Positions 1-64,000 of a stretch of DNA of 64,000 bases are shown here, piece after piece. How positions within the stretch are numbered: the stretch's first letter is position 1; each line of letters starts with the position of its first letter. The stretch comes from Escherichia coli (GTDB lineage Bacteria > Pseudomonadota > Gammaproteobacteria > Enterobacterales > Enterobacteriaceae), in NCBI RefSeq assembly GCF_965641715.1, contig NZ_OZ282453.1. One strand, written 5' to 3'. The translations under genes and the position numbers were made by a program. Under the pieces are notes generated by a model. It ran no database searches. It was not told where the DNA came from and saw nothing but the letters and a program-made list of their open reading frames with translations.

Positions 1-1060
1 GGTCGTACTGATGGCGGGCCTGCAAGGTGCCGGTAAAACAACCAGCGTTGGTAAACTCGGTAAGTTCCTGCGCGAGAAGCACAAGAAGAAAGTGCTGGTG
101 GTTTCTGCCGACGTTTATCGCCCGGCGGCAATCAAACAGCTTGAGACGCTGGCAGAGCAGGTGGGCGTTGATTTCTTCCCTTCTGATGTTGGTCAGAAGC
201 CGGTAGATATCGTTAACGCGGCGCTGAAAGAAGCCAAACTGAAATTCTACGACGTGCTGCTGGTGGATACCGCTGGTCGTCTGCACGTTGACGAAGCGAT
301 GATGGACGAGATCAAACAAGTCCATGCGTCGATTAACCCGGTTGAAACCCTGTTTGTGGTTGACGCCATGACCGGTCAGGATGCGGCCAATACGGCAAAA
401 GCATTCAATGAAGCGTTACCGCTTACCGGCGTAGTGTTGACCAAAGTGGACGGCGATGCCCGCGGCGGTGCGGCGCTCTCTATTCGTCACATCACTGGCA
501 AACCGATCAAGTTCCTCGGTGTTGGCGAGAAAACTGAGGCGCTGGAGCCGTTCCATCCGGACCGCATCGCGTCGCGTATTCTCGGCATGGGCGACGTACT
601 GTCGCTGATCGAAGATATCGAAAGCAAAGTTGACCGCGCGCAGGCAGAGAAATTAGCCAGCAAGCTGAAAAAAGGTGACGGCTTCGATCTCAACGACTTT
701 CTTGAGCAGCTGCGCCAGATGAAAAATATGGGCGGCATGGCTAGCCTGATGGGCAAGCTGCCGGGCATGGGGCAGATCCCGGATAACGTCAAGTCACAGA
801 TGGACGATAAAGTGCTGGTGCGTATGGAAGCCATCATCAACTCGATGACGATGAAAGAGCGCGCTAAGCCAGAAATCATCAAAGGTTCGCGTAAACGCCG
901 TATTGCTGCCGGTTGCGGTATGCAGGTGCAGGACGTTAACCGTCTTCTGAAACAGTTCGACGACATGCAGCGCATGATGAAGAAAATGAAGAAGGGCGGA
1001 ATGGCGAAGATGATGAGAAGCATGAAGGGGATGATGCCGCCGGGATTTCCTGGTCGCTAA
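1..1060 (+). CDS. ffh: Signal recognition particle protein Ffh, C-terminal ~352 aa (5' end outside window, frame continues from nt 2)
   Basis: SRP54 GTPase motifs GLQGAGKTT, DTAGR, TKVDGD and Met-rich M domain; synteny with rpsP-rimM-trmD-rplS. Confidence 0.95.
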   Translation, partial: VVLMAGLQGAGKTTSVGKLGKFLREKHKKKVLVVSADVYRPAAIKQLETLAEQVGVDFFPSDVGQKPVDIVNAALKEAKLKFYDVLLVDTAGRLHVDEAMMDEIKQVHASINPVETLFVVDAMTGQDAANTAKAFNEALPLTGVVLTKVDGDARGGAALSIRHITGKPIKFLGVGEKTEALEPFHPDRIASRILGMGDVLSLIEDIESKVDRAQAEKLASKLKKGDGFDLNDFLEQLRQMKNMGGMASLMGKLPGMGQIPDNVKSQMDDKVLVRMEAIINSMTMKERAKPEIIKGSRKRRIAAGCGMQVQDVNRLLKQFDDMQRMMKKMKKGGMAKMMRSMKGMMPPGFPGR

Positions 1061-1118
1061 ATGACCTTATGCGACAGAGTTATTAACTGCTGATTGCATT
1101 TTCTCCAGAAATCAGTAA

Positions 1119-1445
<327 letters not shown>

Positions 1446-1463
1446 TCTGTCACGGTGGTCATG

Positions 1464-2012
1464 ATGAGCAAACAACTCACCGCGCAAGCACCTGTTGATC
1501 CCATCGTTTTGGGAAAAATGGGTTCGTCTTACGGTATTCGTGGGTGGCTCAGAGTGTTTTCTTCCACCGAAGACGCCGAAAGCATTTTTGACTATCAGCC
1601 CTGGTTTATCCAGAAGGCGGGTCAGTGGCAGCAAGTCCAGCTGGAAAGCTGGAAGCACCACAATCAGGACATGATCATCAAGCTGAAAGGCGTTGACGAT
1701 CGTGATGCGGCGAACCTGCTGACGAATTGTGAAATTGTCGTGGATTCATCGCAGCTGCCTCAGCTTGAAGAGGGGGACTACTACTGGAAAGACCTTATGG
1801 GCTGCCAGGTAGTAACCACTGAAGGCTACGATCTCGGTAAAGTCGTCGATATGATGGAAACCGGATCCAATGACGTTCTCGTCATTAAGGCAAACCTGAA
1901 AGATGCGTTTGGTATCAAGGAACGTCTCGTACCGTTCCTCGATGGGCAGGTTATCAAGAAAGTCGATCTCACTACTCGTTCAATCGAAGTAGATTGGGAT
2001 CCTGGTTTTTAA
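1464..2012 (+). CDS. rimM: 16S rRNA processing protein RimM
   Basis: ORF 1455..2012; [18 protein letters not shown]... matches the remembered 182-aa RimM from ATG 1464. Confidence 0.9.
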
Positions 2013-2042
2013 ACCACCGGATAAACGGTAAAAGACGGCGCT

Positions 2043-2810
2043 ATGTGGATTGGCATAATTAGCCTGTTTCCTGAAATGTTCCGCGCAATTACCGATTACG
2101 GGGTAACTGGCCGGGCAGTTAAAAATGGCCTGCTGAGCATCCAGAGCTGGAGTCCTCGCGACTTCACGCATGACCGGCACCGTACCGTGGACGATCGTCC
2201 TTACGGCGGCGGACCGGGGATGTTAATGATGGTGCAACCCTTGCGGGACGCCATTCATGCAGCAAAAGCCGCGGCGGGTGAAGGCGCAAAGGTGATTTAT
2301 CTGTCACCACAGGGACGCAAGCTTGATCAAGCGGGCGTCAGCGAGCTAGCAACGAATCAAAAATTGATTCTGGTGTGCGGTCGCTACGAAGGTATAGATG
2401 AGCGCGTGATCCAAACCGAAATTGACGAAGAATGGTCAATCGGCGATTACGTTCTCAGTGGTGGTGAGTTACCAGCAATGACGCTGATTGACTCCGTTTC
2501 CCGGTTTATTCCGGGAGTACTGGGACATGAAGCCTCGGCAACGGAAGATTCCTTTGCTGAAGGATTGCTGGATTGCCCGCACTATACGCGGCCTGAGGTG
2601 TTAGAAGGGATGGAAGTTCCGCCAGTGTTACTGTCGGGCAACCATGCCGAGATACGTCGCTGGCGTTTGAAACAGTCGCTGGGCCGTACCTGGCTTAGAA
2701 GACCTGAACTTCTGGAAAACCTGGCTCTGACTGAAGAGCAAGCAAGGTTGCTGGCGGAGTTCAAAACGGAACACGCACAACAGCAACATAAACATGATGG
2801 GATGGCGTAA
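2043..2810 (+). CDS. trmD: tRNA (guanine37-N1)-methyltransferase TrmD
   Basis: 255-aa [16 protein letters not shown]..., operon position. Confidence 0.95.
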
Positions 2811-2848
2811 GCCCCCGAGATATCAGTTTACCCAGGATAAGAGATTAA

Positions 2849-3199
<351 letters not shown>

Positions 3200-3227
3200 G
3201 ATTTCGCTTAAGCGACATCCTGTTAAG

Positions 3228-3258
3228 AAGGGCTGGCCAATTGGCTGGCCCTTTTTTT
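3228..3258. terminator. Intrinsic terminator after rplS (convergent with yfiB)
   Basis: aagggctggccaattggctggccc hairpin followed by T7 run. Confidence 0.7.
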
Positions 3259-3275
3259 ATCTGTTTGCTCGTGTT

Positions 3276-3758
3276 TTAAGGGGTAGTAATCACCACTGCG
3301 ACGCGGCGGTTCTCGGCGCGGCCCTGGGCGGTCTTGTTACTGGCTATGGGATATTTTTTTCCTAAACCCTGTGCGGTGAGATTGCTGCGCGGAATTTGTC
3401 CACCCTTAGCCCATGCATCGGCCACGACATTCGCCCGTTTCAATGATAAGCCTTCGTTGTAACTGTCTTCACCATAGTTATCGGTGTGTCCATCCATACG
3501 GGCATGTGTTAGCCCTGTCGAGGCCAATTTGGCTGCCATGGTTTGGATCTGTTGCTGGCTTTCCGGGAGCAATTTGTAGTCATTTTTTGCGAACAGAATG
3601 GCATCTGATAAGCCCAGCGACCAGTCGCCGGCGGATTCAGTAAATCCATAAGATTGCATAGCGGCGACTTGCTCAGGAGTAAACTTTCCCTGAGGGGACT
3701 GGCAGCCAGTCAGTATTAGTGAGGTGAAAATCAGGGGTGCTACCAGGTGCTTTATCAT
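3276..3758 (-). CDS. yfiB: OmpA-family outer-membrane lipoprotein YfiB
   Basis: Lipobox LILTGCQ and OmpA-like C-terminal domain (GHTDNYG..., NRRV); yfiRNB operon. Confidence 0.9.
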   Translation of the reverse strand: MIKHLVAPLIFTSLILTGCQSPQGKFTPEQVAAMQSYGFTESAGDWSLGLSDAILFAKNDYKLLPESQQQIQTMAAKLASTGLTHARMDGHTDNYGEDSYNEGLSLKRANVVADAWAKGGQIPRSNLTAQGLGKKYPIASNKTAQGRAENRRVAVVITTP

Positions 3759-3773
3759 ATCGATATATCCTTG

Positions 3774-5000
3774 TTATCTCACCAGCTTTTCGGCACGCTG
3801 GTGTTTGGCCTGATACATATTGTGATCGGCAAGCTCTTGTAATTTTTCCGCAGAGGCGTGCTCAATGGTCATCGCGTAACCAATGCTTAATGTCATGGTG
3901 GTCTGATGGCCATTATTAAGATCAAACGGGAGATTAAAGATTTGTGTCAGTGCTGAGCATATCTGCTGCACTTCAGATTCCGACTGTACATCATAGAGCA
4001 CCATAGCGAATTCATCGCCGCCCAGGCGGTATGCTTTATGTCGCAGCCCGCCAAATTCAGCTAACCGTTTTGCGATTTCAATCAAGACTCTATCGCCCGT
4101 CGCATGACCCCAGGTATCATTGATATATTTGAAATTATCGCCATCAAGAAATAGTAACGCCGACGTTTTTCGGGCATCGGAATTGTTCATCAACGTATTG
4201 ATGCCGCTACGAAACGCTGCGCGGTTAGCCAGCCCGGTTAATGGGTCATGTAGCGCGGTACGCAGAAGCTGCGCATTTTTGGCCTGTAAACGAAGCTGCC
4301 ACTCTTCCATTTCATCCAGCAGACTGTTGAAGTCGAGAGCGAAGCGGTGAAACTCAGCGATACGTTCTTCCGAAACTCGTCGGGAAAAATTGCGGTTGGA
4401 ACGCACATCATGTACGACATCGGTGATATTTTTCAGTGCTTCCACCAGGCCATTGTGCAAATGGCGGGTGAGGGTAATTGCGATTCCTGATGCCAGCAGA
4501 ATACAACCGGTCAGTACGGCGAGCGAAAACCAGATAAAATGGCTGATTGAACTGTCGCGAGCGGTTAAGCGTACTTCGCCAATGGTTTCACCATTGTGAC
4601 GAATCGGCTGAATGATGGGGGCAGGGAAGAGCCAGTGGCTTATGAAATTGCTGAAAGTATCGCCTGGATCCTTACGGGTGTAATGCCAGGATGCCAGAAT
4701 ATTTTGCTGCTTATCACGTACTTCTGCAGTTGAAAATTGCCCTTGCTGGCCCAGCGCTGCCAGTGTTTCAGTTGCTGCAGGGCCATCGGCAAAAACGACA
4801 GCTGCTTCCAGACTGTAAGTCATTGTTGCTGCTGTCAGTGCCAGGTTTTTTTGCGCGTACTGTTTCAGGGTCAGCACCGAGGTCACGGAAAGCAGCAACC
4901 AGATCAGCATCATAGTGATAAATATGCTGGTCATACTGATGTTGCGTAATGCTCTTTTAAACGTGGGGCGCTTATTAAGAGAATTATCGTTATCCATCAT
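3774..5000 (-). CDS. dgcN: Membrane diguanylate cyclase DgcN (YfiN)
   Basis: 408-aa ORF with TM segments, HAMP-like linker and GGDEF motif ([10 protein letters not shown]). Confidence 0.9.
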
Positions 5001-5508
5001 TTTTCTTCCGTGCGAGCATTAAGACATCCGGGTTGACCTTTACACCGCTACGCGATAAGGCATCCAGGTTTACGGCAAATCTGACGTCATTATTGTGGAT
5101 GATTAGACAAAAGGCGCTACCAATAATGCACTCGGTATTTTGTTCGGCAATTAATAATAACGCCTTTGACGGATATTGTTCGGTTAATTCCATCTGGAAT
5201 GTCGGTGACTCGTTGCCAAAATAAAAACCATTGCAGCCTGAAATCATCGCCTCTTGTTGAGTGTGAATGATGACAGGCAGATAAGGCAAAGATGTCGCGG
5301 CATTCTCTTGTAGGGCGGTACTAAAACGTGAAGATGAAAAGATACATAACTTTGGTGGCCCTGATAGCGCAGGCCAGCGGGTGTAACTGACAATACCGGA
5401 AACCATCATACGCACGTTTTTCGCAACGTCAGAAGGCTCCTGAGCGAGTATTGGTGCTCCCGTCAGCAGGAGAATCAGAAGTAAGAACAGTCGGTGAGAA
5501 AAACGCAT
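4990..5508 (-). CDS. yfiR: Periplasmic DgcN inhibitor YfiR
   Basis: 172-aa ORF with signal peptide; overlaps the dgcN start. Confidence 0.85.
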
Positions 5509-5657
5509 TCAGGGATCCCCACCATCTTCGCTCGAAATGCATCGATATTTTTTCAGAATGCTCATTAAAATATCATTATTTCATGCGGTCGTCATCATTG
5601 TGAGAAATAAAACATAATGAGTAAAATCTTATGTTTAATTTATTTGTGGGGTTTTAA

Positions 5658-6023
5658 TTAATTTAATCGTATTGCGCTGGCATTTTCATCAGCCCCTTTT
5701 TGCCATACTTCATGCAGTTGGCTGGCATTTTCAACATTGTTGCAGCTGGCAGGAAAGCTTTTACCGGAAAGTCCTCGGGCATAAGTAAAATCGGTCTGGC
5801 AAGTTTTCTTTTGTCCTTCGGCATATCCTTTAAGGTATAGACCGCGATCCGCCTGTGAATCGCTAAATGCATCGTCATCTTTTATGGCGCTGCCCGATAT
5901 CGCATCTTCCATACCAACATCATACCAGTCGGTGCTGGTCAAGGTTGGCGCGTGAGTATAAGGATCAATCTGGCATCCGCTAACCAGTAAAGCCAACAAG
6001 GGGGCGATAAACTTTTTCATCAT
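5658..6023 (-). CDS. yfiL: Lipoprotein YfiL
   Basis: MMKKFIAPLLALLVSGCQ lipobox; start at ATG 6023 preceded by aaggag. Confidence 0.8.
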   Translation of the reverse strand: MMKKFIAPLLALLVSGCQIDPYTHAPTLTSTDWYDVGMEDAISGSAIKDDDAFSDSQADRGLYLKGYAEGQKKTCQTDFTYARGLSGKSFPASCNNVENASQLHEVWQKGADENASAIRLN

Positions 6024-6068
6024 TTCTTTCTCCTTTTTCAAAGCATAGCGGATTGTTTTCAAAGGTGG

Positions 6069-6161
6069 TGTAAATTTATCTATACAGAATCAAGGATTGA
6101 AAGCGCGAATAAATTGCTTATGTAAAGAAAAATGTACGAAATATGGATTGAAAACTTTACT
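6069..6161 (+). promoter_or_regulatory. Three TyrR boxes of the aroF-tyrA control region
   Basis: TGTAAATTTATCTATACA (6069-6086), TGTAAAGAAAAATGTACG (6121-6138), TGGATTGAAAACTTTACT (6144-6161) fit TGTAAA-N6-TTTACA. Confidence 0.7.
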
Positions 6162-6232
6162 TTATGTGTTATCGTTACGTCATCCTCGCTGAGGATCAAC
6201 TATCGCAAACGAGCATAAACAGGATCGCCATC

Positions 6233-7303
6233 ATGCAAAAAGACGCGCTGAATAACGTACATATTACCGACGAACAGGTTTTAATGACTCCGGCACAACT
6301 GAAGGCCGCTTTTCCATTAAGCCTGCAACAAGAAGCCCAGATTGCTGACTCGCGTAAAACCATTTCAGATATTATCGCCGGGCGCGATCCTCGTCTGCTG
6401 GTAGTATGTGGTCCTTGTTCCATTCATGATCCGGAAACTGCTCTGGAATATGCTCGTCGATTTAAAGCCCTTGCCGCAGAGGTCAGCGATAGCCTCTATC
6501 TGGTAATGCGCGTCTATTTTGAAAAACCCCGTACCACTGTCGGCTGGAAAGGGTTAATTAACGATCCCCATATGGATGGCTCTTTTGATGTAGAAGCCGG
6601 GCTGCAGATCGCGCGTAAATTGCTGCTTGAGCTGGTGAATATGGGACTGCCACTGGCGACGGAAGCGTTAGATCCGAATAGCCCGCAATACCTGGGCGAT
6701 CTGTTTAGCTGGTCAGCCATTGGTGCTCGTACAACGGAATCGCAAACTCACCGTGAAATGGCCTCCGGGCTTTCCATGCCGGTTGGTTTTAAAAACGGCA
6801 CCGACGGCAGTCTGGCAACAGCAATTAACGCTATGCGCGCCGCCGCCCAGCCGCACCGTTTTGTTGGCATTAACCAGGCAGGGCAGGTTGCGTTGCTACA
6901 AACTCAGGGGAATCCGGACGGGCATGTCATCCTGCGCGGTGGTAAAGCGCCGAACTATAGCCCTGCGGATGTTGCGCAATGTGAAAAAGAGATGGAACAG
7001 GCGGGACTGCGCCCGTCTCTGATGGTAGATTGCAGCCACGGTAATTCCAATAAAGATTATCGCCGTCAGCCTGCGGTGGCAGAATCCGTGGTTGCTCAAA
7101 TCAAAGATGGCAATCGCTCAATTATTGGTCTGATGATCGAAAGTAATATCCACGAGGGCAATCAGTCTTCCGAGCAACCGCGCAGTGAAATGAAATACGG
7201 TGTATCCGTAACCGATGCCTGCATTAGCTGGGAAATGACCGATGCCTTGCTGCGTGAAATTCATCAGGATCTGAACGGGCAGCTGACGGCTCGCGTGGCT
7301 TAA
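6233..7303 (+). CDS. aroF: Tyr-sensitive DAHP synthase AroF
   Basis: [24 protein letters not shown]... 356 aa from ATG 6233 inside ORF 6164..7303. Confidence 0.95.
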
Positions 7304-7313
7304 GAGGTTTATT

Positions 7314-8435
7314 ATGGTTGCTGAATTGACCGCATTACGCGATCAAATTGATGAAGTCGATAAAGCGCTGCTGAATTTATTAGCGAAGCGTCTGGAACTG
7401 GTTGCTGAAGTGGGAGAGGTGAAAAGCCGCTTTGGACTGCCTATTTATGTTCCGGAGCGAGAGGCATCTATGTTGGCCTCGCGTCGTGCAGAGGCGGAAG
7501 CTCTGGGTGTACCGCCAGATCTGATTGAGGATGTTTTGCGTCGGGTGATGCGTGAATCTTACTCCAGTGAAAACGACAAAGGATTTAAAACACTTTGTCC
7601 GTCACTGCGTCCGGTGGTTATCGTCGGCGGTGGCGGTCAGATGGGACGCCTGTTCGAGAAGATGCTGACACTATCGGGTTATCAGGTGCGGATTCTGGAG
7701 CAACATGACTGGGATCGAGCGGCTGATATTGTTGCCGATGCCGGAATGGTGATTGTTAGTGTGCCAATCCACGTTACTGAGCAAGTTATTGGCAAATTAC
7801 CGCCTTTACCGAAAGATTGTATTCTGGTTGATCTGGCATCAGTGAAAAATGGACCATTACAGGCCATGCTGGCGGCGCACGATGGCCCGGTACTGGGGTT
7901 ACACCCAATGTTCGGTCCGGACAGCGGTAGCCTGGCAAAGCAAGTTGTGGTCTGGTGTGATGGACGTAAACCGGAAGCATACCAATGGTTTCTGGAGCAA
8001 ATTCAGGTCTGGGGCGCTCGGTTGCATCGTATTAGCGCCGTCGAGCACGATCAGAATATGGCGTTTATTCAGGCACTGCGCCACTTTGCTACTTTTGCTT
8101 ACGGGCTGCACCTGGCAGAAGAAAATGTTCAGCTTGAGCAACTTCTGTCGCTCTCTTCGCCGATTTACCGCCTTGAGCTGGCGATGGTCGGGCGACTGTT
8201 CGCTCAGGATCCGCAGCTTTATGCCGACATTATTATGTCGTCAGAGCGTAATCTGGCGTTAATCAAACGTTACTATAAGCGTTTCGGCGAGGCGATTGAG
8301 TTGCTGGAGCAGGGCGATAAGCAGGCGTTTATTGACAGTTTCCGCAAGGTGGAGCACTGGTTCGGCGATTACGCACAGCGTTTTCAGAGTGAAAGCCGCG
8401 TGTTATTGCGTCAGGCGAATGACAATCGCCAGTAA
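7314..8435 (+). CDS. tyrA: Chorismate mutase / prephenate dehydrogenase TyrA
   Basis: 373-aa ORF; N-terminal chorismate-mutase helix plus GGGGQMG NAD-binding site. Confidence 0.95.
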
Positions 8436-8442
8436 TAATCCA

Positions 8443-8470
8443 GTGCCGGATGATTCACATCATCCGGCAC
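8443..8470. terminator. Bidirectional hairpin between convergent tyrA and pheA
   Basis: gtgccggatg / catccggcac perfect 10-bp stem. Confidence 0.7.
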
Positions 8471-8477
8471 CTTTTCA

Positions 8478-9638
8478 TCAGGTTGGATCAACAGGCACTA
8501 CGTTCTCACTTGGGTAACAGCCCAATACCTTCATTGAACGGGTGATTTCCCCTAACTCTTTCAATGCTTTTTGCATTTCCGCTGATTCAAGATTGGCCTG
8601 AATATCCAGATAAAACATCTCTTCCCATGGATTACCGTGAATCGGGCGTGATTCCAGACGGGTCATAATCAGATTGTGGTTGCGCAGTACCAGCAACGCT
8701 TCAACCAGCGCACCGGCTTGTTGCCCGGTCGCCATTAACAACGTCGTTTTCGCCGGAACCTGATCAGACACGTTAATGGCTTTACGCGCCAACACCACAA
8801 ATCGGGTGAAGTTTTGTCGCTGATTCGCTTCAATCCGCTCCAGTACCTGCAAACCGTACAAAGTGCCGCCAGCTTCGCTTCCCAACGCAGCAACATGCGG
8901 TGATTTTGCCTGTGCAACCTTTTCCATTGCCGCAGACGTACTTTCGGTATATTCAATCTTCCAGTGCGGATAACGATTAAGGAATTTGCTGCATTGCTGG
9001 AATGGCTGCGGATGGCTGTAGACCGTATTGATGGTGGATAAATCAGTAGTGCCGGAGACCAACAAACAATGGTCGATAGTTAACGTCATCTCGCCAACAA
9101 TCGACAAGCTGGTATGTTGCAGCAGATCGTAAACGTCATTTATGGCACCGGAGCTGGTATTTTCAATCGGTACGACGGCATAGTCGGCCTGGCCGGTTTC
9201 CACCTGATTAAAAATATCGGCAAATTTGGCGCAGCCACTTTCAATGAATTGCTCAAAGTGACGGGCAGCATACTGGCGCGCCGCAAGATGGGAATAAGAA
9301 CCTTTGGGGCCGAGAAAAGCGATGCGTGCTGAGTGCGGATTAATTTTATTGAGATGTTGTTGGAGCAAAGCCTGCTGAGTTAATACGGAATCTTCAATGA
9401 TGAGCTGGAACAGGCGAGTAATGTAATGGGCGTCCAGATGGTGCGCTTTACCGAGCGTAATTAATCTTTCCAGTAAATCGCGTTCACGATCAATATCACG
9501 TACCGGGCGATGCGAGAGCAGTTTGGCTTTTCCCACCTCGACGGCCAGTTCGCGCCGCTCTGCGAGTAATGCTAATAATTTTTCATCCAGCGCGCTGATT
9601 TTCTCTCGCAGCGCCAGTAACGGGTTTTCCGATGTCAT
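8478..9638 (-). CDS. pheA: Chorismate mutase / prephenate dehydratase PheA
   Basis: 386-aa [25 protein letters not shown]... Confidence 0.95.
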
Positions 9639-9661
9639 AGTGTTGCCTTTTTGTTATCAAT

Positions 9662-9690
9662 AAAAAAGGCCCCCCGATTTGGGAGGCCTT
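9662..9690 (-). terminator. pheA attenuator terminator
   Basis: Minus strand reads aaggcctcccaaatcggggggcctttttt, between pheL and pheA. Confidence 0.8.
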
Positions 9691-9736
9691 ATTGTTCGTC
9701 TTCGCATTCTGTTTCATACGACGAAACGCCTCCCAT

Positions 9737-9784
9737 TCAGGGGAAGGTAAAAAAGAATGCGAAGAAAAACGGTGTGTGTTTCAT
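9737..9784 (-). CDS. pheL: pheA leader peptide PheL (15 aa, below the ORF-track cutoff)
   Basis: Minus strand atgaaacacacaccgtttttcttcgcattcttttttaccttcccctga = [15 protein letters not shown] with 7 Phe codons. Confidence 0.9.
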   Translation of the reverse strand: [15 protein letters not shown]

Positions 9785-9840
9785 GTTTGTTTCCTTAAGT
9801 GACTTTAGTACAGTACCCGTACTGTTTTCACGCTGTCAAC
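9785..9840 (-). promoter_or_regulatory. pheL-pheA promoter region (-35 TTGACA at 9834..9839)
   Basis: Minus strand gTTGACAgcgtgaaaacagtacgggTACTGTACTAAAgtc upstream of pheL; the -10 choice is ambiguous. Confidence 0.6.
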
Positions 9841-9865
9841 AAAAAACGCGCCCGAAGGTGCGTTG
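9839..9865. repeat. attL core
   Basis: acaaaaaacgcgcccgaaggTgcgttg; 26/27 identical to 45803..45829. Confidence 0.85.
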
Positions 9866-9866
9866 T

Positions 9867-9912
9867 AAAACCCACTGAATTCAATGTTTTCCCTTTGTTT
9901 TCAGTGGGTTTT
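9867..9912. terminator. 13-bp inverted repeat hairpin downstream of int (candidate bidirectional terminator or P' arm element)
   Basis: aaaacccactgaa (9867-9879) / ttcagtgggtttt (9900-9912); a third aaaacccact copy lies at 9943-9952. Confidence 0.5.
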
Positions 9913-9951
9913 GTTATTGGTGGGGGGTACTGATTACCCTATAAAACCCAC

Positions 9952-10941
9952 TTATGTGGATGAAATGTGGATGCCTCCTTTTAACGGATTAAGTGAAATT
10001 GCATCCTGGAGGAAATCAGGAGCGAGGTGCGCATAGGTCATAGTTTGCTGGATCGTGGCGTGCCCCATAATTCGCTGGAGCGTAAGTATATTTCCTCCAT
10101 TAATCATAAAGTGAGCTGCAAAGGTATGGCGTAGAACATGTACTGCCTGCCCTTTTGGTAGATCAGGTTTAACACTGCGAAGCACCTTGCGATATTCCTC
10201 ATAATTGACGTCAAACAAAAGGCCGGATTTCTTTGTTTTGATCTCGCTAACAACTTCATCAGAGACAGGAATAATTCGAACTTTTCCGTTTTTAGTTTTG
10301 TTAAACGTCACGCGGTTATTGATGATGTGTTCCGCGCGCAGATTTTTCGCTTCTCCCCATCTCGCACCAGTACTGAGACAAAGTAGCGTAATCCGCCGGG
10401 CATCACCGCTTACTGCATCCAGTAATTTGGCAATTTCTTCCGTGGTGAGATACGTCATTTCGGGTGATTTTCGTTTCAAAGAGGGGAGGGCGCGGAGCGG
10501 ATTTTCTCCGTGAAATTCCCCGGCATTTGCCAGGAGTGTAAACATTCCTCCGAGATCCGACTCATCACGCCGAACAGTAGACTCTTTTACTCCCAAAGAT
10601 AAACGGGAGCTTCGATAAGCGGCCATGAAACGAGCATTAATCTGGCTAACCCTTGGATCATTCATTTCTTTGATGATTTTTTTCAACCTGGTTAGAACGC
10701 CGTTAGCATATGGCTTATTGCGTCCACCCAATTCCCACCATAACGGAAGCAGATCTGAGAGATGACGTTGCTCTGTTGGCTTTTCAAGCCATTCCTTATC
10801 GTGCATGTGGCTGAGAACATAACGCTCAAAGGCCACTGCATCTGCCTTTTTCTTAAAAATCCGCTGAATCCGACGTCCACTTCGGCCACGCGGTCTAACA
10901 TCCACTTTATACCGTCCACCATCGAGTGCTTTAATTGCCAT
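9952..10941 (-). CDS. int: Tyrosine recombinase / phage integrase
   Basis: C-terminal catalytic motifs (ARWGEA..., HVLRHTFAAHF, GHATIQQTMTYAHL); ATG 10941 has a ggaggg RBS, while the ORF-track start 10974 has none. Confidence 0.9.
   Translation of the reverse strand: MAIKALDGGRYKVDVRPRGRSGRRIQRIFKKKADAVAFERYVLSHMHDKEWLEKPTEQRHLSDLLPLWWELGGRNKPYANGVLTRLKKIIKEMNDPRVSQINARFMAAYRSSRLSLGVKESTVRRDESDLGGMFTLLANAGEFHGENPLRALPSLKRKSPEMTYLTTEEIAKLLDAVSGDARRITLLCLSTGARWGEAKNLRAEHIINNRVTFNKTKNGKVRIIPVSDEVVSEIKTKKSGLLFDVNYEEYRKVLRSVKPDLPKGQAVHVLRHTFAAHFMINGGNILTLQRIMGHATIQQTMTYAHLAPDFLQDAISLNPLKGGIHISST
9954..9973 (+). repeat. Candidate Int arm-type sites (2 x ATGTGGATG, 11-bp phasing)
   Basis: atgtggatg at 9954-9962 and 9965-9973; matching TGTGGA pair near attR (45743-45762). 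Confidence 0.45.
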
Positions 10942-11007
10942 TGGCAAGCCCTCCGGTGAAACGAGGAAAGACATTTCCAGTTTGTAAAACGTAAGAATAA
11001 TAAAGGG

Positions 11008-11310
11008 TTAACCAATTTTCCTTTCGGATGGGGGTAAATCCGTTGGTTCTTGCCCATAGTGTGCGAGAGCCGGAGCTATCTGCCCGGATTCAGGCGCAAT
11101 TTTTCCAGTCATAAACCACAACGCATATTTCTCAAATCTGGGGTTGTTTAGTATTTGCTCAATTACTTCAGCATTAGGGATAGTTTTACCGCTTTCATAT
11201 CTCCACAGAGCATCACGGTTTAAACCAAGCATTTTTGCTGTATCCGGGAGGCTAGTAAGTCTCTCGCTTTCACGCATGATTTTTATGCGCTCTCCAATAG
11301 TCATACGCAT
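11008..11310 (-). CDS. C: P2 C-type immunity repressor (HTH)
   Basis: KYALWFMTGKIAPESGQIAPALAHYGQ closely matches the remembered P2 C; ~100 aa from ATG 11310 (the ORF-track start 11325 is TTG). Confidence 0.85.
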   Translation of the reverse strand: MRMTIGERIKIMRESERLTSLPDTAKMLGLNRDALWRYESGKTIPNAEVIEQILNNPRFEKYALWFMTGKIAPESGQIAPALAHYGQEPTDLPPSERKIG

Positions 11311-11358
11311 GTTGCAATTCTCCAACGTCTGTATTAATGTTTATACAAATGAGTTTGA

Positions 11359-11390
11359 TTTGGGGCATCCGTCGCAAGAAATACCCCAAA
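11359..11390. promoter_or_regulatory. 10-bp inverted repeat in the C/cox switch region (candidate operator)
   Basis: tttggggcat (11359-11368) / ataccccaaa (11381-11390), 9/10 complementary, 12-bp spacer. Confidence 0.35.
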
Positions 11391-11405
11391 CAGGGAGATT
11401 ATCAC

Positions 11406-11732
11406 ATGAATGAAGAACTATTGAGGGCATTGTTTAAGATCCCAGACCCCATCACCGTCGATGAGTTTTCCCGCCGCACAGGTAAGACCGAATCAGCCGT
11501 AAGAAAGTTGGTAGAGCGTCGACTCATCCCTCTAACTACTGAGCGCGAGGTTTTAGGCGAGGAAGGGAGTTCGCGCCGTCTTCTCATCCTTTGGAATGAG
11601 TGGCTCGAAATGGTCTATGACGCAACGAAACAGCTTCCTCCTGAGCGTAAAGATTGGCGCAATCACTGGCTGAAGAAAGCCAAGAAGCTGGCGGAAGATT
11701 TGGGATTAGGTTTTCTTAATTTTGCTGCATGA
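11406..11732 (+). CDS. Cox/Apl-like early regulator-excisionase (putative)
   Basis: First gene divergent from C; ATG 11406 has a gggag RBS; HTH-like VDEFSRRTGKTESAVRKLVERRLIP resembles the P2 Cox N-terminus. Confidence 0.55.
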   Translation: MNEELLRALFKIPDPITVDEFSRRTGKTESAVRKLVERRLIPLTTEREVLGEEGSSRRLLILWNEWLEMVYDATKQLPPERKDWRNHWLKKAKKLAEDLGLGFLNFAA

Positions 11733-11750
11733 GATGCAGGGAGTTTTGAT

Positions 11751-12092
11751 ATGAAACAGCAACGTAATTCACGCTTTCGTAATGGCGCTGAACGCCACGC
11801 TAACCGTTTCGCTACCAGCGCATCACGCAGCAACATCCGCTACAGCCTGAGTGATACACACGCAACGCCGGATGGCTACCCAGTAAAACAAATCGGCGAG
11901 CATGCCTGGCTGATTGAAAAAGCTGGAATCGTGGTCCACAAATGCCCACGCAATCCGTTTACCGGAAACCGCATTTTTGCATTGAGCTGCGGCGACAATC
12001 AGTTCGGGCAGGATTTCACATTGTACGAAGCGCTACGCACGGTTGATCGTCTGCTCCGCGGACAAAGTTTTATTAAACAGGCTGATTTATAA
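11751..12092 (+). CDS. Hypothetical early-operon protein
   Basis: 113-aa ORF in the early operon. Confidence 0.5.
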   Translation: MKQQRNSRFRNGAERHANRFATSASRSNIRYSLSDTHATPDGYPVKQIGEHAWLIEKAGIVVHKCPRNPFTGNRIFALSCGDNQFGQDFTLYEALRTVDRLLRGQSFIKQADL

Positions 12093-12102
12093 CAGGTGCT
12101 TT

Positions 12103-12390
12103 ATGACCAAAGACCATGCACAAGGTGTATTTATCCGTTTTATTGATTTTCGCGGTGAACTGTTATTACGCGCATCCGCTATTGATGGAGTGGCTCCGGC
12201 GGGTAAAAACGGAGCCGACGAAGCCACTTACGTTTATCTGAACGGCACGCGACTGCTTGTGGAACTTCCGTACCAGACCGTACGAGAAATCATTAGCAAA
12301 GCTGAAAAAGCGCGCCAGGCTAATGGCAATGAACCCTATATCGAAATTATTTGCATGGATTCAGAAGCTGAAATCCAGAAAGCAGATTAA
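12103..12390 (+). CDS. Hypothetical early-operon protein
   Basis: ATG 12103 follows aggtg and the stop of the previous ORF; 95 aa. Confidence 0.5.
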   Translation: MTKDHAQGVFIRFIDFRGELLLRASAIDGVAPAGKNGADEATYVYLNGTRLLVELPYQTVREIISKAEKARQANGNEPYIEIICMDSEAEIQKAD

Positions 12391-12401
12391 AGGGCGTTGC
12401 G

Positions 12402-12644
12402 ATGGGCAAAGAATATAAAACTCTCATTAACAAAGCACTTGAGCGTTTCTATTTTCGCTTAAGTGCATCAGGCGCTCATGCTGAACGTGCTGCCCGTGAC
12501 TCATTGACCAGGGCAATCCGGAGTCTGTATGACGTGGCTTTTTACGCTGATGATCTGGATGCACCTAACGAACTTTCCGAGCTGATCTGTGCCGCAGAAT
12601 GCGGGGAACATATTGAACCGTATAAGCTGGGGAATATCGCATGA
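12402..12644 (+). CDS. Hypothetical early-operon protein
   Basis: 80-aa ORF. Confidence 0.5.
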   Translation: MGKEYKTLINKALERFYFRLSASGAHAERAARDSLTRAIRSLYDVAFYADDLDAPNELSELICAAECGEHIEPYKLGNIA

Positions 12645-12754
12645 GTATATTTATCTCATGGCTTGTTCTGATTATTTCGGTGGTCTGCGCCATTGGGATT
12701 ATGCGAATTATTAATTCAGTGAAAAAGATCGAGCGTTTTTTCTCTGATGAATAA
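12641..12754 (+). CDS. Small hydrophobic peptide, 37 aa (not in the ORF track)
   Basis: ATGA overlap with the upstream stop; MSIFISWLVLIISVVCAIGIMRIINSVKKIERFFSDE has one TM helix and a basic tail. Confidence 0.45.
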   Translation: MSIFISWLVLIISVVCAIGIMRIINSVKKIERFFSDE

Positions 12755-12846
12755 CGATACAAATAAAACATCAAATTAAATAAGAAAACGTGAAAACCAT
12801 CCGTATTAACGGAGGTATTCGCACACGTAAATAATGGAGATATAAA

Positions 12847-13263
12847 ATGAACGCAAAAGAAGAAGGCATTATCGACACATTAAAAAAAATATCAGAAGCG
12901 GAAGATGAAATGGCTAAAGATGACGTGAAGCGTAGCCAACATATGGCAGCACTTCACGCACTGACCATCGCAAAAATCACCGCTGACGCAGCCAAAATTA
13001 TTGAGGAACAGGGCAAAGAAATCGACACTCTTAAAACACAGTCAACAGTTGCAGCCATGAATCCGTCCAGCATTGGACGCCGCATTTACATTCTTGGTTC
13101 GGCAATAATGACGCAATACACCATTATTGCCGAACTGCACGGCAAATACCTGATAACGCCTTACCACACAAAAGAGTCAGAGCTTCTGACAAATCTCCGC
13201 CTGATAGAACGCTCTCAAGCTGTATTCATTGATGACGCGCAACGTGCCGTATTTAACGCATAG
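12847..13263 (+). CDS. Hypothetical protein
   Basis: 138-aa ORF preceded by ggagat. Confidence 0.55.
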   Translation: MNAKEEGIIDTLKKISEAEDEMAKDDVKRSQHMAALHALTIAKITADAAKIIEEQGKEIDTLKTQSTVAAMNPSSIGRRIYILGSAIMTQYTIIAELHGKYLITPYHTKESELLTNLRLIERSQAVFIDDAQRAVFNA

Positions 13264-13286
13264 GGTTACTGGACAAAGGGGGCGCA

Positions 13287-13490
13287 ATGGCAATTAAGCA
13301 TTTTCCCGTCGTTCGCTTTACCTCCAGAGGGCGCGAATACGAGGTCGACGAACGCCTGATTACCACTATCGACAAACATCGTTCGGAAAAGGATGCACAC
13401 CACATCTACCTCACTGACGGCACTTACTTCTGCGCCACCAACGTGGCGCGGGTGAATCTTATCCGACAGGTACAGGAGCCACACAGATGA
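13287..13490 (+). CDS. Hypothetical protein
   Basis: 67-aa ORF; its stop overlaps the next start (ATGA). Confidence 0.5.
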   Translation: MAIKHFPVVRFTSRGREYEVDERLITTIDKHRSEKDAHHIYLTDGTYFCATNVARVNLIRQVQEPHR

Positions 13491-13753
13491 CCATTCTGGA
13501 CTACATCGCTACTCATCCGGGGTGTAGCGGCGGAGAGATCGCCGCAGCACTGAATACTCCAACCACAGCCATTAATGCTGAGTTACGCCAACTTTGGCGC
13601 GGCGGCTTAGTCATCAGAACAAACCGCAGCACAGGTGGTCGCGCTCGCAAAACTGGAGGCCAGGCTTCTTACCACGTAAACCCGATGCCGTTCGGGTGTA
13701 GCAATCCACTTACTCACATGTTTAACCAGCTACTGAAGGAAGCCAGAGCATGA
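13487..13753 (+). CDS. Putative winged-helix DNA-binding protein
   Basis: 88 aa; ILDYIATHPGCSGGEIAAALNTPTTAINAELRQLWRGGLV looks like a MarR/wHTH recognition unit. Confidence 0.45.
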   Translation: MTILDYIATHPGCSGGEIAAALNTPTTAINAELRQLWRGGLVIRTNRSTGGRARKTGGQASYHVNPMPFGCSNPLTHMFNQLLKEARA

Positions 13754-14049
13754 GCACCATCAACCACCAGAAGCTACGCGAACTGGCATTTGCCCTGCAA
13801 CGAATGGCAACGCCTCAAAAATTACTGGCATTTCGCGCAATGCTCTCGCCGTCTGCTGTGCTGGCATTGCTGGATGAGCTGGAGCACGCCAGAACCACGG
13901 CTCCTGCCATTCGCCTGACGCTCCATCATGAAATCGCTGATTTCTGCGCGACATTGGAGGCGCCAGGCGAACCGGAAACGCCGGAAGCAATACAGCAAGA
14001 GCCGCTGCAACGCATTGACAAGGTTTTTGATTTTTTTCTGAACCAGTAA
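13750..14049 (+). CDS. Hypothetical protein
   Basis: 99-aa ORF translationally coupled (ATGA) to the upstream ORF. Confidence 0.5.
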   Translation: MSTINHQKLRELAFALQRMATPQKLLAFRAMLSPSAVLALLDELEHARTTAPAIRLTLHHEIADFCATLEAPGEPETPEAIQQEPLQRIDKVFDFFLNQ

Positions 14050-14141
14050 GAAACCAGAGCATGCACACACAAAAAAACCGCTTGCCATGCCGCAATCAGT
14101 CAGGTTACATTTTCGCTGCACCTCATAAAACGGGTGCCGGG

Positions 14142-14166
14142 TTTCGCAGCCTGCTGACAACCAAAG
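14142..14166 (+). promoter_or_regulatory. Upstream target boxes a1 (tttcgcagc) and b1 (caaccaaag) for the c4-like RNA
   Basis: Complementary to 14287-14293 and 14272-14280 respectively. Confidence 0.5.
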
Positions 14167-14232
14167 CGCACAACCGCGCCAGCGGTTTTTTTGTGCGTAC
14201 TGTATTGCCACGTTTTTTTCGCGTCAGAATTA

Positions 14233-14314
14233 TGGCGGGGCGTACGGGGCCGACTTCGGTCGGGCCGGGTTCTTTGGTTGCCGGTACTGCGAACCCCGTA
14301 CGTCTCGCCACCCA
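14233..14314 (+). ncRNA. P1 c4-like antisense regulatory RNA (~80 nt)
   Basis: 16-17 bp terminal helix (14233-14249 / 14294-14310) followed by ACCCA; UUCG-tetraloop hairpin 14250-14263; second hairpin whose 12-nt loop carries b'; single-stranded a' 14287-14293. Confidence 0.55.
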
Positions 14315-14317
14315 CAG

Positions 14318-14364
14318 TTTCGCAGCTCTGGATGGTGAGTTTTCAAAACTTACAACCAAAGAGG
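14318..14364 (+). promoter_or_regulatory. Downstream target boxes a2 (14318-14326) and b2 (14353-14362); b2 overlaps the SD aagagg of ORF 14372
   Basis: caaccaaaga is a perfect 10-nt complement of loop 14271-14280. Confidence 0.5.
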
Positions 14365-14371
14365 CCACACC

Positions 14372-14602
14372 ATGGCAAACCGCAAACAGCACCGCGCTAT
14401 CGCGGAGCGTCGTCACATCCAGACTGAAATCAACCGCAGACTTTCCCGCGCATTCCGCGTCGCTAAAATCATGCACATCAATATGCTGCATGAGCGTAGC
14501 TGCGAACTTTCAAACCTCTACTCATCCGCTGTTTTCAGCTATCTGGCGGATGATCTGCGCGAGCTTCAACAGCTCATCCAGCAGCAAAACAAACTCCATT
14601 AA
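14372..14602 (+). CDS. Hypothetical 76-aa protein in the position of P1 icd (first gene under c4-like control)
   Basis: ATG with SD aagagg; basic helical protein; the similarity to icd is positional only. Confidence 0.5.
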   Translation: MANRKQHRAIAERRHIQTEINRRLSRAFRVAKIMHINMLHERSCELSNLYSSAVFSYLADDLRELQQLIQQQNKLH

Positions 14603-14674
14603 TTCCTGTTCCGGGCCTTTCCTGCACCTTGCGGCGGGAGGCCTTCGCACATCTGTAACAAGAGGATTGCCGCA

Positions 14675-15040
14675 ATGATTCTCGCCAACGACTTTCTTGA
14701 ATACCTGCTCAACACAGAGCGTGATCTTGCCGCTCGCGTACGTGATCGTTATGACATGTATCTGAAATCCCTGCCTGTACCGCAGCTCGCTGACGGAAAG
14801 ATTGTTATTGATGGTCGCTACATGATTGACAGCCACGAGGGAAATTACAGGCTTTACCGCATTGAAGGTGGCACCCCGTCCGTTATTGGCATTTACCAGC
14901 GCCCATCCTCTGCAATCGTCGATGTGATTGCCGACAGCATCCGCATCACACATCGCCATGCCGACACAGAAGACACCGTGCTGGAAATTCAGCGGCTGGC
15001 TGCCGTCTGCCGCGACACCCTGAATGGCATGACGAAGTAA
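14675..15040 (+). CDS. Hypothetical protein
   Basis: 121-aa ORF immediately upstream of gene A. Confidence 0.55.
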   Translation: MILANDFLEYLLNTERDLAARVRDRYDMYLKSLPVPQLADGKIVIDGRYMIDSHEGNYRLYRIEGGTPSVIGIYQRPSSAIVDVIADSIRITHRHADTEDTVLEIQRLAAVCRDTLNGMTK

Positions 15041-15046
15041 ATCACT

Positions 15047-17869
15047 ATGACGGCAGAGTACATCAGGGACTGGCAACAACCGCGCCACGCAGTGGGACGT
15101 GAAGGAACGGGGATCCCCGTTCCTGAATCCGCGCTTTCCTCCTGGCTGGATGCCTACCGGGCAGAGAACGAGCGCCGCCAGGAAATGGCTGATGCGGCGT
15201 TCTCCGCCACGCCGCTGGGCAACCTGATTAATAAAAGCCTGGATGCACAGGAAAAACAGGACAAAACCATCACACTGGCAGGAGACGCCAGAAAACAGGT
15301 ACGCGGTGCGGTGGATGAAGCCATGGCCTCGCTGCGCCTGCTGCCGTCCTATCTGCGCGATCCGCTTATTCGCCACCTCTCCTTCCTGCGCAAAAAACAG
15401 GAAGCCGATCGCCGGAAAGGCAAAAAGAGCTGGCAGGCTGAACGCTACGCGCGCGGAACCCTGCGCAAAATATTCGAACGTCTGGACCGCACCGACCACC
15501 GCTGGCTGACACCGGGTTATCGCTCCCTTGCCGGACGCGAACGCCTGGATGATTTGCTTTACCTGCCGCAGCTCAACAAGCACCAGATACAGACGCTGGC
15601 CACCATGACGGCGGCGATGTTCAGCAGCACCTTCGAAAAACTCTGCGATGGCTTTGGCGCGACTGATGGCGAGCTGACCATGGATGTAACGCTGAAGGCG
15701 TATCAGATGCTGGCCCGCATGGCGTTACACCTGCACGCCATGCCTCCGCATTATGATGCACTGACAACAGACAAAGACCGGAGGAACGAACCGGACACGG
15801 AGCTGCTGCCGGGCGCAATCCTTCGCCTGACCTGTGCGGAATGGTGGAAACGCAAACTGTGGCTGTTACGTTGCGAGTGGCGGGAAGAACAACTCCGCGC
15901 CGCCTGTCTGGTTTCCAGAAAAACATCGCCCTATCTGAGCCAGGACGCGTTAAGCGAGTTTCGCGCACAGCGCGAGAAAACACGCGATTTCCTGAAAAGT
16001 TTCATGCTGGAAAACGAAGACGGGTTCACGATTGATCTCGAGACGGTGTATTACGCGGGAGTAAGTAACCCGGTTCATCGTAAGGCAGAAATGATGGCCA
16101 CCATGAAGGGGCTGGAACTTCTGGCCGAAGCCCGTGGCGACAAAGCGGTGTTTCTGACTGTCACCTGCCCGTCAAAATACCACGCCACAACAGAGAACGG
16201 TCATCCGAATCCCAAATGGAACGGGGCCACCATGCGCGACTCCAGCGATTACCTGGTTAACACGTTTTTTGCGGCGGTCCGCAAGAAACTGAACCGCGAC
16301 GGCCTGCGCTGGTATGGCATCCGCACGGTGGAGCCTCACCATGACGGCACCGTGCACTGGCATATGATGGTCTTTGCTCATCCGGAAGAAATCGACACCA
16401 TTGTGTCCCACACCCGCGATATTGCCATTCAGGAAGATCGTCACGAGCTGGGTGATGATATTACCCCACGCTTTAAGGCGGAGTACGTCGACGGCTCAAA
16501 AGGCACACCGACCAGCTACATCGCCACCTACATCGGGAAAAACCTGGACAGCCGTGCCGTGGATGGCATCGACCCGAAAACGGGCAAGCCACGCGTTGAC
16601 CACGAAACCGGAAAATCAATGGCCGAGAGCGTGGAACGCGCCATCGGCTGGGCGCGCCTTCATCGGGTCCGCCAGTTCCAGTTCTTTGGCATCCCCTCCC
16701 GTCAGGTGTGGCGTGAACTGCGCCGCCTTGCCAGCCAGATGGCTCGCAACCCGGAAGGACCGCAACGGCTGAAGGATGACGCAATGGACGCGGTTCTTGC
16801 TGCCGCTGATGCCGGATGTTTTGCCACCTACATAGAGAAACAGGGCGGCGTACTTGTTCCACGCAAGGACTACCTGATTCGCACCGCCTACGACCTCGCA
16901 GATGAGCTGAACGATTACGGTGAACAGAGCGTACAGATTTACGGGATCTGGTCACCGCTCATCGGGGAGTCTTCCCGCGTATGCACGCATCCGGACAACT
17001 GGAAGCTGGTAAGACGCAAACCGGAAGCGGAAGACAGCGCCCGCGAAAATGGTTTTGACCTTCAGGGCGGCCCTGCCGCCCCTTGGACTCGTGGCAATAA
17101 CTGTCCCCGTGTACAGGAAACAGGCAACAGCGGGACAGAACAGTCGAAAGAACGGCCAGCACCGTGGCCGCAGCTTCCTGACGGCGTTGACGTGAACGAA
17201 TGGATGCGCTCACTGAAACGGCACGAACGCCGGGCGCTGATGCGTTCGCTTCGTGACAAACAGGCAAAAAACAGCAGTGATGAAATGCAGAGCTGGACAC
17301 AGAGCCGCAAACAGCCACGGCCTTTGCCTGATAACCACGAATTACTCGCTAAAGAATGGCGGGAGTCTGCTGAATCTCTCGGCCTGCATATCGGTGAACA
17401 ACAGATGCAGCACCTGTTACGGGGCGGCAGTCTGTACGTTGACGGCAGCATCATTGCACCGCAGGGATTTGAAATTGTACGCAAACCGGATACCCGCCCG
17501 GACAGCCGAATCACGCAGCTCTGGCAGCGCCTGAGCCGTAATCATGGCGTAAGCAGCACGGAGATCCGCCATAACCCGGTCGCCAGCTATCTGGCACAGC
17601 TGGGGGCATCAGACCCTGAAGCCGCCGCACGCCTGGCATCCACACTTCAGCAGGACCAGAACACCATGAAAACACCCGTTACCGTGCTTTCTGACATGCT
17701 GCGCGCCATCCGCGACGCAGAGCACGCACAGAGAATCAGTGAAACCACTGAACGCGCCAGCCGCAAAGCAGACCTGCTGCGGGGTGGCCTGACCAGTGGA
17801 AACAAAAAACAGACAGAAACGGGATTCACAAATCCCATAAATGAGCAAAAAACGTGCCGCGATATATGA
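15047..17869 (+). CDS. A: P2 gpA-type rolling-circle replication initiator (HUH endonuclease) with a long C-terminal extension
   Basis: HUH-like VHWHMMVF and YIATYIGK tyrosine motif; 940 aa versus ~760 aa remembered for P2 A. Confidence 0.85.
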   Translation: MTAEYIRDWQQPRHAVGREGTGIPVPESALSSWLDAYRAENERRQEMADAAFSATPLGNLINKSLDAQEKQDKTITLAGDARKQVRGAVDEAMASLRLLPSYLRDPLIRHLSFLRKKQEADRRKGKKSWQAERYARGTLRKIFERLDRTDHRWLTPGYRSLAGRERLDDLLYLPQLNKHQIQTLATMTAAMFSSTFEKLCDGFGATDGELTMDVTLKAYQMLARMALHLHAMPPHYDALTTDKDRRNEPDTELLPGAILRLTCAEWWKRKLWLLRCEWREEQLRAACLVSRKTSPYLSQDALSEFRAQREKTRDFLKSFMLENEDGFTIDLETVYYAGVSNPVHRKAEMMATMKGLELLAEARGDKAVFLTVTCPSKYHATTENGHPNPKWNGATMRDSSDYLVNTFFAAVRKKLNRDGLRWYGIRTVEPHHDGTVHWHMMVFAHPEEIDTIVSHTRDIAIQEDRHELGDDITPRFKAEYVDGSKGTPTSYIATYIGKNLDSRAVDGIDPKTGKPRVDHETGKSMAESVERAIGWARLHRVRQFQFFGIPSRQVWRELRRLASQMARNPEGPQRLKDDAMDAVLAAADAGCFATYIEKQGGVLVPRKDYLIRTAYDLADELNDYGEQSVQIYGIWSPLIGESSRVCTHPDNWKLVRRKPEAEDSARENGFDLQGGPAAPWTRGNNCPRVQETGNSGTEQSKERPAPWPQLPDGVDVNEWMRSLKRHERRALMRSLRDKQAKNSSDEMQSWTQSRKQPRPLPDNHELLAKEWRESAESLGLHIGEQQMQHLLRGGSLYVDGSIIAPQGFEIVRKPDTRPDSRITQLWQRLSRNHGVSSTEIRHNPVASYLAQLGASDPEAAARLASTLQQDQNTMKTPVTVLSDMLRAIRDAEHAQRISETTERASRKADLLRGGLTSGNKKQTETGFTNPINEQKTCRDI

Positions 17870-17917
17870 AGCGCGCACAAAACAGGCAAAAGCGGGATTT
17901 AAAAATCCTGTAAACGA
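17802..17917 (+). repeat. Two ~42-bp imperfect direct repeats, each with a palindrome (candidate parC / ParR operator)
   Basis: acaaaaaacagacagaaacGGGATTCACAAATCCCataaatga (17802-17844) versus acaaaacaggcaaaagcGGGATTTAAAAATCCtgtaaacga (17877-17917). Confidence 0.35.
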
Positions 17918-17945
17918 TTAATTAATCAACATAAGGAAAAGCGAC

Positions 17946-18905
17946 ATGAAAATTTGTATCGACGACGGCTCCACCAACATCAAGCTGGCATGGACTGAGA
18001 ACGGCGAACGCCGCAACGCCATCAGCCCGAACAGCTTCAAGTCGGAATGGTCTGCGCCGTTCGGTGGCTCGCAGCCCGCGAACTACATGCTTGATGGCGT
18101 GCGCTATGGTTTTGATCCGGTCAGCGATCGCTTTGTCCAGACGACCGACACGCAATACCAGTACAGCGATGTGAATGTCATTGCCATTCATCACGCGCTG
18201 GTCAAATCAGGCATCACGCCACAGGAGGTGGATGTGGTTGTCACCCTGCCATTGAGCGAGTATTTCGACACAAACGCACAGCCGGACATGGCCAACATCA
18301 GCCGCAAAAAAGCGAACGTTATGCGCCCGGTGGAGTACCAGAACGGCGAAACATTCACTATCCGTAACGTACGGGTTATGCCTGAATCCATTCCGGCTGG
18401 CTTTAAAGCACTGGCTGACATGAGTCCGCTTGAATCCCTGCTGATTGTGGATTTGGGCGGAACCACACTGGATGTGGCAAAGGTTCAGGGGCAACTGGCA
18501 GGTATCAGCCAGGTGTTTTGCGATCCACACGTAGGCGTTTCCCTGATGGCCGATGCCGTACTGTCGGTGATGGCCACTAACGGTATGCGTATCAGTCACC
18601 ACATCGCCAATACCATTATCGAACATCGCCATGATGAAGCCTGGTTGCGCCAGCACATCCACAATGACGCGCATTACGCCAGCCTGATGGCGGTTATTCG
18701 TGAAAAGGAAGAAACACTGAAACAACGCGTGATCCGCGCGCTGGCGGTTTTTTCGGGTTACGGGCGGGTGATGGTTGTCGGTGGCGGGGCGGAGATTGTG
18801 GCACCCGCTATCCGCGAAGCCTGCGGAGTTAATGCGACTTTCATCGCGGACGGGGTGCCACAGTTTGCTCTGGTTAATGGGCTGTACGCAATGGACAAGG
18901 AGTAA
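17946..18905 (+). CDS. parM: ParM/StbA actin-like plasmid-segregation ATPase
   Basis: Full-length similarity to remembered R1 ParM (IDDGSTNIKL, ISPNSFK, YSDVNVIAIHHAL, RKKAN, VMPESIPAG, DLGGTTLD, GGGAE). Confidence 0.85.
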   Translation: MKICIDDGSTNIKLAWTENGERRNAISPNSFKSEWSAPFGGSQPANYMLDGVRYGFDPVSDRFVQTTDTQYQYSDVNVIAIHHALVKSGITPQEVDVVVTLPLSEYFDTNAQPDMANISRKKANVMRPVEYQNGETFTIRNVRVMPESIPAGFKALADMSPLESLLIVDLGGTTLDVAKVQGQLAGISQVFCDPHVGVSLMADAVLSVMATNGMRISHHIANTIIEHRHDEAWLRQHIHNDAHYASLMAVIREKEETLKQRVIRALAVFSGYGRVMVVGGGAEIVAPAIREACGVNATFIADGVPQFALVNGLYAMDKE

Positions 18906-18909
18906 ACCA

Positions 18910-19221
18910 ATGACGACTCCAACCAGACGGATAAGTTTCTATCTGAAGCCCGCCGCCGTCAAGAACGAAGGTGAAGCATGCGCCTGGCTGGACAGCCTTA
19001 CACCAGAAGCGCGCAAAAGCGGCCAACGCGTGGCTTTTCTGGCCGGGCTGGCACTTCTGAAAATGAATCCGGCAGAGGCTTACCGACTGGCTGCATGGGC
19101 TGATGATGAAGCGTTATCAGTGACACAAACCAGGACAGAACGCCCCGCGTCACAGCCAGTATCAACCGCACAGATAACCAGTCAGATGGCCGGAAATATC
19201 CGGGCGTTATTTCCCGAATAA
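18910..19221 (+). CDS. parR: ParR-like centromere-binding adaptor
   Basis: ATG 18910 follows aaggag, 4 nt after the parM stop; ISFYLKP...LDSLTPEARKSGQRVAFLAGLAL and C-terminal IRALFPE resemble R1 ParR. Confidence 0.7.
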   Translation: MTTPTRRISFYLKPAAVKNEGEACAWLDSLTPEARKSGQRVAFLAGLALLKMNPAEAYRLAAWADDEALSVTQTRTERPASQPVSTAQITSQMAGNIRALFPE

Positions 19222-19284
19222 CACAACATCAGGGCGCATCCGCCCTGATGACTTTAACCCGGGAACATAAACAAGGGGGACACA

Positions 19285-19620
19285 ATGCAACGCATTGACA
19301 GAGAAAAAGCGCAGCGACTGATTGAGCGGATGGAAGCGCTGGCGAAAGAAGAAAATGTCAACATCCAAAAAATAGCTGAATGTGGCCAGATAGTTCTTCG
19401 TCGTGAAAAAGACCTCAAACAACTGATGTCTGGCGAAACCAGCAAAACATGGACTTCAGGTGAGGAGACGATTTATTGCAGCTTCTGCAATAAATCCCAG
19501 TACGAAGTCACAAAGGTGATTGCCGGACCGTCTGTTTACATCTGCAATGAGTGCGTTGATTTGTGCAATGAAGTTATCAGGAGAGAAGTGACAGACCATG
19601 AAGAAAAAACGCATGAATGA
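19285..19620 (+). CDS. Orphan ClpX N-terminal zinc-binding-domain (zf-C4_ClpX) protein with no AAA+ module
   Basis: Residues ~60-101, [39 protein letters not shown], versus E. coli Clp[40 protein letters not shown]. Confidence 0.85.
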
Positions 19621-19786
19621 CGAATTTGACGGCTTTTAATTTTATCGGGGCGCACTGTCGCCCTGCATGGAGAAAAACAATAAAAAAGATGAATAACTGC
19701 TCATGTCAGACGCGCTGCGGGCAAGTCTGGCACCCTGCCCTGTCTCCGCAAAGGCTGTTGTCTTAACACGACAGAGTATGCCAGCA

Positions 19787-20194
19787 TTAAATATAATCTT
19801 CTTCGTAGTCGCTGATTAATTCATTGCCATAATCAGACAGCAATTTCAAAGCAAAGGTAACTTCCTCAAGGGTAGCTATCCCCATTGCTGAAAACACCGT
19901 TAATTTAACCAGCAGCAGGGAGTTTGAAAGTTCGGAAGAGTTCATCATTAAAAATATTGATGCAGCCTGAAAAGCTGTGCGTTTATTCCCATCATGAAAG
20001 GCATGAGCCTTGGCTATACCAATCAAATACATAGCAGCCAGAGCATGAATATCATCAACCCCTTCATAGTAGTGTAGTGTCCTGACGCGATTTAAAGCAC
20101 CTTCAAGTAGCCCGTCATTGGCATTTCCGCTCTGGGGTAAAGTTTCAGCATGGATACGTTCTACTTGTTCTTTTGACAAAAACACTATGTCCAT
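19787..20194 (-). CDS. doc: Doc (death-on-curing) Fic-fold toxin
   Basis: Doc signature HAFHDGNKRTAF; 135 aa; start overlaps the antitoxin stop (TGATG). Confidence 0.85.
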   Translation of the reverse strand: MDIVFLSKEQVERIHAETLPQSGNANDGLLEGALNRVRTLHYYEGVDDIHALAAMYLIGIAKAHAFHDGNKRTAFQAASIFLMMNSSELSNSLLLVKLTVFSAMGIATLEEVTFALKLLSDYGNELISDYEEDYI

Positions 20195-20550
20195 CAGTTA
20201 TCCTCAAGCTTTTTAATGATATCCGCATGTTTTTCTCTTGTACGCTTCATTGCATCTTCAAAAGACAATCCTTTTTTTCTCTGTGCGACAAGAGCTGGAT
20301 GACGTTTTTCCAGATCTCTCACTGCATTTATTAAGAGTGGTTGCTTCATTTTGTTTATTTGATCCCGCAGTTTTTTGGTTTTGCCAAGGACAGCCCGTAT
20401 TTCAGGACTAAGATCAGAACCAGCAAGAACAACATCCTTCCCTCCCTGCGCCGTGATAACGACACTGCCACCGGAAGAAAGGTAATCCAGAATTTCACTC
20501 AGGTTCTCACGAAATTCATCATCAGTTACAGTTTTCATATTCATTTCCAT
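20194..20550 (-). CDS. Phd/YefM-type antitoxin (extended C-terminus)
   Basis: Upstream of and coupled to doc; N-terminus MKTVTDDEFRENLSEILDYLSSGGSVVIT is Phd/YefM-like; the true start may be 20538. Confidence 0.7.
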   Translation of the reverse strand: MEMNMKTVTDDEFRENLSEILDYLSSGGSVVITAQGGKDVVLAGSDLSPEIRAVLGKTKKLRDQINKMKQPLLINAVRDLEKRHPALVAQRKKGLSFEDAMKRTREKHADIIKKLEDN

Positions 20551-20624
20551 TATGCACGCCCATAACGTAAGTATAACGGCTTGTTGGGCAGTAATAACAC
20601 CGCCATATTTTCATTTTATACACC

Positions 20625-20650
20625 GCACAATAGTGCACAAATTTGCACAA
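20625..20650 (-). promoter_or_regulatory. 3 x TTGTGC (GCACAA on the plus strand) at exact 10-bp phasing next to TATAAAAT: candidate phd-doc promoter/operator
   Basis: gcacaa at 20625, 20635 and 20645; minus strand reads TTGTGCaaatTTGTGCactaTTGTGCggtgTATAAAAT. Confidence 0.45.
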
Positions 20651-20746
20651 TTTTTTTGAACAACTTTTTACCCTTCCGGCCCGCGTGGCGACTGGATCCG
20701 TCAAGGATCCGTGCGTGCACAAAAAAACGCGTTTTTTCTGCGCGCA

Positions 20747-20765
20747 GGTGACGGGGGAACAGCCC
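20747..20765. other. Candidate cos cohesive-end sequence
   Basis: GGTGACGGGGGAACAGCCC versus remembered P2 cos GGCGAGGCGGGGAAAGCAC (about 12/19), ~310 bp beyond the end of Q as in P2. Confidence 0.3.
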
Positions 20766-21074
20766 GCGTTTCAGGGGGTAAATAGCATTCCCTGAACGAT
20801 GTCGCAGCGACACAACAGAATGGCTGTATTTCTCACACTGAGCGTGAAAAAGGCGTGAGGGCTTTTGATTTGATGGGGTGACAGATAAGGCCGTCAAAAT
20901 CGCACTGAGGCGGCAAGAACATGCAGTCAACGCGGTGGGATTGCGTAAGAGCCTGACCGTCGATGATGGCGATAAGCTGGAAGACGTCGTGAAATTATCT
21001 GATTGATACAGGAGCTGGAGAGTCGGGGCATAAATTTTTTATGCCCCGGCGAAGCAGCAGACAAGCGAAGCGCG

Positions 21075-22121
21075 TCAGGATGTGGGCTGGGTGTCCAGCA
21101 GTGCGTAAGGGTTAAAGCGGATCACCTCTTCGCCAAGCCAGTCATTGATATGCTTCATGGCCTCCATGACGGGCATCAGCTCGTTAATTGCGTAAACCCG
21201 CGCTGCCTTCTCCACATCACCAAACGCACTTTTTTCGCCCGGCATCGCCCCCATCAGTTGCGGCGGAACGCGGTGCGCAGCCAGCACATCATCACGGGAT
21301 GCCGCCTTAACATTCATGAACTCATCCTTTGCGGTGATCTGCTGGAACGGCAAAATTTGCACACCTTCTTTGCCCCCGTTGGGCGCGTGAATGAGCACGT
21401 TTTTAAATGCACCACCACCACGCGCACCCTGTAGCGTTTCCTTCAGGGAGTCCATGCTTTCGCGGTTTACCTGCGCTGCACCGATGTAGATGATGCACCC
21501 GGCGTGGGATCCATTGTCGTAGTACAGTTTTCTGAACATGTCCGCCGAATGAGACAGGCTGGCCGAGAGTAATGCGCCAAGATATTCCGGCATGCCGTAA
21601 ATTTCCTGGTTAATGTCCGGATTCATCAGGTGGCACACTTTGCCAGGGCGAAACTGAAACGCGTCCTTGCCATCCTGCACATACCACCATGATTCAAGAT
21701 CGCTTCCGCGTCGCATGTATTTCGCCAGTGCGTGCCGTAATTTAAGTGGTTCGCCGAGCATATTGCTCCGAAGCTCAAGGAATGCGTTACCGAACACAAA
21801 CCAGTCCAGCGCCAGCGCCGAGAAATCCTGCCGGGAAAGCAGCGGGTGCGGGATGTAGCAACCGAGCAATACATTGCGCTTAAAGTAAAGCGCAGACTGA
21901 TGCCAGGACGTTTGCCGGGCGGCTCTTGCCAGACCGTACCAGTCCACCGGGGTTTCATACCACCGCCCGTTATCAGCACAGTACATATTGTCCAGCAGGT
22001 CATGCCCGGTCAGGCGGTAAGGACCATCAAATGTGAATGCACTGAGCGACGATTCTTTCCTGAGCGCATCAGCGAGATCAATGCGTGAACTCATGCGCAC
22101 TTTTTTATTTTTTCTGCTCAT
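21075..22121 (-). CDS. Q: Portal protein (P2 gpQ-like)
   Basis: 348-aa ORF upstream-coupled to the terminase gene; P2 Q-P orientation. Confidence 0.85.
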   Translation of the reverse strand: MSRKNKKVRMSSRIDLADALRKESSLSAFTFDGPYRLTGHDLLDNMYCADNGRWYETPVDWYGLARAARQTSWHQSALYFKRNVLLGCYIPHPLLSRQDFSALALDWFVFGNAFLELRSNMLGEPLKLRHALAKYMRRGSDLESWWYVQDGKDAFQFRPGKVCHLMNPDINQEIYGMPEYLGALLSASLSHSADMFRKLYYDNGSHAGCIIYIGAAQVNRESMDSLKETLQGARGGGAFKNVLIHAPNGGKEGVQILPFQQITAKDEFMNVKAASRDDVLAAHRVPPQLMGAMPGEKSAFGDVEKAARVYAINELMPVMEAMKHINDWLGEEVIRFNPYALLDTQPTS

Positions 22122-23872
22122 CAGAACTCCATAACCGTGAAACGCTCGTTTTCTCCTTCGCCGCCAATTGGTTCGTTAATGACAGCAAGCATGGTTGCCC
22201 ACGCAAGGTCGCCGTGGCTGATCCCCCTCGCGCGGTCCGTTTCGTAAGTGATAAAGCCGCCCGGTGTTTTCACCTTACGCACGGCGTTAAAGGCCGCGAC
22301 CAGCTCGCGTTCGGCGCGATCGTATTCCCACCGCCCGGCACGCATTATTTGCAGCATTTTCAGTACCAGCGACCGTTTTGATGACAGCGTGAAGGTGTAC
22401 GGAATAGCGGCAGGGAAAAACCGTTTCACTATCTGATAAACAGCCTCCCCGTTCCCGCCCGTCACATCAATGCCGATGTGTTCCACGTTGTAGCGACACG
22501 TGAACTCTTCAATGACTCTGGCCTGTTCTTCAAACTCCAGCCCCTGAACGCGTCGCGTCTCCACCGTTCGAAAACGGCCACCAGGAACAGCCGGAGGAAC
22601 CACCACGGACACCGCGCCACTGTCGCCGTTTCCACTGCTGCCGTTTGCGTCATACCCAATCCATACCGGACGATTCCCCATCGGGCGGGGAGCAAAAGGT
22701 TTCCAGTCTTTCCAGTCGTCGTATCCGTCAACACCGCAGCCAATCAGGATATTCAGGTTAAATGCCGATTCCCCTTCGCGGACAAACTCACACATATAGA
22801 GATTGCGGAACTCGTCTTCGGTGTTTTCATCACGAATTTCATCAATATCGGTGTGTTTCCAGCCGTGATTAACCACATCTTCCAGCGTGACAATTTGCCG
22901 CCACGTCCGGTCGGGGCAGATAAGCCCGTTATGCAGCGTTTTCCAGTCCACAGAAAAACGCTGGCGTTTATGCGCGGCCTTTTTCTCGTTCCAGCGGTCG
23001 CCGTTCCAGTAGACGTATGCCTCGTGCGTTTCGGTTGATGGCGTGGAGAAGTAGGTGCGTCGCAGCCCGCTGAGGGTTGCCATAGCGCCAGCCACCTTGC
23101 GCAGTTCAGCAAAGCGACTGACCCAGAAAAATTCATCAAAATAAAAATTGCCTGTGTAGGACTGTGCCGTCGCAGCAGAAGTGCCGAGAAAATGCAGCTC
23201 TGCGCCGTTGGAGAGGATGATTTTATCGCCCCCTTTCAGCTCCACATCAACTTCAGATGCAGCCTTCTGAATAATGCTTTTAAACTGGAACGCCTGACGA
23301 CGCGACGCAGACAAAAAAATCTGGTTACGCTGGTAAGGTTGCGCCACATCGTCACGCAGCGCCATCAGCAGTGCTTCCTGTGCAAAATACCAGGTCGCCC
23401 CAATCTGTCGGGATTTCAGGATCATCCTGTTACGTATCCCGGCTTCCCTGCAAAGGGTCAGGGAGTCAAACCAGCCCCGCTGATGCCACTCCAGCCTGCT
23501 GATGATTTTTTCCCGCAGTGCGGCAATCTGTTCCGGCGTGAAATGATTTTTAAGCTTTTTCGCCCGGCCTTTCTTTCCTGTGGCCGTCGCATCCGGCTGG
23601 CCATCATGCAGTTTTTTAAGCTGCCGGGTCAGCAGGTCTATTTCCTTAAAGTCACCGCCTGTTTTATTCTGTTTTTCAGTAAGCTGGATGAGGCGCGCAT
23701 CGATGGACTGCGTGACACGCTGCACGGGTGGCGTTTCATCCCACTGGTCGCGTTTTTTCCACGCATAAATCGTGTTCGGGTTTATTCCCATCAGACGTGA
23801 TATTTCAGCGGGCGGATAACCCTGCCAGTAAAGTTGTCGCGCACGCTGGCGCACAAAAGCGTCCTGAATCAT
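22121..23872 (-). CDS. P: Terminase large (ATPase) subunit (P2 gpP-like)
   Basis: 583 aa; N-terminal HTH (YPPAEISRLMGINPNTIYAWKKRDQWDE) and terminase ATPase/nuclease body; gggggag RBS. Confidence 0.88.
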   Translation of the reverse strand: MIQDAFVRQRARQLYWQGYPPAEISRLMGINPNTIYAWKKRDQWDETPPVQRVTQSIDARLIQLTEKQNKTGGDFKEIDLLTRQLKKLHDGQPDATATGKKGRAKKLKNHFTPEQIAALREKIISRLEWHQRGWFDSLTLCREAGIRNRMILKSRQIGATWYFAQEALLMALRDDVAQPYQRNQIFLSASRRQAFQFKSIIQKAASEVDVELKGGDKIILSNGAELHFLGTSAATAQSYTGNFYFDEFFWVSRFAELRKVAGAMATLSGLRRTYFSTPSTETHEAYVYWNGDRWNEKKAAHKRQRFSVDWKTLHNGLICPDRTWRQIVTLEDVVNHGWKHTDIDEIRDENTEDEFRNLYMCEFVREGESAFNLNILIGCGVDGYDDWKDWKPFAPRPMGNRPVWIGYDANGSSGNGDSGAVSVVVPPAVPGGRFRTVETRRVQGLEFEEQARVIEEFTCRYNVEHIGIDVTGGNGEAVYQIVKRFFPAAIPYTFTLSSKRSLVLKMLQIMRAGRWEYDRAERELVAAFNAVRKVKTPGGFITYETDRARGISHGDLAWATMLAVINEPIGGEGENERFTVMEF

Positions 23873-24026
23873 TGCTCCCCCTGAGTAATTACAGGAAGAT
23901 TACCCGCGCGCGAAACCGTTCTCCTTAACCCCCTGTTCTGGCCATTTTCTTACAACAAAAGCCCTTTGTATCAGCCTGTTACGCTTTGCCATCATGACTG
24001 AAGAACCAGTCAGAGGGGCAAAAACT

Positions 24027-24863
24027 ATGGCTAATGAAAAAAAGACATCACGCAAAAAGTTTCGCGTGGCTGTCTCCGGATCAACTGTTGATGGCCGCGA
24101 AATCAGTCCGGTGCATCTGCGTGAAGCTGCTGAGAACTTCGACCCGGATGTTTACGCTGCCCGCGTGAACGTTGAGCACTATCTCTCGCCATGCCCGTCA
24201 AGCGAATTTTCCGCAATGGGCGATGTCACCGCACTGAGTACGGAAGACATTACGGAAGGTCCGCTGGCCGGGCGTACTGCGCTGTATGCAGAAATCGAAC
24301 CGACCGAGCGCATGAAGAAGCTTGTCGCTGACGGCAAGAAAATTTATTCCAGTATCGAACTGCACCCGCAGTTCTCCGTTAACGGGCGCGCCTATCTGGT
24401 CGGGCTGGCGATGACCGACACCCCGGCAAGCCTGGGCACTGAACGTCTGAAATTCACGGCACAGCAACGTCAGGCAGTGATGAAATTCAACAGTGTCCAG
24501 GGTGAGGCTCCGCTTATCTCCGAAGCCATCGAGTCTGAAATCATCGAAATGGCAGAACAACGCCAGGAAGAAGGCACCCAGTGGTTTAACCGCGTAATGG
24601 GAATTATTGGCCGTGGCCGCAAAGCGGATGACGCCAGTTTTTCCCGTATTCAGGAAGCGGTGGAAGGCGTCGCAACGTCACAGGCCGACATTATCGACCG
24701 TTTTAATGCACTGGAAGCCCGCCATAAGCAGGACCGTCAGAAAATCACGTCACTGACCACAGAGCTGACAGCACTGAAGGAAAAACTGCGCACGCAGGAC
24801 GGCGATCCGCAGAACCGGTTCACCGCAACGGGCGCAGCCTCCGACCAACTGGCTGACTTCTGA
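24027..24863 (+). CDS. O: Capsid scaffolding protein (P2 gpO-like)
   Basis: FRVAVSGSTVDGREI..., YLVGLAMTDTPASLGTE matches remembered gpO; ATG 24027 has a gagggg RBS. Confidence 0.85.
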   Translation: MANEKKTSRKKFRVAVSGSTVDGREISPVHLREAAENFDPDVYAARVNVEHYLSPCPSSEFSAMGDVTALSTEDITEGPLAGRTALYAEIEPTERMKKLVADGKKIYSSIELHPQFSVNGRAYLVGLAMTDTPASLGTERLKFTAQQRQAVMKFNSVQGEAPLISEAIESEIIEMAEQRQEEGTQWFNRVMGIIGRGRKADDASFSRIQEAVEGVATSQADIIDRFNALEARHKQDRQKITSLTTELTALKEKLRTQDGDPQNRFTATGAASDQLADF

Positions 24864-24886
24864 TAAGACAAAGGAGCAAAATTTTT

Positions 24887-25939
24887 ATGAATCTGGTGAT
24901 GTCAGATAATGCCCGTAACAAGCTGGGCTGCTACATGACGCAGCAGGCGTCGCTTAACAATATCCCGGTTTCTGCGCTGGTATCGCGATTTACCGTCAAT
25001 CCATCGGTACAACAGCGTTTTGAAAACGCTTCAAAGGAAAGTACCGAATTTACGAAAAGAATTAACGTAATCGGTGTAACTGACCAGAAAGGCGAAAAAG
25101 TTCTCCTGGACACCACCGGGCCGATTGCGCGCACGAATACCAGTTATGACGGCACAGATCGCCGTAATCCGATTAACGCTGTCGATATGAAGGCTCGTCA
25201 GTACCAGTGTGAACAGGTGAACTACGACACCTTTATTTCGTATCCGAAGCTTGATGCCTGGGCGGCTCACAGCGATTTTCAGTCGCGCATCAGCACACAG
25301 ATTGCCCGGCAGGTGGCGCTTGACCGCATCATGATCGGCTTTAACGGCACATCACACGCGGAAAAATCCAATTTCAGCACCAACAAGCTGCTTCAGGACG
25401 TTAACGTGGGCTGGCTGGAGCACATCAGAACCGATGCCAGTGAACGCGTAATGAATGACGTGACGCTGACTTCCCGCAACATGGACAACACCGTGGCGCA
25501 CGCGGGTAAGTATGCGAACGCTGATGCACTCGTACAGGACGCGCGCTCATCCCTGCTGGATGAATGGCACAAGGAAGCAGACGACCTCGTGGTGATTATG
25601 GGGCGCAACCTGTTTAACTCGCTGCGTCTGCCCGTTCTGAACAGCATCAGCGGCCAGAATCCCAATGCGGAATTACTCGCCGGACAGCTCATCCTGTCAT
25701 CGCGCACCATTGGCGGGCTGGATGTATTCCTTGCGCCGTTCTTCCCGGATGCAACGATGCTGATTACCTCATTCAACAACCTGTCAATTTACTGGCAGAG
25801 AGGCTCAATGCGTCGCCTGATGAAAGACGAGCCGGAATACAACCGCATCGCCACTTACCAGTCCATCAATGACGCTTATGTCGTTGAAGACTATGGCAAG
25901 TGCGCGATGGTCACTGGCCTGAAGTTCGCCGACAGCTAA
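24887..25939 (+). CDS. N: Major capsid protein (P2 gpN-like)
   Basis: FTVNPSVQQ..., IMIGFNGT..., VGWLE..., LSIYWQ blocks are colinear with gpN. Confidence 0.88.
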   Translation: MNLVMSDNARNKLGCYMTQQASLNNIPVSALVSRFTVNPSVQQRFENASKESTEFTKRINVIGVTDQKGEKVLLDTTGPIARTNTSYDGTDRRNPINAVDMKARQYQCEQVNYDTFISYPKLDAWAAHSDFQSRISTQIARQVALDRIMIGFNGTSHAEKSNFSTNKLLQDVNVGWLEHIRTDASERVMNDVTLTSRNMDNTVAHAGKYANADALVQDARSSLLDEWHKEADDLVVIMGRNLFNSLRLPVLNSISGQNPNAELLAGQLILSSRTIGGLDVFLAPFFPDATMLITSFNNLSIYWQRGSMRRLMKDEPEYNRIATYQSINDAYVVEDYGKCAMVTGLKFADS

Positions 25940-25984
25940 TCAACTCACGGCGGGCATCATGCCCGCCTGTAACGGAGAGAAAGA

Positions 25985-26785
25985 ATGATTACCCCTGCAC
26001 AGCAACACTGGCAGAACGTGATGGCGCAGCGCGCAGGCCGGGCGAATGAAGGCGTGGATCACGCCGCACGTACCGCGCATGAAGAGGTGCTGTATCGTCT
26101 GCGTCTGGCACAGGCCCGACTTAAGGGCGTACAGGCCAGAAGCGCCAAAGCCGCCATCAAAAAAGAGTTGTTACCGGACTTTTCTGGCTGGATTGAAGGA
26201 ACGCTGGAGGCTGACGGCGGGCAGCAGGATGAGGTGATTGCCACGCTGATGGTGTGGGCGATTGACTGTGGCGATCTTCCGCTGGCATTGCGTATTGGTG
26301 CGTATGTGGTCCGTCACAACCTCATCATGCCGGATAACTTTGGCCGTACTGCTGCCACAGTGCTGACCGAAGAAATCTGCAACCCGGTACTGACGCAGGC
26401 CGGGACGGATGCCGACGCGGATTTGTCCGCCTTTATCGAACCACTGGACACCCTCCGGGAGATTGTCACCGACCAGGATATGCCGGACGAAGTACGCGCC
26501 AAATTATGCAAGGCGTGCGCCTTTGCCCGCCGTGGCCTGAGCGATGCGGACAGCATGGCCCTGTCACTGAAGCTGCTGCGCGAAGCGATGCACCTGAACC
26601 CGAACGCAGGTGTGAAACGCGAGATTGCAACCCTTTCCCGCGCCCTGAAAAAAGCCGATTCCGCAGCCGCCCCAGATGACGCCAGCGCACAGCAGGCGCA
26701 GGACGAAAGCAGCAAAAGTAAAAAGACAACGCGGAAGCCTGCAACACGAAAAACCACCGCGACGCAGAAGGCGAAGCGCGTTTAA
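25985..26785 (+). CDS. M: Terminase small/endonuclease subunit (P2 gpM-like)
   Basis: DMPDEVRAKLCKA and AGVKREI blocks as in gpM; basic C-terminal tail. Confidence 0.85.
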   Translation: MITPAQQHWQNVMAQRAGRANEGVDHAARTAHEEVLYRLRLAQARLKGVQARSAKAAIKKELLPDFSGWIEGTLEADGGQQDEVIATLMVWAIDCGDLPLALRIGAYVVRHNLIMPDNFGRTAATVLTEEICNPVLTQAGTDADADLSAFIEPLDTLREIVTDQDMPDEVRAKLCKACAFARRGLSDADSMALSLKLLREAMHLNPNAGVKREIATLSRALKKADSAAAPDDASAQQAQDESSKSKKTTRKPATRKTTATQKAKRV

Positions 26786-26886
26786 CGACTGACCCCGTCA
26801 GCGGGCGGCGTGCACGGTGTTCCGGTTTGACTCCGTGACCGTTTACACCGCGCACCCACCGCCCGATTTTTTCAGGAGTGAACCCC

Positions 26887-27381
26887 ATGAGTATGGTTGC
26901 CAGAACCAACCCCGGCCCCGCAGAGGACGACATCACCGATACCGATGATGGTGATACCCGTATTTCAGCGGGCGCATTCTGGCCGGATATTGTGCTGCGT
27001 GAGCTGCGTCTGGCGATACGACTGCCGGGCCGTGTGACCACCTCCCGCCTGCTGCATACCGCCACCGGGGCCGTGGCACACGTTACCCGCGAGCTGGAAG
27101 CGTGGCAGCAGGAACAGCAGGCGGCTGGCCACCAGACGCTGGCCGATGTTCCGGCACCCGTAATTAACGGAGAAAGCGTCAATCTCTGGCACTGGCGCAA
27201 TGCCGTTTATACCGCCACACGCGCCCTGATTCTGGAGCGTTACCGCGATGCGGACACAACGGATAAGGGCGACCGCCGGGCGGACGCACTGGATATACAG
27301 ACATCGGATTTGTGGCGCGATGTGAGCTGGGCCATCTCTGACATTCTGGGACGACCGCGAATCTTTGCGGAGTTGTGCTGA
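26887..27381 (+). CDS. L: Head completion/stabilisation protein (P2 gpL-like)
   Basis: LADVPAPVINGESV...ERYRDADTTDKGDRRADALD...LWRDVSWAI resembles gpL; alternative GTG start at 26878. Confidence 0.8.
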   Translation: MSMVARTNPGPAEDDITDTDDGDTRISAGAFWPDIVLRELRLAIRLPGRVTTSRLLHTATGAVAHVTRELEAWQQEQQAAGHQTLADVPAPVINGESVNLWHWRNAVYTATRALILERYRDADTTDKGDRRADALDIQTSDLWRDVSWAISDILGRPRIFAELC

Positions 27382-27581
27382 TGAAAGTGAAGGCACTGGA
27401 AGGCGACACCGTGGATTCGCTCTGTTTCCGGTACTACGGCACGACGCAGGGCGTCACCGAAAAGGTGCTGGATGCCAACCCCGGACTCTGTCAGCAGGTA
27501 TTTCTGGACCCCGGGCAGGACGTGGAGATGCCGGAGCCGGAGAAGAAGAAACGAGAAATGATTCAGTTGTGGGGGGAGTAG
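27381..27581 (+). CDS. X: Tail protein X (LysM-like, P2 gpX-like)
   Basis: MKVKALEGDTVDSLCFRYYGTTQGVTEKVLDANPGL versus gpX; ATG overlaps the L stop (TGATG). Confidence 0.85.
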   Translation: MKVKALEGDTVDSLCFRYYGTTQGVTEKVLDANPGLCQQVFLDPGQDVEMPEPEKKKREMIQLWGE

Positions 27582-27583
27582 TA

Positions 27584-27907
27584 GTGAGCACTATTCAAAC
27601 AGGGATCACAGAGCAGGTTATTGCGTGGCTCTTTGACCACCTGCCAACGGTGTATGCAGCAGGCGCGGCAGTCAGCATTTCCGCGCTGATGAGTCTTTAT
27701 GACGGACGAACGCTGGTTCAGACCGTAACGGGATCGCTGGCGTGCGGCGTTCTTGCCATGGCCGTGGCCGGGTCGTTGCGCTTCTTCGGAGTTCCTGAAG
27801 ATGCCGTGACGTTTTTCGGCGCATCTATCGGTTTTATGGGCGCAGAAAAAGCACGCGACAAGATCATTGCCGCCTTTAACCGCATAACCCAAAAGGGAGA
27901 TGAATAA
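27584..27907 (+). CDS. Class I holin, lambda S-like (not P2 Y-like)
   Basis: GTG 27584 follows ggggggag; ~107 aa, multi-TM; GRTLVQTVTGSLACGVLAMAV...FGASIGFMGAEKARDKI is colinear with lambda S. Confidence 0.7.
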   Translation: MSTIQTGITEQVIAWLFDHLPTVYAAGAAVSISALMSLYDGRTLVQTVTGSLACGVLAMAVAGSLRFFGVPEDAVTFFGASIGFMGAEKARDKIIAAFNRITQKGDE

Positions 27908-27961
27908 GTCGCAGGCTTAAAGCCGGTAATCACCATAAAAATCATTCACAGAGGTGACGAA

Positions 27962-28507
27962 ATGAAATCGAAAGACGAAATTTTTGATGTCGTTCTTGGC
28001 AAAGAAGGCGGCTACGTCAATCACCCGGATGACAGAGGCGGTCCGACAAAATGGGGCATCACTGAAAAGGTGGCACGGGCGCACGGATACCGTGGCGATA
28101 TGCGTGATTTAACTCGCGGACAGGCACTGGAAATCCTTGAAGCTGATTACTGGTACGGACCGCGTTTTGATCAGATAGCGAAGCTGTCCCCGGATATTGC
28201 CGCAGAACTGTGTGACACCGGAGTAAATATGGGGCCGTCTGTGGCAACCAGAATGCTTCAGCGCTGGCTGAACGTATTCAATCAGGGCGGGAAACTGTAT
28301 CCCGATATGGACACGGACGGACGCACTGGCCCACGCACGATTAACGCATTGCGTGCATATCTGGAAAAACGCGGTCGGGACGGCGAGATGGTGATGTTGT
28401 CTGCAATGAACTGTACGCAGGGCGAACGCTATCTGGAGCTGGCAGAGAAACGCGAGGCTAACGAGTCGTTTGTCTATGGCTGGATGAAAGAACGTGTAGC
28501 CCTGTAA
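27962..28507 (+). CDS. Endolysin: GH108-type muramidase with a C-terminal peptidoglycan-binding domain
   Basis: N-terminal KEGGYVNHPDDRGGPTKWGIT (GH108 EGGY motif); 181 aa. Confidence 0.8.
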   Translation: MKSKDEIFDVVLGKEGGYVNHPDDRGGPTKWGITEKVARAHGYRGDMRDLTRGQALEILEADYWYGPRFDQIAKLSPDIAAELCDTGVNMGPSVATRMLQRWLNVFNQGGKLYPDMDTDGRTGPRTINALRAYLEKRGRDGEMVMLSAMNCTQGERYLELAEKREANESFVYGWMKERVAL

Positions 28508-28547
28508 CCTCATGAACTGCAACAAGTGAATAACGAGGACAACAACC

Positions 28548-29015
28548 ATGCTGAAAACTGATTCCCTGCGTGAAGCCATGACCCGTTCATGCCGATGGTG
28601 TCAGGCCAACCCGGAAAAATTCACCATTTTCGTGGAGAGCGGCAACATTGAAACGACCGGAGAAACGCCCTCGTTTGTTTACCGCTATCAGATGGTGATG
28701 TTTGTCATGGATTACGCCGGAGAGCTGGACGACCTCACGCTGCCGCTGCTGGCGTGGTTATCCGAAAATCAGCCACAGTTGTTGCTTAATCCGGAGTGTA
28801 ATCAGGACATCAAATTTTCCGCCGTTATCAATGACGATGACAGCGCCGATCTCCTGTTTACGCTCCCCCTGCGGGAACGCGTTCGCATCACGCGCAACAG
28901 TCAGGGGACACCGCAGGCAGAACACCTGCCGGAGCCAAAACCCCGCCTGCCCTCCTCCGAAGGCGACTGGTCGCATGTATTCCAGGATGTGACGTGGGGT
29001 GAAAGCGATGGATAA
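28548..29015 (+). CDS. R: Tail completion protein (P2 gpR-like)
   Basis: MLKTDSLREAM..., LPLLAWLSENQP versus gpR MLKPDSLRRAL..., VPVLAWLRENQP. Confidence 0.85.
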   Translation: MLKTDSLREAMTRSCRWCQANPEKFTIFVESGNIETTGETPSFVYRYQMVMFVMDYAGELDDLTLPLLAWLSENQPQLLLNPECNQDIKFSAVINDDDSADLLFTLPLRERVRITRNSQGTPQAEHLPEPKPRLPSSEGDWSHVFQDVTWGESDG

Positions 29016-29643
29016 GGCATTCACCCGCGTGGATGAAACCTTTGAGGCCATCCGCGACAGCCTGAATCAGCAGGCCATCAATAACATCGCCAGAAAGCTG
29101 GCACAGGATTTACGCCGCGCCCAGCAGGCGCGCATCCGGTCACAGAAAGCGCCGGACGGGACCGCATGGACACCACGCAGACGCCGCGTAACCCGGATAC
29201 AGGAGCGCATTCGCTTTATCTGGAATAACGAAGCACGCACGCTGAAAAACTGGCATCACGACACGGGGAAATACGGGCGAACCATCACCGGGTGGGATGA
29301 GGATAAAAACAGCATCCGCACGTTTTACCGGGATGACATCGACCGCTTTCTGGAAATACGCACCCGGCGCATCAACCAGGACAGCACCAGGCGCGTCCCC
29401 ATGTTCGTAAAACTGCGCACCGCCCGCTACCTGAAAGCCCGTGCAGATGCTTCCGGTGTGACGGTGGGTTACAGCGGCGTGGCCGCACGTATTGCACGCG
29501 TTCATCAGTTCGGTGAGCGCGATCAGGTTGCGCCGGGCATTTTCACCGATTACCCGGTACGTGAGCTGCTGGGTATCAGCCAGGCAGATGAGCGCCTGAT
29601 TTATAACACGGTGCTGGGCCGGATTGCGGAGGCTGTACGGTGA
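29008..29643 (+). CDS. S: Tail completion / virion morphogenesis protein (P2 gpS-like)
   Basis: Position after R; ATG 29008 overlaps the R stop. Confidence 0.7.
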   Translation: MDKAFTRVDETFEAIRDSLNQQAINNIARKLAQDLRRAQQARIRSQKAPDGTAWTPRRRRVTRIQERIRFIWNNEARTLKNWHHDTGKYGRTITGWDEDKNSIRTFYRDDIDRFLEIRTRRINQDSTRRVPMFVKLRTARYLKARADASGVTVGYSGVAARIARVHQFGERDQVAPGIFTDYPVRELLGISQADERLIYNTVLGRIAEAVR

Positions 29644-30221
29644 GCGCAGAACTCATGCGGCTACTGAGCAATATCATCCGCACCGGGATCATCTCTGAAG
29701 TTGATGAGAAGTCCTGGCGCGTGCGCGTTCGCAGCGGCGAACTGGAAACAGGCTGGTTGCGCTGGAACACCACGCGCGCGGGAGCCTTCAATGTGTGGCT
29801 GCCGCCATCACCAGGCGAACAGGTGGTCATTGCCTGCATTGGCGGCAACCCGGAAACCGCCATGATAATTGGCAGCCTGTGGAGTGATGCCATTCCGGCC
29901 CCAGGCAAAAGCCTGAAAGAAATCGTGGTCAGCGCGCCGGATGGCGCGGTGTTCCGCTACGACGCAGACGCAGGCGCACTGAGCGCCAGCGGCATGAAAA
30001 CGGCCACCCTGCAGGCATCCGTCAGTGTGACACTGGACACGCCTGTCGTGGAATGCACAGACCTTCTGAGAACAGCGACGCTTGACGTCACAAAAGGGGG
30101 AAAGATGAGCGGCAATATCACGCACAGCGGCGGCGATTTCACCTCAAACGGCATCACAGTGCATACGCATAAACACGGTGGCGTTAAAGGTGGCAGCGAT
30201 TCGACAGGAGGCCCGCAGTGA
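29640..30221 (+). CDS. V: Baseplate central spike (P2 gpV-like)
   Basis: 193 aa; GTGA overlap with S; C-terminal HTHKHGGVKGG apex motif. Confidence 0.85.
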   Translation: MSAELMRLLSNIIRTGIISEVDEKSWRVRVRSGELETGWLRWNTTRAGAFNVWLPPSPGEQVVIACIGGNPETAMIIGSLWSDAIPAPGKSLKEIVVSAPDGAVFRYDADAGALSASGMKTATLQASVSVTLDTPVVECTDLLRTATLDVTKGGKMSGNITHSGGDFTSNGITVHTHKHGGVKGGSDSTGGPQ

Positions 30222-30568
30222 CAACCCGCTACACAGGAATGAACCCGGACGGGACGGGAAACCTGAACGATATGGAGCACCTGAAACAGTCAGTCAGGGA
30301 CATCCTGATCACCCCGCTGGCAAGCCGGGTTATGCGACGGGAATATGGCAGCCTTGTGCCTGATTTAATTGACGAACCCATGAATAACACCACGCGTCTG
30401 CAATGCATGAGTGCTGCCGTGATTGCACTGACGCGATGGGAACCCCGCATTGCCCTGGATGCCATCGACGTTGTCTGGAAAGCAGGAGGCCGCGCCGGGG
30501 TGACGCTGTCGGGTACTGTCATGCAGACCATGCAGAATGTTGAATTAACCATCACGCTGAGGGAGTAA
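30218..30568 (+). CDS. W: Baseplate wedge protein (P2 gpW / gp25-like)
   Basis: 116 aa; SVRDILITPLASRVMRREYGS GPW/gp25 signature. Confidence 0.85.
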   Translation: MTTRYTGMNPDGTGNLNDMEHLKQSVRDILITPLASRVMRREYGSLVPDLIDEPMNNTTRLQCMSAAVIALTRWEPRIALDAIDVVWKAGGRAGVTLSGTVMQTMQNVELTITLRE

Positions 30569-30571
30569 ATC

Positions 30572-31468
30572 ATGCCTGCCGTTGACCTTTCCCAGTTACC
30601 GGAACCCGCCATCATCGCGGAGCCTGACTTTGAAGCAATTCTGGCTGACACAAAGGCCATGATGATTGCGGCTTATCCCGCCGAACAGCGTGAAGCCGTC
30701 TCCGCCGCGCTGGAGCTGGAATCGGAACCCCTGAACGTTATCGCTCAAACCATGTCGTTTCGTGAAATGCTGTTACGCCAGCGGGTTAACGAGGGCGCAC
30801 GCGCCTGCATGTTGAGCCACAGCACCGGAACAGACCTGGACAACCTCGCGGGCAATATGAACACAAAGCGCCTGGTTATCACTCCGGCAACGGATACCAC
30901 CGACGCGGTGATGGAGAGCGACACCTCGCTGAGACTGCGGGCGCAACGGGCGTATGATGGTCTGAGTGTTGCTGGCCCGTCAGGCGCATACGAGTATTTT
31001 GCACGCAGCGCCAGCGGTCTGGTGCGCGATGCGCGGGCCATCAGCCCGTCTCCGGCCAACGTGACGGTTTCCATCCTGTCCACTGAGGGCGACGGCACAG
31101 CAACGGAGGCGTTGCTTAATACCGTTCGCGCCGTTCTGAATGCAGAGGATACCCGCCCGGTGGCCGACCGCCTGACCGTACAGAGTGCCAGAATCGTGAC
31201 ATGGCGGCTGAATGCAAAACTGTACTTTTACCCCGGCCCGGAATCCGAACCTATTCTGGCGGCGGCTGAATCGTCGTTCAGGAAGTGGCTGGCTGAGCAG
31301 GGGCTTATCGGTCAGGACGTGGCGTTGTCCGCCATTGCTGCCGCACTGCATGTGCACGGTGTGCAACGCGTGGAGATAATCGAACCCACACAGAATCTGG
31401 CCATCAGCGACATACAGGCGGCGCGCTGTGAGTCATTCACCATCAGCGAAGGTGGGCGCAATGAGTAA
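30572..31468 (+). CDS. J: Baseplate wedge protein (P2 gpJ-like)
   Basis: 298-aa ORF in V-W-J-I order. Confidence 0.85.
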   Translation: MPAVDLSQLPEPAIIAEPDFEAILADTKAMMIAAYPAEQREAVSAALELESEPLNVIAQTMSFREMLLRQRVNEGARACMLSHSTGTDLDNLAGNMNTKRLVITPATDTTDAVMESDTSLRLRAQRAYDGLSVAGPSGAYEYFARSASGLVRDARAISPSPANVTVSILSTEGDGTATEALLNTVRAVLNAEDTRPVADRLTVQSARIVTWRLNAKLYFYPGPESEPILAAAESSFRKWLAEQGLIGQDVALSAIAAALHVHGVQRVEIIEPTQNLAISDIQAARCESFTISEGGRNE

Positions 31469-31991
31469 TTCACTGTTACCGCCATCAGCCAGCCGTTTCA
31501 TGCGTTGCGCCGAAGCTGTCGGAGCGCGCATTACAGACATCCCGGTAGACCTCAACACGCTGTGGTCACCGGACACCTGCCCGGTGCATTTGCTGCCTTA
31601 TCTCGCCTGGGCATTTTCCGTTGACCGCTGGGATCGCAACTGGCCGGAAGAGACAAAGCGACAGGTGATTCGTGATGCATGGCTGATACACCGACACAAA
31701 GGGACCATCAGCGCACTGCGCCGGGCCATTGAGCCGCTGGGATACCTCATTCGCGTGTCTGAGTGGTGGGAGTTCGACGGAGAACCGGGAACATTTACCG
31801 TTGAAGTCGGCACGCTGGACAGTGGCGTGACGGAGGAAATGTATCTGGAAATGGAGCGGTTGATTGCTGATGCCCGCCCGGTCAGCCGCCACATGACAGG
31901 GCTGAATATCATTCAGGAGATCCCGGGAGATATTTTCGCGGCGGCAGCAACTTACGACGGTGAAGTCATTACCATTTATCCGGACGATTAA
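31461..31991 (+). CDS. I: Baseplate/tail protein (P2 gpI-like)
   Basis: 176 aa from ATG 31461 (ATGAGTAA overlap with J). Confidence 0.8.
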   Translation: MSNSLLPPSASRFMRCAEAVGARITDIPVDLNTLWSPDTCPVHLLPYLAWAFSVDRWDRNWPEETKRQVIRDAWLIHRHKGTISALRRAIEPLGYLIRVSEWWEFDGEPGTFTVEVGTLDSGVTEEMYLEMERLIADARPVSRHMTGLNIIQEIPGDIFAAAATYDGEVITIYPDD

Positions 31992-31993
31992 GC

Positions 31994-34288
31994 ATGAGTA
32001 CCACAACACGAAAATTTAAAACCGTTATCACCGATACGGGTGCAAAAAAATTAGCTCAGGCAGCCGCGCCAGATGGTAAGCCTGTCCGCCTGACTCATAT
32101 GGCCGTGGGCGACGGTGGCGGCACGTTGCCCACACCAGACAGTAAGCAGACCCGTCTGGTGCATGAGGTGTGGCGACACACTGTTAATCGCGTCATCCTG
32201 GACGCAACACATCAGAACCGCATTATTGCGGAGCTGGTTATTCCTCCAGAAACGGGCGGATTCTGGATCCGGGAAATTGGTGTGTTTGATGAGCACGGCG
32301 ATTTAATCGCAGTAGGCAATACTGCCGAAAGTTACAAGCCAACCGTTGCCGAAGGGTCAGGACGTGCACAAACATTTCGCACCATTCTGACCGTATCCAG
32401 CACTGCCACCGTGGCGCTTACCGTGGATAACACCATGGTAATGGCCACAGTGGATTACGTGGATGACAAACTGAAAGAGCATGAACACTCACGACGTCAC
32501 CCGGACGCCTCGCTGACCGCAAAAGGCTTTGTTCAACTTAGCAGCGCCACTAACAGCACGTCTGAAACGCTTGCGGCAACGCCAAAGGCTGTTAAGGCGG
32601 CATATGACCTGGCTAATGGCAAATACACCGCACAGGACGCTACCACTGCGCGAAAAGGGATAGTTCAGCTCAGTAGCGCCACCAACAGCACGTCTGAAAC
32701 GCAGGCTGCAACGCCGAAAGCAGTAAAGGCCGCGTATGACCTTGCTAACGCAAAATATACCGCTCAGGACGCCACGACGGCACAAAAAGGGATAGTCCAG
32801 CTCAGTAGTGCCACCAACAGCACGTCTGAAACACTGGCCGCGACATCGAAAGCGGTTAAGGCGGTAATGGATGAAACGAACAAGAAAGCGCCCTTAAACA
32901 GTCCTGCGCTGACCGGAACGCCAACAACGCCAACTGCGCGACAGGGAACGAATAATACCCAAATCGCAAGCACGGCTTTCGTTATGGCTGCGATTGCCGC
33001 CCTTGTAGATTCGTCACCTGACGCACTGAATACGCTGAACGAGTTAGCGGCGGCGCTGGGAAACGACCCGAATTTTGCGACCACCATGACTAACGCGCTT
33101 GCGGGTAAGCAACCGAAAGATGCCACCCTGACGGCGCTGGCCGGGCTTGCTACTGCGGCAGACAGGTTTCCGTATTTTACGGGGAATGATGTCGCCAGCC
33201 TGGCAACCCTGACAAAAGTCGGGCGGGATATTCTTGCGAAATCGACCGTTGCTGCCGTTATCGAATACCTCGGTTTACAGGAAACGGTAAACAGGGCTGG
33301 TAACGCCGTGCAAAAAAATGGCGATACTTTGTCCGGTGGGCTTACTTTTGAAAATGACTCAATCCTTGCCTGGATTCGAAATACTGACTGGGCGAAGATT
33401 GGATTTAAAAATGATGCCGATGGTGACACTGATTCATACATGTGGTTTGAGACAGGCGACAACGGCAATGAATATTTCAAATGGAGAAGCAAACAAAGCA
33501 CCACAACAAAAGACCTGATGAATCTTAAATGGGATGCTTTGTATGTTCTTGTTAAAGCTCTTTTCAGCAGTGAAGTAAAAATATCGACAGTCAATGCACT
33601 GAGGATATTTAATTCATCTTTTGGTGCCATTTTTCGCCGTTCTGAAGAATGCCTGCATATCATCCCTACACGAGAGAATGAGGGGGAAAATGGTAATATA
33701 GGGCCACTACGTCCCTTTACGCTTAATCTCAGAACTGGCCGCATAACTATGGGGCATGGTCTGGATGTTACAGGAGATATAACAACTAACGCCTGGGTGT
33801 ATGCAAACAGGTTTGCTATTAATAGTGGCTCAACCTCATGGATTGATATGCGAAACCAGAATGTCATTTTTGGTAGAAACGCAGTATCAACAAGTTCTGC
33901 GCAGGCTTTGTTAAGACAAGACCATGCAGAACGCAAATTTTTTGTCGGTGGACTTGGTAACTACCAGTTTGGTTTTTACATGATTAATAACTCAAGGACA
34001 GCCAATGGCACCGATGGTCAGGCGTACATGGACAATAACGGTAACTGGCTTTGTGGCTCGCAAGTTATTCCTGGCAACTATGGCAATTTTGATTCCAGAT
34101 ATGTGAGAGATGTTCGCCTGGGTACGCGAGTTGTTCAATTGATGGCGCGTGGTGGTCGTTATGAAAAAGCCGGACACGCAATTACCGGATTAAGAATCAT
34201 TGGTGAAGTAGATGGCGATGATGAAGCCATCTTCAGGCCAATACAAAAATACATCAATGGCACATGGTATAACGTCGCACAGGTGTAA
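31994..34288 (+). CDS. H: Tail fibre protein (P2 gpH-like N-terminus fused to a Mu S / P1 S-type invertible C-terminus)
   Basis: 764 aa; 3 x 44-aa fibre repeats; crossover site at 33258-33283; C-terminal ...FRPIQKYINGTWYNVAQV. Confidence 0.9.
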   Translation: MSTTTRKFKTVITDTGAKKLAQAAAPDGKPVRLTHMAVGDGGGTLPTPDSKQTRLVHEVWRHTVNRVILDATHQNRIIAELVIPPETGGFWIREIGVFDEHGDLIAVGNTAESYKPTVAEGSGRAQTFRTILTVSSTATVALTVDNTMVMATVDYVDDKLKEHEHSRRHPDASLTAKGFVQLSSATNSTSETLAATPKAVKAAYDLANGKYTAQDATTARKGIVQLSSATNSTSETQAATPKAVKAAYDLANAKYTAQDATTAQKGIVQLSSATNSTSETLAATSKAVKAVMDETNKKAPLNSPALTGTPTTPTARQGTNNTQIASTAFVMAAIAALVDSSPDALNTLNELAAALGNDPNFATTMTNALAGKQPKDATLTALAGLATAADRFPYFTGNDVASLATLTKVGRDILAKSTVAAVIEYLGLQETVNRAGNAVQKNGDTLSGGLTFENDSILAWIRNTDWAKIGFKNDADGDTDSYMWFETGDNGNEYFKWRSKQSTTTKDLMNLKWDALYVLVKALFSSEVKISTVNALRIFNSSFGAIFRRSEECLHIIPTRENEGENGNIGPLRPFTLNLRTGRITMGHGLDVTGDITTNAWVYANRFAINSGSTSWIDMRNQNVIFGRNAVSTSSAQALLRQDHAERKFFVGGLGNYQFGFYMINNSRTANGTDGQAYMDNNGNWLCGSQVIPGNYGNFDSRYVRDVRLGTRVVQLMARGGRYEKAGHAITGLRIIGEVDGDDEAIFRPIQKYINGTWYNVAQV
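32519..32890 (+). repeat. Three tandem 132-bp (44-aa) tail-fibre repeats
   Basis: KG(F/I)VQLSSATNSTSET-AAT-KAVKA-YDLAN-KYTAQDATTA repeats starting at 32522, 32654 and 32786. Confidence 0.85.
33258..33283 (+). repeat. Left recombination site (gix/cix-like)
   Basis: ttatcgaatacctcggtttacaggaa; close to the remembered gix sequence TTATCCAAAACCTCGGTTTACAGGAA. Confidence 0.8.
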
Positions 34289-34819
34289 ATGATGCAGCAT
34301 TTAAAAAATATTAAGTCTGGAAATCCTAAAACGAAAGAACAATATCAGCTAACAAAGAATTTTGATGTTATCTGGTTATGGTCCGAAGACGATAAAAACT
34401 GGTATGAGGAAGTGAAAAACTTTCAGCCAGACACAATAAAGATTGTTTACGATGCAAATAATATTATTGTCGCCATCACTAAAGATGCCTCCACGCTTAA
34501 CCCTGAAGGTTTTAGCGTCGTTGAGGTTCCTGATATTACAGCCAACCGCCGCGCTGATGATTCAGGAAAGTGGATGTTTAAGGATGGAGCTGTAGTTAAA
34601 CGGATTTATACGGCAGACGAACAGCAACAACAAGGCGAATCACAAAAGGCCGCATTGCTTTCCGAAGCTGAATCAGTCATCCAGCCGCTGGAACGCGCTG
34701 TCAGGCTGAATATGGCAACAGACGAGGAACGCACACGACTGGAAGCATGGGAACGCTACAGTGTTCTGGTCAGCCGTGTGGATACGGCAAATCCTGAATG
34801 GCCACAAAAGCCTGAATAA
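34289..34819 (+). CDS. G: Tail fibre assembly chaperone (P2 gpG / Mu U-like), expressed orientation
   Basis: 176 aa, directly follows H. Confidence 0.85.
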
Positions 34820-34847
34820 AAATTAAGGCCCGCGATCGGGCCTTGTC

Positions 34848-35381
34848 TCATTCAGGTTGTTCGGGAAATGTTACTGGCAGGCTGGAGGTGTCTGTAGATT
34901 CGACTTTCTGCGCATAGAGCATCCACTCGGTTAATTTTTGTTTATTCTCGTCGGAAATGATGCCCAGCCGTAGCTGTGAGTCCCATAGCTGGGTTTTATC
35001 CCTAACGAGCTGTAGCAGGCTTTGCTTTTCATTTTCCGCCTGCTGCCTCTGCTCTTCCTCGGTATAAGTTCGCTTTACCACTACGCCATCTTTGAACATC
35101 CATTTACCAGAAATATCAGCCCGGCGATTTGCTGTAATATCAGGAACCTCAACGACGCTTGCGCCTTCTGGATTAATTGCTGAAACATCCTTTTCAATAC
35201 AAATAATAACGTTGTTGTGGTCATAGACCATTTTCAACGTATCAGGCTGAAAGTTCTTTTGTTCCTCATACCAGTTTTTCCCATCCTCTGTATAAAGCCA
35301 TTTGATGTTAAATTGTTTCGTTAGCTGGTATTGCTCTTTTGTTTTAGGGTTGCCAGCAGTAATATTTTTTAAGTGCATCAT
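34848..35381 (-). CDS. Alternative tail fibre assembly chaperone (U'-like), silent orientation
   Basis: 177 aa; N-terminal ~110 aa nearly identical to 34289..34819; divergent C-terminus. Confidence 0.85.
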
Positions 35382-35383
35382 AA

Positions 35384-36335
35384 TTAAATACTCCCCGCGT
35401 TATACCACGTCCCATTAATGCAATACTGAATTGGCCTTGCCTGAGTTGTATCAATTAATTCATCACGGTTTCCGTTAACTGAACCCGTAACGACATAACC
35501 TGACCTGTCAGACCAGCCGGGACCATTCCATGTCTGAACAGATGACAGACCGCCAAGGCGAATACCTGTAATAAACCTTGAGTTACATTCTGCCTGCGTG
35601 TATGCACCAACATCTCCCGCAGAGGGTTTGCGGGTCGTGGTGTAAAACTCTGACCAGTTAGCCTCAAATCCATAACCATCACGCGCTGAACGATAAAAAA
35701 TACCGCCGTTCCTGTAATTCACGCGGAACTGTACAGCAGGGCAGCTCCCCGTATTCATATTGAAGTGGAGGATTAATGTCGATGCACCGCTGATATCTGC
35801 ATCATAAACACCGCTATTCCAGTTCCAGCCAACAGCTTTATCATTTGCAACCCTGCTTCCTGTTTGCCCTAAAGCAAATGCAGGCTGCTGGTTTTTCGTG
35901 TTGTAGTCTCTTCGCCAGCCAGGAGCATAAGCATCACCATGATTAATATAAGTGAATTGAGCGTTAGAGGTGCCGCCTCCGGTGGAAGTGCTTGGTGTTG
36001 TTACACGGATGGTCATGGCACCTTTATTACCCATAACCTCAATAACGCAACCTGCAAGATGAATAGTTCCACAGCCAGTATCGGTAATAATTTTATTATT
36101 GCCGTATGACCATGAACATTTGCACATCCAGTATGGGTGATTGAATGCCCCTTGAGAATCCAGCCATTCAATCAATTGTGCCGTTGTCCAGTTCCCTGCC
36201 CCTGTACTAATAGCACTGTGAAAAGCGCGACATGCACCAATATTTTTTGTGAAGGTATCTTTTCCTGGAATATCTGCGCCGTTCTGGTTTTTCTGTAATG
36301 CGCCAGAAGCCTGATTTACCGTTTCTTGTAAACCG
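35384..36335 (-). CDS. Alternative tail-fibre C-terminal segment (S'-like), promoterless and start-less in this orientation
   Basis: Open frame runs from the crossover centre (36335/36336) to the stop at 35384; after inversion it joins the H frame as ...[29 protein letters not shown]... Confidence 0.8.
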
Positions 36336-36348
36336 AGGTTTTAGATAA
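36323..36348 (-). repeat. Right recombination site (gix/cix-like)
   Basis: ttcttgtaaaccgaggttttagataa, the inverted copy of 33258-33283. Confidence 0.8.
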
Positions 36349-36402
36349 TGGCCGTTTCTGACCTGCATGGCATGATTTACGCTTTTGGACGGGAGATTCA
36401 GC

Positions 36403-36990
36403 GTGCTGATTGGCTATGTAAGGGTATCAACAAATGACCAGAATACAGACCTGCAACGAAACGCTCTTGTTTGTGCAGGATGTGAACAAATATTTGAAGA
36501 TAAATTAAGCGGGACAAAGACAGACCGACCGGGATTAAAACGCGCTTTAAAGCGTCTTCAAAAAGGTGACACGCTGGTTGTCTGGAAACTGGATCGCCTC
36601 GGGCGAAGCATGAAACATCTGATTTCTCTCGTCGGGGAACTACGGGAGCGAGGGATTAATTTTCGCAGTCTGACCGACAGCATAGATACATCTTCTCCAA
36701 TGGGGCGTTTTTTCTTCCACGTGATGGGTGCCCTGGCTGAAATGGAACGTGAATTAATTGTTGAACGTACACTGGCCGGACTGGCAGCAGCGCGCGCACG
36801 GGGGCGCACAGGCGGACGTCGCCCGAAGCTGACAAAAGAACAGCATGAGCAAATAGCAAGGCTGATTAAAAACGGTCACGACAGAAAACAACTGGCAATA
36901 ATTTACGGCATTGGTACATCGACGATTTATCGTTACCACCCCGCAGGAGAATCAAGCGGAGCAATAGAGAAGAGTCAGAAAACAAAATAA
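36403..36990 (+). CDS. Serine DNA invertase (Gin/Cin/Hin/Pin family)
   Basis: (GTG)LIGYVRVSTNDQNTDLQRNAL..., catalytic Ser, C-terminal HTH; GTG 36403 follows gggag. Confidence 0.9.
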   Translation: MLIGYVRVSTNDQNTDLQRNALVCAGCEQIFEDKLSGTKTDRPGLKRALKRLQKGDTLVVWKLDRLGRSMKHLISLVGELRERGINFRSLTDSIDTSSPMGRFFFHVMGALAEMERELIVERTLAGLAAARARGRTGGRRPKLTKEQHEQIARLIKNGHDRKQLAIIYGIGTSTIYRYHPAGESSGAIEKSQKTK

Positions 36991-37017
36991 CCGCTAATCT
37001 GACCATTAGCGGTTTTT
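36989..37017 (+). terminator. Intrinsic terminator after the invertase gene
   Basis: aaccgctaat / attagcggtt stem followed by a T run. Confidence 0.7.
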
Positions 37018-37025
37018 GTGTTAAA

Positions 37026-37520
37026 TCAGAACAGCCCTTTAACTGAACTGGCCGCGCTGTTAAGAGATGATGTCACCTTATCTTTGAAGCCGGACAGCAT
37101 ATCGCTGAACGATGAGGATTGCAGGCGCTCCCGCAAATCCTCATCACAGCGTTCAAGGGTCAGTGAAAATTCTATCTTTTTCGCCTTACCGTAGCGATCA
37201 AACTCGGAACGGGTCGTATTCGTTCCGGTCAGGACATACATGCCGTAAATCTGCCCGACACCATCAATCAGAGGCCAGGGGCGTCCTGTATATGCCTGCG
37301 TGGTCAGCAACGAAAGCGACACTTCGCCACCTGTAATTTCAGGATAAAGCACACCAGAAAGAACGATGCGATCATCGCCTGCCCCGATATACTGCCAGCT
37401 TGCTGAACGGTTAACGCGTTCATTTTTCACATGCCGCCAGCTTTTGTTTTGCTGTAACTGCTGATGCGGCAACGTGCGCAGCTCAAAAACAAACATGCCG
37501 TAGATCATCATCATGGCCAT
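37026..37520 (-). CDS. U: Tail protein (P2 gpU-like)
   Basis: FVFELRTLPHQQLQQNKSWRHV...LSGVLYPEITGG versus gpU FVFMLRTVPYQELQYQRSWRHV. Confidence 0.85.
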   Translation of the reverse strand: MAMMMIYGMFVFELRTLPHQQLQQNKSWRHVKNERVNRSASWQYIGAGDDRIVLSGVLYPEITGGEVSLSLLTTQAYTGRPWPLIDGVGQIYGMYVLTGTNTTRSEFDRYGKAKKIEFSLTLERCDEDLRERLQSSSFSDMLSGFKDKVTSSLNSAASSVKGLF

Positions 37521-37526
37521 GACTCC

Positions 37527-40334
37527 TCAATCTTTATCGTAAAAACTGCCACGCCCGGCACGGGCGCGCCGTTCCATTTCTGCCCTGACCATTTCACCGA
37601 CCAGTTTCGCCAGTTCGCGGGGATTCTGCGTAACAACGTTATGCAGATGAACATGAATTTCACCACCAAATCCGGAGGCAACAGGCTCCCGGTTACGGGA
37701 AGTTACAGGAACTGATGCCACTGGAGATCGTATGGCCTCCGCCACCGGGCGGGAGCTGGCCGCAACAACAGGGACCAGCGCCGGAGGCAGCGGAGCCGGG
37801 ACCACGGGGGTGATATTAATTGCGGGGGCAGGCTTACTGACCTGCGCAATCTTCCGCTCCTGCCACTCCCCACGAACAGCAAGTGCGCGGGGCAGGTTCT
37901 TAAAGACAATATCGCCGGGGCCAATGCGTTTTTTCGTCTCATCAACCAGCTTACCTGTGTTATCAGCAATTTTGCTGAGTCTGCGTAGCGTCCCGGTATT
38001 GCTGTCTGTGAGCGGTTTATTGTCTTTGGGGTTATCACCTCCGGTGCCATTGCCATTTTCCACAGGCTTCGGCGGATTGATTTTCGCCAGGTCCCCCTGA
38101 AGCAAGGCAACCTTGTCCTGAAGAATGGCCGCACGCTGTGCGTCTTCGATTTTCTTTCTCGCCCTTTCCGCTTCATCCGGAAGCACACCGAGTTTTTCAA
38201 GTATCCACGCCAGCGTATCCAGCAGCATTTTTGCAGGCGTCAGAACAAGCTGTAGCGCGCCACCAAGAACGTTACCGAATATCTCGCCAGCACTGGTACA
38301 TTTATCCAGCGTTTCCTTGCTGGACTCCATCGGTGACAGCAGCGATTTAAACCAGTTAAAGAGCTGAATAATCCCATCGCGCACGACATCAAAAACAGGA
38401 CCAAACCGTTCAAAGGTTTCGCGCAACGGAGCCAGCCGTTCCATAATTCCACTGAACACCCCGGCATAAAACGCCTTGATGGGTTCCCAGTATTTCCAGA
38501 TGAGAACCGCCGCAGCCACAAACGCGGCAACAATCAATCCGACCGGACTGAACAGCGCCCCGATAGCGCCACCCAGCAACGAGATGGAACCTGTTACCAT
38601 TCCCCATAGTGCTGGCAGCACCCTGACGACATTCATTGATCCGGTCAGGAGAGAAAAACCAAGACGTAACGTGGCCAGTTTCCCGTGAAGCACGCCAATA
38701 ACCAGCGACAACGAGCCAATCGTTGCAGTCATTGCCAGCAACGCACCGCCTGCTATCAGTAGCTGGCGCGTCAGTGCCGGATGGGCCTGCGCCAGCGCCG
38801 TCACCCTTGATACCACCCGCGTGAGCCACTGCGTGACAGAACGCAGCGGGCCGTCAATCAGATCTGCAATGCGGATGCGCAACCCTTCCCATGCACTGCC
38901 GAGTGATTTCAGATCGCCGTCAAGGTTGTTGGCCATAACCTTTGCTGTGCGTTCAGCCTCACCGCGCGCGCCTTCAAGTTCTTTTCTCAGTTTAGGTAAG
39001 GAACCGTCACCCGCTGCATCAACGAGCGCCATAAACGATGTGAAAGCCTCTTCTCCGGCAATGTCCTTAAAGAACGATACCCGGTCAACTTCCCCGTATT
39101 TGCGGGTGGCTTTATAAAGGTCGGCCAGCACATCCTCCATCGGGCGCATTTTGCCGTTCGCGTCAGAGACTGCCACACCAAGCTCTTTCAGCGCCTCTGC
39201 TGCCGCCTTTGGCGGTGATGCAAGACGAGCCAGGCTGGCACGCATTGCCGTCCCGGCATCACTTCCCCTGATACCCATATTCGCCAGCACGCCCGCCATC
39301 GCTGCGGCCTGCTCCAGCGATATTCCCAGCTTGCCCGCCACCGGACCTGCATATTTCATGGTTTCGCCCAGTGCGCGAAGGTCAGTGTTGGTACGGGTAA
39401 ACGCTGCGGTGAGCGTGTCACCGACCCGGTCCATCTGGTCAGCAGAAAGGCCGAACTGCGTCAGGATATTTGAGCCAATATCTGCCGTCTCGCCGAGATC
39501 CATACCGCCAGCCGTTGCCATGCTCAGCACTCCGGGGAGCGCAGCCTGAATGGCCTGCGGTGTGAAGCCAGCCATTGCAAGAAATGCCTGCCCACTGGCG
39601 GCATCGCCTGCGGTGAACTGCGTTTCAGAGCCAAGTTTTAACGCCTGCTCACGCAGCGCCTTAAACTGCGGGCTGTTCTGGTCGATTCGCGTCAGCGCCT
39701 GAACGCGGGACATCTCTTTGCCGAACCCGATCGCGGGCTGCAAAAAACGCCCGGCAGCATAGCCGCCCGCCGCTGCCGCACCAATTGCCAGCGCACCACC
39801 TGTTTTCAGTTTTCCCGCGGTTTCCTGCGCGCGCGAATACCGCTCACGCGCCCGCGTTACACGCGCAAGCGCCTGCCGTTCGCGTTCAAGCTGGTTGTTG
39901 TACTGTTCGGTGCGTCTGATGGCCTGCTGGATGGTGTTATCGCTGCCTGTCAGGGAAATGCCGTGGCGTTTCAGCTCTCCGCCAAGTTCCCGCATTTTCT
40001 GAATTTCCCGTGTGCGCGATTCATTCAGGCGTTCAAGCCGGGTGCTTAACTGCTGCATCAGCTTTTGTTGTTTTTCGCTGAGCACTGTACCCGTGCGTTG
40101 TAACTGATTAAGAGCGTTAAGCTGGCGTCGTGCTTTCAATATGCCAGCATCCGCTTTACTGACAGCGTCACGGGCGCGCTCAAATGAACGCGCCTGACGC
40201 TCGAGATTTTTGATCGCCCCCTGCGTTCGCTGGATGGAGTCACCAAACTGCCCCATCAGGCGGCGGGCGTTTTCGGCAGGCCGGGTCAGCCTGTCAACGG
40301 CGCTGAAAGCGACCCGGATATCAAGAGTCTTCAT
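37527..40334 (-). CDS. T: Tail tape-measure protein (P2 gpT-like)
   Basis: ~935 aa, coiled-coil plus TM-rich middle; ATG 40334 follows gggaa. Confidence 0.85.
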   Translation of the reverse strand: MKTLDIRVAFSAVDRLTRPAENARRLMGQFGDSIQRTQGAIKNLERQARSFERARDAVSKADAGILKARRQLNALNQLQRTGTVLSEKQQKLMQQLSTRLERLNESRTREIQKMRELGGELKRHGISLTGSDNTIQQAIRRTEQYNNQLERERQALARVTRARERYSRAQETAGKLKTGGALAIGAAAAGGYAAGRFLQPAIGFGKEMSRVQALTRIDQNSPQFKALREQALKLGSETQFTAGDAASGQAFLAMAGFTPQAIQAALPGVLSMATAGGMDLGETADIGSNILTQFGLSADQMDRVGDTLTAAFTRTNTDLRALGETMKYAGPVAGKLGISLEQAAAMAGVLANMGIRGSDAGTAMRASLARLASPPKAAAEALKELGVAVSDANGKMRPMEDVLADLYKATRKYGEVDRVSFFKDIAGEEAFTSFMALVDAAGDGSLPKLRKELEGARGEAERTAKVMANNLDGDLKSLGSAWEGLRIRIADLIDGPLRSVTQWLTRVVSRVTALAQAHPALTRQLLIAGGALLAMTATIGSLSLVIGVLHGKLATLRLGFSLLTGSMNVVRVLPALWGMVTGSISLLGGAIGALFSPVGLIVAAFVAAAVLIWKYWEPIKAFYAGVFSGIMERLAPLRETFERFGPVFDVVRDGIIQLFNWFKSLLSPMESSKETLDKCTSAGEIFGNVLGGALQLVLTPAKMLLDTLAWILEKLGVLPDEAERARKKIEDAQRAAILQDKVALLQGDLAKINPPKPVENGNGTGGDNPKDNKPLTDSNTGTLRRLSKIADNTGKLVDETKKRIGPGDIVFKNLPRALAVRGEWQERKIAQVSKPAPAINITPVVPAPLPPALVPVVAASSRPVAEAIRSPVASVPVTSRNREPVASGFGGEIHVHLHNVVTQNPRELAKLVGEMVRAEMERRARAGRGSFYDKD

Positions 40335-40850
40335 TGTCTGTATTCCCGCTGCGAAGTGCCGCCCGCTCACGCCAGCTAACCACTTCGCCGGGAGTCATCA
40401 TGAAGATTTCGGCGGGCGACCAGTTAAAAATGGCGGCAATATCCGCCACAAAGTCTTCTATGTGCTCAAAGCACACAACCGTGATCAGGCTTCCGTCGCC
40501 TGTTCGTTCTTCCCGCCAGAGTCCGCACCGCTCAAAAAATTTACGGCAACCACACATAACTGAATAAAGTCACGGGATGCCATTTTTTTGATCGTCACTT
40601 CATCCAGTCGCGGTGATGTCACGCGTGACAGCAGCGTAAACATGGATTCCGCTTTCAGATTCAGCACATCAGACAGCGACAAATCTCGCAGAGATCCAGC
40701 CTGCTCAATAGCCCCGGTGATCTCCACATACGTGATTTTTTCGCCGCCTCGCTCAATTGGTTGGGTAAGTTTTACGCCACGCTCACTGGTTTCTTTCACA
40801 GTGTCAGTAACTACCGTGTTTTCGGTATCGATGTTTTTCGTCTCTTTCAT
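40321..40850 (-). CDS. gpE+E' -1 frameshift fusion chaperone
   Basis: T TTT TTG heptamer (complement of 40533..40539) in the E zero frame; the -1 frame is open to 40321 (ORF 40321..40557). Confidence 0.7.
40485..40850 (-). CDS. E: Tail assembly chaperone (P2 gpE-like)
   Basis: 121-aa ORF between FII and T; contains the slippery TTTTTTG. Confidence 0.8.
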   Translation of the reverse strand: MKETKNIDTENTVVTDTVKETSERGVKLTQPIERGGEKITYVEITGAIEQAGSLRDLSLSDVLNLKAESMFTLLSRVTSPRLDEVTIKKMASRDFIQLCVVAVNFLSGADSGGKNEQATEA

Positions 40851-40904
40851 CAGGAAACTCCTTTCAGTCAGAGGCGACGCACTGCGCCGCCTGCATATTA
40901 CTTA

Positions 40905-41417
40905 TCAGCCAAGCCCAAGCGCGGAACGGATACGGTCAGGCACAATGTCCTTGCCGTCCTTCCGGTAGATGAAGTTCAGCAGGTCAATCTCCCACAACGG
41001 GCGATCGTTAACACTCAGCTTGTAGTAGGTGTTTTTAATGGCGTAAGTGTGTGATGTGGCTTCGCCCTGTTTGGCTTCCCCCATATCAATTTCCGTCACA
41101 CGTCCGCGCATTTCGACTTCATACAGGTCGCTTTCTGCATCGGTGTAGTATTCACCCGCAAAACGCAGCAGCGTGCCGTCAATCGTGCCGCCATACTTAA
41201 GGAACAGCTCACGAACTGCGCCCCCCATGACAAAGCTCGCATCAAGCGCGGAGTCGTCCAGACCGAGATCAATACTTACCGCACCCATCATGCCGCCACC
41301 CCGGTAGCTGTCGGTTTTGCGCGTCAGCTTAGGCAGAGTGACGGACGTCACCTTACCCACTTCGTTTTCACCATCCACAAACAGCGTAAAAAAGCGAAGA
41401 TGTTTTGGCACAGCCAT
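40905..41417 (-). CDS. FII: Tail tube protein (P2 gpFII-like)
   Basis: 170 aa, follows the sheath gene. Confidence 0.85.
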   Translation of the reverse strand: MAVPKHLRFFTLFVDGENEVGKVTSVTLPKLTRKTDSYRGGGMMGAVSIDLGLDDSALDASFVMGGAVRELFLKYGGTIDGTLLRFAGEYYTDAESDLYEVEMRGRVTEIDMGEAKQGEATSHTYAIKNTYYKLSVNDRPLWEIDLLNFIYRKDGKDIVPDRIRSALGLG

Positions 41418-42601
41418 CAGGCACCTCCCAGCACCGCAAATGCGGGTTCAAAGTATTCATCAGTAAACGTCTGGTAAAGCTCCATGTCTTCCAGTGGCGG
41501 AACGGGCGTATATTTGTAGCGAATACGCACGCGCCCCTGACGTAAATCCGTGGTGCTGTTATCCACCACGTCATACCAGCACTCCGCGCCAATCAGTTTC
41601 CCGGCAGTAACCAGTGAATCCAGTTTTGCCCTGATGGCACTGATAACATCCTTCACGTTCGCAGGCGTCAGTGGACTGTCGATGGTTTCAAACTGCGCTT
41701 CCGCAATTGAATCAGCCAGCACCTGTGCGGTTCGGGTATACACCTCAAAGATGTAGGCGTTCGTTTCCGGTGTGCGGTTGCCCCAGAAGCGGAACCCGTT
41801 GCGACGAATAATGGTCGTGATTTCTTTGTTGTTGAGGCTGTTGGCATCGCTGTCTTCGGCCTGCAACGACCAGAACACATGCTTCGACATCCCCAGCACA
41901 TTTTTAACCGGAACGTTGGACAGTGATTTGTGCCACCCCTGCTCATGGTCAATGTACGCACGAAGGCCGCACGCATAGGCAGGTGCGGGGAACGTTTCGT
42001 TTTTGCCACTTTTCGGGTTGTAGGCGATGAAGTCCGGCCATAAGAGCATCACCTCACGTTCGTTGAATTTCTGGCGGTAGGTAATCGCCTCAGCCATCGT
42101 GTTACAGCCGTGACATGAGGCATACACAAACGCGCGCAGTTTACCCGCAATCACGCACAGGGATTTTGTTACAGCCTCCGTGTCCAGCTCCGGCGCGGCC
42201 AGAATACGCGGACGGTATCCGATGCTTTCATCCTGCTCTGCAACAAGCAGCGCATACATCCCCGTATAGCTGCCGTCAGATTCAGAACCACCGATAACCA
42301 GTTGATCCTGCGTCTTTCCGTCTTCTTCTTTGTGTTCAGCCACGCGAACGACGATCACCTTTGTGCTCACCTGGTCTGCGATGGCCTTAAGCGCACGATA
42401 AAGCGTCCCCGTTGTCCCGCATTTTCCCAGCACGTCATTGACGCGGGTCAGCAGTGTGGGCTTGTTCAGCGGGAACAGCTTCGCGTCCGCATCATCCGCC
42501 GTTGCCACGATACCGATAACGCTGGAATCAACATCGTTAATCGCTGTTACCAGGTCGGTATTTTCCGTAACACGGGCACCATGAAAACGAGTTTCACTCA
42601 T
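41417..42601 (-). CDS. FI: Contractile tail sheath protein (P2 gpFI-like)
   Basis: 394 aa, size and order as in P2. Confidence 0.88.
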   Translation of the reverse strand: MSETRFHGARVTENTDLVTAINDVDSSVIGIVATADDADAKLFPLNKPTLLTRVNDVLGKCGTTGTLYRALKAIADQVSTKVIVVRVAEHKEEDGKTQDQLVIGGSESDGSYTGMYALLVAEQDESIGYRPRILAAPELDTEAVTKSLCVIAGKLRAFVYASCHGCNTMAEAITYRQKFNEREVMLLWPDFIAYNPKSGKNETFPAPAYACGLRAYIDHEQGWHKSLSNVPVKNVLGMSKHVFWSLQAEDSDANSLNNKEITTIIRRNGFRFWGNRTPETNAYIFEVYTRTAQVLADSIAEAQFETIDSPLTPANVKDVISAIRAKLDSLVTAGKLIGAECWYDVVDNSTTDLRQGRVRIRYKYTPVPPLEDMELYQTFTDEYFEPAFAVLGGA

Positions 42602-42758
42602 AGCTTCAGCCCCTTGTATCCGTTAAATGATTCGGCAACAATCATCACCCACCACGCGCGTAATCTCACCCCTGCGCCGTTCTCCCGCCACGGCGACAAC
42701 AAAAAGCAGTAACCCCCTCCGCACGCACATGCGACCATGCCGCACAGGGAGGGAGCAG

Positions 42759-43868
42759 ATGACCGACACCACCATGCAATTGCTCAGTCAGGGCACAGAC
42801 CCCGTGAAAATGCCGGATTTTGATATTCTCGCGGAGGGTAAAACGCTGTCAGGCGTGGCAGAGCGCCTGATGAGCCTGTCAGTGACCGACAACCGGGGAT
42901 TTGAAGCGGACCAGCTCACCATCACGCTGGATGATGCGGATGGTCAGTTGCAGCTACCGCCACGGGGCGCGCGCCTGACGGTTCTCATTGGCTGGAAAGG
43001 AGAACCGCTGACAGAAAAAGGCACTTACATTGTTGATGAAATCGCTCACGAAGGACCGCCGGACAGGCTGACTGTTTCAGCCAGAAGCGCAGATTTTCGG
43101 GATGAATTTAACGTTAAACGTGAGGTGTCCTGGCATGATGTGACCGTTGAGCGTGTGGTATCCGCCATCGCTCATCGGTACGGTCTGAAACCGCAAATCA
43201 GCGAAATGCTGATGGATATCGAAATCGACCACGCCGACCAGACCGAAGAAAGCGACATGTCCTTTCTTACGCGCATGGCGGAAATGCTGGGCGCAATCAC
43301 CACGGTAAAAAGCGGTAATCTGTTATTCATTATGCCAGGCGGTGGCGTGAACGCACAGGGCCAGCCGTTGCCCTCGTTCGCCATCACGCGCAGCAGTGGC
43401 GATCGCCATCAGTTCCGCATTGCTGACCGCGAAGCGTATACGGGGGTACGCGCTTACTGGCTTGATCTTAATTACGGGAAAAAGAAAAAAGTCAGCGTGA
43501 AACGCCGCAAACCGCCAAAACCCAAAAAGGAGAAAAGCAGCAGCCGTGAAGGTGATTATATGGAAGGTGCGGAAGGCAATGTGTTTGTGTTACGCAAGAC
43601 TTATCAGAACGAGCAGGCAGCAAGACGCGCAGCGGCGGCAAAGTGGCAGCAACTACAACGCGGAGCCGCATCATTCTCCATCACGCTGACACGTGGACGA
43701 GCAGAACTCTACCCCGAAATGCATGGCACGGTAACAGGATTTAAAAGCGAGATTGATAATCAGGACTGGATTATTGCGAAAGCCGAGCACACCATTGATA
43801 ACAGTGGCTTTACCACGCAGCTTGAGCTTGAAGCAAAAATCCCGGAATGGATAGCAGAAACAGAGTGA
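42759..43868 (+). CDS. D: Late control / tail protein D (P2 gpD-like)
   Basis: ATG 42759 follows gggaggga; 369 aa; the earlier part of ORF 42627.. is likely non-coding. Confidence 0.85.
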   Translation: MTDTTMQLLSQGTDPVKMPDFDILAEGKTLSGVAERLMSLSVTDNRGFEADQLTITLDDADGQLQLPPRGARLTVLIGWKGEPLTEKGTYIVDEIAHEGPPDRLTVSARSADFRDEFNVKREVSWHDVTVERVVSAIAHRYGLKPQISEMLMDIEIDHADQTEESDMSFLTRMAEMLGAITTVKSGNLLFIMPGGGVNAQGQPLPSFAITRSSGDRHQFRIADREAYTGVRAYWLDLNYGKKKKVSVKRRKPPKPKKEKSSSREGDYMEGAEGNVFVLRKTYQNEQAARRAAAAKWQQLQRGAASFSITLTRGRAELYPEMHGTVTGFKSEIDNQDWIIAKAEHTIDNSGFTTQLELEAKIPEWIAETE

Positions 43869-43910
43869 GCAACTTAGAATAGCGGCAGCACCACGTTAAG
43901 GGAGGTCGCT

Positions 43911-44171
43911 ATGTTCCGTTGTCCGCTTTGTGGCGCATCTGCCCGTATCCGCACCAGTCGTCCGGAAAATGATTCAAACACCGTGCGGCAAAAGTATTAC
44001 CAGTGTAACAATCTGGAATGCGGCGTATGCTTCTCAACACTGGAAGCTTTCCATAAATTCACATCGAAACACGCCTCCGGCGTTCACTCTTCAGAAGGTA
44101 TCCCGTGGCATGAGCTGCCAGCTTCACACAGGGGAAACAATCAGATGAGTTTGCCTTTATCTCAGAATTAA
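43911..44171 (+). CDS. ogr: Ogr/Delta-type zinc-finger late transcription activator
   Basis: MFRCPLCGASARIRTSR...YYQCNNLECGVCF versus P2 Ogr MFHCPLCQHAAHARTSR...YHQCQNVNCSATF. Confidence 0.88.
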   Translation: MFRCPLCGASARIRTSRPENDSNTVRQKYYQCNNLECGVCFSTLEAFHKFTSKHASGVHSSEGIPWHELPASHRGNNQMSLPLSQN

Positions 44172-44259
44172 CAGGCAGAATTGCCGGAGTAACAAAAAAG
44201 CGATAGATTACGCGCGGGTGCCTTTCGGCTGATGGTCGGAGGGAATACCCGAAGGCCAG

Positions 44260-44496
44260 ATGTGGAAAGGCCCCGGAAAACATTTCTGTTTAACCGAGGC
44301 CCTAACACTTCTTACCTTCGCAAGTAGAAGGTTAGCGCCTCTCCTCTCAGGAGACAAGCGTTATGACGCAAATTCCGTTAAAAACCCTGTTACTTTGCAT
44401 AACTGCGGTAGCGATAATCTGGATCCTCCACACATCACCGTGCGAGTTACGATTCAGGTTTGCTGGCACGGAAATTGCGGCATTCTTACTATGTAA
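44260..44496 (+). CDS. mok-like overlapping reading frame of the hok-type locus
   Basis: ATG 44260 follows gaagg; overlaps the whole toxin ORF in another frame, as mok does in R1 hok/sok. Confidence 0.4.
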   Translation: MWKGPGKHFCLTEALTLLTFASRRLAPLLSGDKRYDANSVKNPVTLHNCGSDNLDPPHITVRVTIQVCWHGNCGILTM

Positions 44497-44503
44497 TAAG
44501 TAA
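44363..44503 (+). CDS. Hok/Gef-family type I toxin, 46 aa (not in the ORF track)
   Basis: MTQIPLKTLLLCITAVAIIWILHTSPCELRFRFAGTEIAAFLLCNK: TM helix plus the CE(L/I)R...E(V/I)AAF signature shared with HokA/HokB/Hok-R1; the SD aggaga is sequestered in tctcct-ctc-aggaga. Confidence 0.75.
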   Translation: MTQIPLKTLLLCITAVAIIWILHTSPCELRFRFAGTEIAAFLLCNK

Positions 44504-44512
44504 GATAACCGC

Positions 44513-44534
44513 GACGGGGGAGTAATCCCCCGTC
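44513..44534 (+). other. GC-rich hairpin at the 3' end of the hok-like mRNA
   Basis: gacggggg agtaat cccccgtc. Confidence 0.5.
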
Positions 44535-44590
44535 AATCGGTTGCTAAGGTTGGTCGAAACGGCATCCTATCTCACAGACATGAACAACAA

Positions 44591-44623
44591 ACCCGCAGCG
44601 TAAAAACTGCGGGTTTTCTTTTT
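44591..44623 (+). terminator. Intrinsic terminator
   Basis: acccgcag / ctgcgggt stem followed by tttctttttg. Confidence 0.75.
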
Positions 44624-44664
44624 GCTACCCTCACAAATGAGGGCACCATACATAAGCAATAGGC

Positions 44665-44715
44665 ATAACAGATCGATGCAATAAATCCGATCGATAAAAA
44701 CGATCGATTTGTTAT
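44665..44715 (+). promoter_or_regulatory. Dyad-symmetric region with three GATCGAT (Dam GATC) sites upstream of the com-like gene
   Basis: gatcgat at 44671, 44689 and 44702; outer arms ataacagatcgat / atcgatttgttat. Confidence 0.6.
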
Positions 44716-44752
44716 CATATCGGCAGCAGTAACCACACAAGAGGTGCCGCAA

Positions 44753-44950
44753 ATGACGCAAAATGTACGATGCAAAAATTGCAACAAACTACTTGCCCGC
44801 GCCTCATTTCACTACATTGAAATAAAATGTCCGCGCTGCAAAACACTTAACCAGATAACGAGAGCCATCGAGCACCCCACACACATGAGGAGTTATGACC
44901 GTGGGGATCGCAATCCAGCACCAACCAGCACATACGCCAGAACACACTAA
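44753..44950 (+). CDS. com: Mu Com-like zinc-finger translational regulator
   Basis: MTQNVRCKNCNKLLARASFHYIEIKCPRCKTLNQITRAIEHPT versus Mu Com MKSIRCKNCNKLLFKADSFDHIEIRCPRCKRHIIMLNACEHPT; aagaggtg RBS. Confidence 0.85.
   Translation: MTQNVRCKNCNKLLARASFHYIEIKCPRCKTLNQITRAIEHPTHMRSYDRGDRNPAPTSTYARTH
44875..44906 (+). promoter_or_regulatory. Stem-loop enclosing the SD and ATG of the methyltransferase gene
   Basis: CCCCAC (44875-44880) / GTGGGG (44901-44906) flank gaggag and ATG 44895. Confidence 0.5.
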
Positions 44951-45701
44951 GGTTTATCAGACTGACAATGTCACGCTCTGTTGTGGGAATGCACTGGAAA
45001 TATTGCCGCTGATTGAGCCAGAAAGCATTGATGCCTTAATCACTGACCCGCCTTACAGTTCGGGTGCGACACACAAGGCCGGACGCACCAATCAGGGCAG
45101 CCATGCAAAATATCTGAACGGCGAGAACCTTCACCGCTTTGATGGGTTCGCGGGTGAAAACATGGACGCCCGTTCGTGGGCTTACTGGACACAATTATGG
45201 ATGGCACAGGCACACCGCGCAGTCAGGCCAGGCGGTTATGCCATGGTATTTACTGACTGGCGACAACTACCAGCTTTAACCGATGCGTTTCAGGCCAGTG
45301 GCTTTACATGGCGCGGCATCATTGCGTGGAACAAGGGGAGGGGGTCACGAACACCACATACCGGGTATTTCCGGCATCAGTGCGAATACATCGTCTGGGG
45401 CAGCAAAGGCCATTTAGATAAATCGCCTTCGGGGCCGTTCGACGGCTGCATGACGTACCCGGTTATCCCGTCAAAGAAAATGCACCCGACCGGAAAACCA
45501 GAAGAACTAATGGCGGAACTGGTCAGGACTGTGAATAGTGGCGGAACAGTCCTTGATCCTTTTATGGGGTCAGGGACAACGGGTGTGGCTGCACTGAAAG
45601 CAGGGCGAAAATTTATTGGTATAGAAACCAGTGATCATTATTTTGAGGTAGCAGCGCAGCGGCTTCGGGGGACTATTACCACAACCATTTCGGCTACATA
45701 A
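44895..45701 (+). CDS. Beta-class N6-adenine/N4-cytosine DNA methyltransferase
   Basis: Motif IV DPPY (res 51-54) lies N-terminal to motif I VLDPFMGSGTTG; the start lies 56 nt inside the com-like ORF. Confidence 0.85.
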   Translation: MTVGIAIQHQPAHTPEHTKVYQTDNVTLCCGNALEILPLIEPESIDALITDPPYSSGATHKAGRTNQGSHAKYLNGENLHRFDGFAGENMDARSWAYWTQLWMAQAHRAVRPGGYAMVFTDWRQLPALTDAFQASGFTWRGIIAWNKGRGSRTPHTGYFRHQCEYIVWGSKGHLDKSPSGPFDGCMTYPVIPSKKMHPTGKPEELMAELVRTVNSGGTVLDPFMGSGTTGVAALKAGRKFIGIETSDHYFEVAAQRLRGTITTTISAT

Positions 45702-45705
45702 GACA

Positions 45706-45728
45706 AAGCCCGCATTTTTTGCGGGCTT
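45706..45728 (+). terminator. Hairpin after the methyltransferase gene
   Basis: aagcccgc attttttt gcgggctt. Confidence 0.6.
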
Positions 45729-45742
45729 GTATATCATTACTG

Positions 45743-45762
45743 ATGTGGACAGTTTGTGGATG
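45743..45762 (+). repeat. Candidate Int arm-type sites near attR (2 x TGTGGA, 11-bp phasing)
   Basis: atgtggac 45743-45750 and tgtggatg 45755-45762. Confidence 0.45.
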
Positions 45763-45802
45763 TTTATAAGAAATAAGCTAATAGAAACAATTTGTTAGCT
45801 TT

Positions 45803-45829
45803 ACAAAAAACGCGCCCGAAGGCGCGTTG
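45803..45829. repeat. attR core, which is also the functional raiA intrinsic terminator
   Basis: acaaaaaacgcgcccgaaggCgcgttg; minus strand reads caacgcgccttcgggcgcgttttttgt. Confidence 0.85.
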
Positions 45830-45851
45830 GCGATACACTCAATATAAAGGA

Positions 45852-46247
<396 letters not shown>

Positions 46248-46463
46248 TCAAAATGTGTGATGGAAATCTCATAATTTTGTCACTTTTTGTCAACGAATCT
46301 TTTTTGTGAGAAATCGCAGGAAGAGGTGTTTTTTTACTTGAGGAATATCTCAAAGCGAGCCATATTTGATGAGATCGATAGTGACTAAATCGCTTCAGTT
46401 TCACAACTGACAGAATAAAAAAACGGCAGCTCAAGGGCTGCCGTTTTGTGTTTCAGGTTTCTG

Positions 46464-47201
46464 TTATGTATTGCTGCTGTTTGCGGCGATGATTTTCGCT
46501 ACTTTTTCAGCTTGCGCATTCATCTGCATCTGACGGTATGCATTTTCCATCAGCGGCAGCGCATCACGCGTAGCCTGGGTATCCGGGTAGTCGCGCAACA
46601 TGCCTTCTACGCGGTTAACGACGGCAACCCATGCGCCACGTTCTGTATAGTACTCGGCCACGGAGTATTCATATTTCGCCAGACGATCTTTCAGGAATAC
46701 CAGACGTTTGGTGGCATCGGTGGTGTACTGACTGTTTGGATAGCCGCGCACCAGTTTGGAAAAGTCACTAAACGCAGCTCGTGCATGTTGAGGATCGCGA
46801 TCGCTACGGTCAACGCCAAAGAACCCTTGCAGCGCACTGTCATCCAGCGCCATATTGGTCAGGCCACGCATGTACATGACATAATCGATATTCGGATGGG
46901 TCGGGTTAAGGCGAATAAAACGATCGATGGCAGCCTGCGCTAACGGCAAATCGGCGTTTTTATAGTAGGCGTAGATGAGATCCAGCTGCACCTGCTGCGA
47001 ATACGGACCAAACGGATAGCGATTATCTAACGCTTCCAGTTGCGTTATTGCCTGTCTCCAGTTACCGTCCTGCAGCTTTTGTTGTGCAGTCGCGTAAATT
47101 TCATTTGGCGGATTATCAGGTACTTCTTCCTTTGACCCCGAGCAACCCGCCAAAAACAGGCTTAGTGTGGCGGCTGCCACCAGATATTTCATGCGCGTCA
47201 T
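46464..47201 (-). CDS. bamD: Outer-membrane protein assembly factor BamD
   Basis: 245 aa, lipobox [11 protein letters not shown]-like repeats. Confidence 0.95.
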
Positions 47202-47335
47202 GACGTTTTGACTTTCCTCAAAATGTAATACGGGAGATTCTCTGTTCCTGCTCCCGGTTAAGACCAGCTACAATAGCACACTATATTAAACGGCAAAGCC
47301 GTAAAACCCCAACGATAAACGAAGAAGCAGTATAT

Positions 47336-48316
47336 ATGGCACAACGAGTACAGCTCACTGCAACGGTGTCCGAAAACCAACTCGGTCAACGCTTAGATCA
47401 GGCTTTGGCCGAAATGTTCCCGGATTATTCACGTTCGCGAATAAAAGAATGGATCCTCGACCAGCGCGTGCTGGTTAACGGCAAACTTTGTGATAAGCCG
47501 AAAGAAAAAGTATTGGGTGGCGAGCAGGTTGCCATCAACGCAGAGATTGAAGAAGAAGCGCGTTTTGAACCGCAGGATATCCCGCTGGATATCGTCTATG
47601 AAGATGAAGACATCATCGTCATTAATAAACCGCGCGACCTGGTGGTTCATCCTGGCGCGGGTAACCCGGATGGCACGGTACTGAATGCGTTGCTTCATTA
47701 TTATCCGCCTATTGCCGATGTACCGCGTGCGGGCATCGTCCATCGTCTGGATAAAGACACCACTGGCCTGATGGTTGTGGCAAAAACCGTTCCGGCTCAG
47801 ACGCGTTTAGTCGAATCTTTGCAAAGGCGTGAAATTACTCGTGAGTACGAAGCGGTGGCGATTGGTCATATGACCGCTGGCGGTACGGTGGATGAGCCAA
47901 TCAGTCGCCACCCGACCAAACGTACTCACATGGCGGTGCATCCGATGGGCAAACCAGCGGTGACTCACTATCGCATCATGGAACACTTCCGTGTGCACAC
48001 GCGTCTGCGGTTGCGTCTGGAAACTGGACGTACGCACCAGATCCGCGTGCATATGGCCCATATCACTCATCCGCTGGTGGGCGATCCGGTTTATGGTGGC
48101 CGTCCGCGTCCGCCAAAAGGTGCTTCGGAAGCGTTTATCTCCACGCTGCGTAAATTTGACCGCCAGGCGCTTCATGCAACCATGCTGCGTCTTTATCACC
48201 CGATCTCCGGTATCGAAATGGAATGGCATGCGCCTATTCCACAAGATATGGTGGAGCTGATTGAGGTGATGCGCGCCGATTTCGAAGAGCATAAAGATGA
48301 AGTGGACTGGTTATGA
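47336..48316 (+). CDS. rluD: 23S rRNA pseudouridine synthase RluD
   Basis: 326 aa, S4 domain plus HRLDKDTTG catalytic motif. Confidence 0.95.
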   Translation: MAQRVQLTATVSENQLGQRLDQALAEMFPDYSRSRIKEWILDQRVLVNGKLCDKPKEKVLGGEQVAINAEIEEEARFEPQDIPLDIVYEDEDIIVINKPRDLVVHPGAGNPDGTVLNALLHYYPPIADVPRAGIVHRLDKDTTGLMVVAKTVPAQTRLVESLQRREITREYEAVAIGHMTAGGTVDEPISRHPTKRTHMAVHPMGKPAVTHYRIMEHFRVHTRLRLRLETGRTHQIRVHMAHITHPLVGDPVYGGRPRPPKGASEAFISTLRKFDRQALHATMLRLYHPISGIEMEWHAPIPQDMVELIEVMRADFEEHKDEVDWL

Positions 48317-49044
48317 GTAAGCTGATTGTCCCGCAGTGGCCGCTGCCAAAAGGTGTTGCGGCCTGTAGCTCTACTCGTATCGGCGGCGTGAGCTTGCCCC
48401 CGTATGACTCGCTCAACCTCGGTGCCCATTGTGGCGATAACCCGGATCACGTTGAGGAGAATCGCAAGCGACTTTTTGCTGCGGGCAATTTGCCTTCTAA
48501 ACCGGTCTGGCTTGAGCAGGTACACGGCAAAGATGTGCTTAATCTTACTGGCGAACCTTATGCCTCAAAACGAGCAGATGCCTCTTATAGCAATACGCCC
48601 GGCACGGTTTGCGCAGTGATGACTGCCGACTGCCTCCCTGTGCTGTTTTGCAATCGAGCGGGAACGGAAGTCGCCGCCGCTCATGCTGGCTGGCGTGGAC
48701 TGTGCGCAGGCGTGCTGGAAGAGACAGTTTCCTGTTTTGCTGATAATCCAGAAAATATTCTCGCCTGGTTAGGGCCGGCAATTGGTCCACGCGCGTTCGA
48801 AGTGGGGGCGGAGGTTCGCGAGGCGTTTATGGCAGCAGACGCCAAAGCGAGTACAGCTTTCATTCAGCATGGTGATAAGTATCTGGCGGATATTTATCTG
48901 CTTGCCCGGCAGCGTCTGGCGAGCGTTGGTGTTGAACAAATTTTCGGCGGCGACCGTTGTACATATACGGAAAATGAGACTTTCTTCTCTTATCGTCGCG
49001 ACAAGACCACCGGGCGTATGGCAAGTTTCATTTGGCTGATATAA
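48313..49044 (+). CDS. yfiH: Polyphenol oxidase/laccase-domain protein YfiH (PgeF)
   Basis: 243 aa; overlaps the rluD stop. Confidence 0.9.
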   Translation: MSKLIVPQWPLPKGVAACSSTRIGGVSLPPYDSLNLGAHCGDNPDHVEENRKRLFAAGNLPSKPVWLEQVHGKDVLNLTGEPYASKRADASYSNTPGTVCAVMTADCLPVLFCNRAGTEVAAAHAGWRGLCAGVLEETVSCFADNPENILAWLGPAIGPRAFEVGAEVREAFMAADAKASTAFIQHGDKYLADIYLLARQRLASVGVEQIFGGDRCTYTENETFFSYRRDKTTGRMASFIWLI

Positions 49045-49106
49045 CCTAAAGAATCAAGACGATCCGGTACGCGTGATTTTCTTTTCACATTAATCTGGTC
49101 AATAAC

Positions 49107-49135
49107 CTTGAATAATTGAGGGATGACCTCATTTA
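49107..49135 (+). promoter_or_regulatory. sigma32 heat-shock promoter of clpB
   Basis: CTTGAAT - 13 nt - CCTCATTTA fits CTTGAAA / CCCCATnT. Confidence 0.65.
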
Positions 49136-49173
49136 ATCTCCAGTAGCAACTTTGATCCGTTATGGGAGGAGTT

Positions 49174-51747
49174 ATGCGTCTGGATCGTCTTACTAATAAA
49201 TTCCAGCTTGCTCTTGCCGATGCCCAATCACTTGCACTCGGGCACGACAACCAATTTATCGAACCACTTCATTTAATGAGCGCCCTGCTGAATCAGGAAG
49301 GGGGTTCGGTTAGTCCTTTATTAACATCCGCTGGCATAAATGCTGGCCAGTTGCGCACAGATATCAATCAGGCATTAAATCGTTTACCGCAGGTTGAAGG
49401 TACTGGTGGTGATGTCCAGCCATCACAGGATCTGGTGCGCGTTCTGAATCTTTGCGACAAGCTGGCGCAAAAACGTGGTGATAACTTTATCTCGTCAGAA
49501 CTGTTCGTTCTGGCGGCACTTGAGTCTCGCGGCACGCTGGCCGACATCCTGAAAGCAGCAGGGGCGACCACCGCCAACATTACTCAAGCGATTGAACAAA
49601 TGCGTGGAGGTGAAAGCGTGAACGATCAAGGTGCTGAAGACCAACGTCAGGCTTTGAAAAAATATACCATCGACCTTACCGAACGAGCCGAACAGGGCAA
49701 ACTCGATCCGGTGATTGGTCGTGATGAAGAAATTCGCCGTACCATTCAGGTGCTGCAACGTCGTACTAAAAATAACCCGGTACTGATTGGTGAACCCGGC
49801 GTCGGTAAAACTGCCATCGTTGAAGGTCTGGCGCAGCGTATTATCAACGGCGAAGTGCCGGAAGGGTTGAAAGGCCGCCGGGTACTGGCGCTGGATATGG
49901 GCGCGCTGGTGGCTGGGGCGAAATATCGCGGTGAGTTTGAAGAACGTTTAAAAGGCGTGCTTAACGATCTTGCCAAACAGGAAGGCAACGTCATCCTGTT
50001 TATCGACGAATTACATACCATGGTCGGCGCGGGTAAAGCCGATGGCGCAATGGACGCCGGAAACATGCTGAAACCGGCGCTGGCGCGTGGTGAATTGCAC
50101 TGCGTAGGTGCCACGACGCTTGACGAATATCGCCAGTACATCGAAAAAGATGCTGCGCTGGAACGTCGTTTCCAGAAAGTGTTTGTTGCCGAGCCTTCTG
50201 TTGAAGATACCATTGCGATTCTGCGTGGCCTGAAAGAACGTTACGAATTGCACCACCATGTGCAAATTACTGACCCGGCAATTGTTGCAGCGGCGACGTT
50301 GTCTCATCGCTATATTGCTGACCGTCAGCTGCCGGATAAAGCCATCGACCTGATCGATGAAGCAGCATCCAGCATTCGTATGCAGATTGACTCAAAACCA
50401 GAAGAACTCGACCGACTCGATCGCCGTATCATCCAGCTCAAACTGGAACAACAGGCGTTAATGAAAGAGTCTGATGAAGCCAGTAAAAAACGTCTGGATA
50501 TGCTCAACGAAGAACTGAGCGACAAAGAACGTCAGTACTCCGAGTTAGAAGAAGAGTGGAAAGCAGAGAAAGCATCGCTTTCTGGTACGCAGACCATTAA
50601 AGCGGAACTGGAACAGGCGAAAATCGCTATTGAACAGGCTCGCCGTGTGGGTGACCTGGCGCGGATGTCTGAACTGCAATACGGCAAAATCCCGGAACTG
50701 GAAAAGCAACTGGAAGCCGCAACGCAGCTCGAAGGCAAAACTATGCGTCTGTTGCGTAATAAAGTGACCGACGCCGAAATTGCTGAAGTGCTGGCGCGTT
50801 GGACGGGGATTCCGGTTTCTCGCATGATGGAAAGCGAGCGCGAAAAACTGCTGCGTATGGAGCAAGAACTGCACCATCGCGTAATTGGTCAGAACGAAGC
50901 GGTTGATGCGGTATCTAACGCTATTCGTCGTAGCCGTGCGGGGCTGGCGGATCCAAATCGCCCGATTGGTTCATTCCTGTTCCTCGGCCCAACTGGTGTG
51001 GGGAAAACAGAGCTTTGTAAGGCGCTGGCGAACTTTATGTTTGATAGCGACGAGGCGATGGTCCGTATCGATATGTCCGAGTTTATGGAGAAACACTCGG
51101 TGTCTCGTCTGGTTGGTGCGCCTCCGGGATATGTTGGTTATGAAGAAGGTGGCTACCTGACCGAAGCTGTGCGTCGTCGTCCGTATTCCGTCATCCTGCT
51201 GGATGAAGTGGAAAAAGCGCATCCGGATGTCTTCAACATTCTGTTGCAGGTACTGGATGATGGGCGTCTGACTGACGGGCAGGGGAGAACGGTCGACTTC
51301 CGTAATACGGTTGTCATTATGACCTCTAACCTCGGTTCCGATTTGATTCAGGAACGCTTCGGTGAACTGGATTATGCGCATATGAAAGAGCTGGTGCTCG
51401 GTGTGGTAAGCCATAACTTCCGTCCGGAGTTCATTAACCGTATCGATGAAGTGGTGGTCTTCCATCCGCTGGGCGAACAGCACATTGCCTCGATTGCGCA
51501 GATTCAGTTGAAACGTCTGTACAAACGTCTGGAAGAACGTGGTTATGAAATCCACATTTCTGACGAGGCGCTGAAACTGCTGAGCGAGAACGGTTACGAT
51601 CCGGTCTATGGTGCACGTCCTTTGAAACGTGCTATCCAGCAGCAGATCGAAAACCCGTTGGCACAGCAAATACTGTCTGGTGAATTGGTTCCGGGTAAAG
51701 TTATTCGCCTGGAAGTTAATGAAGACCGGATTGTCGCCGTCCAGTAA
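49174..51747 (+). CDS. clpB: Disaggregase chaperone ClpB
   Basis: [18 protein letters not shown]..., two AAA+ modules ([16 protein letters not shown]); ATG 49174 follows gggagga. Confidence 0.95.
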
Positions 51748-51752
51748 TGATA

Positions 51753-51778
51753 AAACGAGCCCTTCGGGGCTCGTTTTT
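51753..51778 (+). terminator. clpB intrinsic terminator
   Basis: aacgagccc ttcg gggctcgtt plus T run. Confidence 0.8.
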
Positions 51779-51861
51779 GTCTATAAGTTAGACGGAAAAG
51801 ACTATATTTAAGATGTTTTGCCTGAAAAATGAGCGAACGATAAAGTTTTTATATTTTTCGC

Positions 51862-51889
51862 TTGTCAGGCCGGAATAACTCCCTATAAT
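51862..51889 (+). promoter_or_regulatory. rrn P1 promoter
   Basis: TTGTCA - 16 nt - TATAAT with an AT-rich UP element upstream and a GCGC discriminator. Confidence 0.8.
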
Positions 51890-51979
51890 GCGCCACCACT
51901 GACACGGAACAACGGCAAACACGCCGCCGGGTCAGCGGGGTTCTTCTGAGAATCTCAACAGAGAAAAGCAAAAAAATGC

Positions 51980-52007
51980 TTGACTCTGTAGCGGGAAAGC
52001 GTATTAT
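51980..52007 (+). promoter_or_regulatory. rrn P2 promoter
   Basis: TTGACT - 16 nt - TATTAT. Confidence 0.75.
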
Positions 52008-52044
52008 GCACACCCCGCGCCGCTGAGAAAAAGCGAAGCGGCAC

Positions 52045-52057
52045 TGCTCTTTAACAA
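52045..52057 (+). promoter_or_regulatory. rrn leader boxA antitermination element
   Basis: tgctctttaacaa. Confidence 0.8.
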
Positions 52058-52188
52058 TTTATCAGACAATCTGTGTGGGCACTCGAAGATACGGATTCTT
52101 AACGTCGCAAGACGAAAAATGAATACCAAGTCTCAAGAGTGAACACGTAATTCATTACGAAGTTTAATTCTTTGAGCATCAAACTTTT

Positions 52189-53730
<1,542 letters not shown>

Positions 53731-53815
53731 CCTTAAAGAAGCGTACTTTGCAGTGCTCACACAGATTGTCTGATAGAAAGTGAAAAGCAAGGCGTCTTGC
53801 GAAGCAGACTGATAC

Positions 53816-53891
53816 GTCCCCTTCGTCTAGAGGCCCAGGACACCGCCCTTTCACGGCGGTAACAGGGGTTCGAATCCCCTAGGGGACGCCA
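53816..53891 (+). tRNA. gltW: tRNA-Glu (UUC) in the 16S-23S spacer
   Basis: gtccccttcgtctagaggcccagg...cccTTTCACgg...ggttcgaatcccctaggggacgcca; 76 nt. Confidence 0.95.
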
Positions 53892-54084
53892 CTTGCTGGT
53901 TTGTGAGTGAAAGTCGCCGACCTTAATATCTCAAAACTCATCTTCGGGTGATGTTTGAGATATTTGCTCTTTAAAAATCTGGATCAAGCTGAAAATTGAA
54001 ACACTGAACAACGAAAGTTGTTCGTGAGTCTCTCAAATTTTCGCAACACGATGATGGATCGCAAGAAACATCTTCGGGTTGTGA

Positions 54085-56988
<2,904 letters not shown>

Positions 56989-57080
56989 ACAACGCCGAAG
57001 CTGTTTTGGCGGATGAGAGAAGATTTTCAGCCTGATACAGATTAAATCAGAACGCAGAAGCGGTCTGATAAAACAGAATT

Positions 57081-57200
57081 TGCCTGGCGGCCGTAGCGCG
57101 GTGGTCCCACCTGACCCCATGCCGAACTCAGAAGTGAAACGCCGTAGCGCCGATGGTAGTGTGGGGTCTCCCCATGCGAGAGTAGGGAACTGCCAGGCAT
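57081..57200 (+). rRNA. rrfG: 5S rRNA
   Basis: tgcctggcggccgtagcgcggtgg ... gggaactgccaggcat; 120 nt. Confidence 0.97.
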
Positions 57201-57211
57201 CAAATTAAGCG

Positions 57212-57240
57212 AAAGGCCATCCTGACGGATGGCCTTTTTG
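57212..57240 (+). terminator. rrn operon terminator
   Basis: aaaggccatcc tgac ggatggccttt plus T run. Confidence 0.85.
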
Positions 57241-57258
57241 CATTGGCGCAGAAAAAAA

Positions 57259-57287
57259 TGCCTGATGCGACGCTGCGCGTCTTATAC
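57259..57287. repeat. REP-like element
   Basis: tgcctgatgcgacgctgcgcgtcttatac resembles the REP consensus. Confidence 0.5.
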
Positions 57288-57522
57288 TCCCACATATGCC
57301 AGATTGAGCAACGGATACGGTTTCCCCAACTTGCCTACTTCCATACGTGTCCTCCTTACCAGATATTTATCCTTAAGCTCCTCAATAACCATTTTCCTGC
57401 TAACTAAATTCATGGTTAAGGTTGCATAATGATACGCAACAAATGTATAACATTTTCTTTACCAAAAGAAATAAACAAAAGCGACCGACAAAAGCATCGG
57501 ATTACGGCAGGAGACTAATGGC

Positions 57523-58821
57523 ATGGCTGAAAGTACTGTAACGGCAGACAGCAAACTGACAAGTAGTGATACTCGTCGCCGCATTTGGGCGATTGTGGGG
57601 GCCTCTTCAGGTAATCTGGTCGAGTGGTTCGATTTCTATGTCTACTCGTTCTGTTCACTCTACTTTGCCCACATCTTCTTCCCTTCCGGGAACACGACGA
57701 CTCAACTACTACAAACAGCAGGTGTTTTTGCTGCGGGATTCCTGATGCGCCCAATAGGCGGTTGGCTATTTGGCCGCATAGCCGATAAACATGGTCGCAA
57801 AAAATCGATGCTGCTATCGGTGTGTATGATGTGTTTCGGCTCACTGGTAATCGCCTGTTTGCCTGGTTATGAAACAATCGGTACGTGGGCTCCGGCATTA
57901 TTGCTTCTCGCGCGTTTATTTCAGGGATTATCCGTTGGCGGAGAATATGGCACCAGCGCCACCTATATGAGTGAAGTTGCCGTTGAAGGGCGCAAAGGTT
58001 TTTACGCATCATTTCAGTATGTGACGTTGATCGGCGGACAACTGCTAGCCCTACTGGTTGTCGTGGTTTTACAACACACCATGGAAGACGCTGCACTCAG
58101 AGAGTGGGGATGGCGTATTCCTTTCGCGTTAGGAGCTGTGTTAGCTGTTGTGGCGTTGTGGTTACGTCGTCAGTTAGATGAAACTTCGCAACAAGAAACG
58201 CGCGCTTTAAAAGAAGCTGGATCTCTGAAAGGATTATGGCGCAATCGCCGTGCATTCATCATGGTTCTCGGTTTTACCGCTGCGGGCTCCCTTTGTTTCT
58301 ATACCTTCACCACTTATATGCAGAAGTATCTGGTAAATACTGCGGGAATGCATGCCAACGTGGCGAGTGGCATTATGACTGCCGCATTGTTTGTATTCAT
58401 GCTTATTCAACCACTCATTGGCGCGCTGTCGGATAAGATTGGTCGCCGTACCTCAATGTTATGTTTCGGTTCGCTGGCAGCCATTTTTACCGTTCCTATT
58501 CTCTCAGCATTGCAAAACGTTTCCTCGCCTTATGCCGCTTTTGGTCTGGTGATGTGTGCCCTGCTGATAGTGAGTTTTTATACATCAATCAGTGGAATAC
58601 TGAAGGCTGAGATGTTCCCGGCACAGGTTCGCGCATTAGGCGTTGGTCTGTCATATGCGGTCGCTAATGCTATATTTGGTGGTTCGGCGGAGTACGTAGC
58701 GTTGTCGCTGAAATCAATAGGAATGGAAACAGCCTTCTTCTGGTATGTGACCTTGATGGCCGTGGTGGCGTTTCTGGTTTCTTTGATGCTACATCGCAAA
58801 GGGAAGGGGATGCGTCTTTAG
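57523..58821 (+). CDS. kgtP: Alpha-ketoglutarate:H+ symporter (MFS)
   Basis: 432 aa, 12-[44 protein letters not shown]. Confidence 0.93.
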
Positions 58822-59141
58822 TGACGGGTCAGTTGCCAGACGGTATAGCCGGTGCTTGCACCGGCGACATCCCAGGCCAAATCCTTCCAGCTCCAGCCGC
58901 TCCCTTCGGGGCGGCTATCCCAAAGCTCTTTTGACGCCCCCAAACTGACAGAGAACATCAATCCAAACATGGCACTGCGATCCCGGCTCATCCCCTGATG
59001 CTGTGAATATTCATTTCCGGCGGCGGAAAGCATCGCCGAGGCGATAAAGTGTTGAGCTTTATCCTGCCCGCTCCAGCTATCGTTAGCCATATGGCTGCAT
59101 CCAGAAAGTAACAATAGCGAACAGACAAAAAGAATACGCAA
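58818..59141 (-). CDS. yfiM: Lipoprotein YfiM
   Basis: (TTG)[16 protein letters not shown] lipobox; TTG 59141 follows ggagg. Confidence 0.8.
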
Positions 59142-59186
59142 AACGTGGCCTCCAAAAAACAAACCCCGTACAGGGCGGGGTTGTGA

Positions 59187-60542
59187 TTACAGGATGCGGC
59201 TAATTAATCGGTCGATGCGGATACGGCGCAAACGGCGGATGAGTTTACGAACCTTCACCGGATAATCGGCAATACTTTGCAGATCGCGATAGTGCTTAAC
59301 GATGGTGGTATGCTCGCGGATCAGCTCCAGTTCTTTCTCTCGCTGCGGCGCAAGCTCCAGTTGTGGATCGTGGATCAAAATGGCGTTTTCCAGATCCAGA
59401 CGCCAGGCGCGCGGGTTCAGGTTATTACCGGTGATCAACATCCACTTATCATCAACCCACATCCCTTTTAGGTGATAGGTGTTGTCGTCATCTTTCCATA
59501 ACCGAACCACAAGCTGGTCAGTATTGACGTAATACTGCAAACGGCTCAGGAAACGACGCAGATTGATCTCATAGAGATAAGGCAATGCGCCAATTATCTT
59601 GAAAGGTTCATCTTCCGGAATGTAGAAGTCGTTCGCGGTTTTATCACCAACAATAATTTCGACCTTTTTCCCTTCGCGCAGCAACTGGATAATATTGCGC
59701 ACAAGGATTGCTGGCAGGTTGAAGTATGGCGTACAGATGGTTAGTTTCTGCTCGGCACAAGGCATAAGATGGAAAATGGTCTTGTTCAACAGACTCGATT
59801 TCCCCAGCCCCACTAGCGGCGTTACGGAAAGCTGATCGTTGTCGGCATCGCCCTGGAAATGATAAGCGGCATCACGCAGCTCCTGGCGGAACAGACGAAT
59901 ATCGTTCTTGATTTCCGGGCTTTTTGGCCGATTAACATCATCCAGACGATTAACGCCGCGGCCATTCATAATATTCTGTGTAACCCATTCAAACATAATG
60001 TCTGACATCTTACGGTTACGGATAAGATGATAACGGTCGTAGCGATATTTATCGTGCTGATGCAGGTAAACATCGTTCAGGCTGGCACCGCTATAAAGTA
60101 CGCTATCGTCGATGATAAAGCCTTTAAAGTGCAGAACGCCAAGGGCTTCACGGGTATTGATTGGAACGCCATAAACCGGAACATCTACGCCCGGATTTTC
60201 CTGCGCCATGCGGCAGTACCAGTCAGCGTTAGTGTTAGATGCCGCAGCGCCAATGCGTCCACGTTGTGCACGATGCCAGTCGACCAGCACCCGCACATCC
60301 AGTTCCGGACGCTGCCTTTTAGCTTCATACAACGCGTTCAGAATGCCTTTGCCACCGTCATCCTGTTCGAGATACAGGGCGACAATGCAAATGCGCTGCT
60401 TCGCGCTGGCTATTTTTTCCAGCAGCGTCTCCCGGAAGTCGGCGGGAGCGTAAAAGAAATCGACATCATCAACTGATTGAGAAATCTTGGGTAGTTGGGC
60501 AAGGTGTTGTTGATGTTTATTACGCTTAAATTTTGACAACAT
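59187..60542 (-). CDS. pssA: Phosphatidylserine synthase
   Basis: MLSKFKRNKHQQHLAQLPK..., two PLD HKD-type motifs; 451 aa. Confidence 0.93.
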   Translation of the reverse strand: MLSKFKRNKHQQHLAQLPKISQSVDDVDFFYAPADFRETLLEKIASAKQRICIVALYLEQDDGGKGILNALYEAKRQRPELDVRVLVDWHRAQRGRIGAAASNTNADWYCRMAQENPGVDVPVYGVPINTREALGVLHFKGFIIDDSVLYSGASLNDVYLHQHDKYRYDRYHLIRNRKMSDIMFEWVTQNIMNGRGVNRLDDVNRPKSPEIKNDIRLFRQELRDAAYHFQGDADNDQLSVTPLVGLGKSSLLNKTIFHLMPCAEQKLTICTPYFNLPAILVRNIIQLLREGKKVEIIVGDKTANDFYIPEDEPFKIIGALPYLYEINLRRFLSRLQYYVNTDQLVVRLWKDDDNTYHLKGMWVDDKWMLITGNNLNPRAWRLDLENAILIHDPQLELAPQREKELELIREHTTIVKHYRDLQSIADYPVKVRKLIRRLRRIRIDRLISRIL

Positions 60543-60655
60543 CACAGTGCATTTCTTCTCTGTTCATTGAAGGGTCCTCTGTGCAATGCAGACGACATAA
60601 GCGGGCAATAATAACACCAGTCCCGATTAAGTGGTCAACATTTCCAGTACCTTAC

Positions 60656-63316
60656 TCATGATTCCTCGCGTTGGGCAAGATTTAGCGTAAGCCCAACGAT
60701 CCCCTCTTCGAGCTGGATATCAACGTTAAACCCGAGCTTGCGGGCCAGCGCCACCATGCCACGATTATTTGGCATCGTAATACCATTCAGACGTTGTAGT
60801 CCGTGATCTCGCGTATAGGTAATCAACTTTTCCATTAAGCGTCGACCTAAGCCTAACCCTTTGAGATCCGAGCGAACCAGCACGGCAAATTCGGCATCGA
60901 TGTTATCAGGGTCGGAGATCGCACGCGTGACGCCGAGGATCTCTTCCGTTTGATCAATACGTCGTACCGCTACAAACGCCATTTCCCGATCGTAGTCGAT
61001 CTGCGTCATGTTGGCTAAATCTTCATGGGTAAATTCGTTGATCTCGCTAAAGTAGCGGTAATAAAGATCTTCTTTGGTGACTCGCGAAATGAATTGCTGA
61101 AGTTGTGGCTCATCTTCTGGCAAAATCGGGCGGAACAAGCAGCGTTCACCGTTTTTCAATTCTACCCATTCTTCCAGCTGATGCGGATAAGGGCGCACTG
61201 CCAGCCGACTCTCGTTATCGCCTTCAAACGGCGCGATATCCAGCGTGACATCCAGCGCGGTAAATTCACTGCCAGAAGCCAGCAAAGGATGAATATCCAG
61301 ACGCTGAATTTCCGGGCAATCGACAATCAAGTTGGAAACCTGCACCAGAAGCTGGCTCAAGCCTGCAACATCCAATGGGCGTAGCGCACTGCGCGCACGA
61401 ATCTTTTTACTTTTGATCCCCTGAATAACCAGATAGCGGGCCAGGTTCATATTCAGCGGCGGCAGTGCGACGACGGCTTGATCTTCAGGACGCCACTCCA
61501 CACCGCCTTCACCCAGCATGATCAACGGCCCAAAAACCGGATCGTGCTCAACCACAACCCGCAACTCCTGAGCGCCAGCACGGTTAGCCATACTTTGCAC
61601 CAACAGGCCGTGGACCCGCGCCTGCGGCCAGGTCATTTTTACGCGATCGAAAATAGCGTTTGCCGCTTGCTGGACTTCATTGGCTGTACGCAGGTACAGC
61701 ATGACGCCCTGAACTTCCGATTTATGTGGAATATCCGGCGAACGCAATTTCAGCGCCACCGGATAACCAATCTGTTCGGCAATATGCACCGCTTCCGTGC
61801 TATCACTGGCAATCCAGGTAGGGAGCGTGTTCATGCCATACGCTTGCATGATGGGCTGAACTTCATGGGTATCGAGCGACGTAGCCCCTTCGGCAATCGC
61901 CTGTTGCAACAGAAGATGCGCTTTTGCGGTATTGGAAGTCAGATTGCTGGGCAACGCCGGCGTTTCGCGTAGTTGCTTCTGATTACGCCGGTACTCCACC
62001 ATATGCATAAAAGCAGTGATGGTTCCTTCCGGGGTACGGTAGGTCGGCAGCCCGGCTTCGCTGAATAAACGTCGTGCCTCTTGCGAGGAGTGCTCGCCGC
62101 ACCAGTTCGTCAGCAGAGAAACATACTTGCTGCGGGGATGATGCTTTACCGCTTCAATTAATGCTTGCGCACTTTCTGTTGCGGGAGCAGCGGCGCTGGG
62201 CGAATGAATAACCATCAGCGCATCAAAATCCTGGCTATGGAGCAGAATGTCCAGCGTTTTGACATAATGCTCGCTGCTGGCGTCATCGCGCAGATCGAGC
62301 GGGTTAGAGATTGCCACATGTCCTGGCAGTGCATCGCGCAGTTTCTGGCAGGTTTCTTCGCTTAGTGTTGCCAGCTTGCCATTGCGTGACCATAAGGCAT
62401 CCAGCGCCAGCGCGGCAGGCGCAGCACCGTTGCTGATAATCATCAACCGGTCGCCACGCAGCGGGCGCATATGGCTAAGGGTTTCTACCGCCGAAAACAG
62501 TTCGTGGGTGTCCTGTACCCGCAACAAACCGGCACGCTGAATAGCCGCATCCCATGCCGGGTCCATTCCTGCCGTCGTGTTGAGCAGTCGCTGTGCCGCC
62601 GGGCTACGTCCGCTTTTAATCACCAGAATCGGTTTATTACGCGAGGCACTACGGGCCGCCGAAACAAAGCGTCGCGCGTCGCTTAACTGTTCGAGATAGA
62701 GCAGGATGGCGCTGGTTTTACTGTCGCGTGCCAGATAGTCAAGCAATTCATCAACGTCGATATCCAGGCTGTCGCCGAGCGCAATAAAGTAGGAAAAGCC
62801 CATCTCACGCTGTTGCGCCCAGTCGAGGATGGTGTTGGAGACGGCAGCCGATTGTGAAATAAACGCCAGCTTGCCGCGTTTAATCGGCACAGGCGAAAAG
62901 CTGGCATTCAGACCTTGCCAGGGAGCCAGTAAACCCAGACTGTTTGGTCCAAGCAGGCGCATGTTATGGCGCAGGGCGCAGGCGCGGAGATCTTCGTGTT
63001 GCGATGCCGGGGCGGAAAGAATAATGCAGGTTTTACAGCCTTTCTCGCCGAGCTCTTCCAGAAGAGCAAGATTACGGCTGGCATTGGTACATAAAACCGC
63101 AAGGTCGGGTGTAAAGGGCAAGCTGGCAATATCCGGCCAGGCCAACACACCCAACACCGCTTTCCAGGCTGGCGTCACCGGGAGTACCGGTCCGTTAAAG
63201 CCTCCCGCCAGCAGGTTACGCATCATCAGGTAACCTGCGCGATTGGGTTTCATCGACGCGCCAATTACCGCTATCGATTTTGGTCGCAGTAGTGCTTCCA
63301 GTCCTCGCTGACTCAT
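60656..63316 (-). CDS. patZ: Protein lysine acetyltransferase PatZ (YfiQ/Pka): CoA-ligase-like plus GNAT domain
   Basis: 886 aa; C-terminal GNAT (RSDLKGLGLGRRLMEKL). Confidence 0.92.
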   Translation of the reverse strand: MSQRGLEALLRPKSIAVIGASMKPNRAGYLMMRNLLAGGFNGPVLPVTPAWKAVLGVLAWPDIASLPFTPDLAVLCTNASRNLALLEELGEKGCKTCIILSAPASQHEDLRACALRHNMRLLGPNSLGLLAPWQGLNASFSPVPIKRGKLAFISQSAAVSNTILDWAQQREMGFSYFIALGDSLDIDVDELLDYLARDSKTSAILLYLEQLSDARRFVSAARSASRNKPILVIKSGRSPAAQRLLNTTAGMDPAWDAAIQRAGLLRVQDTHELFSAVETLSHMRPLRGDRLMIISNGAAPAALALDALWSRNGKLATLSEETCQKLRDALPGHVAISNPLDLRDDASSEHYVKTLDILLHSQDFDALMVIHSPSAAAPATESAQALIEAVKHHPRSKYVSLLTNWCGEHSSQEARRLFSEAGLPTYRTPEGTITAFMHMVEYRRNQKQLRETPALPSNLTSNTAKAHLLLQQAIAEGATSLDTHEVQPIMQAYGMNTLPTWIASDSTEAVHIAEQIGYPVALKLRSPDIPHKSEVQGVMLYLRTANEVQQAANAIFDRVKMTWPQARVHGLLVQSMANRAGAQELRVVVEHDPVFGPLIMLGEGGVEWRPEDQAVVALPPLNMNLARYLVIQGIKSKKIRARSALRPLDVAGLSQLLVQVSNLIVDCPEIQRLDIHPLLASGSEFTALDVTLDIAPFEGDNESRLAVRPYPHQLEEWVELKNGERCLFRPILPEDEPQLQQFISRVTKEDLYYRYFSEINEFTHEDLANMTQIDYDREMAFVAVRRIDQTEEILGVTRAISDPDNIDAEFAVLVRSDLKGLGLGRRLMEKLITYTRDHGLQRLNGITMPNNRGMVALARKLGFNVDIQLEEGIVGLTLNLAQREES

Positions 63317-63347
63317 ACCGGTCTCCCGCAGAAGTGACCGAATGATT

Positions 63348-64000
63348 TTAAACGCTTTCTAACTGTTCTGCTGTGATGCTACCCAGATGTTGCGTTTTTC
63401 CTGCCAGATAGCGTGTTTTAAAGCGGGTAAAATGCTCGCCTAACCCTGCTGCCGCCCCGGTATCGCCGGCCATATCTAACAGTGCGATGGCTACCTCGGC
63501 AGTACAATATTGGCCTTCAGCCTGGGCTTCACGCAGGCGATAGGCAGAAAGCCGGGAAAGATCGACGGAAATGACGGGAAGATTATCCAGATACGGACTT
63601 TTACGAAACATCTTGCGAGCTTCCGGCCAGGTACCATCGAGCATGATAAACAGCGGTGGCTTACCGGAAGGCGGGGTGAAGATCACTTCCCGTTGCTCAT
63701 CAGCATACGAGGCGGGAAAGACCACCATTGGCTGATAATCCGGGTTTTGTACCAGATCCAGCAAATCCTGCGAGGGTTCGGTACGCGACCATTGAAACGC
63801 AACGGTATCAGGCAAAATATCAGCAATCAGACGCCCGGTATTACTGGGCTTCATTGGCTCGGTGTCGAACATCAGCAAACAGAAGCGACTTTTTGCTTGT
63901 GCTGGGGTAATTGTCGAACAGAGACATAATTTCTCTGGCAAAAGACAGCGTTGGCAGCGACGAACGCGATTACCGCGGGCAAGAAAAGGACGTGTTGCGC
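63348..64000 (-). CDS. yfiP: DTW-domain tRNA-modifying protein YfiP (N-terminus beyond the window end)
   Basis: DGTWPEARKMF DTW motif; the frame stays open to the window edge. Confidence 0.85.
   Translation of the reverse strand, partial: ATRPFLARGNRVRRCQRCLLPEKLCLCSTITPAQAKSRFCLLMFDTEPMKPSNTGRLIADILPDTVAFQWSRTEPSQDLLDLVQNPDYQPMVVFPASYADEQREVIFTPPSGKPPLFIMLDGTWPEARKMFRKSPYLDNLPVISVDLSRLSAYRLREAQAEGQYCTAEVAIALLDMAGDTGAAAGLGEHFTRFKTRYLAGKTQHLGSITAEQLESV

What the first reader, a model, noticed from the sequence alone, without database searches (positions are those of the whole stretch)
19787..20650. phd-doc type II toxin-antitoxin pair with a 3 x TTGTGC helically phased operator-like array
- The 135-aa ORF carries the Doc variant of the Fic motif (HAFHDGNKRTAF).
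- Its ATG overlaps the stop of the upstream 118-aa ORF (TGATG).
- The upstream ORF has a Phd/YefM-like N-terminus, but at 118 aa it is much longer than P1 Phd (73 aa).
- Upstream on the minus strand, TTGTGC occurs three times at exactly 10-bp spacing (plus-strand gcacaa at 20625, 20635, 20645). The array abuts a TATAAAAT -10-like element.

These features are consistent with autoregulation by the antitoxin-toxin complex. Doc-type modules are plasmid and P1 addiction systems. In a P2 hot spot the pair could equally act as abortive-infection defence.
Basis: partly seen in the sequence, partly recalled or inferred. Interest (0 to 1): 0.5.

Follow-up and report, generated by a model that had tools for sequence, protein, structure and literature searches.

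The report
Phd-Doc toxin pair beside phage cos
The two genes are a genuine but already catalogued Phd-Doc toxin-antitoxin pair carried as cargo in a P2-like prophage, and the three TTGTGC repeats next to them are not its operator but a conserved part of the phage's DNA-packaging (cos) region.

Summary
Every sequence observation checks out: a 135-aa Doc ORF with HAFHDGNKR, a TGATG overlap with an upstream Phd-like ORF, and TTGTGC x3 at exact 10-bp spacing followed by TATAAAAT.

The toxin-antitoxin reading is supported. Doc passes the Pfam and NCBIfam cut-offs and matches P1 Doc. The antitoxin, probably 114 aa rather than 118, has a predicted Phd/YefM N-domain, a variable helical linker and a near-invariant C-terminal 24 residues. 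RefSeq already names both proteins. Rousset et al. 2022 already list this exact cassette in the P2 gpA-gpQ hotspot, untested.

The operator reading is not supported. The array belongs to the phage backbone:
- About 1,100 E. coli genomes carry it, but only 19 carry the TA.
- 88 IMG/VR contigs keep it in front of about 44 different cargo junctions.
- It is colinear with a [C/A]ATGCA x3 array about 105 nt from cos in P2, 186, P4 and many P4-like satellites.
- An inverted copy of the TA elsewhere in the hotspot has no array.

The TA's own conserved promoter-like element lies downstream: TTATTA-N16-TATACT followed by TTACGTTAT.

In all 15 genomic contexts examined, this TA lineage sits in the P2-like hotspot. 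It is an ordinary member of a known kind. The cos-repeat observation is a modest by-product.

The parts
19787..20194 (-). Doc-family toxin gene, 135 aa (RefSeq WP_001561009.1), with motif H64-A-F-H-D-G-N-K-R72
   Evidence: Pfam Fic/DOC PF02661: 44.2 bits against a cut-off of 24. TIGR01550 DOC_P1: 53.6 bits against 38.65. P1 Doc structure 3k33_A: E=6e-13 over residues 23-119. PHROG 577 Doc-like toxin: 2.9e-26. RefSeq annotation seen.
20194..20538 (-). Phd/YefM-family antitoxin gene, 114 aa (RefSeq WP_001561011.1). The stop overlaps the Doc ATG by one base.
   Evidence: PF02604: 29.2 bits, E=7.8e-7, just under the gathering score of 29.8, covering N-terminal residues 5-42 only. AlphaFold model with pLDDT 72: beta-alpha-alpha-beta-beta N-domain followed by long helices. 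Top Foldseek PDB hits are P1 Phd and YefM; 4zlx gives TM 0.81 and rmsd 1.4 A over 42 columns. Alignment A2 shows an invariant MKTVTD start and a near-invariant C-terminal LSFE[DE]AMKRTREKHAxIIK[KR]LEDN.
20562..20604 (-). Candidate promoter and operator of the TA itself. It contains an imperfect dyad GGCGGTGTTATTACTGCC (20604-20587), a -35-like TTATTA (20597-20592), a 16-nt spacer, a -10-like TATACT (20575-20570), then TTACGTTAT (20570-20562). GTTAT recurs three times at 21- and 11-nt spacing.
   Evidence: TTATTA-N16/17-TATA[CAT]T is conserved upstream of the antitoxin in all cos-adjacent homologous loci while the spacer varies. The inverted TA copies L147/L148 keep TATA(C)TTACG(G)TTAY at -40 to -24 and have no TTGTGC array. 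Function is inferred. The generic promoter scan did not flag it because the -35 matches only 3 of 6 positions.
20613..20620 (-).
   Evidence: Present in the window and in L143 only. The other TA loci have TAAAAC, TGAAAC, TCAAAC or CAAAAC at this position, and most lack the final T of a -10 hexamer. With the second TTGTGC as -35, TAAAAT sits 16 nt downstream. It is a possible minor promoter but is not conserved.
20625..20650 (-). TTGTGC(A) x3 array at 10-bp spacing. It is the distal repeat block of the phage cos right arm and the last conserved backbone sequence before the variable hotspot.
   Evidence: It is unique in the window. About 1,105 of 5,426 E. coli genomes match the backbone from 20612/20625 onward, but only 19 also carry the TA. 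Homology with P88, 569R5, Shae_phiSM and two other prophages ends immediately after the third repeat. 88 backbone-type IMG/VR loci show about 44 different junctions. All 17 phage-related loci found through an upstream anchor that does not include the array have it. It aligns colinearly with the P2, P4 and 186 ATGCA x3 arrays.
20651..20657 (-). A7 tract immediately upstream of the array, conserved with it
   Evidence: On the plus strand, GTGCACAAATTTGCAC followed by the T-run was flagged as a weak terminator-like site.
20716..20722 (-). Cos-proximal fourth copy, TTTTTTTGTGCA. It is the counterpart of TTTTAATGCA in P2, P4 and 186.
   Evidence: Colinear alignment; coordinates verified.
20747..20765 (+). 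Predicted cohesive-end 19-mer GGTGACGGGGGAACAGCCC (cos). It matches P2 cosL GGCGAGGCGGGGAAAGCAC at 13 of 19 positions and has the same orientation relative to the portal gene.
   Evidence: P2 cosL annotation and sequence. Identity count. Colinear flanks including CTGCGCGC. This is inferred by homology; the ends were not determined experimentally.
21075..22121 (-). Portal protein gene (gpQ homologue), which bounds the cos side of the hotspot
   Evidence: RefSeq annotation.
15047..17869 (+). Replication endonuclease gene (gpA homologue), which bounds the other side of the hotspot
   Evidence: ORF list. RefSeq annotates a replication endonuclease at the corresponding position of L001 with a slightly earlier start.
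17946..19620 (+). Other hotspot cargo shared with phage P88: ParM (17946-18905), a StbB/Plasmid_stab_B protein (18910-19221) and a ClpX-type zinc-finger protein (19285-19620)
   Evidence: Pfam hits. RefSeq and P88 annotation. The same arrangement is listed in Rousset 2022 Table S5A.

Best explanation
Window 19787-20538 (-) is an intact two-gene Phd/YefM-Doc type II toxin-antitoxin operon. It is low-GC cargo in the cos-proximal gpA-gpQ hotspot of an integrated P88-like (P2-family) prophage.

**How the TA most likely works (inferred from P1 Phd-Doc)**
- Doc is a Fic-fold kinase that phosphorylates EF-Tu and arrests translation.
- The antitoxin's conserved C-terminal helices mask Doc.
- Its Phd-fold N-domain dimer represses the operon's own promoter. 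I place that promoter at 20562-20604 (TTATTA-N16-TATACT plus TTACGTTAT).
- The antitoxin is probably labile to proteases. Loss or shut-off of the operon would then free Doc.

**What the TTGTGC x3 array is**
- It is not part of the TA module.
- It is the distal repeat block of the phage's cos right arm, about 100 bp from the predicted cohesive-end site.
- It is the TTGTGCA-type counterpart of the [C/A]ATGCA x3 block of P2, 186 and P4.
- Its most likely function is recognition or bending of cos DNA by the packaging machinery.
- Cargo is swapped right up to its edge, which is why it abuts the TA.

**Shown:** the identities, the conservation patterns and the positions.
**Inferred:** kinase activity, neutralisation, the promoter and operator, and terminase binding.
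For: **TA identity**
- Domain and structure matches for both proteins.
- One-base overlap of the two genes.
- A co-conserved 135-aa Fic gene follows the antitoxin gene in every full-length homologous locus.
- GC content is 40.6% against 52-54% in the flanks.

**Known status**
- RefSeq names both proteins.

**The array belongs to the backbone**
- 1,105 genomes match the backbone; 19 also carry the TA.
- Homology breaks immediately after the third repeat.
- 88 IMG/VR loci lie next to portal genes of 68-100% identity, show about 44 junctions, and only one carries this TA.
- An anchor search that is blind to the array found it in all 17 phage-related loci.

**The array is a cos element**
- A gap-free colinear alignment runs from the cos end to the repeats for the window lineage, P2, P4 and 186.
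- 53 P2/186-like phages and P4-like satellites have ATGCA x3 about 105 nt from the cos 19-mer.
- It is the only such cluster in the whole P4 genome.
- In P4 and 186 no gene reads away from the array: psu and the t95b terminator converge on it.
- Longer cos flanks raise P2 cosmid transduction more than 1,000-fold (PMC9594776).

**The TA has its own promoter**
- TTATTA-N16-TATACT is conserved in all TA loci.
- It is partly retained in the inverted, array-less L147/L148.
Against: - No experiment supports toxicity, neutralisation, promoter use or terminase binding.
- In every cos-adjacent TA locus the array sits at a fixed -111 from the antitoxin ATG. Co-option of the array by the TA is therefore not excluded.
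- TGTGCAC loosely resembles the P1 Phd operator TGTGTACACA.
- In P2 the third repeat overlaps the inferred -35 of the old-tin promoter. The block can therefore double as promoter DNA.
- The antitoxin's Pfam and TIGRFAM scores fall just below the curated cut-offs.
- The cos position is inferred from 13 of 19 identity with P2. The linear ends of GenBank record LR595891 fall elsewhere, at about window 20670.
- I could not read Ziermann & Calendar 1990, so I do not know whether the distal repeats have already been described.
Confidence: 0.8

Rival explanations
1. The three helically phased TTGTGC repeats are the operator where the antitoxin or antitoxin-toxin complex binds, repressing a promoter whose -10 is TATAAAAT.
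For: - The repeats lie directly upstream of the operon.
- The second repeat sits 16 nt from TAAAAT.
- The distance to the antitoxin ATG is fixed at -111 in all cos-adjacent TA loci.
- The middle copy contains the palindrome GTGCAC, reminiscent of the P1 Phd operator TGTGTACACA.
Against: - The array is conserved with identical sequence in more than 1,000 E. coli genomes and 87 IMG/VR contigs that lack the TA.
- It occurs as an ATGCA variant in P2, 186 and P4 satellites, which have no Phd-Doc there.
- L147/L148 carry a 54%-identical antitoxin with no TTGTGC upstream.
- TATAAAAT is not conserved among TA loci.
- Phd/YefM dimers bind inverted repeats (P1 operator; structures 4zm0/4zm2). These repeats are direct.
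Confidence: 0.07
2. The array is mainly promoter DNA, a -35 or upstream element. It gives constitutive leftward transcription of whichever hotspot gene is inserted next to cos, as with the P2 old-tin promoter. The phd-doc operon would be driven from it.
For: - The P2 record annotates old-tin mRNA starts at 33424 and 33426. By my reading, that places a -35 (TTGAAT) on the third ATGCA repeat.
- In the window and in L143 a good TAAAAT lies 16 nt from the second repeat.
- Several cargos read away from the array.
Against: - Many cargos read toward the array, or place a terminator hairpin directly against it. Examples are P88 ATTGAAATAAACGCCCTGGAGGAGGGCGTTTT, and the situation in 186 and P4.
- The array is kept in P4-like satellites downstream of the converging psu gene.
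- TTGTGC matches TTGACA at only 3 of 6 positions, and the consensus scan found no minus-strand promoter.
- The TA loci conserve a different promoter-like element further downstream.
Confidence: 0.2
3. The array is a rightward (plus-strand) intrinsic terminator, GTGCACAAATTTGCAC followed by a T-run. It would insulate cos and the late genes from transcription coming out of the hotspot.
For: - The consensus scan flagged 20633-20648 (+) as terminator-like, with the conserved T7 run after it.
- The T-run (A7 on the minus strand) is conserved with the array.
Against: - The stem has only 5 pairs, 3 of them G-C. The scan found as many such sites in shuffled sequence: 2 found against 1.8 expected.
- Plus-strand cargos bring their own strong terminators just before the array.
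- The P2, P4 and 186 versions have different spacing (10 then 12-14) and are not followed by a comparable T-run in the alignment.
- Three phased copies plus a fourth proximal copy are not needed for a hairpin.
Confidence: 0.08
4. The two ORFs are an inactive remnant, and the module has no current function.
For: The module sits in a prophage. No expression data are available.
Against: - Both ORFs are full length.
- The catalytic motif is intact.
- Across the 15 loci, 13 show a full-length pair, with an intact 135-aa Doc gene directly shown in 12. Doc is 81-89% identical and the antitoxin 57-67% in four of them.
- The 19 E. coli copies are 98.6-100% identical.
Confidence: 0.05

Closest known systems
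Phd-Doc addiction module of bacteriophage P1
   Same: - Same gene order, antitoxin then toxin, with overlapping stop and start codons.
- The toxin is homologous to P1 Doc (E=6e-13) and has the same H-x-F-x-D-[AG]-N-K-R motif.
- The antitoxin N-domain is predicted to adopt the Phd fold.
- It is carried by a temperate phage that also encodes a partition system: ParM/StbB here, ParAB in P1 (the latter from general knowledge).
   Different: - The antitoxin is 114 aa against 73 aa. It has a 45-residue helical linker and a C-terminal motif, LSFEDAMKRTREKHADIIKKLEDN, with no detectable similarity to the P1 Phd C-terminus.
- The upstream region lacks the P1 operator palindromes TGTGTACACA and GAGTACAC.
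- The host element is an integrated P2-family prophage, not a plasmid prophage (1,252 of 1,253 places are chromosomal).
- There is no nucleotide similarity to any phage record over the TA.
Cargo systems of the P2 gpA-gpQ (tin/old, 'TO') hotspot (Rousset et al. 2022; Vassallo et al. 2022)
   Same: - Same locus, directly beside cos, between the replication endonuclease and the portal.
- The exact cassette appears in Rousset Table S5A.
- Like P2 old, it reads leftward, away from cos.
   Different: - Anti-phage activity has never been tested for this cassette.
- No PADLOC model of a named defence system matches. Doc gives only weak hits to the candidates PDC-S23, PDC-M59B and PDC-S05, and the antitoxin gives none.
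- A stabilisation (addiction) role is equally plausible.
cos region of P2, 186 and P4 (55-bp P2/P4 core, Ziermann & Calendar 1990, as cited in PMC9122126 and PMC9594776)
   Same: The layout is the same: the 19-mer, a GC-rich block, a proximal T-run followed by RTGCA, a GC hairpin, and about 105 nt out, three phased RTGCA repeats.
   Different: - The repeat unit is TTGTGCA with 10+10 spacing, instead of [C/A]ATGCA with 10 then 12-14.
- The cohesive-end 19-mer matches P2 at only 13 of 19 positions.
- Some lineages (L017, L068, L069, L141) combine a P2-type CCCGCCTCGCC end with TTGTGCA repeats.
- Whether the distal repeats have been described before could not be checked.
YefM-YoeB and Axe-Txe operators (TGTACA-core palindromes; from general knowledge)
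   Same: TGTGCA differs from TGTACA at one position, which probably prompted the operator idea.
   Different: Those operators are inverted repeats specific to their own TA loci. Here the repeats are direct and independent of the cargo.

Membership tests
Doc toxin (Fic-fold kinase; PF02661 / TIGR01550) | Profile match above the curated cut-off | tested here: met
   PF02661: 44.2 bits against 24. TIGR01550: 53.6 bits against 38.65. PHROG 577: 2.9e-26.
Doc toxin (Fic-fold kinase; PF02661 / TIGR01550) | Doc-type active-site motif H-x-F-x-[DN]-[AG]-N-K-R, rather than the Fic motif H-x-F-x-[DE]-G-N-G-R | tested here: met
   HAFHDGNKR at residues 64-72 aligns with HIFNDANKR of P1 Doc.
Doc toxin (Fic-fold kinase; PF02661 / TIGR01550) | Phosphorylates EF-Tu and arrests translation; toxic when expressed alone | not testable with these tools
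   Needs expression and a kinase assay.
Phd/YefM antitoxin (PF02604 / TIGR01552) | Profile match above the curated cut-off | tested here: inconclusive
   PF02604: 29.2 bits against 29.8, E=7.8e-7, residues 5-42 only. TIGR01552: 16.6 bits against 20.8. phrog_375: 2.4e-4. phmmer against PDB Phd: E about 1.
Phd/YefM antitoxin (PF02604 / TIGR01552) | Phd/YefM N-terminal fold (beta-alpha-alpha-beta-beta dimerisation and DNA-binding domain) | tested here: met
   The AlphaFold model (pLDDT 72, and 75-84 over residues 1-50) has P1 Phd and YefM chains as its best PDB matches. 4zlx_A gives TM 0.81 and rmsd 1.4 A.
Phd/YefM antitoxin (PF02604 / TIGR01552) | Encoded immediately upstream of its toxin, translationally coupled to it and co-inherited with it | tested here: met
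   One-base overlap. A 135-aa Fic gene follows the antitoxin in the 12 full-length homologous loci whose genes or Doc match were listed.
Phd/YefM antitoxin (PF02604 / TIGR01552) | C-terminal segment that binds and neutralises the toxin | tested here: inconclusive
   A near-invariant C-terminal 24 residues fit this role. The same module also occurs fused to other N-terminal regions. There is no similarity to the P1 Phd C-terminus, and no complex model could be made.
   Present in about 1,086 E. coli genomes and 87 IMG/VR contigs without the TA.
   L147/L148 carry the inverted TA after ParM/StbB. There is no TTGTGC in the 135 nt upstream of the antitoxin.
   Needs EMSA or footprinting and reporter fusions.
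Peduoviridae / P4 cos region | Lies between the portal gene and the variable hotspot, with a cohesive-end 19-mer related to GGCGAGGCGGGGAAAGCAC | tested here: met
   13 of 19 positions identical at 20747-20765, in the same orientation relative to gpQ.
Peduoviridae / P4 cos region | Colinear right-arm architecture shared by helpers and satellites: a proximal RTGCA, a hairpin, then a distal RTGCA x3 about 105 nt out | tested here: met
   Gap-free alignment of 15 sequences including P2, P4 and 186. 53 further P2-like and P4-like loci.
Peduoviridae / P4 cos region | The repeats are needed for terminase recognition or packaging | not testable with these tools
   Only indirect support: longer cos flanks raise P2 cosmid transduction more than 1,000-fold (PMC9594776).
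P2-hotspot anti-phage defence system | Located in the gpA-gpQ hotspot | tested here: met
   All 15 contexts of the TA family examined lie in this hotspot.
P2-hotspot anti-phage defence system | Matches a known defence-system model, or protects against phage | tested here: inconclusive
   PADLOC gives only weak Doc hits to candidate families, the best being PDC-S23 at 7.4e-6, and nothing for the antitoxin. Protection was never assayed.

The most novel reading that the evidence does not exclude
There are two linked possibilities that the evidence does not exclude.
1. The phased RTGCA x3 block about 105 nt from cos is a so-far unappreciated packaging-recognition element, analogous to cosB. Its sequence type (ATGCA in P2, 186 and P4; TTGTGCA in P88/Novemvirus-type phages) could help set which helpers and satellites can package each other's DNA.
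2. This Phd-Doc lineage has been fixed at a constant distance from that block in several genera. It may have become coupled to it: occupancy of the cos arm during packaging, or by a superinfecting relative's terminase, could shut off antitoxin synthesis and release Doc. That would make the TA a sensor of P2-type packaging activity.
Probability: 0.12. Interest if true: 0.6.

Novelty: new member of a known kind. Interest (0 to 1): 0.27.

Why it matters
The TA itself adds little. It is an annotated and catalogued Phd-Doc pair that has not been characterised. Its only unusual traits are a long antitoxin and an apparently exclusive residence in the P2-family hotspot across Enterobacterales.

The useful outcomes are mostly corrective:
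- A striking phased repeat next to a TA promoter turned out to be backbone DNA. Cargo-adjacent motifs at phage hotspots therefore need to be checked against cargo-free relatives before being called operators.
- Hotspot cargo in these phages is exchanged right up to the last base of the cos arm. This defines the recombination boundary precisely.
- The conserved RTGCA x3 block, shared by helpers and P4-like satellites and present in two sequence types, is a concrete and testable candidate for packaging specificity. It is relevant to helper-satellite compatibility and to the design of P2/P4 cosmids.

Tried and rejected
- **P88_4B11 record ends as cos.** I first took the linear ends of GenBank LR595891, at about window 20670, as the cos site. 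I rejected this in favour of the P2-homologous 19-mer at 20747-20765 once the colinear alignment with P2, P4 and 186 was available.
- **ParMR centromere.** I considered the array as a parC-like centromere. I rejected this because prophages without ParM, such as APEC E12053 and several TA loci, keep it.
- **Ogr/Delta late-promoter site.** I considered the TGT-N12-ACA motif. The spacing does not fit, judged by inspection only.
- **Promoter and terminator scan.** The generic scan found no minus-strand promoter and only a weak plus-strand terminator-like hairpin, no more than shuffled sequence gives.
- **Rfam.** No hit on 19200-21100 at E<=1.
- **Plasmid origin.** Only two marginal partial hits, so no plasmid source for the cassette. 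No phage record matches the TA DNA.
- **Literature on P2 cos anatomy.** Searches gave nothing specific. The Christie & Calendar review and Odegrip 2006 are not held, and I had no access to Ziermann & Calendar 1990.
- **Literature on Doc as phage defence.** No search hit linked Phd-Doc to phage defence (titles and abstracts only), and Vassallo 2022 has no mention of Doc.
- **Shared motifs with the inverted TA.** A k-mer search between the inverted TA's upstream region and the others gave only the short TATA(C)TTACG(G)TTAY resemblance. No operator can be named with confidence.
Full report
**1. What is in the sequence**

On the minus strand, a 135-aa ORF (19787-20194) carries HAFHDGNKR. An upstream ORF ends in a TGA that shares its A with the Doc ATG. 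Further upstream, TTGTGC occurs three times at exactly 10-bp spacing (20650-20625), followed by GGTG and TATAAAAT (20620-20613). This array is unique in the 64-kb window. At up to two mismatches, 0.01 are expected by chance.

**2. The genes**

- **Toxin.** It passes the curated thresholds of Pfam Fic/DOC (44.2 bits against 24) and TIGR01550 DOC_P1 (53.6 bits against 38.65). It aligns with P1 Doc structures at E=6e-13, including the catalytic HxFxD[AG]NKR stretch. It also matches PHROG 577, 'Doc-like toxin'.
- **Antitoxin, sequence evidence.** This is weaker. PF02604 gives 29.2 bits, just under its gathering score of 29.8, and covers residues 5-42 only. TIGR01552 is below its cut-off. phmmer against the PDB reaches Phd only at E about 1.
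- **Antitoxin, fold evidence.** An AlphaFold model built on 16 homologues has mean pLDDT 72, higher in the N-domain. It shows a beta-alpha-alpha-beta-beta domain followed by long helices. Its best PDB matches are P1 Phd and YefM; 4zlx gives TM 0.81 and rmsd 1.4 A over 42 columns.
- **Antitoxin length.** All homologues are about 111-119 aa and begin MKTVTD. They have a variable middle and a nearly invariant C-terminal LSFE[DE]AMKRTREKHAxIIK[KR]LEDN.
- **Wider family.** A profile search of 1.84 billion representatives found 61 clusters. Many share the same plan: a Phd-like N-domain, a linker of very variable length (94-214 aa in total) and the same C-terminal motif. A few carry only the C-terminal module behind another N-terminus.
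- **Conclusion.** The extra length relative to P1 Phd is a linker plus a different toxin-binding tail, not an added domain of new function. Neutralisation and kinase activity are inferred, not shown.

**3. Context**

- The window holds an integrated P2-family prophage of the P88/Xuanwuvirus type. The gene order is replication endonuclease, ParM, a StbB-like protein, a ClpX-zinc-finger protein, [Doc, antitoxin], a non-coding region, portal, terminase.
- This is the gpA-gpQ 'tin/old' hotspot next to cos, described by Rousset et al. 2022 and Vassallo et al. 2022.
- RefSeq already names both proteins as death-on-curing toxin and Phd/YefM antitoxin.
[quoted passage not shown] The cassette was not among the systems they tested.
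- The cassette has 40.6% G+C against 52-54% around it. It has no nucleotide relatives in the phage collection and only two short partial hits among plasmids.

**4. The array belongs to the phage, not to the TA**

- **E. coli genomes.** A megablast of 19700-20900 against 5,426 complete genomes found 1,105 with a match. Only 19 cover the TA. In the rows listed, the match begins at window 20608-20625, at or just before the array.
- **Alignment with other phages.** In an alignment with P88, vB_EcoM-569R5, Citrobacter phage Shae_phiSM and two other prophages, identity is near-perfect through TTGTGCAAATTTGTGCACTATTGTGC. It collapses immediately afterwards. Those elements carry other cargo: a hypothetical gene, a membrane protein, a KAP NTPase, an HTH protein.
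- **IMG/VR pattern scan.** A scan for the pattern returned 120 contigs. Of these, 88 have the backbone form, and in nearly all of them a portal, gpA or ParM homologue was detected nearby (portal 68-100% identical where present). They show about 44 different junction sequences, many of which start with a terminator hairpin. Only one contig (L094) has this TA.
- **Control for ascertainment.** I also searched with an upstream anchor that does not include the repeats. All 17 phage-related loci it returned have the full array. Enterobacter phage phiT5282H, found by BLAST, has it with one substitution.

**5. What the array is**

- **Position relative to cos.** By homology with P2 cosL (GGCGAGGCGGGGAAAGCAC), the window's cohesive-end 19-mer is GGTGACGGGGGAACAGCCC at 20747-20765. 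It matches at 13 of 19 positions and has the same orientation relative to the portal gene. The array starts 97 bp from it.
- **Same layout in P2, P4 and 186.** Reading away from cos, each shows a GC-rich block, TTTTAATGCA, a GC hairpin and, about 105 nt out, [C/A]ATGCA three times at 10 and then 12-14 bp.
- **Colinear alignment.** These three sequences, the window and eleven other lineages align without gaps. TTTTTTTGTGCA (20722-20716) falls on TTTTAATGCA, and TTGTGCA x3 falls on ATGCA x3.
- **Breadth.** A scan for the ATGCA array returned 53 P2/186-like phages and P4-like satellites. In nearly all of them the array lies about 105 nt from the cos end. In the complete P4 genome it is the only cluster of three ATGCA within 36 nt.
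- **Why this points to packaging.** Satellites share only the packaging signal with their helpers (PMC9122126).
- **Not a cargo promoter there.** In P4 and 186 nothing is transcribed away from the repeats. psu and the t95b terminator converge on them.
- **Indirect experimental support.** Longer cos flanks raise P2 cosmid transduction more than 1,000-fold (PMC9594776).
- **Inference.** The most economical reading is that the block is part of the functional cos arm. It is probably a site for the terminase or for DNA bending; it is phased and preceded by an A7 tract.
- **A possible second role.** In P2 the third repeat overlaps what I infer to be the -35 of the old-tin promoter, from the annotated starts at 33424 and 33426. 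The block can therefore also serve as promoter DNA, but that cannot be its conserved role.

**6. The TA's own control region**

- **Context of the family.** The antitoxin family is small, with 19 clusters at 90% identity. In all 15 genomic contexts I examined it lies in the gpA-gpQ hotspot of a P2-like prophage. The hosts are Escherichia, Serratia, Edwardsiella, Enterobacter, Klebsiella, Citrobacter and Symbiopectobacterium.
- **Relative conservation.** In four of these loci Doc is 81-89% identical to the window's protein, and the antitoxin 57-67%.
- **Position and orientation.** In most loci the operon is the first cargo after the array and reads away from cos, with the array at a fixed -111 from the ATG. 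This is consistent with inheritance of one junction.
- **What is conserved between array and start codon.** The conserved element is GTGTTATTA (-35-like TTATTA, 20597-20592), then 16 nt of variable sequence, then TATACT (20575-20570) and TTACGTTAT. TATAAAAT occurs only in the window and its closest relative; elsewhere the position reads TAAAAC, TGAAAC, TCAAAC or CAAAAC.
- **A natural control.** In L147/L148 the TA is inverted. It sits after ParM/StbB and reads toward the portal. Its upstream region has no TTGTGC but keeps TATA-TTACGGTTAC at -40 to -24.
- **Placement.** I therefore place the operon's promoter and likely operator at 20562-20604. This is an inference. The -35 is weak and the generic scan did not call it.
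- **P1 comparison.** The P1 operator (TGTGTACACA and GAGTACAC) resembles TGTGCAC only superficially. It is an inverted repeat, not a direct one.

**7. Function**

- **Mechanism.** The best-supported mechanism is that of P1 Phd-Doc. Doc is a kinase that blocks EF-Tu. It is held inactive by a labile antitoxin that also represses the operon. These properties come from established knowledge of the P1 system and were not tested here.
- **Possible roles.** Whether the module stabilises the prophage, serves as abortive-infection defence, or both is open.
  - *For defence:* the hotspot location favours it.
  - *For maintenance:* the frequent company of a ParM/StbB partition cassette, and the P1 precedent, favour it.
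  - *PADLOC:* the database gives only weak Doc hits to candidate families.

**8. Verdict**

The TA and its hotspot location are correct. The operator reading is wrong.
- The TA is an annotated, catalogued but uncharacterised member of a known kind.
- The repeats are a conserved cos-arm element. Their two sequence types across P2-like phages and P4-like satellites are a modest, testable by-product of this check.

Noticed in passing
window 17946-19221 (+): A ParM (StbA_N and ParM C-terminal domain) and StbB-like partition cassette sits in a chromosomally integrated P2-like prophage. Rousset et al. note that about a quarter of P2-like phages carry such a system and speculate about plasmid maintenance. 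Of the 1,253 matching places in E. coli, 1,252 are chromosomal. No centromere-like iterons were looked for.
   Followed up: partly
window 19285-19620 (+): A 111-aa protein consists of an N-terminal region of unknown function plus a ClpX-type C4 zinc finger (PF06689, 3.1e-17; phrog_6797, function unknown). It converges on Doc. P1 Phd is a ClpXP substrate (general knowledge), so a free ClpX N-domain next to a Phd-Doc pair is suggestive. However, the gene also occurs without the TA (P88), and most TA loci lack it (only L143 has it).
   Followed up: partly
L021 8451-8750 and L075 2340-2639 (IMG/VR contigs): A second, different Doc-like gene, 42-43% identical to the window's Doc, lies within about 100 nt of the same TTGTGC array but reads toward it. 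Doc-type cargo therefore appears to have entered this hotspot more than once.
   Followed up: no
L141 4875-5515 (Serratia, CP166420.1): A HicA-HicB pair lies immediately beside the homologous Phd-Doc pair in the same hotspot, so two type II TA modules are stacked.
   Followed up: no
window 20670-20705 (-), and the equivalent region in P4, 186 and IMG/VR loci: Between the cos-proximal block and the distal repeats, most lineages keep a GC-rich hairpin whose arms differ in sequence but stay complementary. Examples are CCGCGCCGGGAATGGCGCGG in P4 and CCGCGCCAGCTCTGGCG in 186; the window has GGATCCTTGACGGATCC plus CGCCACGCGGGCCGG. This looks like covariation, so it may be a structural or protein-binding element of cos.
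   Followed up: no
L002 1-3 and L008 3501 (LR595891.1, Xuanwuvirus P88_4B11): The linear ends of this GenBank record fall between the hairpin and the A-tract, equivalent to window position 20670 or so. They do not fall at the 19-mer homologous to P2 cosL. The record was probably not linearised at the true cohesive ends.
   Followed up: partly
L017, L068, L069, L141: Some lineages combine a P2-type cohesive-end sequence (CCCGCCTCGCC) with TTGTGCA-type repeats. The end sequence and the repeat type therefore vary independently.
   Followed up: no
L155 and L157: In Klebsiella sp. WOUb02 the third repeat is degenerate (TTTTGC). In Candidatus Symbiopectobacterium only two copies remain, at 9-bp spacing. 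This may be decay of cos in prophages that no longer package.
   Followed up: no

Follow-up and report, generated by a model that had tools for sequence, protein, structure and literature searches.

A probable Gin-family inversion switch for tail-fibre tips in a P88-like prophage of Escherichia coli

The Gin, Cin, Hin, and Pin DNA inversion systems have featured in textbooks since about 1980, and Fin of the Salmonella Fels-2 prophage and Pin of e14 are further invertase systems of this kind. The Mu system comprises the G segment with the S/U and S'/U' cassettes, the sites gixL and gixR, the sis enhancer, and the invertase Gin; the counterpart in P1 and P7 is the C segment with Cin, and the annotation of P7 places an enhancer at the 5' end of cin. 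Among P2-family prophages of E. coli, a serine-invertase switch has been described in enteropathogenic strain E2348/69, where inversion was shown by sequencing and PCR and both orientations coexist within cultures (Goldberg et al. 2014, PMC4272514). For phage P88 (KP063541/NC_026014; Xuanwuvirus P88, Peduoviridae), the annotation already lists a DNA invertase together with a pair each of tail fiber proteins and tail fiber assembly proteins, and the host-range paper describing the phage does not discuss inversion (PMC5285337). The arrangement considered here is, as a whole, already known, with the P88 genes annotated and inversion in P2-like E. coli prophages shown in 2014.

The window analysed here is a stretch of 64,000 nucleotides of E. 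coli DNA carrying a prophage with P2-family capsid, gpA, terminase, portal, and integrase. About 20.7 kb of it (23283 to 27884 and 28517 to 44626) aligned with P88 at 95.4 to 95.7% identity and in the same gene order, with the FI-U tail block likewise lying on the opposite strand, and on this comparison the prophage can be assigned to Xuanwuvirus (P88-like), Peduoviridae. The block from H to the invertase gene was 93.5% nucleotide-identical to P88 over 100% of its length, and the differences were allelic only, for example TTCCTG in the right crossover site of P88 and TTCTTG in that of the window. The locus is best explained, with a probability of about 0.93, as a functional Gin-family inversion switch that sets which receptor-binding tip is fused to H. 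The layout known from the Mu G and P1/P7 C segments was found, with one constant N-terminus, two C-termini in frame on opposite strands, and a chaperone for each.

A preliminary description of this DNA had reported two inverted 26-bp sites of the gix/cix family, and both were recovered. The left site (33258 to 33283, plus strand; TTATCGAATACCTCGGTTTACAGGAA) lies within the H reading frame, at ...AAVIEYLGLQE as previously read and now seen in the H translation, and has its central TC at 33270-33271. The right site (36323 to 36348, minus strand) has the reverse complement TTATCTAAAACCTCGGTTTACAAGAA and its central dinucleotide at 36335-36336. In inverted orientation the two match at 23/26 positions, with a central TC in both. 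When each was compared separately with Mu gix, each matched at 24/26 positions, the two differences of the left site being in its outer half. The outer half of the right site supplies a TAA in the frame of the second tip and remains outside the segment after inversion. The segment measures 3,067 bp between crossover centres, and its earlier sizing at 3.1 kb holds across the outer site ends (3,091 bp). It contains two convergent tip-plus-chaperone cassettes, and all four of their open reading frames are intact. The G+C content of the switch is 43 to 46%, compared with 53.5% in the remaining prophage.

A degenerate site pattern occurred exactly twice in the 64 kb and not at all in 100 shuffles; allowing up to 3 mismatches added no further site in the window, and a search with the 11-nt core gave no other match near the locus. 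These counts bear on whether the locus might be a multi-site shufflon with more than two alternative tips, as for Min of p15B or the three-site P2-like EPEC prophage. Such systems are known in P2-like prophages (PMC4272514), and other tip types are found at the same sites in relatives, but with just two sites in the window and a segment limited to two tip reading frames and two chaperones, the probability of a shufflon here is close to nil. Classification with the multi-site shufflons of the Min (p15B) or Rci type, for which three or more sites are required, was rejected because the 64 kb contain only two.

The constant part of H (Hc; 31994 to 33269, plus strand; ∼425 aa) has at its N-terminus a baseplate-attachment domain of the P2 type, after which come three fibre repeats of 44 aa, with Pfam matches to Phage_tail_fib at residues 6 to 153 and, three times, to Phage_fiber_2. 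It is at present fused to tip 1 (33272 to 34288, plus strand; 338 aa), which is therefore the expressed tip, in agreement with the orientation previously assigned from the tip at 33271 to 34288. The resulting H has 764 aa, and P88 H is 95.9% identical to it across all 764. Tip 1 shows 97.0% identity with P7 Sv' and 66% with Mu S, and it matched the solved Mu S structure 5YVQ with an E value of 6.6e-139. Tip 2 (35384 to 36334, minus strand; 316 aa) is an open frame that is silent until inversion, and no start codon of its own was found in its frame near the site. Its amino-acid identity is 88.4% with Mu S'v and 88.6% with the C-terminal part of P7 S, and it matched PDB entry 8JU3 (Mu S/S') with an E value of 2.1e-195. 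The two tips are unrelated apart from their last ∼70 aa, which are 38% identical. That the minus-strand frame would join H in phase had already been proposed; the frame is open from 36334 to the stop at 35384, and simulated inversion between the central dinucleotides (33270 to 36336) produced an uninterrupted H of 742 aa, compared with 764 aa in the window.

P2 gpH shares 64.6% identity with the first 170 aa of H, so that the earlier wording of a P2 gpH N-terminus is fair. The accompanying idea of a switch grafted onto it does not hold in the sense of a one-off event, since this architecture is standard in P88 and many E. coli prophages, with ∼95% identity at the nucleotide level and an unchanged gene order. 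The resemblance to the fibres of P1/P7 and Mu starts well upstream of the crossover site, with 57.7% identity between H residues 180 to 430 and P7 Sc, and the mosaic joint is therefore not at the site.

Each tip is followed by its own tail-fibre assembly chaperone, as had been suggested, and both chaperones matched Pfam Caudo_TAP. Chaperone 1, of the U type (34289 to 34819, plus strand; E = 1.3e-36), is co-oriented with tip 1 and shares 99.4% identity with P7 U' and 94.3% with Mu U. Chaperone 2, of the U' type (34848 to 35381, minus strand; E = 4.1e-37), is silent in the present orientation and is 98.3% identical to Mu U'. The two have 89 of the first 120 aligned positions in common and 16 of the last 58, in accordance with the common N-terminus and differing C-terminus described earlier. 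Between the convergent chaperone genes lies a G+C-rich, terminator-like hairpin (34825 to 34844; 8 pairs, 6 of them G-C), which probably ends transcription of the cassette that happens to face the H promoter; this role is presumptive for the present orientation, because the T-run is good on the minus strand only.

The gene for the serine DNA invertase (36403 to 36990, plus strand; 195 aa) lies outside the invertible segment. Its GTG start, 55 bp beyond the right site as first reported, is that annotated for Mu gin. Pfam matches to Resolvase (171.7 bits) and HTH_7 (51.8 bits) were both over the cut-offs, and the N-terminus (VLIGYVRVSTNDQ) contains the active-site serine, Ser9 in Gin numbering. 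The protein is 99.5% identical to the P88 invertase, 85.6% to Gin, and 74% to Cin, and it matched the Gin structures 4M6F and 3UJ3 with E values around 1e-100. Residues 1 to 120, forming the catalytic domain, match Gin at 118/120 positions, and the first 120 nt of the gene likewise match Mu gin at 118/120; the DNA-binding domain is identical to that of Gin at only 22/41 positions. The invertase-specific contacts to Fis and the enhancer have been ascribed to Q-x-x-R-L in helix 1 of the DNA-binding domain and to basic residues of helix B (PMC3798978). In the alignment these features are kept, with HEQIARL opposite EQAGRL of Gin and a helix-B GLKRALKRL identical to that of Gin. The presumed Fis-dependent recombinational enhancer (36421 to 36488; nt 19 to 86, in the 5' end of the gene) occupies the gene position annotated as enhancer in P7 cin and is identical to Mu gin at 68/68 positions and to P7 cin at 51/68. 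A two-way terminator-like hairpin (36989 to 37014), with a 10-pair stem and a T-run on both strands, separates the invertase gene from the convergent gpU gene and was also recorded as an inverted repeat (I4).

No sigma-70 consensus promoter was found in a search in front of the invertase gene. This result, together with the single orientation in the window and the two changes of the left site relative to Mu gix, would suit a frozen relic, in which the sites, cassettes, and invertase gene come from a Mu/P1-like ancestor and the segment no longer flips in the prophage. The four intact cassette reading frames, the catalytic domain, and the enhancer span argue against such decay, as do database sequences from the same lineage. 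The fusion protein expected solely after inversion of the same allele is present in NCBI: the simulated 742-aa H is exactly WP_435658627.1, while the H of the window is WP_435658624.1. Each of these exact isoforms is found on one contig, of 5,159,857 bp in both cases, and the pair might represent two prophage copies residing in the same host instead of a single locus in two states. The relatives L007 and L008 are 99.8% identical to each other, carry the identical invertase, and differ by inversion of the segment only, and both sites of L007 are identical to those of the window. In L008 the inner half-sites are exchanged relative to L007 and the outer halves are unchanged, which locates the crossover between positions 9 and 23 of the site, on either side of the central dinucleotide. 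The P88-like prophages L004 and L005 also have the inverted order.

At a broader scale, the Hc-tip 1 junction was present in 353 complete E. coli genomes and the Hc-tip 2 junction in 124. These counts are subject to confounding: the final 400 bp of Hc are shared with further elements, 48-kb plasmids among them, and megablast misses variant tips. Three independent short-read contigs have their first base at the position corresponding to 36327, where the sequence shared by the two orientations starts. The preliminary description had counted the observation of only one orientation, together with an inactive invertase or non-recombining sites, as its refutation; both orientations were seen among related prophages and genomes. 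A frozen relic is thus very unlikely. On these sequence comparisons inversion is real in the lineage, and we infer ongoing switching in the source strain.

The observed orientation differences could in principle stem from RecA-dependent recombination between inverted repeats, or from assembly errors, rather than from the invertase. A repeat finder extended the inverted repeat at the sites to 65 nt at 77% identity (I2) and detected a second one, of 361 nt at 70% (I1), between the chaperone genes, and short-read assemblers do break or misjoin at repeats. Yet the longest unbroken identity between the sites is the 13-nt ACCTCGGTTTACA (site positions 10 to 22, within the 26-bp core), far less than RecA needs to recombine DNA efficiently, and the L007/L008 exchange falls around the central dinucleotide. 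No inversion bounded by the longer chaperone repeat was seen among the relatives compared, and the inverted state is present in complete, long-read-level chromosomes. An origin by RecA or misassembly is therefore extremely unlikely.

The late operon V-W-J-I-H reads into the constant H segment, which ends at the 26-bp gix-like site. By analogy with the biochemistry of Gin, Hin, and Cin, the gene just outside the segment would provide a low level of invertase, and two site-bound dimers would join host Fis on the enhancer within the first ∼90 bp of that gene. Cleavage by Ser9, 180-degree subunit rotation, and religation of the DNA would follow. Exchange at the central TC of both sites flips the segment, and H then runs in frame into the other tip, with the chaperone belonging to that tip next in line. 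With such invertase-driven flipping, a lysogen culture would hold both orientations, and induction would be expected to release two kinds of particle with different LPS receptor specificities, a form of host-range bet-hedging by the phage.

In practical terms, annotation pipelines call the silent tip a partial or pseudo "tail fiber protein," the predicted H protein depends on the orientation captured by the assembly, and short-read assemblies break at the crossover site. Host-range work on P88-like phages should allow for the switch. It is possible, if rather doubtful, that the P7-type Sv'/U' and Mu-type S'/U' cassettes on a P2-type shaft form an uncharacterised pair of receptor specificities and that the gix-type site serves as a portable joint for tip cassettes. 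Mu-like, P1-like, and P2-like phages would on that reading swap whole tip cassettes, and relatives carry other tips at the same sites. More speculatively still, the reversed orientation of the FI-U tail operon in the P88 lineage might be an ancient side effect of the same invertase; no remnant of a site supporting this origin was found.

The host-range switches of Mu G and P1 C had been invoked as models for this locus, and the relationship proved to be one of homology rather than analogy, with cassettes 88 to 99% identical. The Mu G segment has the same architecture, its boundaries being 3,060 bp apart compared with 3,067 bp here, and in both elements the invertase gene starts with GTG. It differs in that its constant part is the 170-aa Mu Sc instead of a 425-aa P2-type H, in that Mu S shares only 66% identity with tip 1 and the invertase DNA-binding domain has diverged (22/41), and in that Mu is a transposing phage, whereas the host element here is a P2-family prophage. 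The C segment of P7 is longer, at ∼4.0 kb, with longer variable parts and with cin on the other side of the segment, and the cix sites of P1/P7, with their TTGG core and AGAGAA arm, differ from those of the prophage. P2 itself (AF063097) has the baseplate/fibre operon V-W-J-I-H-G in the same order, in addition to the related H N-terminus, but it has one H and one G without an invertase, fun(Z) at the place of the silent cassette and invertase gene, and FI-FII-E-T-U-D all on the same strand as H. The EPEC E2348/69 prophages, likened here by description, share a serine-invertase switch in a P2-family E. coli prophage; they differ in having one locus with three sites and four variants (PMC4272514), compared with the two sites of the present locus.

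The search for crossover sites in the 64-kb window with a degenerate pattern (≤3 mismatches) returned exactly two, compared with none in 100 shuffles. Together with direct reading of the sequence, this bore out the inverted 26-bp pair proposed in the preliminary description. The left site, TTATCGAATACCTCGGTTTACAGGAA at 33258-33283, lies inside the tail-fibre gene H (31994-34288, plus strand, 764 aa), a placement that sequence reading and the ORF listing upheld, and the right site at 36323-36348 has the reverse complement TTATCTAAAACCTCGGTTTACAAGAA. The sites agree with each other at 23/26 positions and have TC at the centre; each matches Mu gix at 24/26 positions with the same central dinucleotide. 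No extra sites were found in the window at this threshold, and the 11-nt site core gave only a chance-level match at 51328. A multi-site shufflon is therefore excluded, as just two sites exist in the window. The repeat finder listed the site pair as a 65-nt inverted repeat (77%; I2) and the pair of chaperone genes as one of 361 nt (70%; I1). From crossover centre to crossover centre, the segment is 3,067 bp long. The proposal that the minus-strand tip joins H in phase was also sustained: the minus-strand frame is open from 36334 to a stop at 35384, and inversion of 33270-36336 in silico produced an uninterrupted H of 742 aa. A TAA in the right site's outer half is not brought into the segment by inversion.

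Inversion of the segment is borne out by four independent lines of evidence. When 5,426 complete E. coli genomes were searched with 800-nt junction queries, the junction of the constant part of H with tip 1 was found in 353 and the simulated junction with tip 2 in 124, counts that are inflated because the latter sequence is also carried by plasmids. In two chromosomal P88-like prophages (L004 and L005), window positions 34235-36352 align in reverse. Colinearity of the flanks reaches the repeat on either side, ending at 33295 on the left and resuming at 36308 in L004 or 36267 in L005. An exact look-up identified the 764-aa H of the window as WP_435658624.1 and the simulated 742-aa fusion as WP_435658627.1, each on one contig of 5,159,857 bp and thus representing either a single locus captured in two assemblies or a genome with two copies. 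Both orientation-specific H proteins therefore hold their own RefSeq accessions, and this very allele has been recorded in its other state. As a third line, two related loci that encode exactly the window's invertase (L007 and L008) are 99.8% identical, and their sole difference is the inversion of the segment. Both orientations, which the preliminary description had suggested looking for, were thus found among complete genomes, NCBI proteins, and this pair of loci. The existence of the 742-aa protein and the L007/L008 difference contradict the view that the locus is a frozen relic.

The L007/L008 pair also located the exchange. The L007 sites are exactly those of the window. In L008, the inner half-sites are swapped, as seen from a G/A difference at site position 23, and the outer half-sites are unchanged, as seen from differences at positions 6 and 9. 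The crossover therefore falls in the interval from position 9 to position 23, with the central dinucleotide inside it. Orientation differences might instead be ascribed to RecA-dependent exchange or misassembly, but the two sites share at most 13 nt without interruption, the crossover falls within the site core, and none of the relatives compared has used the longer chaperone repeat. The fourth line of evidence comes from contig ends: contigs in the short-read data sets ERR10391717, SRR25478011, and ERR14867472 start at the equivalent of 36327. At 36326, the right site has T but the reverse complement of the left site has C, which makes 36327 the first base that the two orientations share. Such breaks fall at the exact branch point that a mixed-orientation read set would give, though a second related prophage in the genome could give them too. 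The switch evidently fragments short-read assemblies. These three independent Logan contigs (L011, L012, and L013) all have, as position 1, this base within the right site.

The invertase gene was confirmed to lie beyond the right site. From the GTG at 36403 (36403-36990, plus strand), it encodes 195 aa with Resolvase and HTH_7 domains (Pfam), and the protein is 99.5% identical to that of P88, 85.6% to Gin, and 74% to Cin. Residues 1 to 120 match Gin at 118/120 positions, and Ser9 is present, whereas the DNA-binding domain has diverged (22/41). In the alignment to Gin, this domain nevertheless retains Q-x-x-R-L, and helix B retains its basic residues, features specific to Fis-dependent invertases (McLean et al., PMC3798978). 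The DNA from the right site through nt 215 of the gene is nearly identical to Mu (alignment A1), and gene nt 19-86, the span annotated as the enhancer in P7 cin, match Mu gin at 68/68 positions. [quoted passage not shown] A consensus scan for a sigma-70 promoter between the right site and the GTG found none, and inspection of the same stretch by eye revealed poorly spaced hexamers only.

The data show the architecture, the fusion in frame, and the existence of both states in nature; the rest of the mechanism is inferred from what biochemistry has established for Gin, Hin, and Cin. An invertasome would assemble from two site-bound invertase dimers and enhancer-bound Fis, and in it cleavage by Ser9 would be followed by subunit rotation and religation of the DNA. 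Lysogen cultures would then hold both orientations, and induced particles would bear one tip or the other and so may recognise different LPS receptors.

In Pfam searches, H consists of a P2-type tail-collar N-terminal domain followed by three Phage_fiber_2 repeats. Its first 170 aa are 64.6% identical to P2 gpH, and residues 180-430 share 57.7% identity with the P7 S constant part, which places the mosaic joint upstream of the crossover site. The cassette now fused to H comprises tip 1 (33272-34288, plus strand; 97% identical to P7 Sv' and 66% to Mu S) and chaperone 1 (34289-34819, plus strand; 99.4% to P7 U' and 94% to Mu U), and the silent one comprises tip 2 (35384-36334, minus strand; 88% to Mu S'v and the P7 S C-terminus) and chaperone 2 (34848-35381, minus strand; 98% to Mu U'). 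The chaperone ORFs, of 176/177 aa, are both Caudo_TAP tail-fibre assembly proteins, in agreement with the claim of one chaperone per alternative C-terminus. The tips match the solved structures of Mu S (5YVQ) and Mu S/S' (8JU3).

The Phage_fiber_2 repeats are three tandem 132-nt (44-aa) units at 32521-32916, within the constant part of H (D1). Four of the related loci (L004, L007, L008, and L010) align as though they had one repeat fewer, with H proteins of 698-712 aa; fibre shaft length therefore varies with copy number. The tips and chaperones have a G+C content of 42.5-46% and the invertase gene 48%, versus 54% in the constant part of H and 53.5% in the rest of the prophage (33272-36990 compared with 10000-31990), consistent in composition with a different origin of the switch module. 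Window positions 33296-34078 are without a match in L004, L005, L007, and L008, and L004 and L005 carry different tips at locus positions 7427-8150 and ~9500-10300. Beside the right site, 35883-36322 are replaced by ~200 bp in L006 and L009 (~6224-6420 in L009). The sites of these relatives are nevertheless the same and their invertases similar. From these alignments, whole cassettes seem to have been swapped at the sites among relatives. The regular expression for the sites skipped L004 and L005, as well as the right site in both L006 and L009, owing to substitutions; on reading, these sites were present with 1 to 2 substitutions, and their loss as "locked" deletions was rejected. Several strains also carry the last 400 bp of the constant part followed by tip 2 on plasmids of 47-49 kb (96.5% identity; hits H51-H59), such as the 48.5-kb plasmid NZ_CP009073.1 of E. 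coli ATCC 25922. These are presumably phage-plasmids with the same fibre module.

The surroundings form a complete-looking P2-family prophage, with an integrase (9952-10974, minus strand), gpA, terminase, portal, P2-family capsid, V-W-J-I-H, gpU, tape measure, tube, sheath, and gpD. The tail genes FI (sheath), FII (tube), E, T (tape measure), and U (37026-42601, minus strand) run against the direction of H, and gpD follows at 42627-43868 (plus strand). This flipped block is kept in P88 and all relatives compared, whereas in P2 the genes FI to D come after H and share its strand. The same site-pattern and 11-nt core searches found no gix-like remnants at its borders (~37000 and ~42600), so the invertase as the cause of the flip is without support. 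Rfam matches in the early region were isrK (14118-14192, plus strand, 65.9 bits) and, adjoining it, C4 antisense RNA (14228-14315, plus strand, 87.1 bits), the immunity RNA of P1/P7 type. Directly beside the prophage is the pheA leader (Phe_leader, 9660-9785), with pheA at 8478-9638. P88 homology stops at 44626, after which comes an N6/N4 DNA methylase ORF (44895-45701); no att repeats of ≥14 nt were found between 9600-10100 and 43800-45200. The chromosome around the prophage is that of E. coli or Shigella: the flank with rluD-yfiH-clpB shares 99.4% identity with E. coli, with the RyfD sRNA (49055-49193) just upstream of clpB, and the host flank includes a complete rRNA operon (16S, 52189-53730; tRNA, 53816-53888; 23S, 54085-56988; 5S, 57083-57198).

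The observation is thus confirmed and its interpretation as a Gin/Cin-type tail-fibre switch supported, by the homology of cassettes and invertase to Mu and P7 and by the sighting of both orientations, in an arrangement that was already known. That P2, P1, and Mu exchange tail-fibre modules horizontally is known from publications of 1992-2006, as is Fin, the invertase of the P2-like Fels-2 prophage. Coexisting orientations in EPEC P2-like prophages were detected by sequencing and PCR (Goldberg et al. 2014, PMC4272514). The P88 host-range paper contains no mention of an inversion switch. P88 (Xuanwuvirus, Peduoviridae) is 93.5% identical over the full length of the H-to-invertase block (31994-37000) and is annotated with the same features, namely two tail fiber proteins, two assembly proteins, and a DNA invertase; its H is 95.9% identical over the full protein. 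The genes come in the same order in P88, where the FI-U tail block likewise runs opposite to H, and ~20.7 kb of the window align at 95.4-95.7%. At least 80% of the block occurs at one colinear place in 58 complete E. coli genomes. The layout is the standard one of P88-like prophages. P2, in contrast, lacks an invertase: its one H and one G are followed by fun(Z), and FI-D are on the H strand. The P7 C and Mu/D108 G segments are 91-95% identical in nucleotide sequence over the invertible part alone, and the locus is a member, not a mere analogue, of the Gin-family tail-fibre switches.

What the first reader, a model, noticed from the sequence alone, without database searches (positions are those of the whole stretch)
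37026..42758. The FI-FII-E-E'-T-U tail block is inverted relative to canonical P2 gene order, separating D from its operon
- In P2, 186 and related phages as I recall their maps, the order is H-G-(Z/fun)-FI-FII-E-T-U-D-ogr, all on one strand.
- Here H, G, the invertase, D and ogr are on the plus strand. FI-FII-E-T-U (41417-42601 down to 37026-37520) is on the minus strand.
- U therefore ends 9 bp from the invertase terminator, and FI starts 157 bp from a divergent D.
- A simple 5.6-kb inversion explains this. Its left breakpoint is directly beside a serine invertase gene.
- The FI/D divergent spacer contains sequence blocks also present in the P/O late control region (see the separate finding). 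This fits D having acquired its own late promoter.
- I found no good gix-like site at either junction. There is only a weak half-site resemblance (ggtttttgtgttaa, 37011-37024), so the mechanism is open.
Basis: partly seen in the sequence, partly recalled or inferred. Interest (0 to 1): 0.6.

Follow-up and report, generated by a model that had tools for sequence, protein, structure and literature searches.

The report
Inverted tail block: a lineage trait
The tail sheath-to-U gene block does lie backwards compared with phage P2, but this is the normal, inherited gene order of the very common P88-like (Xuanwuvirus) branch of P2-like phages, not a rearrangement of this prophage.

Summary
H, G, the invertase, D and ogr are on the plus strand. 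U-T-E'/E-FII-FI (37026-42601) are on the minus strand, and a 157-bp divergent spacer separates FI from D.

- The same order occurs in plaque-forming phage P88 (95% identical), in Citrobacter phiSM, in Salmonella SEN4 and in Klebsiella 3LV2017.
- It is collinear in 1348 of 5426 complete E. coli genomes.
- It occurs in 80/80 viral contigs, and in all 50 loci from species-representative Enterobacterales genomes whose D protein is nearer this one than P2's.
- In both the D and the FI trees, loci with the inverted order form one clade (100/100 bootstrap). Four outgroup phages have the canonical order. So this was one ancient inversion.

The invertase is incidental. Its two gix sites flank the Mu-like tail-fibre segment (33258 and 36323). 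Relatives without an invertase have the same order. No E. coli genome (0/1412) has the block in the other orientation.

The FI/D spacer looks like a conserved bidirectional late promoter. It has one Ogr-type site, T(G/C)T-N12-ACA (42681-42698), with -10-like hexamers 46 bp away on each side. This mirrors P2's P/O promoter pair and would explain how D is expressed.

The finding is ordinary and of low interest.

The parts
31994..34288 (+). Tail fibre gene H (constant part plus the currently expressed variable part)
   Evidence: ORF. 65% aa identity to P2 H. Its 3' part is about 91-95% nt identical to the Mu G and P1/P7 C segments.
33258..33283 (-). Left gix-like crossover site, inside H
   Evidence: 2 mismatches to the 26-bp Mu gixL sequence that I supplied from memory; 0 matches expected by chance. 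It lies in the 65-nt inverted repeat I2.
34289..34819 (+). Tail fibre assembly gene G
   Evidence: 93% aa identity to P2 G.
34848..35381 (-). Alternative tail fibre assembly gene (G'/U'-like)
   Evidence: Pfam Caudo_TAP, E=4e-37. Inverted repeat I1 pairs it with G.
35384..36175 (-). Alternative tail-fibre C-terminal segment (Hv'/S'-like), promoterless in this orientation
   Evidence: Pfam gp37_C. Homologous to Mu/P1 S'.
36323..36348 (+). Right gix-like crossover site, just upstream of the invertase gene
   Evidence: 2 mismatches to the same Mu gixL query, inverted relative to the left site.
36385..36990 (+). Gin/Cin/Pin-type serine DNA invertase; its substrate is the 33.26-36.35 kb tail-fibre segment
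   Evidence: Pfam Resolvase E=1.5e-50 plus HTH_7. About 91% nt identity to the Mu/D108 gin region.
36989..37014 (.). Bidirectional rho-independent terminator shared by the convergent invertase and U transcription units
   Evidence: 10-bp stem with T-runs on both strands; sequence. Homology with invertase-less relatives starts at about 37020.
37026..37520 (-). Tail gene U
   Evidence: Pfam Phage_P2_GpU E=1.5e-38. 46% aa identity to P2 U.
37527..40370 (-). Tape measure gene T
   Evidence: Pfam PhageMin_Tail E=2e-58. 33% aa identity to P2 T.
40321..40557 (-). E' (GpE-family) reading frame, reached by -1 frameshift from E
   Evidence: Pfam Phage_P2_GpE E=2.4e-12. TTTTTTG run in the overlap. Annotated as a GpE family protein in relatives.
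40485..40850 (-). Tail assembly chaperone gene E
   Evidence: 32% aa identity to P2 E. Same position as in P88.
40905..41417 (-). Tail tube gene FII
   Evidence: Pfam Phage_tube E=7.5e-47.
41417..42601 (-). Tail sheath gene FI
   Evidence: Pfam sheath domains. 46% aa identity to P2 FI.
42641..42646 (-). Predicted -10 element of the leftward FI promoter (GATGAT on the minus strand)
   Evidence: An nAnnAT hexamer lies 46 or 47 bp from the site centre in 98/100 relatives' spacers. Inferred, not mapped.
42681..42698 (.). Predicted Ogr-type activator site TCT-N12-ACA at the centre of the FI/D spacer
   Evidence: T[GC]T-N12-ACA is present in 100/102 distinct spacers, 78-89 bp from the FI start codon; 5% of shuffled spacers have any match. 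By my count on the P2 sequence, the P2 pF site lies 83 bp from FI.
42733..42738 (+). Predicted -10 element of the rightward D promoter (GACCAT)
   Evidence: An nAnnAT hexamer lies 46 or 47 bp from the site centre in 82/100 spacers. Inferred, not mapped.
42759..43868 (+). Baseplate hub / late control gene D
   Evidence: Pfam Phage_GPD. 48% aa identity to P2 D. Start chosen by analogy with P88.
43911..44171 (+). Late activator gene ogr
   Evidence: Pfam Ogr_Delta E=5e-14.
23937..23954 (.). Matching activator site TCT-N12-ACA in the P/O divergent late region
   Evidence: Pattern search; sequence. GTTCT-N12-ACAACAAAAG is shared with the FI/D site.

Best explanation
The window holds a P88-like (Xuanwuvirus, Peduoviridae) prophage of about 36 kb, inserted between pheL/pheA and raiA.

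In this whole branch of P2-like phages the FI-FII-E/E'-T-U block was inverted once, long ago, relative to the ancestral P2 order. The inverted order has been inherited ever since.

How I think it works:
- The block is transcribed leftward from the old pF late promoter and stops at a terminator next to the variable cargo slot. That slot is the counterpart of P2's Z/fun hotspot. Here it holds a Mu-like invertible tail-fibre cassette and its invertase.
- D was cut off from the operon. It is transcribed rightward from a second promoter in the same 157-bp spacer.
- One Ogr-type activator site, T(G/C)T-N12-ACA, sits in the middle of the spacer with a -10-like hexamer 46 bp to each side. It probably activates both promoters, as P2's single site does for pP and pO.

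Shown: gene order, distribution, monophyly, sequence conservation and geometry. Inferred: promoter activity and Ogr dependence.

The neighbouring serine invertase only flips the tail-fibre segment between its two gix sites.
For: Identity and order:
- establish the genes, their strands and the P2 reference order.
- The late region of P88 (23.2 kb) is 93% covered at 95.5% identity, collinear.

Same order elsewhere:
- phiSM, SEN4 and 3LV2017.
- E. coli UTI89 and an invertase-less E. coli prophage.
- 1348 of 5426 complete E. coli genomes.
- 80/80 IMG/VR loci, with D 64-99% identical.
- 50/50 loci from species-representative genomes, in about 25 Enterobacterales genera, whose D is nearer the window's. 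All 30 loci nearer P2 are canonical.

One event:
- Inverted loci form a single bipartition with 100/100 bootstrap in NJ trees of both D and FI.
- Four outgroup phages (hosts Pseudomonas, Mannheimia, Burkholderia, Vibrio) are canonical.
- Structural proteins other than H and G are 25-62% identical to P2's, and FI, FII, U and D are all 44-48%. This argues against a foreign module.

Invertase irrelevant.

Promoter model.

Viability of phages with this order: PMC5285337 and PMC6456863.
Against: - No transcript mapping exists for this lineage in anything I could search, so the D promoter and its sharing of one activator site are inferred from conservation and from analogy with P2.
- The left half-site is TCT here and in about 65% of relatives, not P2's TGT.
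- The loose pattern T[GC]T-N12-ACAAC is not over-represented in the window as a whole: 4 matches against 3.7 expected. Its weight comes from position and conservation.
- The inversion is too old for its breakpoints or mechanism to be recovered.
- Relatedness inflates conservation counts among the closest spacers. The 32 diverse representatives still show the site.
Confidence: 0.93

Rival explanations
1. A recent 5.6-kb inversion specific to this prophage, catalysed by the adjacent serine invertase acting on cryptic sites at the block ends.
For: The invertase gene abuts the left end of the block.
Against: - The same order is found in hundreds of independent genomes and in isolated phages.
- The only two gix-like sites in the window flank the tail-fibre segment.
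- No inverted repeat links the two block ends.
- Relatives without an invertase have the same order.
Confidence: 0.01
2. An assembly error, or a population in which both orientations coexist (a programmed invertible tail block).
For: None beyond the unusual order relative to P2.
Against: - The arrangement is collinear in 1348 complete genomes from many laboratories and in phage isolates.
- A chimeric query representing the flipped U-to-D junction was matched across the junction in 0 of 1412 E. coli genomes that contain both halves.
Confidence: 0.01
3. Not an in-situ inversion. At the origin of the clade, the FI-U module was replaced by a module acquired from another phage and inserted in the opposite orientation.
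For: Phage genomes are mosaic. H and G here were clearly exchanged: 65-93% identical to P2, against 25-62% for the other structural proteins.
Against: - FI, FII and U (inside the block) are 44-46% identical to P2's, and D, Q, P and V (outside) are 44-48%.
- Median identity between inverted and canonical loci is 0.50 for FI and 0.51 for D.
- The FI and D trees give the same bipartition at 100/100 bootstrap.
Confidence: 0.05

Closest known systems
Escherichia phage P88 (Xuanwuvirus P88, Peduoviridae; NC_026014 / KP063541)
   Same: Gene order and strands are identical from the terminase to D, including the invertible tail-fibre cassette, invertase, U-T-E'-E-FII-FI on the opposite strand, and divergent D. 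Identity is 95.5% nt over 93% of its 23-kb late region.
   Different: - Tape measure slightly longer here (947 aa ORF against 2808 nt in P88).
- The ogr region and right-arm cargo differ in the records' annotation.
- The early region was not compared.
- Integration site: here pheA/raiA.
Bacteriophage P2 (Peduovirus P2; NC_001895)
   Same: - Same gene set: Q P O N M L ... V W J I H G, FI FII E E' T U D ogr.
- Same Ogr/Delta-type activator.
- Same kind of late-promoter site, about 83-89 bp upstream of FI.
- A divergent promoter pair sharing one site exists at P/O.
   Different: - In P2, FI-U-D is one rightward operon with U and D overlapping.
- Here FI-U is inverted and D stands alone behind a second divergent late promoter pair.
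- Most structural proteins are only 25-62% identical.
Salmonella phage SEN4 (Senquatrovirus) and Klebsiella phage 3LV2017 (Reginaelenavirus)
   Same: Same inverted FI-U block with divergent D. They belong to the same clade by D identity (62-70%).
   Different: Different genera and hosts. No invertase beside U; other genes fill the slot between the tail-fibre genes and U.
Mu G segment/Gin, P1 C segment/Cin, e14 P segment/Pin invertible tail-fibre systems
   Same: The 33.26-36.35 kb cassette (Hv-G / G'-Hv' plus invertase) is 89-95% nt identical to these. It has two inverted gix-like sites.
   Different: That system accounts only for the tail-fibre segment. It has no relation to the orientation of the 5.6-kb tail block.

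Membership tests
P2-like tail module (Peduoviridae FI-FII-E/E'-T-U-D-ogr) | All seven gene families present | tested here: met
   Pfam: sheath, tube, GpE, tape measure, GpU, GPD and Ogr_Delta. tblastn to P2 gives 32-48% identity for these genes.
P2-like tail module (Peduoviridae FI-FII-E/E'-T-U-D-ogr) | Canonical single-strand order FI to D, as in P2 | tested here: not met
   FI-U are on the minus strand; D and ogr are on the plus strand. This is the clade's own order, not a defect.
Xuanwuvirus (P88-like phages) | High nucleotide identity and collinearity with P88 | tested here: met
   95.5% identity over 93% of P88's 23.2-kb late region, in two collinear blocks. 95.2% over 97% of an 11-kb query. 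The early region was not compared.
Xuanwuvirus (P88-like phages) | Produces infective particles | not testable with these tools
   P88 and phiSM do (PMC5285337; PMC6456863). This prophage has intact ORFs for all late genes examined, but induction was not tested.
Gin/Hin/Cin/Pin serine-invertase switch acting on the 5.6-kb block | Serine invertase encoded adjacent | tested here: met
   Resolvase + HTH_7 protein at 36385-36990.
Gin/Hin/Cin/Pin serine-invertase switch acting on the 5.6-kb block | Two inverted 26-bp crossover sites flanking the segment | tested here: not met
   The only gix-like sites are at 33258 and 36323, around the tail-fibre cassette. No inverted repeat joins about 37.0 kb with about 42.7 kb.
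Gin/Hin/Cin/Pin serine-invertase switch acting on the 5.6-kb block | Both orientations found among genomes | tested here: not met
   0 of 1412 E. coli genomes have the flipped U/D junction. 130/130 related loci are in one orientation.
P2-type Ogr-dependent late promoter (for the FI/D spacer) | Partial dyad TGT-N12-ACA upstream of the transcription start (about -55) | tested here: met
   TCT-N12-ACA at 42681-42698. T[GC]T-N12-ACA in 100/102 relatives at a fixed distance from FI. The -55 position is inferred from -10-like hexamers 46 bp either side and from P2's annotated sites and transcription starts.
P2-type Ogr-dependent late promoter (for the FI/D spacer) | Cognate Ogr/Delta zinc-finger activator encoded | tested here: met
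   ogr at 43911-44171, Pfam Ogr_Delta E=5e-14.
P2-type Ogr-dependent late promoter (for the FI/D spacer) | Transcription starts and activator dependence shown experimentally | not testable with these tools
   No transcript data for this lineage were found in the searchable literature.

The most novel reading that the evidence does not exclude
A single ancient inversion of FI-U defines a large Enterobacterales-wide branch of Peduoviridae (Xuanwuvirus, Senquatrovirus, Reginaelenavirus and many unnamed prophages). It turned pF into a second bidirectional Ogr-dependent promoter pair (pF/pD) sharing one activator site. I found no explicit description of this in the open literature I could search. 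If so, it is a small, clean example of an operon split repaired by re-use of a symmetric activator site, and a handy taxonomic marker.
Probability: 0.5. Interest if true: 0.3.

Novelty: already known. Interest (0 to 1): 0.12.

Why it matters
It matters little for discovery. The arrangement is the standard map of a phage lineage that sits in about a quarter of complete E. coli genomes and is already in RefSeq as P88, SEN4, 3LV2017 and others.

Its practical value is for annotation. P2's map should not be used as the template for these prophages, and an inverted tail block beside an invertase should not be read as damage, misassembly or a switch.

The one modestly interesting point is regulatory. 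The split of D from its operon appears to have been solved by a second divergent late promoter pair around a single Ogr-type site. That is easy to test.

Tried and rejected
- **Strict TGT-N12-ACA scan of the prophage.** It hit neither late intergenic region. The site here has TCT in the left half, so the pattern was relaxed after seeing the alignment of relatives.
- **Relaxed pattern over the whole window.** It is not above chance (4 matches against 3.7 expected), so I do not use its count as evidence. I use only its position and conservation.
- **Search for inverted repeats or gix sites at the block ends.** None were found.
- **Idea that the invertase is associated with the inverted state.** Rejected: 3/47 inverted against 2/18 canonical loci from species-representative genomes have one nearby.
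- **Idea of a foreign tail module.** Rejected as unlikely.
- **Literature searches for an explicit description of the inversion.** None was found. [quoted passage not shown]
- **First tree script.** It timed out and was redone with my own NJ code.
- **PADLOC scan of cargo genes.** It gave only weak or methyltransferase hits.

Full report
**Observation**

- On the plus strand: H (31994-34288), G (34289-34819), a serine invertase (36385-36990), D (42759-43868) and ogr (43911-44171).
- On the minus strand: U (37026-37520), T (37527-40370), E (40485-40850), FII (40905-41417) and FI (41417-42601).
- A GpE-family E' frame (40321-40557) overlaps E, with a TTTTTTG run in the overlap.
- The P2 reference record has H, G, FI, FII, E, E', T, U, D and ogr all on one strand, with U and D overlapping.
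- The FI/D spacer is 157 bp.
- The invertase and U converge on a hairpin at 36989-37014 that has T-runs on both strands, i.e. a bidirectional terminator.

**Is it a rearrangement of this prophage? No.**

An 11-kb query across the region matches Escherichia phage P88 over 97% of its length at 95.2% identity, as one collinear piece. The P88 RefSeq annotation shows the identical strand pattern. Local blastn covers 93% of P88's 23.2-kb late region at 95.5% identity.

Other named phages have the same order:
- Citrobacter phage phiSM.
- Salmonella phage SEN4, genus Senquatrovirus.
- Klebsiella phage 3LV2017, genus Reginaelenavirus.

At least two of these phages are functional. P88 is mitomycin-inducible and forms plaques with a burst of about 65 (PMC5285337). 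phiSM is described as a fully functional temperate phage that lysogenises E. coli K-12 (PMC6456863).

Among 5426 complete E. coli genomes, 1348 carry invertase/U...FI/D collinear with the window over at least 80% of the 7.5-kb query. These include UTI89, JJ1886, UMNK88 and O157:H7 strains.

**How deep does the trait go?**

I scanned IMG/VR with a D-protein alignment, then ran local tblastn with the window's and P2's proteins. All 80 loci returned, with D 64-99% identical to the window's, have U- T- E- FII- FI- D+ ogr+.

The same scan of one genome per species gave a clean split.
- All 50 loci whose D is nearer the window's (60-98% identity) are inverted.
- Their record titles name Salmonella, Edwardsiella, Serratia, Erwinia, Pantoea, Kosakonia, Enterobacter, Klebsiella, Citrobacter, Pectobacterium, Brenneria, Xenorhabdus, Photorhabdus, Providencia, Morganella, Yersinia, Hafnia, Rouxiella and others.
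- All 30 loci nearer P2's D are canonical.

In neighbour-joining trees of D (outside the block) and FI (inside it), the inverted loci form one bipartition with 100/100 bootstrap support in each tree.

Four outgroup phages have the canonical single-strand order: Pseudomonas phage Dobby, Mannheimia PHL101, Burkholderia BEK and Vibrio MAR. So the canonical order is ancestral and the inverted order arose once.

The window's structural proteins other than H and G are 25-62% identical to P2's. FI, FII and U are 44-46% identical, and D, Q, P and V are 44-48%. The block therefore diverged together with the rest of the genome and was not imported. H and G are the exception, at 65% and 93%.

**The invertase is incidental.**

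- The only two gix-like sites in 64 kb have 2 mismatches each to Mu gixL (a sequence I supplied from memory), with none expected by chance. They lie at 33258-33283 and 36323-36348, in inverted orientation.
- They bracket a Hv-G/G'-Hv' cassette that is 89-95% identical to the Mu G and P1/P7 C segments.
- No inverted repeat links the two ends of the 5.6-kb block.
- In E. coli OkiPb01684 the slot between G and U holds a serine O-acetyltransferase gene and no invertase, yet the block is inverted all the same.
- Homology among E. coli relatives with different cargo begins at about 37020, just past U's stop codon.
- In species-representative genomes an invertase lies within 2 kb of the block in 3/47 inverted and 2/18 canonical loci.
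- This slot is the counterpart of P2's Z/fun hotspot. A preprint notes that this hotspot often carries an invertase (10.1101/2024.10.15.618418).
- A synthetic 800-nt query joining this lineage's U 3' end to its D 5' end, as a flipped block would, found both halves in 1412 genomes. It was never matched across the junction: 0 places with at least 80% coverage. There is no sign of two orientations.

**How D is expressed (inferred)**

I aligned 32 diverse FI/D spacers. They show a conserved central element, T(G/C)T-N12-ACAACAAA.
- It is present in 100 of 102 distinct spacers, 78-89 bp from the FI start codon. Only 5% of shuffled spacers have any match.
- By my count on the P2 sequence, the annotated P2 pF activator site is centred 83 bp from FI.
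- In the window the site is TCT-N12-ACA at 42681-42698.
- A near-identical GTTCT-N12-ACAACAAAAG lies in the P/O divergent region at 23937-23954.
- An nAnnAT hexamer lies 46 or 47 bp from the site centre in 98/100 spacers on the FI side and 82/100 on the D side. In P2's pF the -10 is 47 bp from the site centre, again by my count.
- In P2 one site centred 55.5 bp from both annotated starts serves pP and pO.

I therefore propose that the inversion carried pF and its roughly symmetric activator site next to D, and that a rightward promoter using the same site now drives D. Predicted starts are near 42634 (minus strand) and 42745 (plus strand). D is essential in P2, and P88 is viable, so some promoter must exist in this spacer. 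Activity and Ogr dependence remain untested.

**Context**

The prophage is bounded by a 20-bp direct repeat, ACAAAAAACGCGCCCGAAGG, at 9839 and 45803. It lies between the phe leader/pheA and raiA/bamD.

**Comparison and verdict**

This is a member of a known, very common phage lineage with that lineage's normal gene order.

I found no explicit discussion of the clade-defining inversion or of a pF/pD promoter pair in the open literature available here. The arrangement is plain in the public annotations, so I rate novelty as already known and interest as low.

Noticed in passing
window 33258-36990: A complete Mu G / P1 C-type invertible tail-fibre cassette: Hv-G, then inverted G'-Hv', two gix-like sites, and a Gin-like invertase. 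It is grafted onto a P2-type H gene and is 89-95% nt identical to Mu, D108, P1 and P7.
   Followed up: partly
window 14118-14315 (+): Rfam hits to isrK (65.9 bits) and C4 antisense RNA (87.1 bits), side by side in the prophage early region. This suggests a P1/P7 c4-type antisense control element in a P2-like phage.
   Followed up: no
window 17946-20930: A low-GC cargo island between replication gene A and portal gene Q, the position of P2's old/tin hotspot. It encodes a ParM/StbA-like actin (17946-18905) and a Fic/DOC-family protein (19787-20194, weak PADLOC PDC-S23 hit) with small neighbouring ORFs.
   Followed up: partly
window 44172-45822: The right arm of the prophage, beyond ogr, carries genes annotated in close E. 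coli relatives as a Hok/Gef toxin and a Com-family zinc-finger regulator. It also carries an N6/N4 DNA methyltransferase (44895-45701), a Mu com/mom-like layout with a different modification enzyme.
   Followed up: partly
window 9839-9858 and 45803-45822: A 20-bp direct repeat (ACAAAAAACGCGCCCGAAGG) bounds the prophage, which is inserted between the phe leader/pheA and raiA. 104 complete E. coli genomes share the whole right-end junction.
   Followed up: partly
L087 (NZ_JBQPOM010000071.1, 'Vagococcus sp. WN89Y'): A contig in an assembly labelled Vagococcus (a Firmicute) carries this E. coli-type prophage, with D 95-98% and FI 97% identical to the window's. It is most likely contamination or mislabelling of that assembly.
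   Followed up: no
Relatives of window 37026-42601 in E. coli O157:H7 strains and in phages 520873/503458: Many O157:H7 genomes have an IS30 insertion inside the tail block region. Two deposited 'phages' of this lineage carry an IS100 there. These copies are probably defective.
   Followed up: no
L002 (Citrobacter phage Shae_phiSM) and PMC6456863: The phiSM paper reports long non-contractile, siphovirus-like tails. The deposited genome encodes a P2-type sheath, tube and baseplate. Morphology and genome do not agree.
   Followed up: no
L005 13646-14499 (E. coli UTI89 record NZ_CP062228): In this UTI89 assembly D is annotated as a shortened 801-bp gene preceded by a pseudogene fragment. This suggests a frameshift or sequencing error in D in that record.
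   Followed up: no
window 52189-57198: A complete rRNA operon (16S, tRNA, 23S, 5S) and the RyfD sRNA (49055-49193) lie downstream of the prophage. This is ordinary host sequence.
   Followed up: no

What the first reader, a model, noticed from the sequence alone, without database searches (positions are those of the whole stretch)
44200..44535. Unannotated hok/mok/sok-type type I toxin locus between ogr and the com-methylase operon
- A 46-codon ORF (44363-44503, below the ORF-track cutoff) encodes MTQIPLKTLLLCITAVAIIWILHTSPCELRFRFAGTEIAAFLLCNK.
- That is one TM helix followed by the Hok/Gef periplasmic signature. Compare HokB ...LYELRFRDGDKEVAALMAC and HokA ...SLCELHIKQESYELAAFLAC, both remembered.
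- Its SD aggaga is locked in a tctcct-ctc-aggaga hairpin.
- A 78-codon ORF (44260-44496, RBS gaagg) overlaps it out of frame exactly as mok overlaps hok.
- A GC-rich 3' hairpin (44513-44534) could supply the fold-back element.
- On the minus strand, a TTGCGA -35-like hexamer (complement of 44318-44323) sits where the R1 Sok promoter -35 (TTGCGC) lies relative to the toxin SD. I could not find a convincing -10.

Hok loci are plasmid killers, and hok/sok of R1 also excludes T4.
Basis: partly seen in the sequence, partly recalled or inferred. Interest (0 to 1): 0.66.

Follow-up and report, generated by a model that had tools for sequence, protein, structure and literature searches.

The report
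Known hok/sok toxin–antitoxin module in prophage
This is a genuine but already annotated and catalogued Hok/Sok "host-killing" toxin–antisense-RNA module carried as cargo by a P2-like prophage of E. coli, so it is ordinary, except that its phage-borne subfamily seems to lack the usual helper reading frame, mok.

Summary
The 46-codon ORF (44363-44503) is real and passes Pfam HOK_GEF (33.8 bits, cutoff 22). The DNA is E. coli. RefSeq already annotates the same peptide (WP_032140709.1) as "Hok/Gef family protein", and a 2025/26 Hok catalogue lists it as sequence 1818. About 23% of complete E. coli genomes carry a relative, and P2-like phages (P88, Chuche) have it in the same place after ogr.

The RNA anatomy of a hok/sok locus is present and conserved in 51 relatives:
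- a hok promoter;
- 5'/3' end pairing (tac 44216-44233 with fbi 44548-44567);
- a refolding truncated form;
- a covarying 3' stem-loop;
- an antisense Sok whose core stem matches K-12 SokB/SokC.

- The 78-codon "mok" ORF is not conserved. It is open in 9 of 49 relatives that keep its ATG, which is the chance rate.
- The 3' hairpin is the protective stem of the processed mRNA, not the fold-back element.
- TTGCGA is the Sok start region. The promoter is TTGTCT-17-TAACCT.

Verdict: a known kind of element, already known, low interest. The only mildly novel lead is Sok control without mok in this clade.

The parts
44181..44209 (+). Predicted hok promoter: -35 TTGCCG (44181-44186), 17-nt spacer, -10 TAGATT (44204-44209). 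The -35 starts 10 nt after the ogr stop codon.
   Evidence: Read from the sequence. The -10 lies 6 nt upstream of GGGTGC, as in K-12 hokB (TAGGAT) and hokC (TATAAT) and in all phage relatives. With 8 of 12 consensus matches it falls below the generic scan threshold. Inferred, not shown.
44216..44624 (+). hok mRNA. The predicted 5' end is GGGUGCC at about 44216. The conserved module ends at about 44575. An intrinsic terminator lies at 44589-44616, with a T-run to about 44624.
   Evidence: The Rfam RF01794 hit starts at 44216. Homology to other phages breaks at about 44576. The terminator was found. The fold of 44216-44578 has an MFE of -149.3 kcal/mol and a z-score of -7.8.
44216..44233 (+). 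tac element: the 5' end that pairs with fbi in the full-length mRNA and with the ucb-like box in the processed mRNA.
   Evidence: The MFE has 18 bp with 44549-44567. This helix is 88.3% paired across the alignment. End pairing appears in 51 of 51 individual folds. In the truncated RNA the element refolds onto 44264-44274.
44264..44274 (+). ucb-like box GGAAAGGCCCC. It pairs with tac once the 3' end is removed, and pairs downstream (around 44293-44312) in the full-length form.
   Evidence: Folds of 44216-44540 and of the nascent 85 nt. It matches the first helix of the Rfam consensus.
44260..44321 (-). Predicted Sok antisense RNA, about 61 nt. It has a 5' tail GCGAAGGUAAGAAGUGUUAG, a stem-loop GGCCUCGG...CCGGGGCC and a tail UUUCC.
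   Evidence: The core stem and tail match the annotated K-12 SokB and SokC. The fold has a z-score of -6.7. The overlying stem has 6 compensatory pairs. Its expression has not been shown.
44329..44357 (-). Predicted Sok promoter: -35 TTGTCT (complement of 44352-44357), 17-nt spacer, -10 TAACCT (complement of 44329-44334), and +1 G at about 44321.
   Evidence: The geometry is the same as R1-type (TTGCGC-17-TATCCT) and sokB (TTGCCG-17-TAAGAT, then 7 nt to +1). The TTG of the -35 is kept in 50 of 51 relatives. The invariance of the -10 was partly imposed by my search pattern, but it was also invariant in all 9 BLAST-found sequences. The match to consensus is weak (7 of 12) and the generic scan did not find it.
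44294..44340 (+). Sok-target hairpin of the processed mRNA (GAGGC 44295-44299 pairs with GCCUC 44336-44340). Its 5' arm and loop are complementary to the Sok 5' tail.
   Evidence: Truncated fold and the Rfam consensus alignment.
44340..44354 (+). Anti-SD/SD hairpin: TCTCCT-CTC-AGGAGA.
   Evidence: In relatives only a shorter CUCC...GGAG pairing is kept.
44363..44503 (+). hok toxin gene, 46 aa: MTQIPLKTLLLCITAVAIIWILHTSPCELRFRFAGTEIAAFLLCNK.
   Evidence: Pfam HOK_GEF at 33.8 bits, above the cutoff of 22. PHROG 251, E 2.8e-13. RefSeq WP_032140709.1. dN/dS of 0.13-0.40 against 35 clade alleles. It is sequence 1818 in the Hok catalogue.
44513..44534 (+). 3' stem-loop GACGGGGGA-GUAA-UCCCCCGUC. It is the likely 3' end and exonuclease block of the processed, active mRNA.
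   Evidence: 98.7% of cells paired and 5 pairs changed on both sides. Its position matches the R1 stem-loop whose mutation destabilises Tr-hok (PMC9841398).
44548..44567 (+). fbi (fold-back inhibition) element GGUUGGUCGAAACGGCAUCC.
   Evidence: It pairs with 44216-44233. It is the last conserved block before homology to other phages ends.
44260..44496 (+). I judge it fortuitous and not part of the system.
   Evidence: The ORF from the homologous ATG runs for anything from 1 to 79 codons in relatives and passes the hok ATG in only 9 of 49. 21.8% of shuffled leaders stay open by chance. 28 of 51 relatives have no start codon at all reading into hok.

Best explanation

Proposed mechanism:
1. A weak constitutive promoter (44181-44209) makes a stable hok mRNA starting at about 44216.
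2. The first 18 nt (tac) pair with 44548-44567 (fbi). This closes the molecule and keeps it both untranslatable and unavailable to Sok.
3. Slow 3' trimming back to the stem-loop at 44513-44534 removes fbi.
4. The 5' end then switches to the ucb-like box at 44264-44274, and the Sok-target hairpin (44294-44340) forms.
5. In cells that keep the prophage and keep transcribing, a short-lived antisense Sok of about 61 nt (complement of 44260-44321, promoter TTGTCT-17-TAACCT) pairs with this region, and the duplex is destroyed, presumably by RNase III.
6. When Sok supply stops, processed mRNA accumulates. This could happen on loss of the element, on transcription shut-off by an infecting phage, or on prophage induction.
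7. The 46-aa Hok is then made, inserts in the inner membrane and collapses the membrane potential.

What is shown and what is inferred:
- Shown here: the protein family membership, the conserved RNA pairings, the homology of the Sok stem and promoter geometry, purifying selection on the ORF, and the prophage context.
- Inferred from the R1 and hokW paradigms: transcript ends, processing, RNase III cleavage, toxicity of this particular allele, and the biological role.
- Different from R1: no conserved mok frame. Hok is probably translated from its own SD (AGGAGA, 8 nt before the ATG) rather than by coupling to mok.
For: - Protein family: Pfam HOK_GEF above its cutoff and PHROG 251.
- Conserved residues: 6 of the 7 residues the Hok catalogue reports as conserved in more than 80% of Hok peptides are present (C12, T14, C27, E28 and E37 aligned to R1 C16, T18, C31, E32 and E41, plus M1).
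- RNA family: a full-length Rfam hok-leader match, E 4.6e-9.
- Fold: z-score -7.8, with 18-bp end pairing.
- End pairing: present in 51 of 51 relatives.
- Whole structure: 81.4% of cells paired against 37-43% when partners are slid, and covariation above all 500 shuffles.
- Refolding: the truncated form adopts the Rfam consensus.
- Sok: its stem and promoter geometry match annotated SokB/SokC and R1.
- Selection: dN/dS of 0.13-0.40.
- Synteny: the same module sits after ogr in phages P88, Chuche, P88_4B11, Shae_phiSM and 500465-2.
- Toxicity of relatives: two tested members (72_1621 and 72_1589, 46-50% identical) belong to the 42 of 45 Hok homologues found toxic.
- Precedent: hokW/sokW in a prophage is a working type I TA system (PMC8621323).
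Against: - No expression data exist for either RNA.
- Both predicted promoters match consensus weakly (7-8 of 12), and the generic scan missed them.
- The Rfam score of 47.4 is below the gathering score of 59, whereas R1-type, hokB and hokC score 87-118.
- The NCBIfam Hok models are far below their cutoffs (27.7 against 89, and 25.2 against 73).
- The tac/fbi helix varies almost only on one side (G-C to G-U). Its support is therefore conservation of pairing, not compensatory change.
- This allele has Pro where most Hok peptides have Leu30, and it was not itself tested for toxicity.
- Without mok, how Sok prevents translation is unexplained. Sok ends 28 nt upstream of the SD.
Confidence: 0.85

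Rival explanations
1. It is a canonical hok/mok/sok locus. The 78-codon ORF (44260-44496) is a true mok, and its translation through the strong SD hairpin is needed to translate hok, as in plasmid R1.
For: The ORF exists and is in the same relative frame as mokB. It has a GAAGG SD-like motif 4 nt upstream. This allele has the strongest anti-SD/SD hairpin of the clade, at 6 bp. In R1, mok translation is mandatory (PMC9841398).
Against: Its ATG is at -103, not the -57/-58 seen in R1-type, hokB and hokC. From the homologous ATG, the ORF length ranges from 1 to 79 codons, and only 9 of 49 relatives read past the hok ATG. That equals the 21.8% expected from shuffled leaders. In most relatives all three frames are closed between -50 and -14. 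The ATG lies inside the structurally constrained ucb box, which would explain why the ATG itself is conserved.
Confidence: 0.1
2. It is an inactive relic, like several K-12 hok loci. The sequence is recognisable but no longer kills.
For: The Rfam and NCBIfam scores are sub-threshold. Pro replaces the conserved Leu before the Cys-Glu motif. 3 of 45 tested Hok homologues were non-toxic.
Against: The ORF is intact, with an SD 8 nt from the ATG. All regulatory pairings are intact. dN/dS is well below 1. The identical allele is present in dozens of genomes and in 7 loci from the pattern scans of viral and genome contigs. Alanine substitution of conserved residues in R1 Hok did not abolish toxicity. 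No IS or rearrangement is present.
Confidence: 0.06
3. The module is the same, but its main role is for the phage rather than for addiction or defence. As shown for hokW/sokW, Hok made after induction weakens the membrane and speeds or increases phage release. Read-through from the late operon (D-ogr) could add to hok mRNA.
For: hokW/sokW doubles Sp5 release after mitomycin C (PMC8621323). The module has a fixed position directly after ogr in infectious phages. No terminator was found between the ogr stop codon and hok. The prophage here looks complete, with int and an intact tape-measure gene.
Against: There are no data for P2-like phages. The hokW effect is two-fold only. This reading is not exclusive of prophage stabilisation or of exclusion of other phages (the R1 hok/sok effect on T4, as quoted).
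Confidence: 0.25

Closest known systems
46-aa Hok clade of temperate coliphages (PHROG 251 'MokW-like host killing'; the P88-type and Stx-phage-type members form 'cluster 72' in the Hok catalogue, bioRxiv 10.1101/2025.08.07.668861), e.g. phages P88, Chuche, 1720a-02 and TL-2011c
   Same: Same peptide length and motifs (C12, W20, H23, C27-E, AAFL.C). Same leader, Sok region, 3' stem-loop and fbi. In P2-like phages, the same position directly after ogr. The window's exact peptide is catalogue sequence 1818 and RefSeq WP_032140709.1.
   Different: This allele's coding region is only 39-65% identical in amino acids to other clade members (55-73% in nucleotides), while the UTRs are 86-88% identical to those of the P2-like phage and Salmonella copies. 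It ends in LLCNK rather than LQCKQ. The allele itself has not been tested for toxicity.
hok/mok/sok (parB) of plasmid R1, and chromosomal hokB/sokB and hokC/sokC of E. coli K-12
   Same: Hok/Gef fold signature. tac/fbi end pairing. tac-ucb refolding after 3' trimming. A 3' protective stem-loop. A Sok of about 60 nt with the same core stem. The same promoter geometry on both strands.
   Different: About 35% identity over the 33-36-residue core, and 46 aa rather than 49-52 aa. There is no conserved mok, and no ATG at -57/-58. The Rfam score is 47 bits against 87-118 bits.
hokW/sokW of Stx2 prophage Sp5 (PMC8621323)
   Same: A prophage-borne hok/sok module. The paper's primer sequences, read by eye, suggest a similar 5' end (GGGTGC...) and a similar GGGGGAGTAATC-type 3' hairpin. 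This was not aligned or tested.
   Different: HokW is a 51-aa peptide whose primer-derived ends look HokC-like, so it belongs to a different peptide clade. It sits in a lambdoid phage, not after ogr in a P2-like phage. Its function was shown experimentally, and this one's was not.

Membership tests
Hok/Gef toxin family (Pfam PF01848) | Profile score at or above the curated gathering score | tested here: met
   33.8 bits against a cutoff of 22, E 2.5e-8, covering profile positions 7-42 of 42.
Hok/Gef toxin family (Pfam PF01848) | Small peptide with one N-terminal hydrophobic helix followed by the Cys-Glu-containing C-terminal segment, with the residues conserved in more than 80% of Hok peptides (M1, C16, T18, L30, C31, E32, E41 in R1 numbering) | tested here: met
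   Alignment to R1 Hok gives C12/C16, T14/T18, C27/C31, E28/E32 and E37/E41, plus M1. Only L30 differs (Pro26). C44 aligns with the C/Y48 position (list of conserved residues).
Hok/Gef toxin family (Pfam PF01848) | Kills or arrests cells when expressed, by damaging the membrane | not testable with these tools
   Relatives 72_1621 and 72_1589 (46-50% identical) were in a panel in which every homologue except three other named sequences was toxic. This allele (sequence 1818) was not in the panel.
NCBIfam 'type I toxin-antitoxin system Hok family toxin' (NF007279) and HokA equivalog (NF007290) | Score at or above the curated cutoff | tested here: not met
   25.2 bits against 73, and 27.7 bits against 89. 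I do not file it as HokA or under these narrower models.
hok/sok type I TA locus (R1 parB paradigm) | Long-range pairing of the mRNA 5' end (tac) with a 3' element (fbi) | tested here: met
   18 bp in the MFE. Present in 51 of 51 relatives' own folds, with a median duplex z-score of -4.4. 88.3% of cells paired. Variation is mostly one-sided, so the covariation evidence is weak.
hok/sok type I TA locus (R1 parB paradigm) | Alternative fold of the 3'-processed mRNA (tac-ucb stem and Sok-target hairpin), ending in a stable 3' stem-loop | tested here: met
   Predicted refolding of 44216-44540 matches the Rfam consensus. The 3' stem-loop is 98.7% paired with 5 compensatory pairs. The processing itself was not observed.
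hok/sok type I TA locus (R1 parB paradigm) | Cis-encoded antisense Sok RNA with its own promoter inside the hok leader | tested here: inconclusive
   The stem is homologous (GGCCUCGG...CCGGGGCC), and the -35/17/-10/+1 geometry equals that of sokB and R1. The promoter matches only 7 of 12 consensus positions, and there are no transcript data.
hok/sok type I TA locus (R1 parB paradigm) | mok leader reading frame overlapping the hok start and required for hok translation | tested here: not met
   No ATG at -57/-58. The ORF from -103 is open past the hok ATG in 9 of 49 relatives, against 21.8% by chance. 28 of 51 relatives have no start codon reading into hok. I therefore file it as hok/sok-type, not hok/mok/sok-type.
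Rfam RF01794 ('sok'; in fact the hok mRNA leader strand) | Covariance-model score at or above the gathering score of 59 | tested here: not met
   47.4 bits, E 4.6e-9, covering model positions 1-157 in full. The whole 46-aa clade scores 42-51 bits, while R1-type, hokB and hokC score 87-118 bits. It is homologous but is a divergent subfamily.

The most novel reading that the evidence does not exclude
The 46-aa Hok clade carried by temperate coliphages has dispensed with mok. Hok would then be translated directly from its own SD. Sok binds 28-90 nt upstream of that SD, so it would have to act without blocking a leader ORF. It could act purely by triggering decay of the processed mRNA, or by a structural or standby-site effect as in tisB/istR-1. 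That would be a second regulatory logic inside the best-studied type I TA family. The variable Sok-tail/target segment (44302-44327) might also set allele specificity between co-resident copies.
Probability: 0.4. Interest if true: 0.4.

Novelty: already known. Interest (0 to 1): 0.17.

Why it matters
As found, it matters little. It is one more copy of a widespread, annotated module, present in relatives in about 23% of complete E. coli genomes. It does explain the gap between ogr and the cargo operon, and it marks the inner edge of a variable cargo region in P2-like phages. If the absence of mok is real, this clade would be a natural test case for how Sok can silence hok without translational coupling. 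The authors of the Hok catalogue explicitly left that question open.

Tried and rejected
- The generic sigma-70 scan found neither the hok nor the Sok promoter. Both were placed by homology to R1, sokB and sokC instead.
- Column-wise covariation for tac/fbi gave only 1 pair changed on both sides. I therefore rely on per-sequence folding and say so.
- The genome contigs pattern scan gave only 7 loci. Two were chance matches (L016, L018). Three were in assemblies of unrelated taxa; of these, L014 and L017 carry phage-type hok sequence and look like contamination, and L013 was too short to examine. L014, L016, L018, L033, L104 and L112 were dropped from the structural alignment.
- In alignment A2 I entered L062 on the wrong strand. 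It was excluded from the Python counts, but it remains as 1 of 52 rows and slightly lowers the percentages there.
- I checked a short upstream ORF from the conserved ATG (44260) as an alternative leader peptide. Its length varies from 1 to 79 codons, so I rejected it.
- PADLOC has no model for the peptide.
- Steif and Meyer, 'The hok mRNA family', could not be retrieved. Whether mok-less hok loci have been described before therefore remains unchecked.
- The weak Rfam hits at 44494-44638 (Thr_leader, BSnc120, IsrM) are terminator look-alikes.
- No structure prediction or large protein-database search was run, because annotation and the catalogue already settle identity.

Full report
**Observation.** The 78-codon ORF at 44260-44496, the TCTCCT-CTC-AGGAGA hairpin at 44340-44354 and the GC-rich hairpin at 44513-44534 are also present. 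The peptide passes Pfam HOK_GEF (33.8 bits, gathering score 22, E 2.5e-8) and matches PHROG 251 (E 2.8e-13). It falls far below the curated cutoffs of the narrower NCBIfam Hok models and has no PADLOC model. Rfam RF01794 matches 44216-44374 on the + strand over the whole model, with E 4.6e-9. At 47.4 bits this is below the gathering score of 59.

**Source and prior annotation.** The 489 bases around the locus are 100% identical to E. coli UMNF18. There RefSeq annotates the gene as WP_032140709.1, 'Hok/Gef family protein', between 'ogr/Delta-like zinc finger' and 'Com family' plus 'DNA-methyltransferase', followed by raiA. Of 5426 complete E. coli genomes, 1256 hold a related stretch, 40 of them at 95% identity or more.
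- P2-like phages P88, Chuche, P88_4B11, Shae_phiSM and 500465-2 carry a copy 80-83% identical, directly after ogr. It is annotated 'MokW-like host killing'.
- Chuche has the full ogr-hok-com-methylase-integrase order.
- Lambdoid and Stx phages carry the same clade near lom or tail-fibre genes.
- A 2025/26 preprint catalogues 1264 Hok peptides, reports enrichment in prophages, and found 42 of 45 tested homologues toxic.
- The window's exact peptide is sequence 1818 in that preprint's alignment files. Two clade relatives (72_1621 and 72_1589) were in the tested panel and are not among the three non-toxic sequences.

**Prophage context.** A 20-bp direct repeat (ACAAAAAACGCGCCCGAAGG) lies at 9839 and 45803. 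It brackets about 36 kb between the pheL leader (9660-9785) and raiA. An integrase-sized ORF sits next to the left repeat, and the tape-measure ORF is intact. hok and the com-methylase operon are therefore cargo between ogr and the right att site.

**RNA anatomy.** I aligned the locus with 8 phage copies. I then added loci recovered by scanning viral and genome collections with an invariant block, giving 51 usable distinct sequences.
- Homology to phages with different cargo ends at about 44576, so the module is discrete.
- The RNA 44216-44578 folds with an MFE of -149.3 kcal/mol (z-score -7.8). Its first 18 nt pair with 44549-44567. This 5'/3' closure is the tac/fbi hallmark of hok mRNAs (PMC9841398).
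- The closure appears in the individual MFE of all 51 sequences, with a median duplex z-score of -4.4.
- On the alignment the whole structure is 81.4% paired, against 37-43% when partners are slid. Covariation is above all 500 shuffles. The structure was derived from one of the aligned sequences, which favours it against the slid controls.
- The tac/fbi helix is 88.3% paired but varies almost only on one side.
- The 3' stem-loop at 44513-44534 is 98.7% paired with 5 compensatory pairs.
- The stem over the Sok region is 90% paired with 4-6 compensatory pairs.
- Removing the 3' end (44216-44540) makes the 5' end switch to GGAAAGGCCCC (44264-44274). GAGGC/GCCUC then close a hairpin over 44294-44340, which is the Rfam consensus fold.

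The fold-back element is 44548-44567.

**Promoters and Sok.** On the minus strand the sequence reads TTGTCT, then 17 nt, then TAACCT, then 7 nt, then G. The hexamers are the complements of 44352-44357 and 44329-44334, and the G is at 44321.
- The R1-type locus has TTGCGC-17-TATCCT at the homologous place.
- K-12 sokB has TTGCCG-17-TAAGAT, followed by 7 nt and the annotated 5' end.
- The predicted RNA of about 61 nt has the core stem GGCCUCGG...CCGGGGCC followed by UUUCC. This is the same as in SokB and SokC. It folds with a z-score of -6.7.
That is why no -10 could be found next to it.
- The hok promoter is read as TTGCCG (44181-44186), 17 nt, TAGATT (44204-44209). The -10 is 6 nt before GGGTGC, exactly as in hokB and hokC.
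- Both promoters are weak matches to consensus, and the generic scan did not report them. They are inferences from homology.

**mok.** R1-type hok, hokB and hokC have an ATG at -57/-58 that reads through the hok start, and in R1 that translation is mandatory. Here the homologous position has no start codon.
- Across the 51 relatives, 28 have no canonical or near-cognate start reading into hok, and 5 have only near-cognate ones.
- From the homologous ATG, the ORF is 1 to 79 codons long and passes the hok ATG in 9 of 49.
- Shuffled leaders stay open 21.8% of the time.

The ORF behaves as an unconstrained frame. The ATG itself lies in the structurally constrained ucb box. By contrast the hok frame shows dN/dS of 0.13-0.40.

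**Calibration.** RF01794 scores 87-118 bits on R1-type, hokB and hokC, and 42-51 bits on every member of the 46-aa clade tested. The hits lie on the hok strand, opposite to the annotated sokB and sokC. The Rfam 'sok' model is therefore in fact the hok leader.

[quoted passage not shown] Its most likely mode of action is the R1 scheme:
- a closed stable mRNA;
- 3' processing and refolding;
- Sok pairing followed by decay;
- Hok synthesis once Sok is no longer made.

The one difference is that Hok is probably translated from its own SD rather than through mok. Its role in a P2-like prophage is not determined. Candidates are prophage retention, exclusion of phages that shut off host transcription, and help with lysis as for hokW/sokW. 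None of these could be tested here.

**Verdict.** This is a real feature that was correctly recognised in kind, but it is already annotated and catalogued. The apparent absence of mok in this clade is the only point that might interest a specialist. The catalogue authors state that they did not analyse mok.

Noticed in passing
window 9839-9858 and 45803-45822: A 20-bp direct repeat (ACAAAAAACGCGCCCGAAGG) brackets a P2-like prophage of about 36 kb inserted between the pheL leader (9660-9785) and raiA (45852-46193). A 340-aa integrase-sized ORF lies at 9952-10974, and the 947-aa tape-measure ORF (37527-40370) is intact. RefSeq marks the tape-measure gene as frameshifted in UMNF18.
   Followed up: partly
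window 44744-45701: A Mu Com-like zinc-ribbon ORF (Pfam Zn_ribbon_Com, 44.5 bits) overlaps the start of an N6/N4 DNA methyltransferase (PADLOC MTase_II, 3e-63). This is a com-controlled arrangement like com/mom, but with an ordinary methylase. The same pair follows hok in phage Chuche. Other P2-like phages have TagO-like or other cargo there, and the homology break is at about 44576, right after the hok fbi element.
   Followed up: partly
window 14118-14315: isrK (65.9 bits) and C4 antisense RNA (87.1 bits) are both above the Rfam gathering scores. They sit side by side in the early region of the prophage, which is a P1/P7-type antisense immunity element in a P2-like genome.
   Followed up: no
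window 44302-44327 and 44363-44503, compared with L002 and L005-L010: Mosaic divergence. The first ~90 nt of the leader are identical to P88, and the UTRs are 86-88% identical to the P2-like phage copies. The toxin coding region is only about 62% identical, and the Sok-tail/target segment also differs between alleles. Some genomes hold up to 4 copies. This could reflect allele-specific Sok recognition or cassette exchange.
   Followed up: partly
window 44171-44216: The predicted hok -35 starts 10 nt after the ogr stop codon, and no terminator was found between them. Late-operon read-through into hok is therefore possible.
   Followed up: no
L011 567-718 and L012 502-654 (K-12 hokB and hokC loci): Rfam RF01794, named 'sok antitoxin', matches the strand opposite to the annotated sokB and sokC genes. 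It models the hok mRNA leader, not Sok.
   Followed up: yes
L013, L014, L017 (genome-contig hits): The invariant hok-leader block occurs in assemblies labelled Xanthomonas pisi (857-bp contig), a Planococcaceae MAG and Vagococcus sp. WN89Y (226-kb contig). L014 and L017 align as phage-type hok loci; L013 was too short to examine. These are probably contamination or mislabelling rather than true hosts.
   Followed up: no
window 49055-49193 and 52189-57198: The RyfD sRNA and a complete rRNA operon (16S, a tRNA, 23S, 5S) lie downstream of the prophage. This is ordinary chromosomal content.
   Followed up: no
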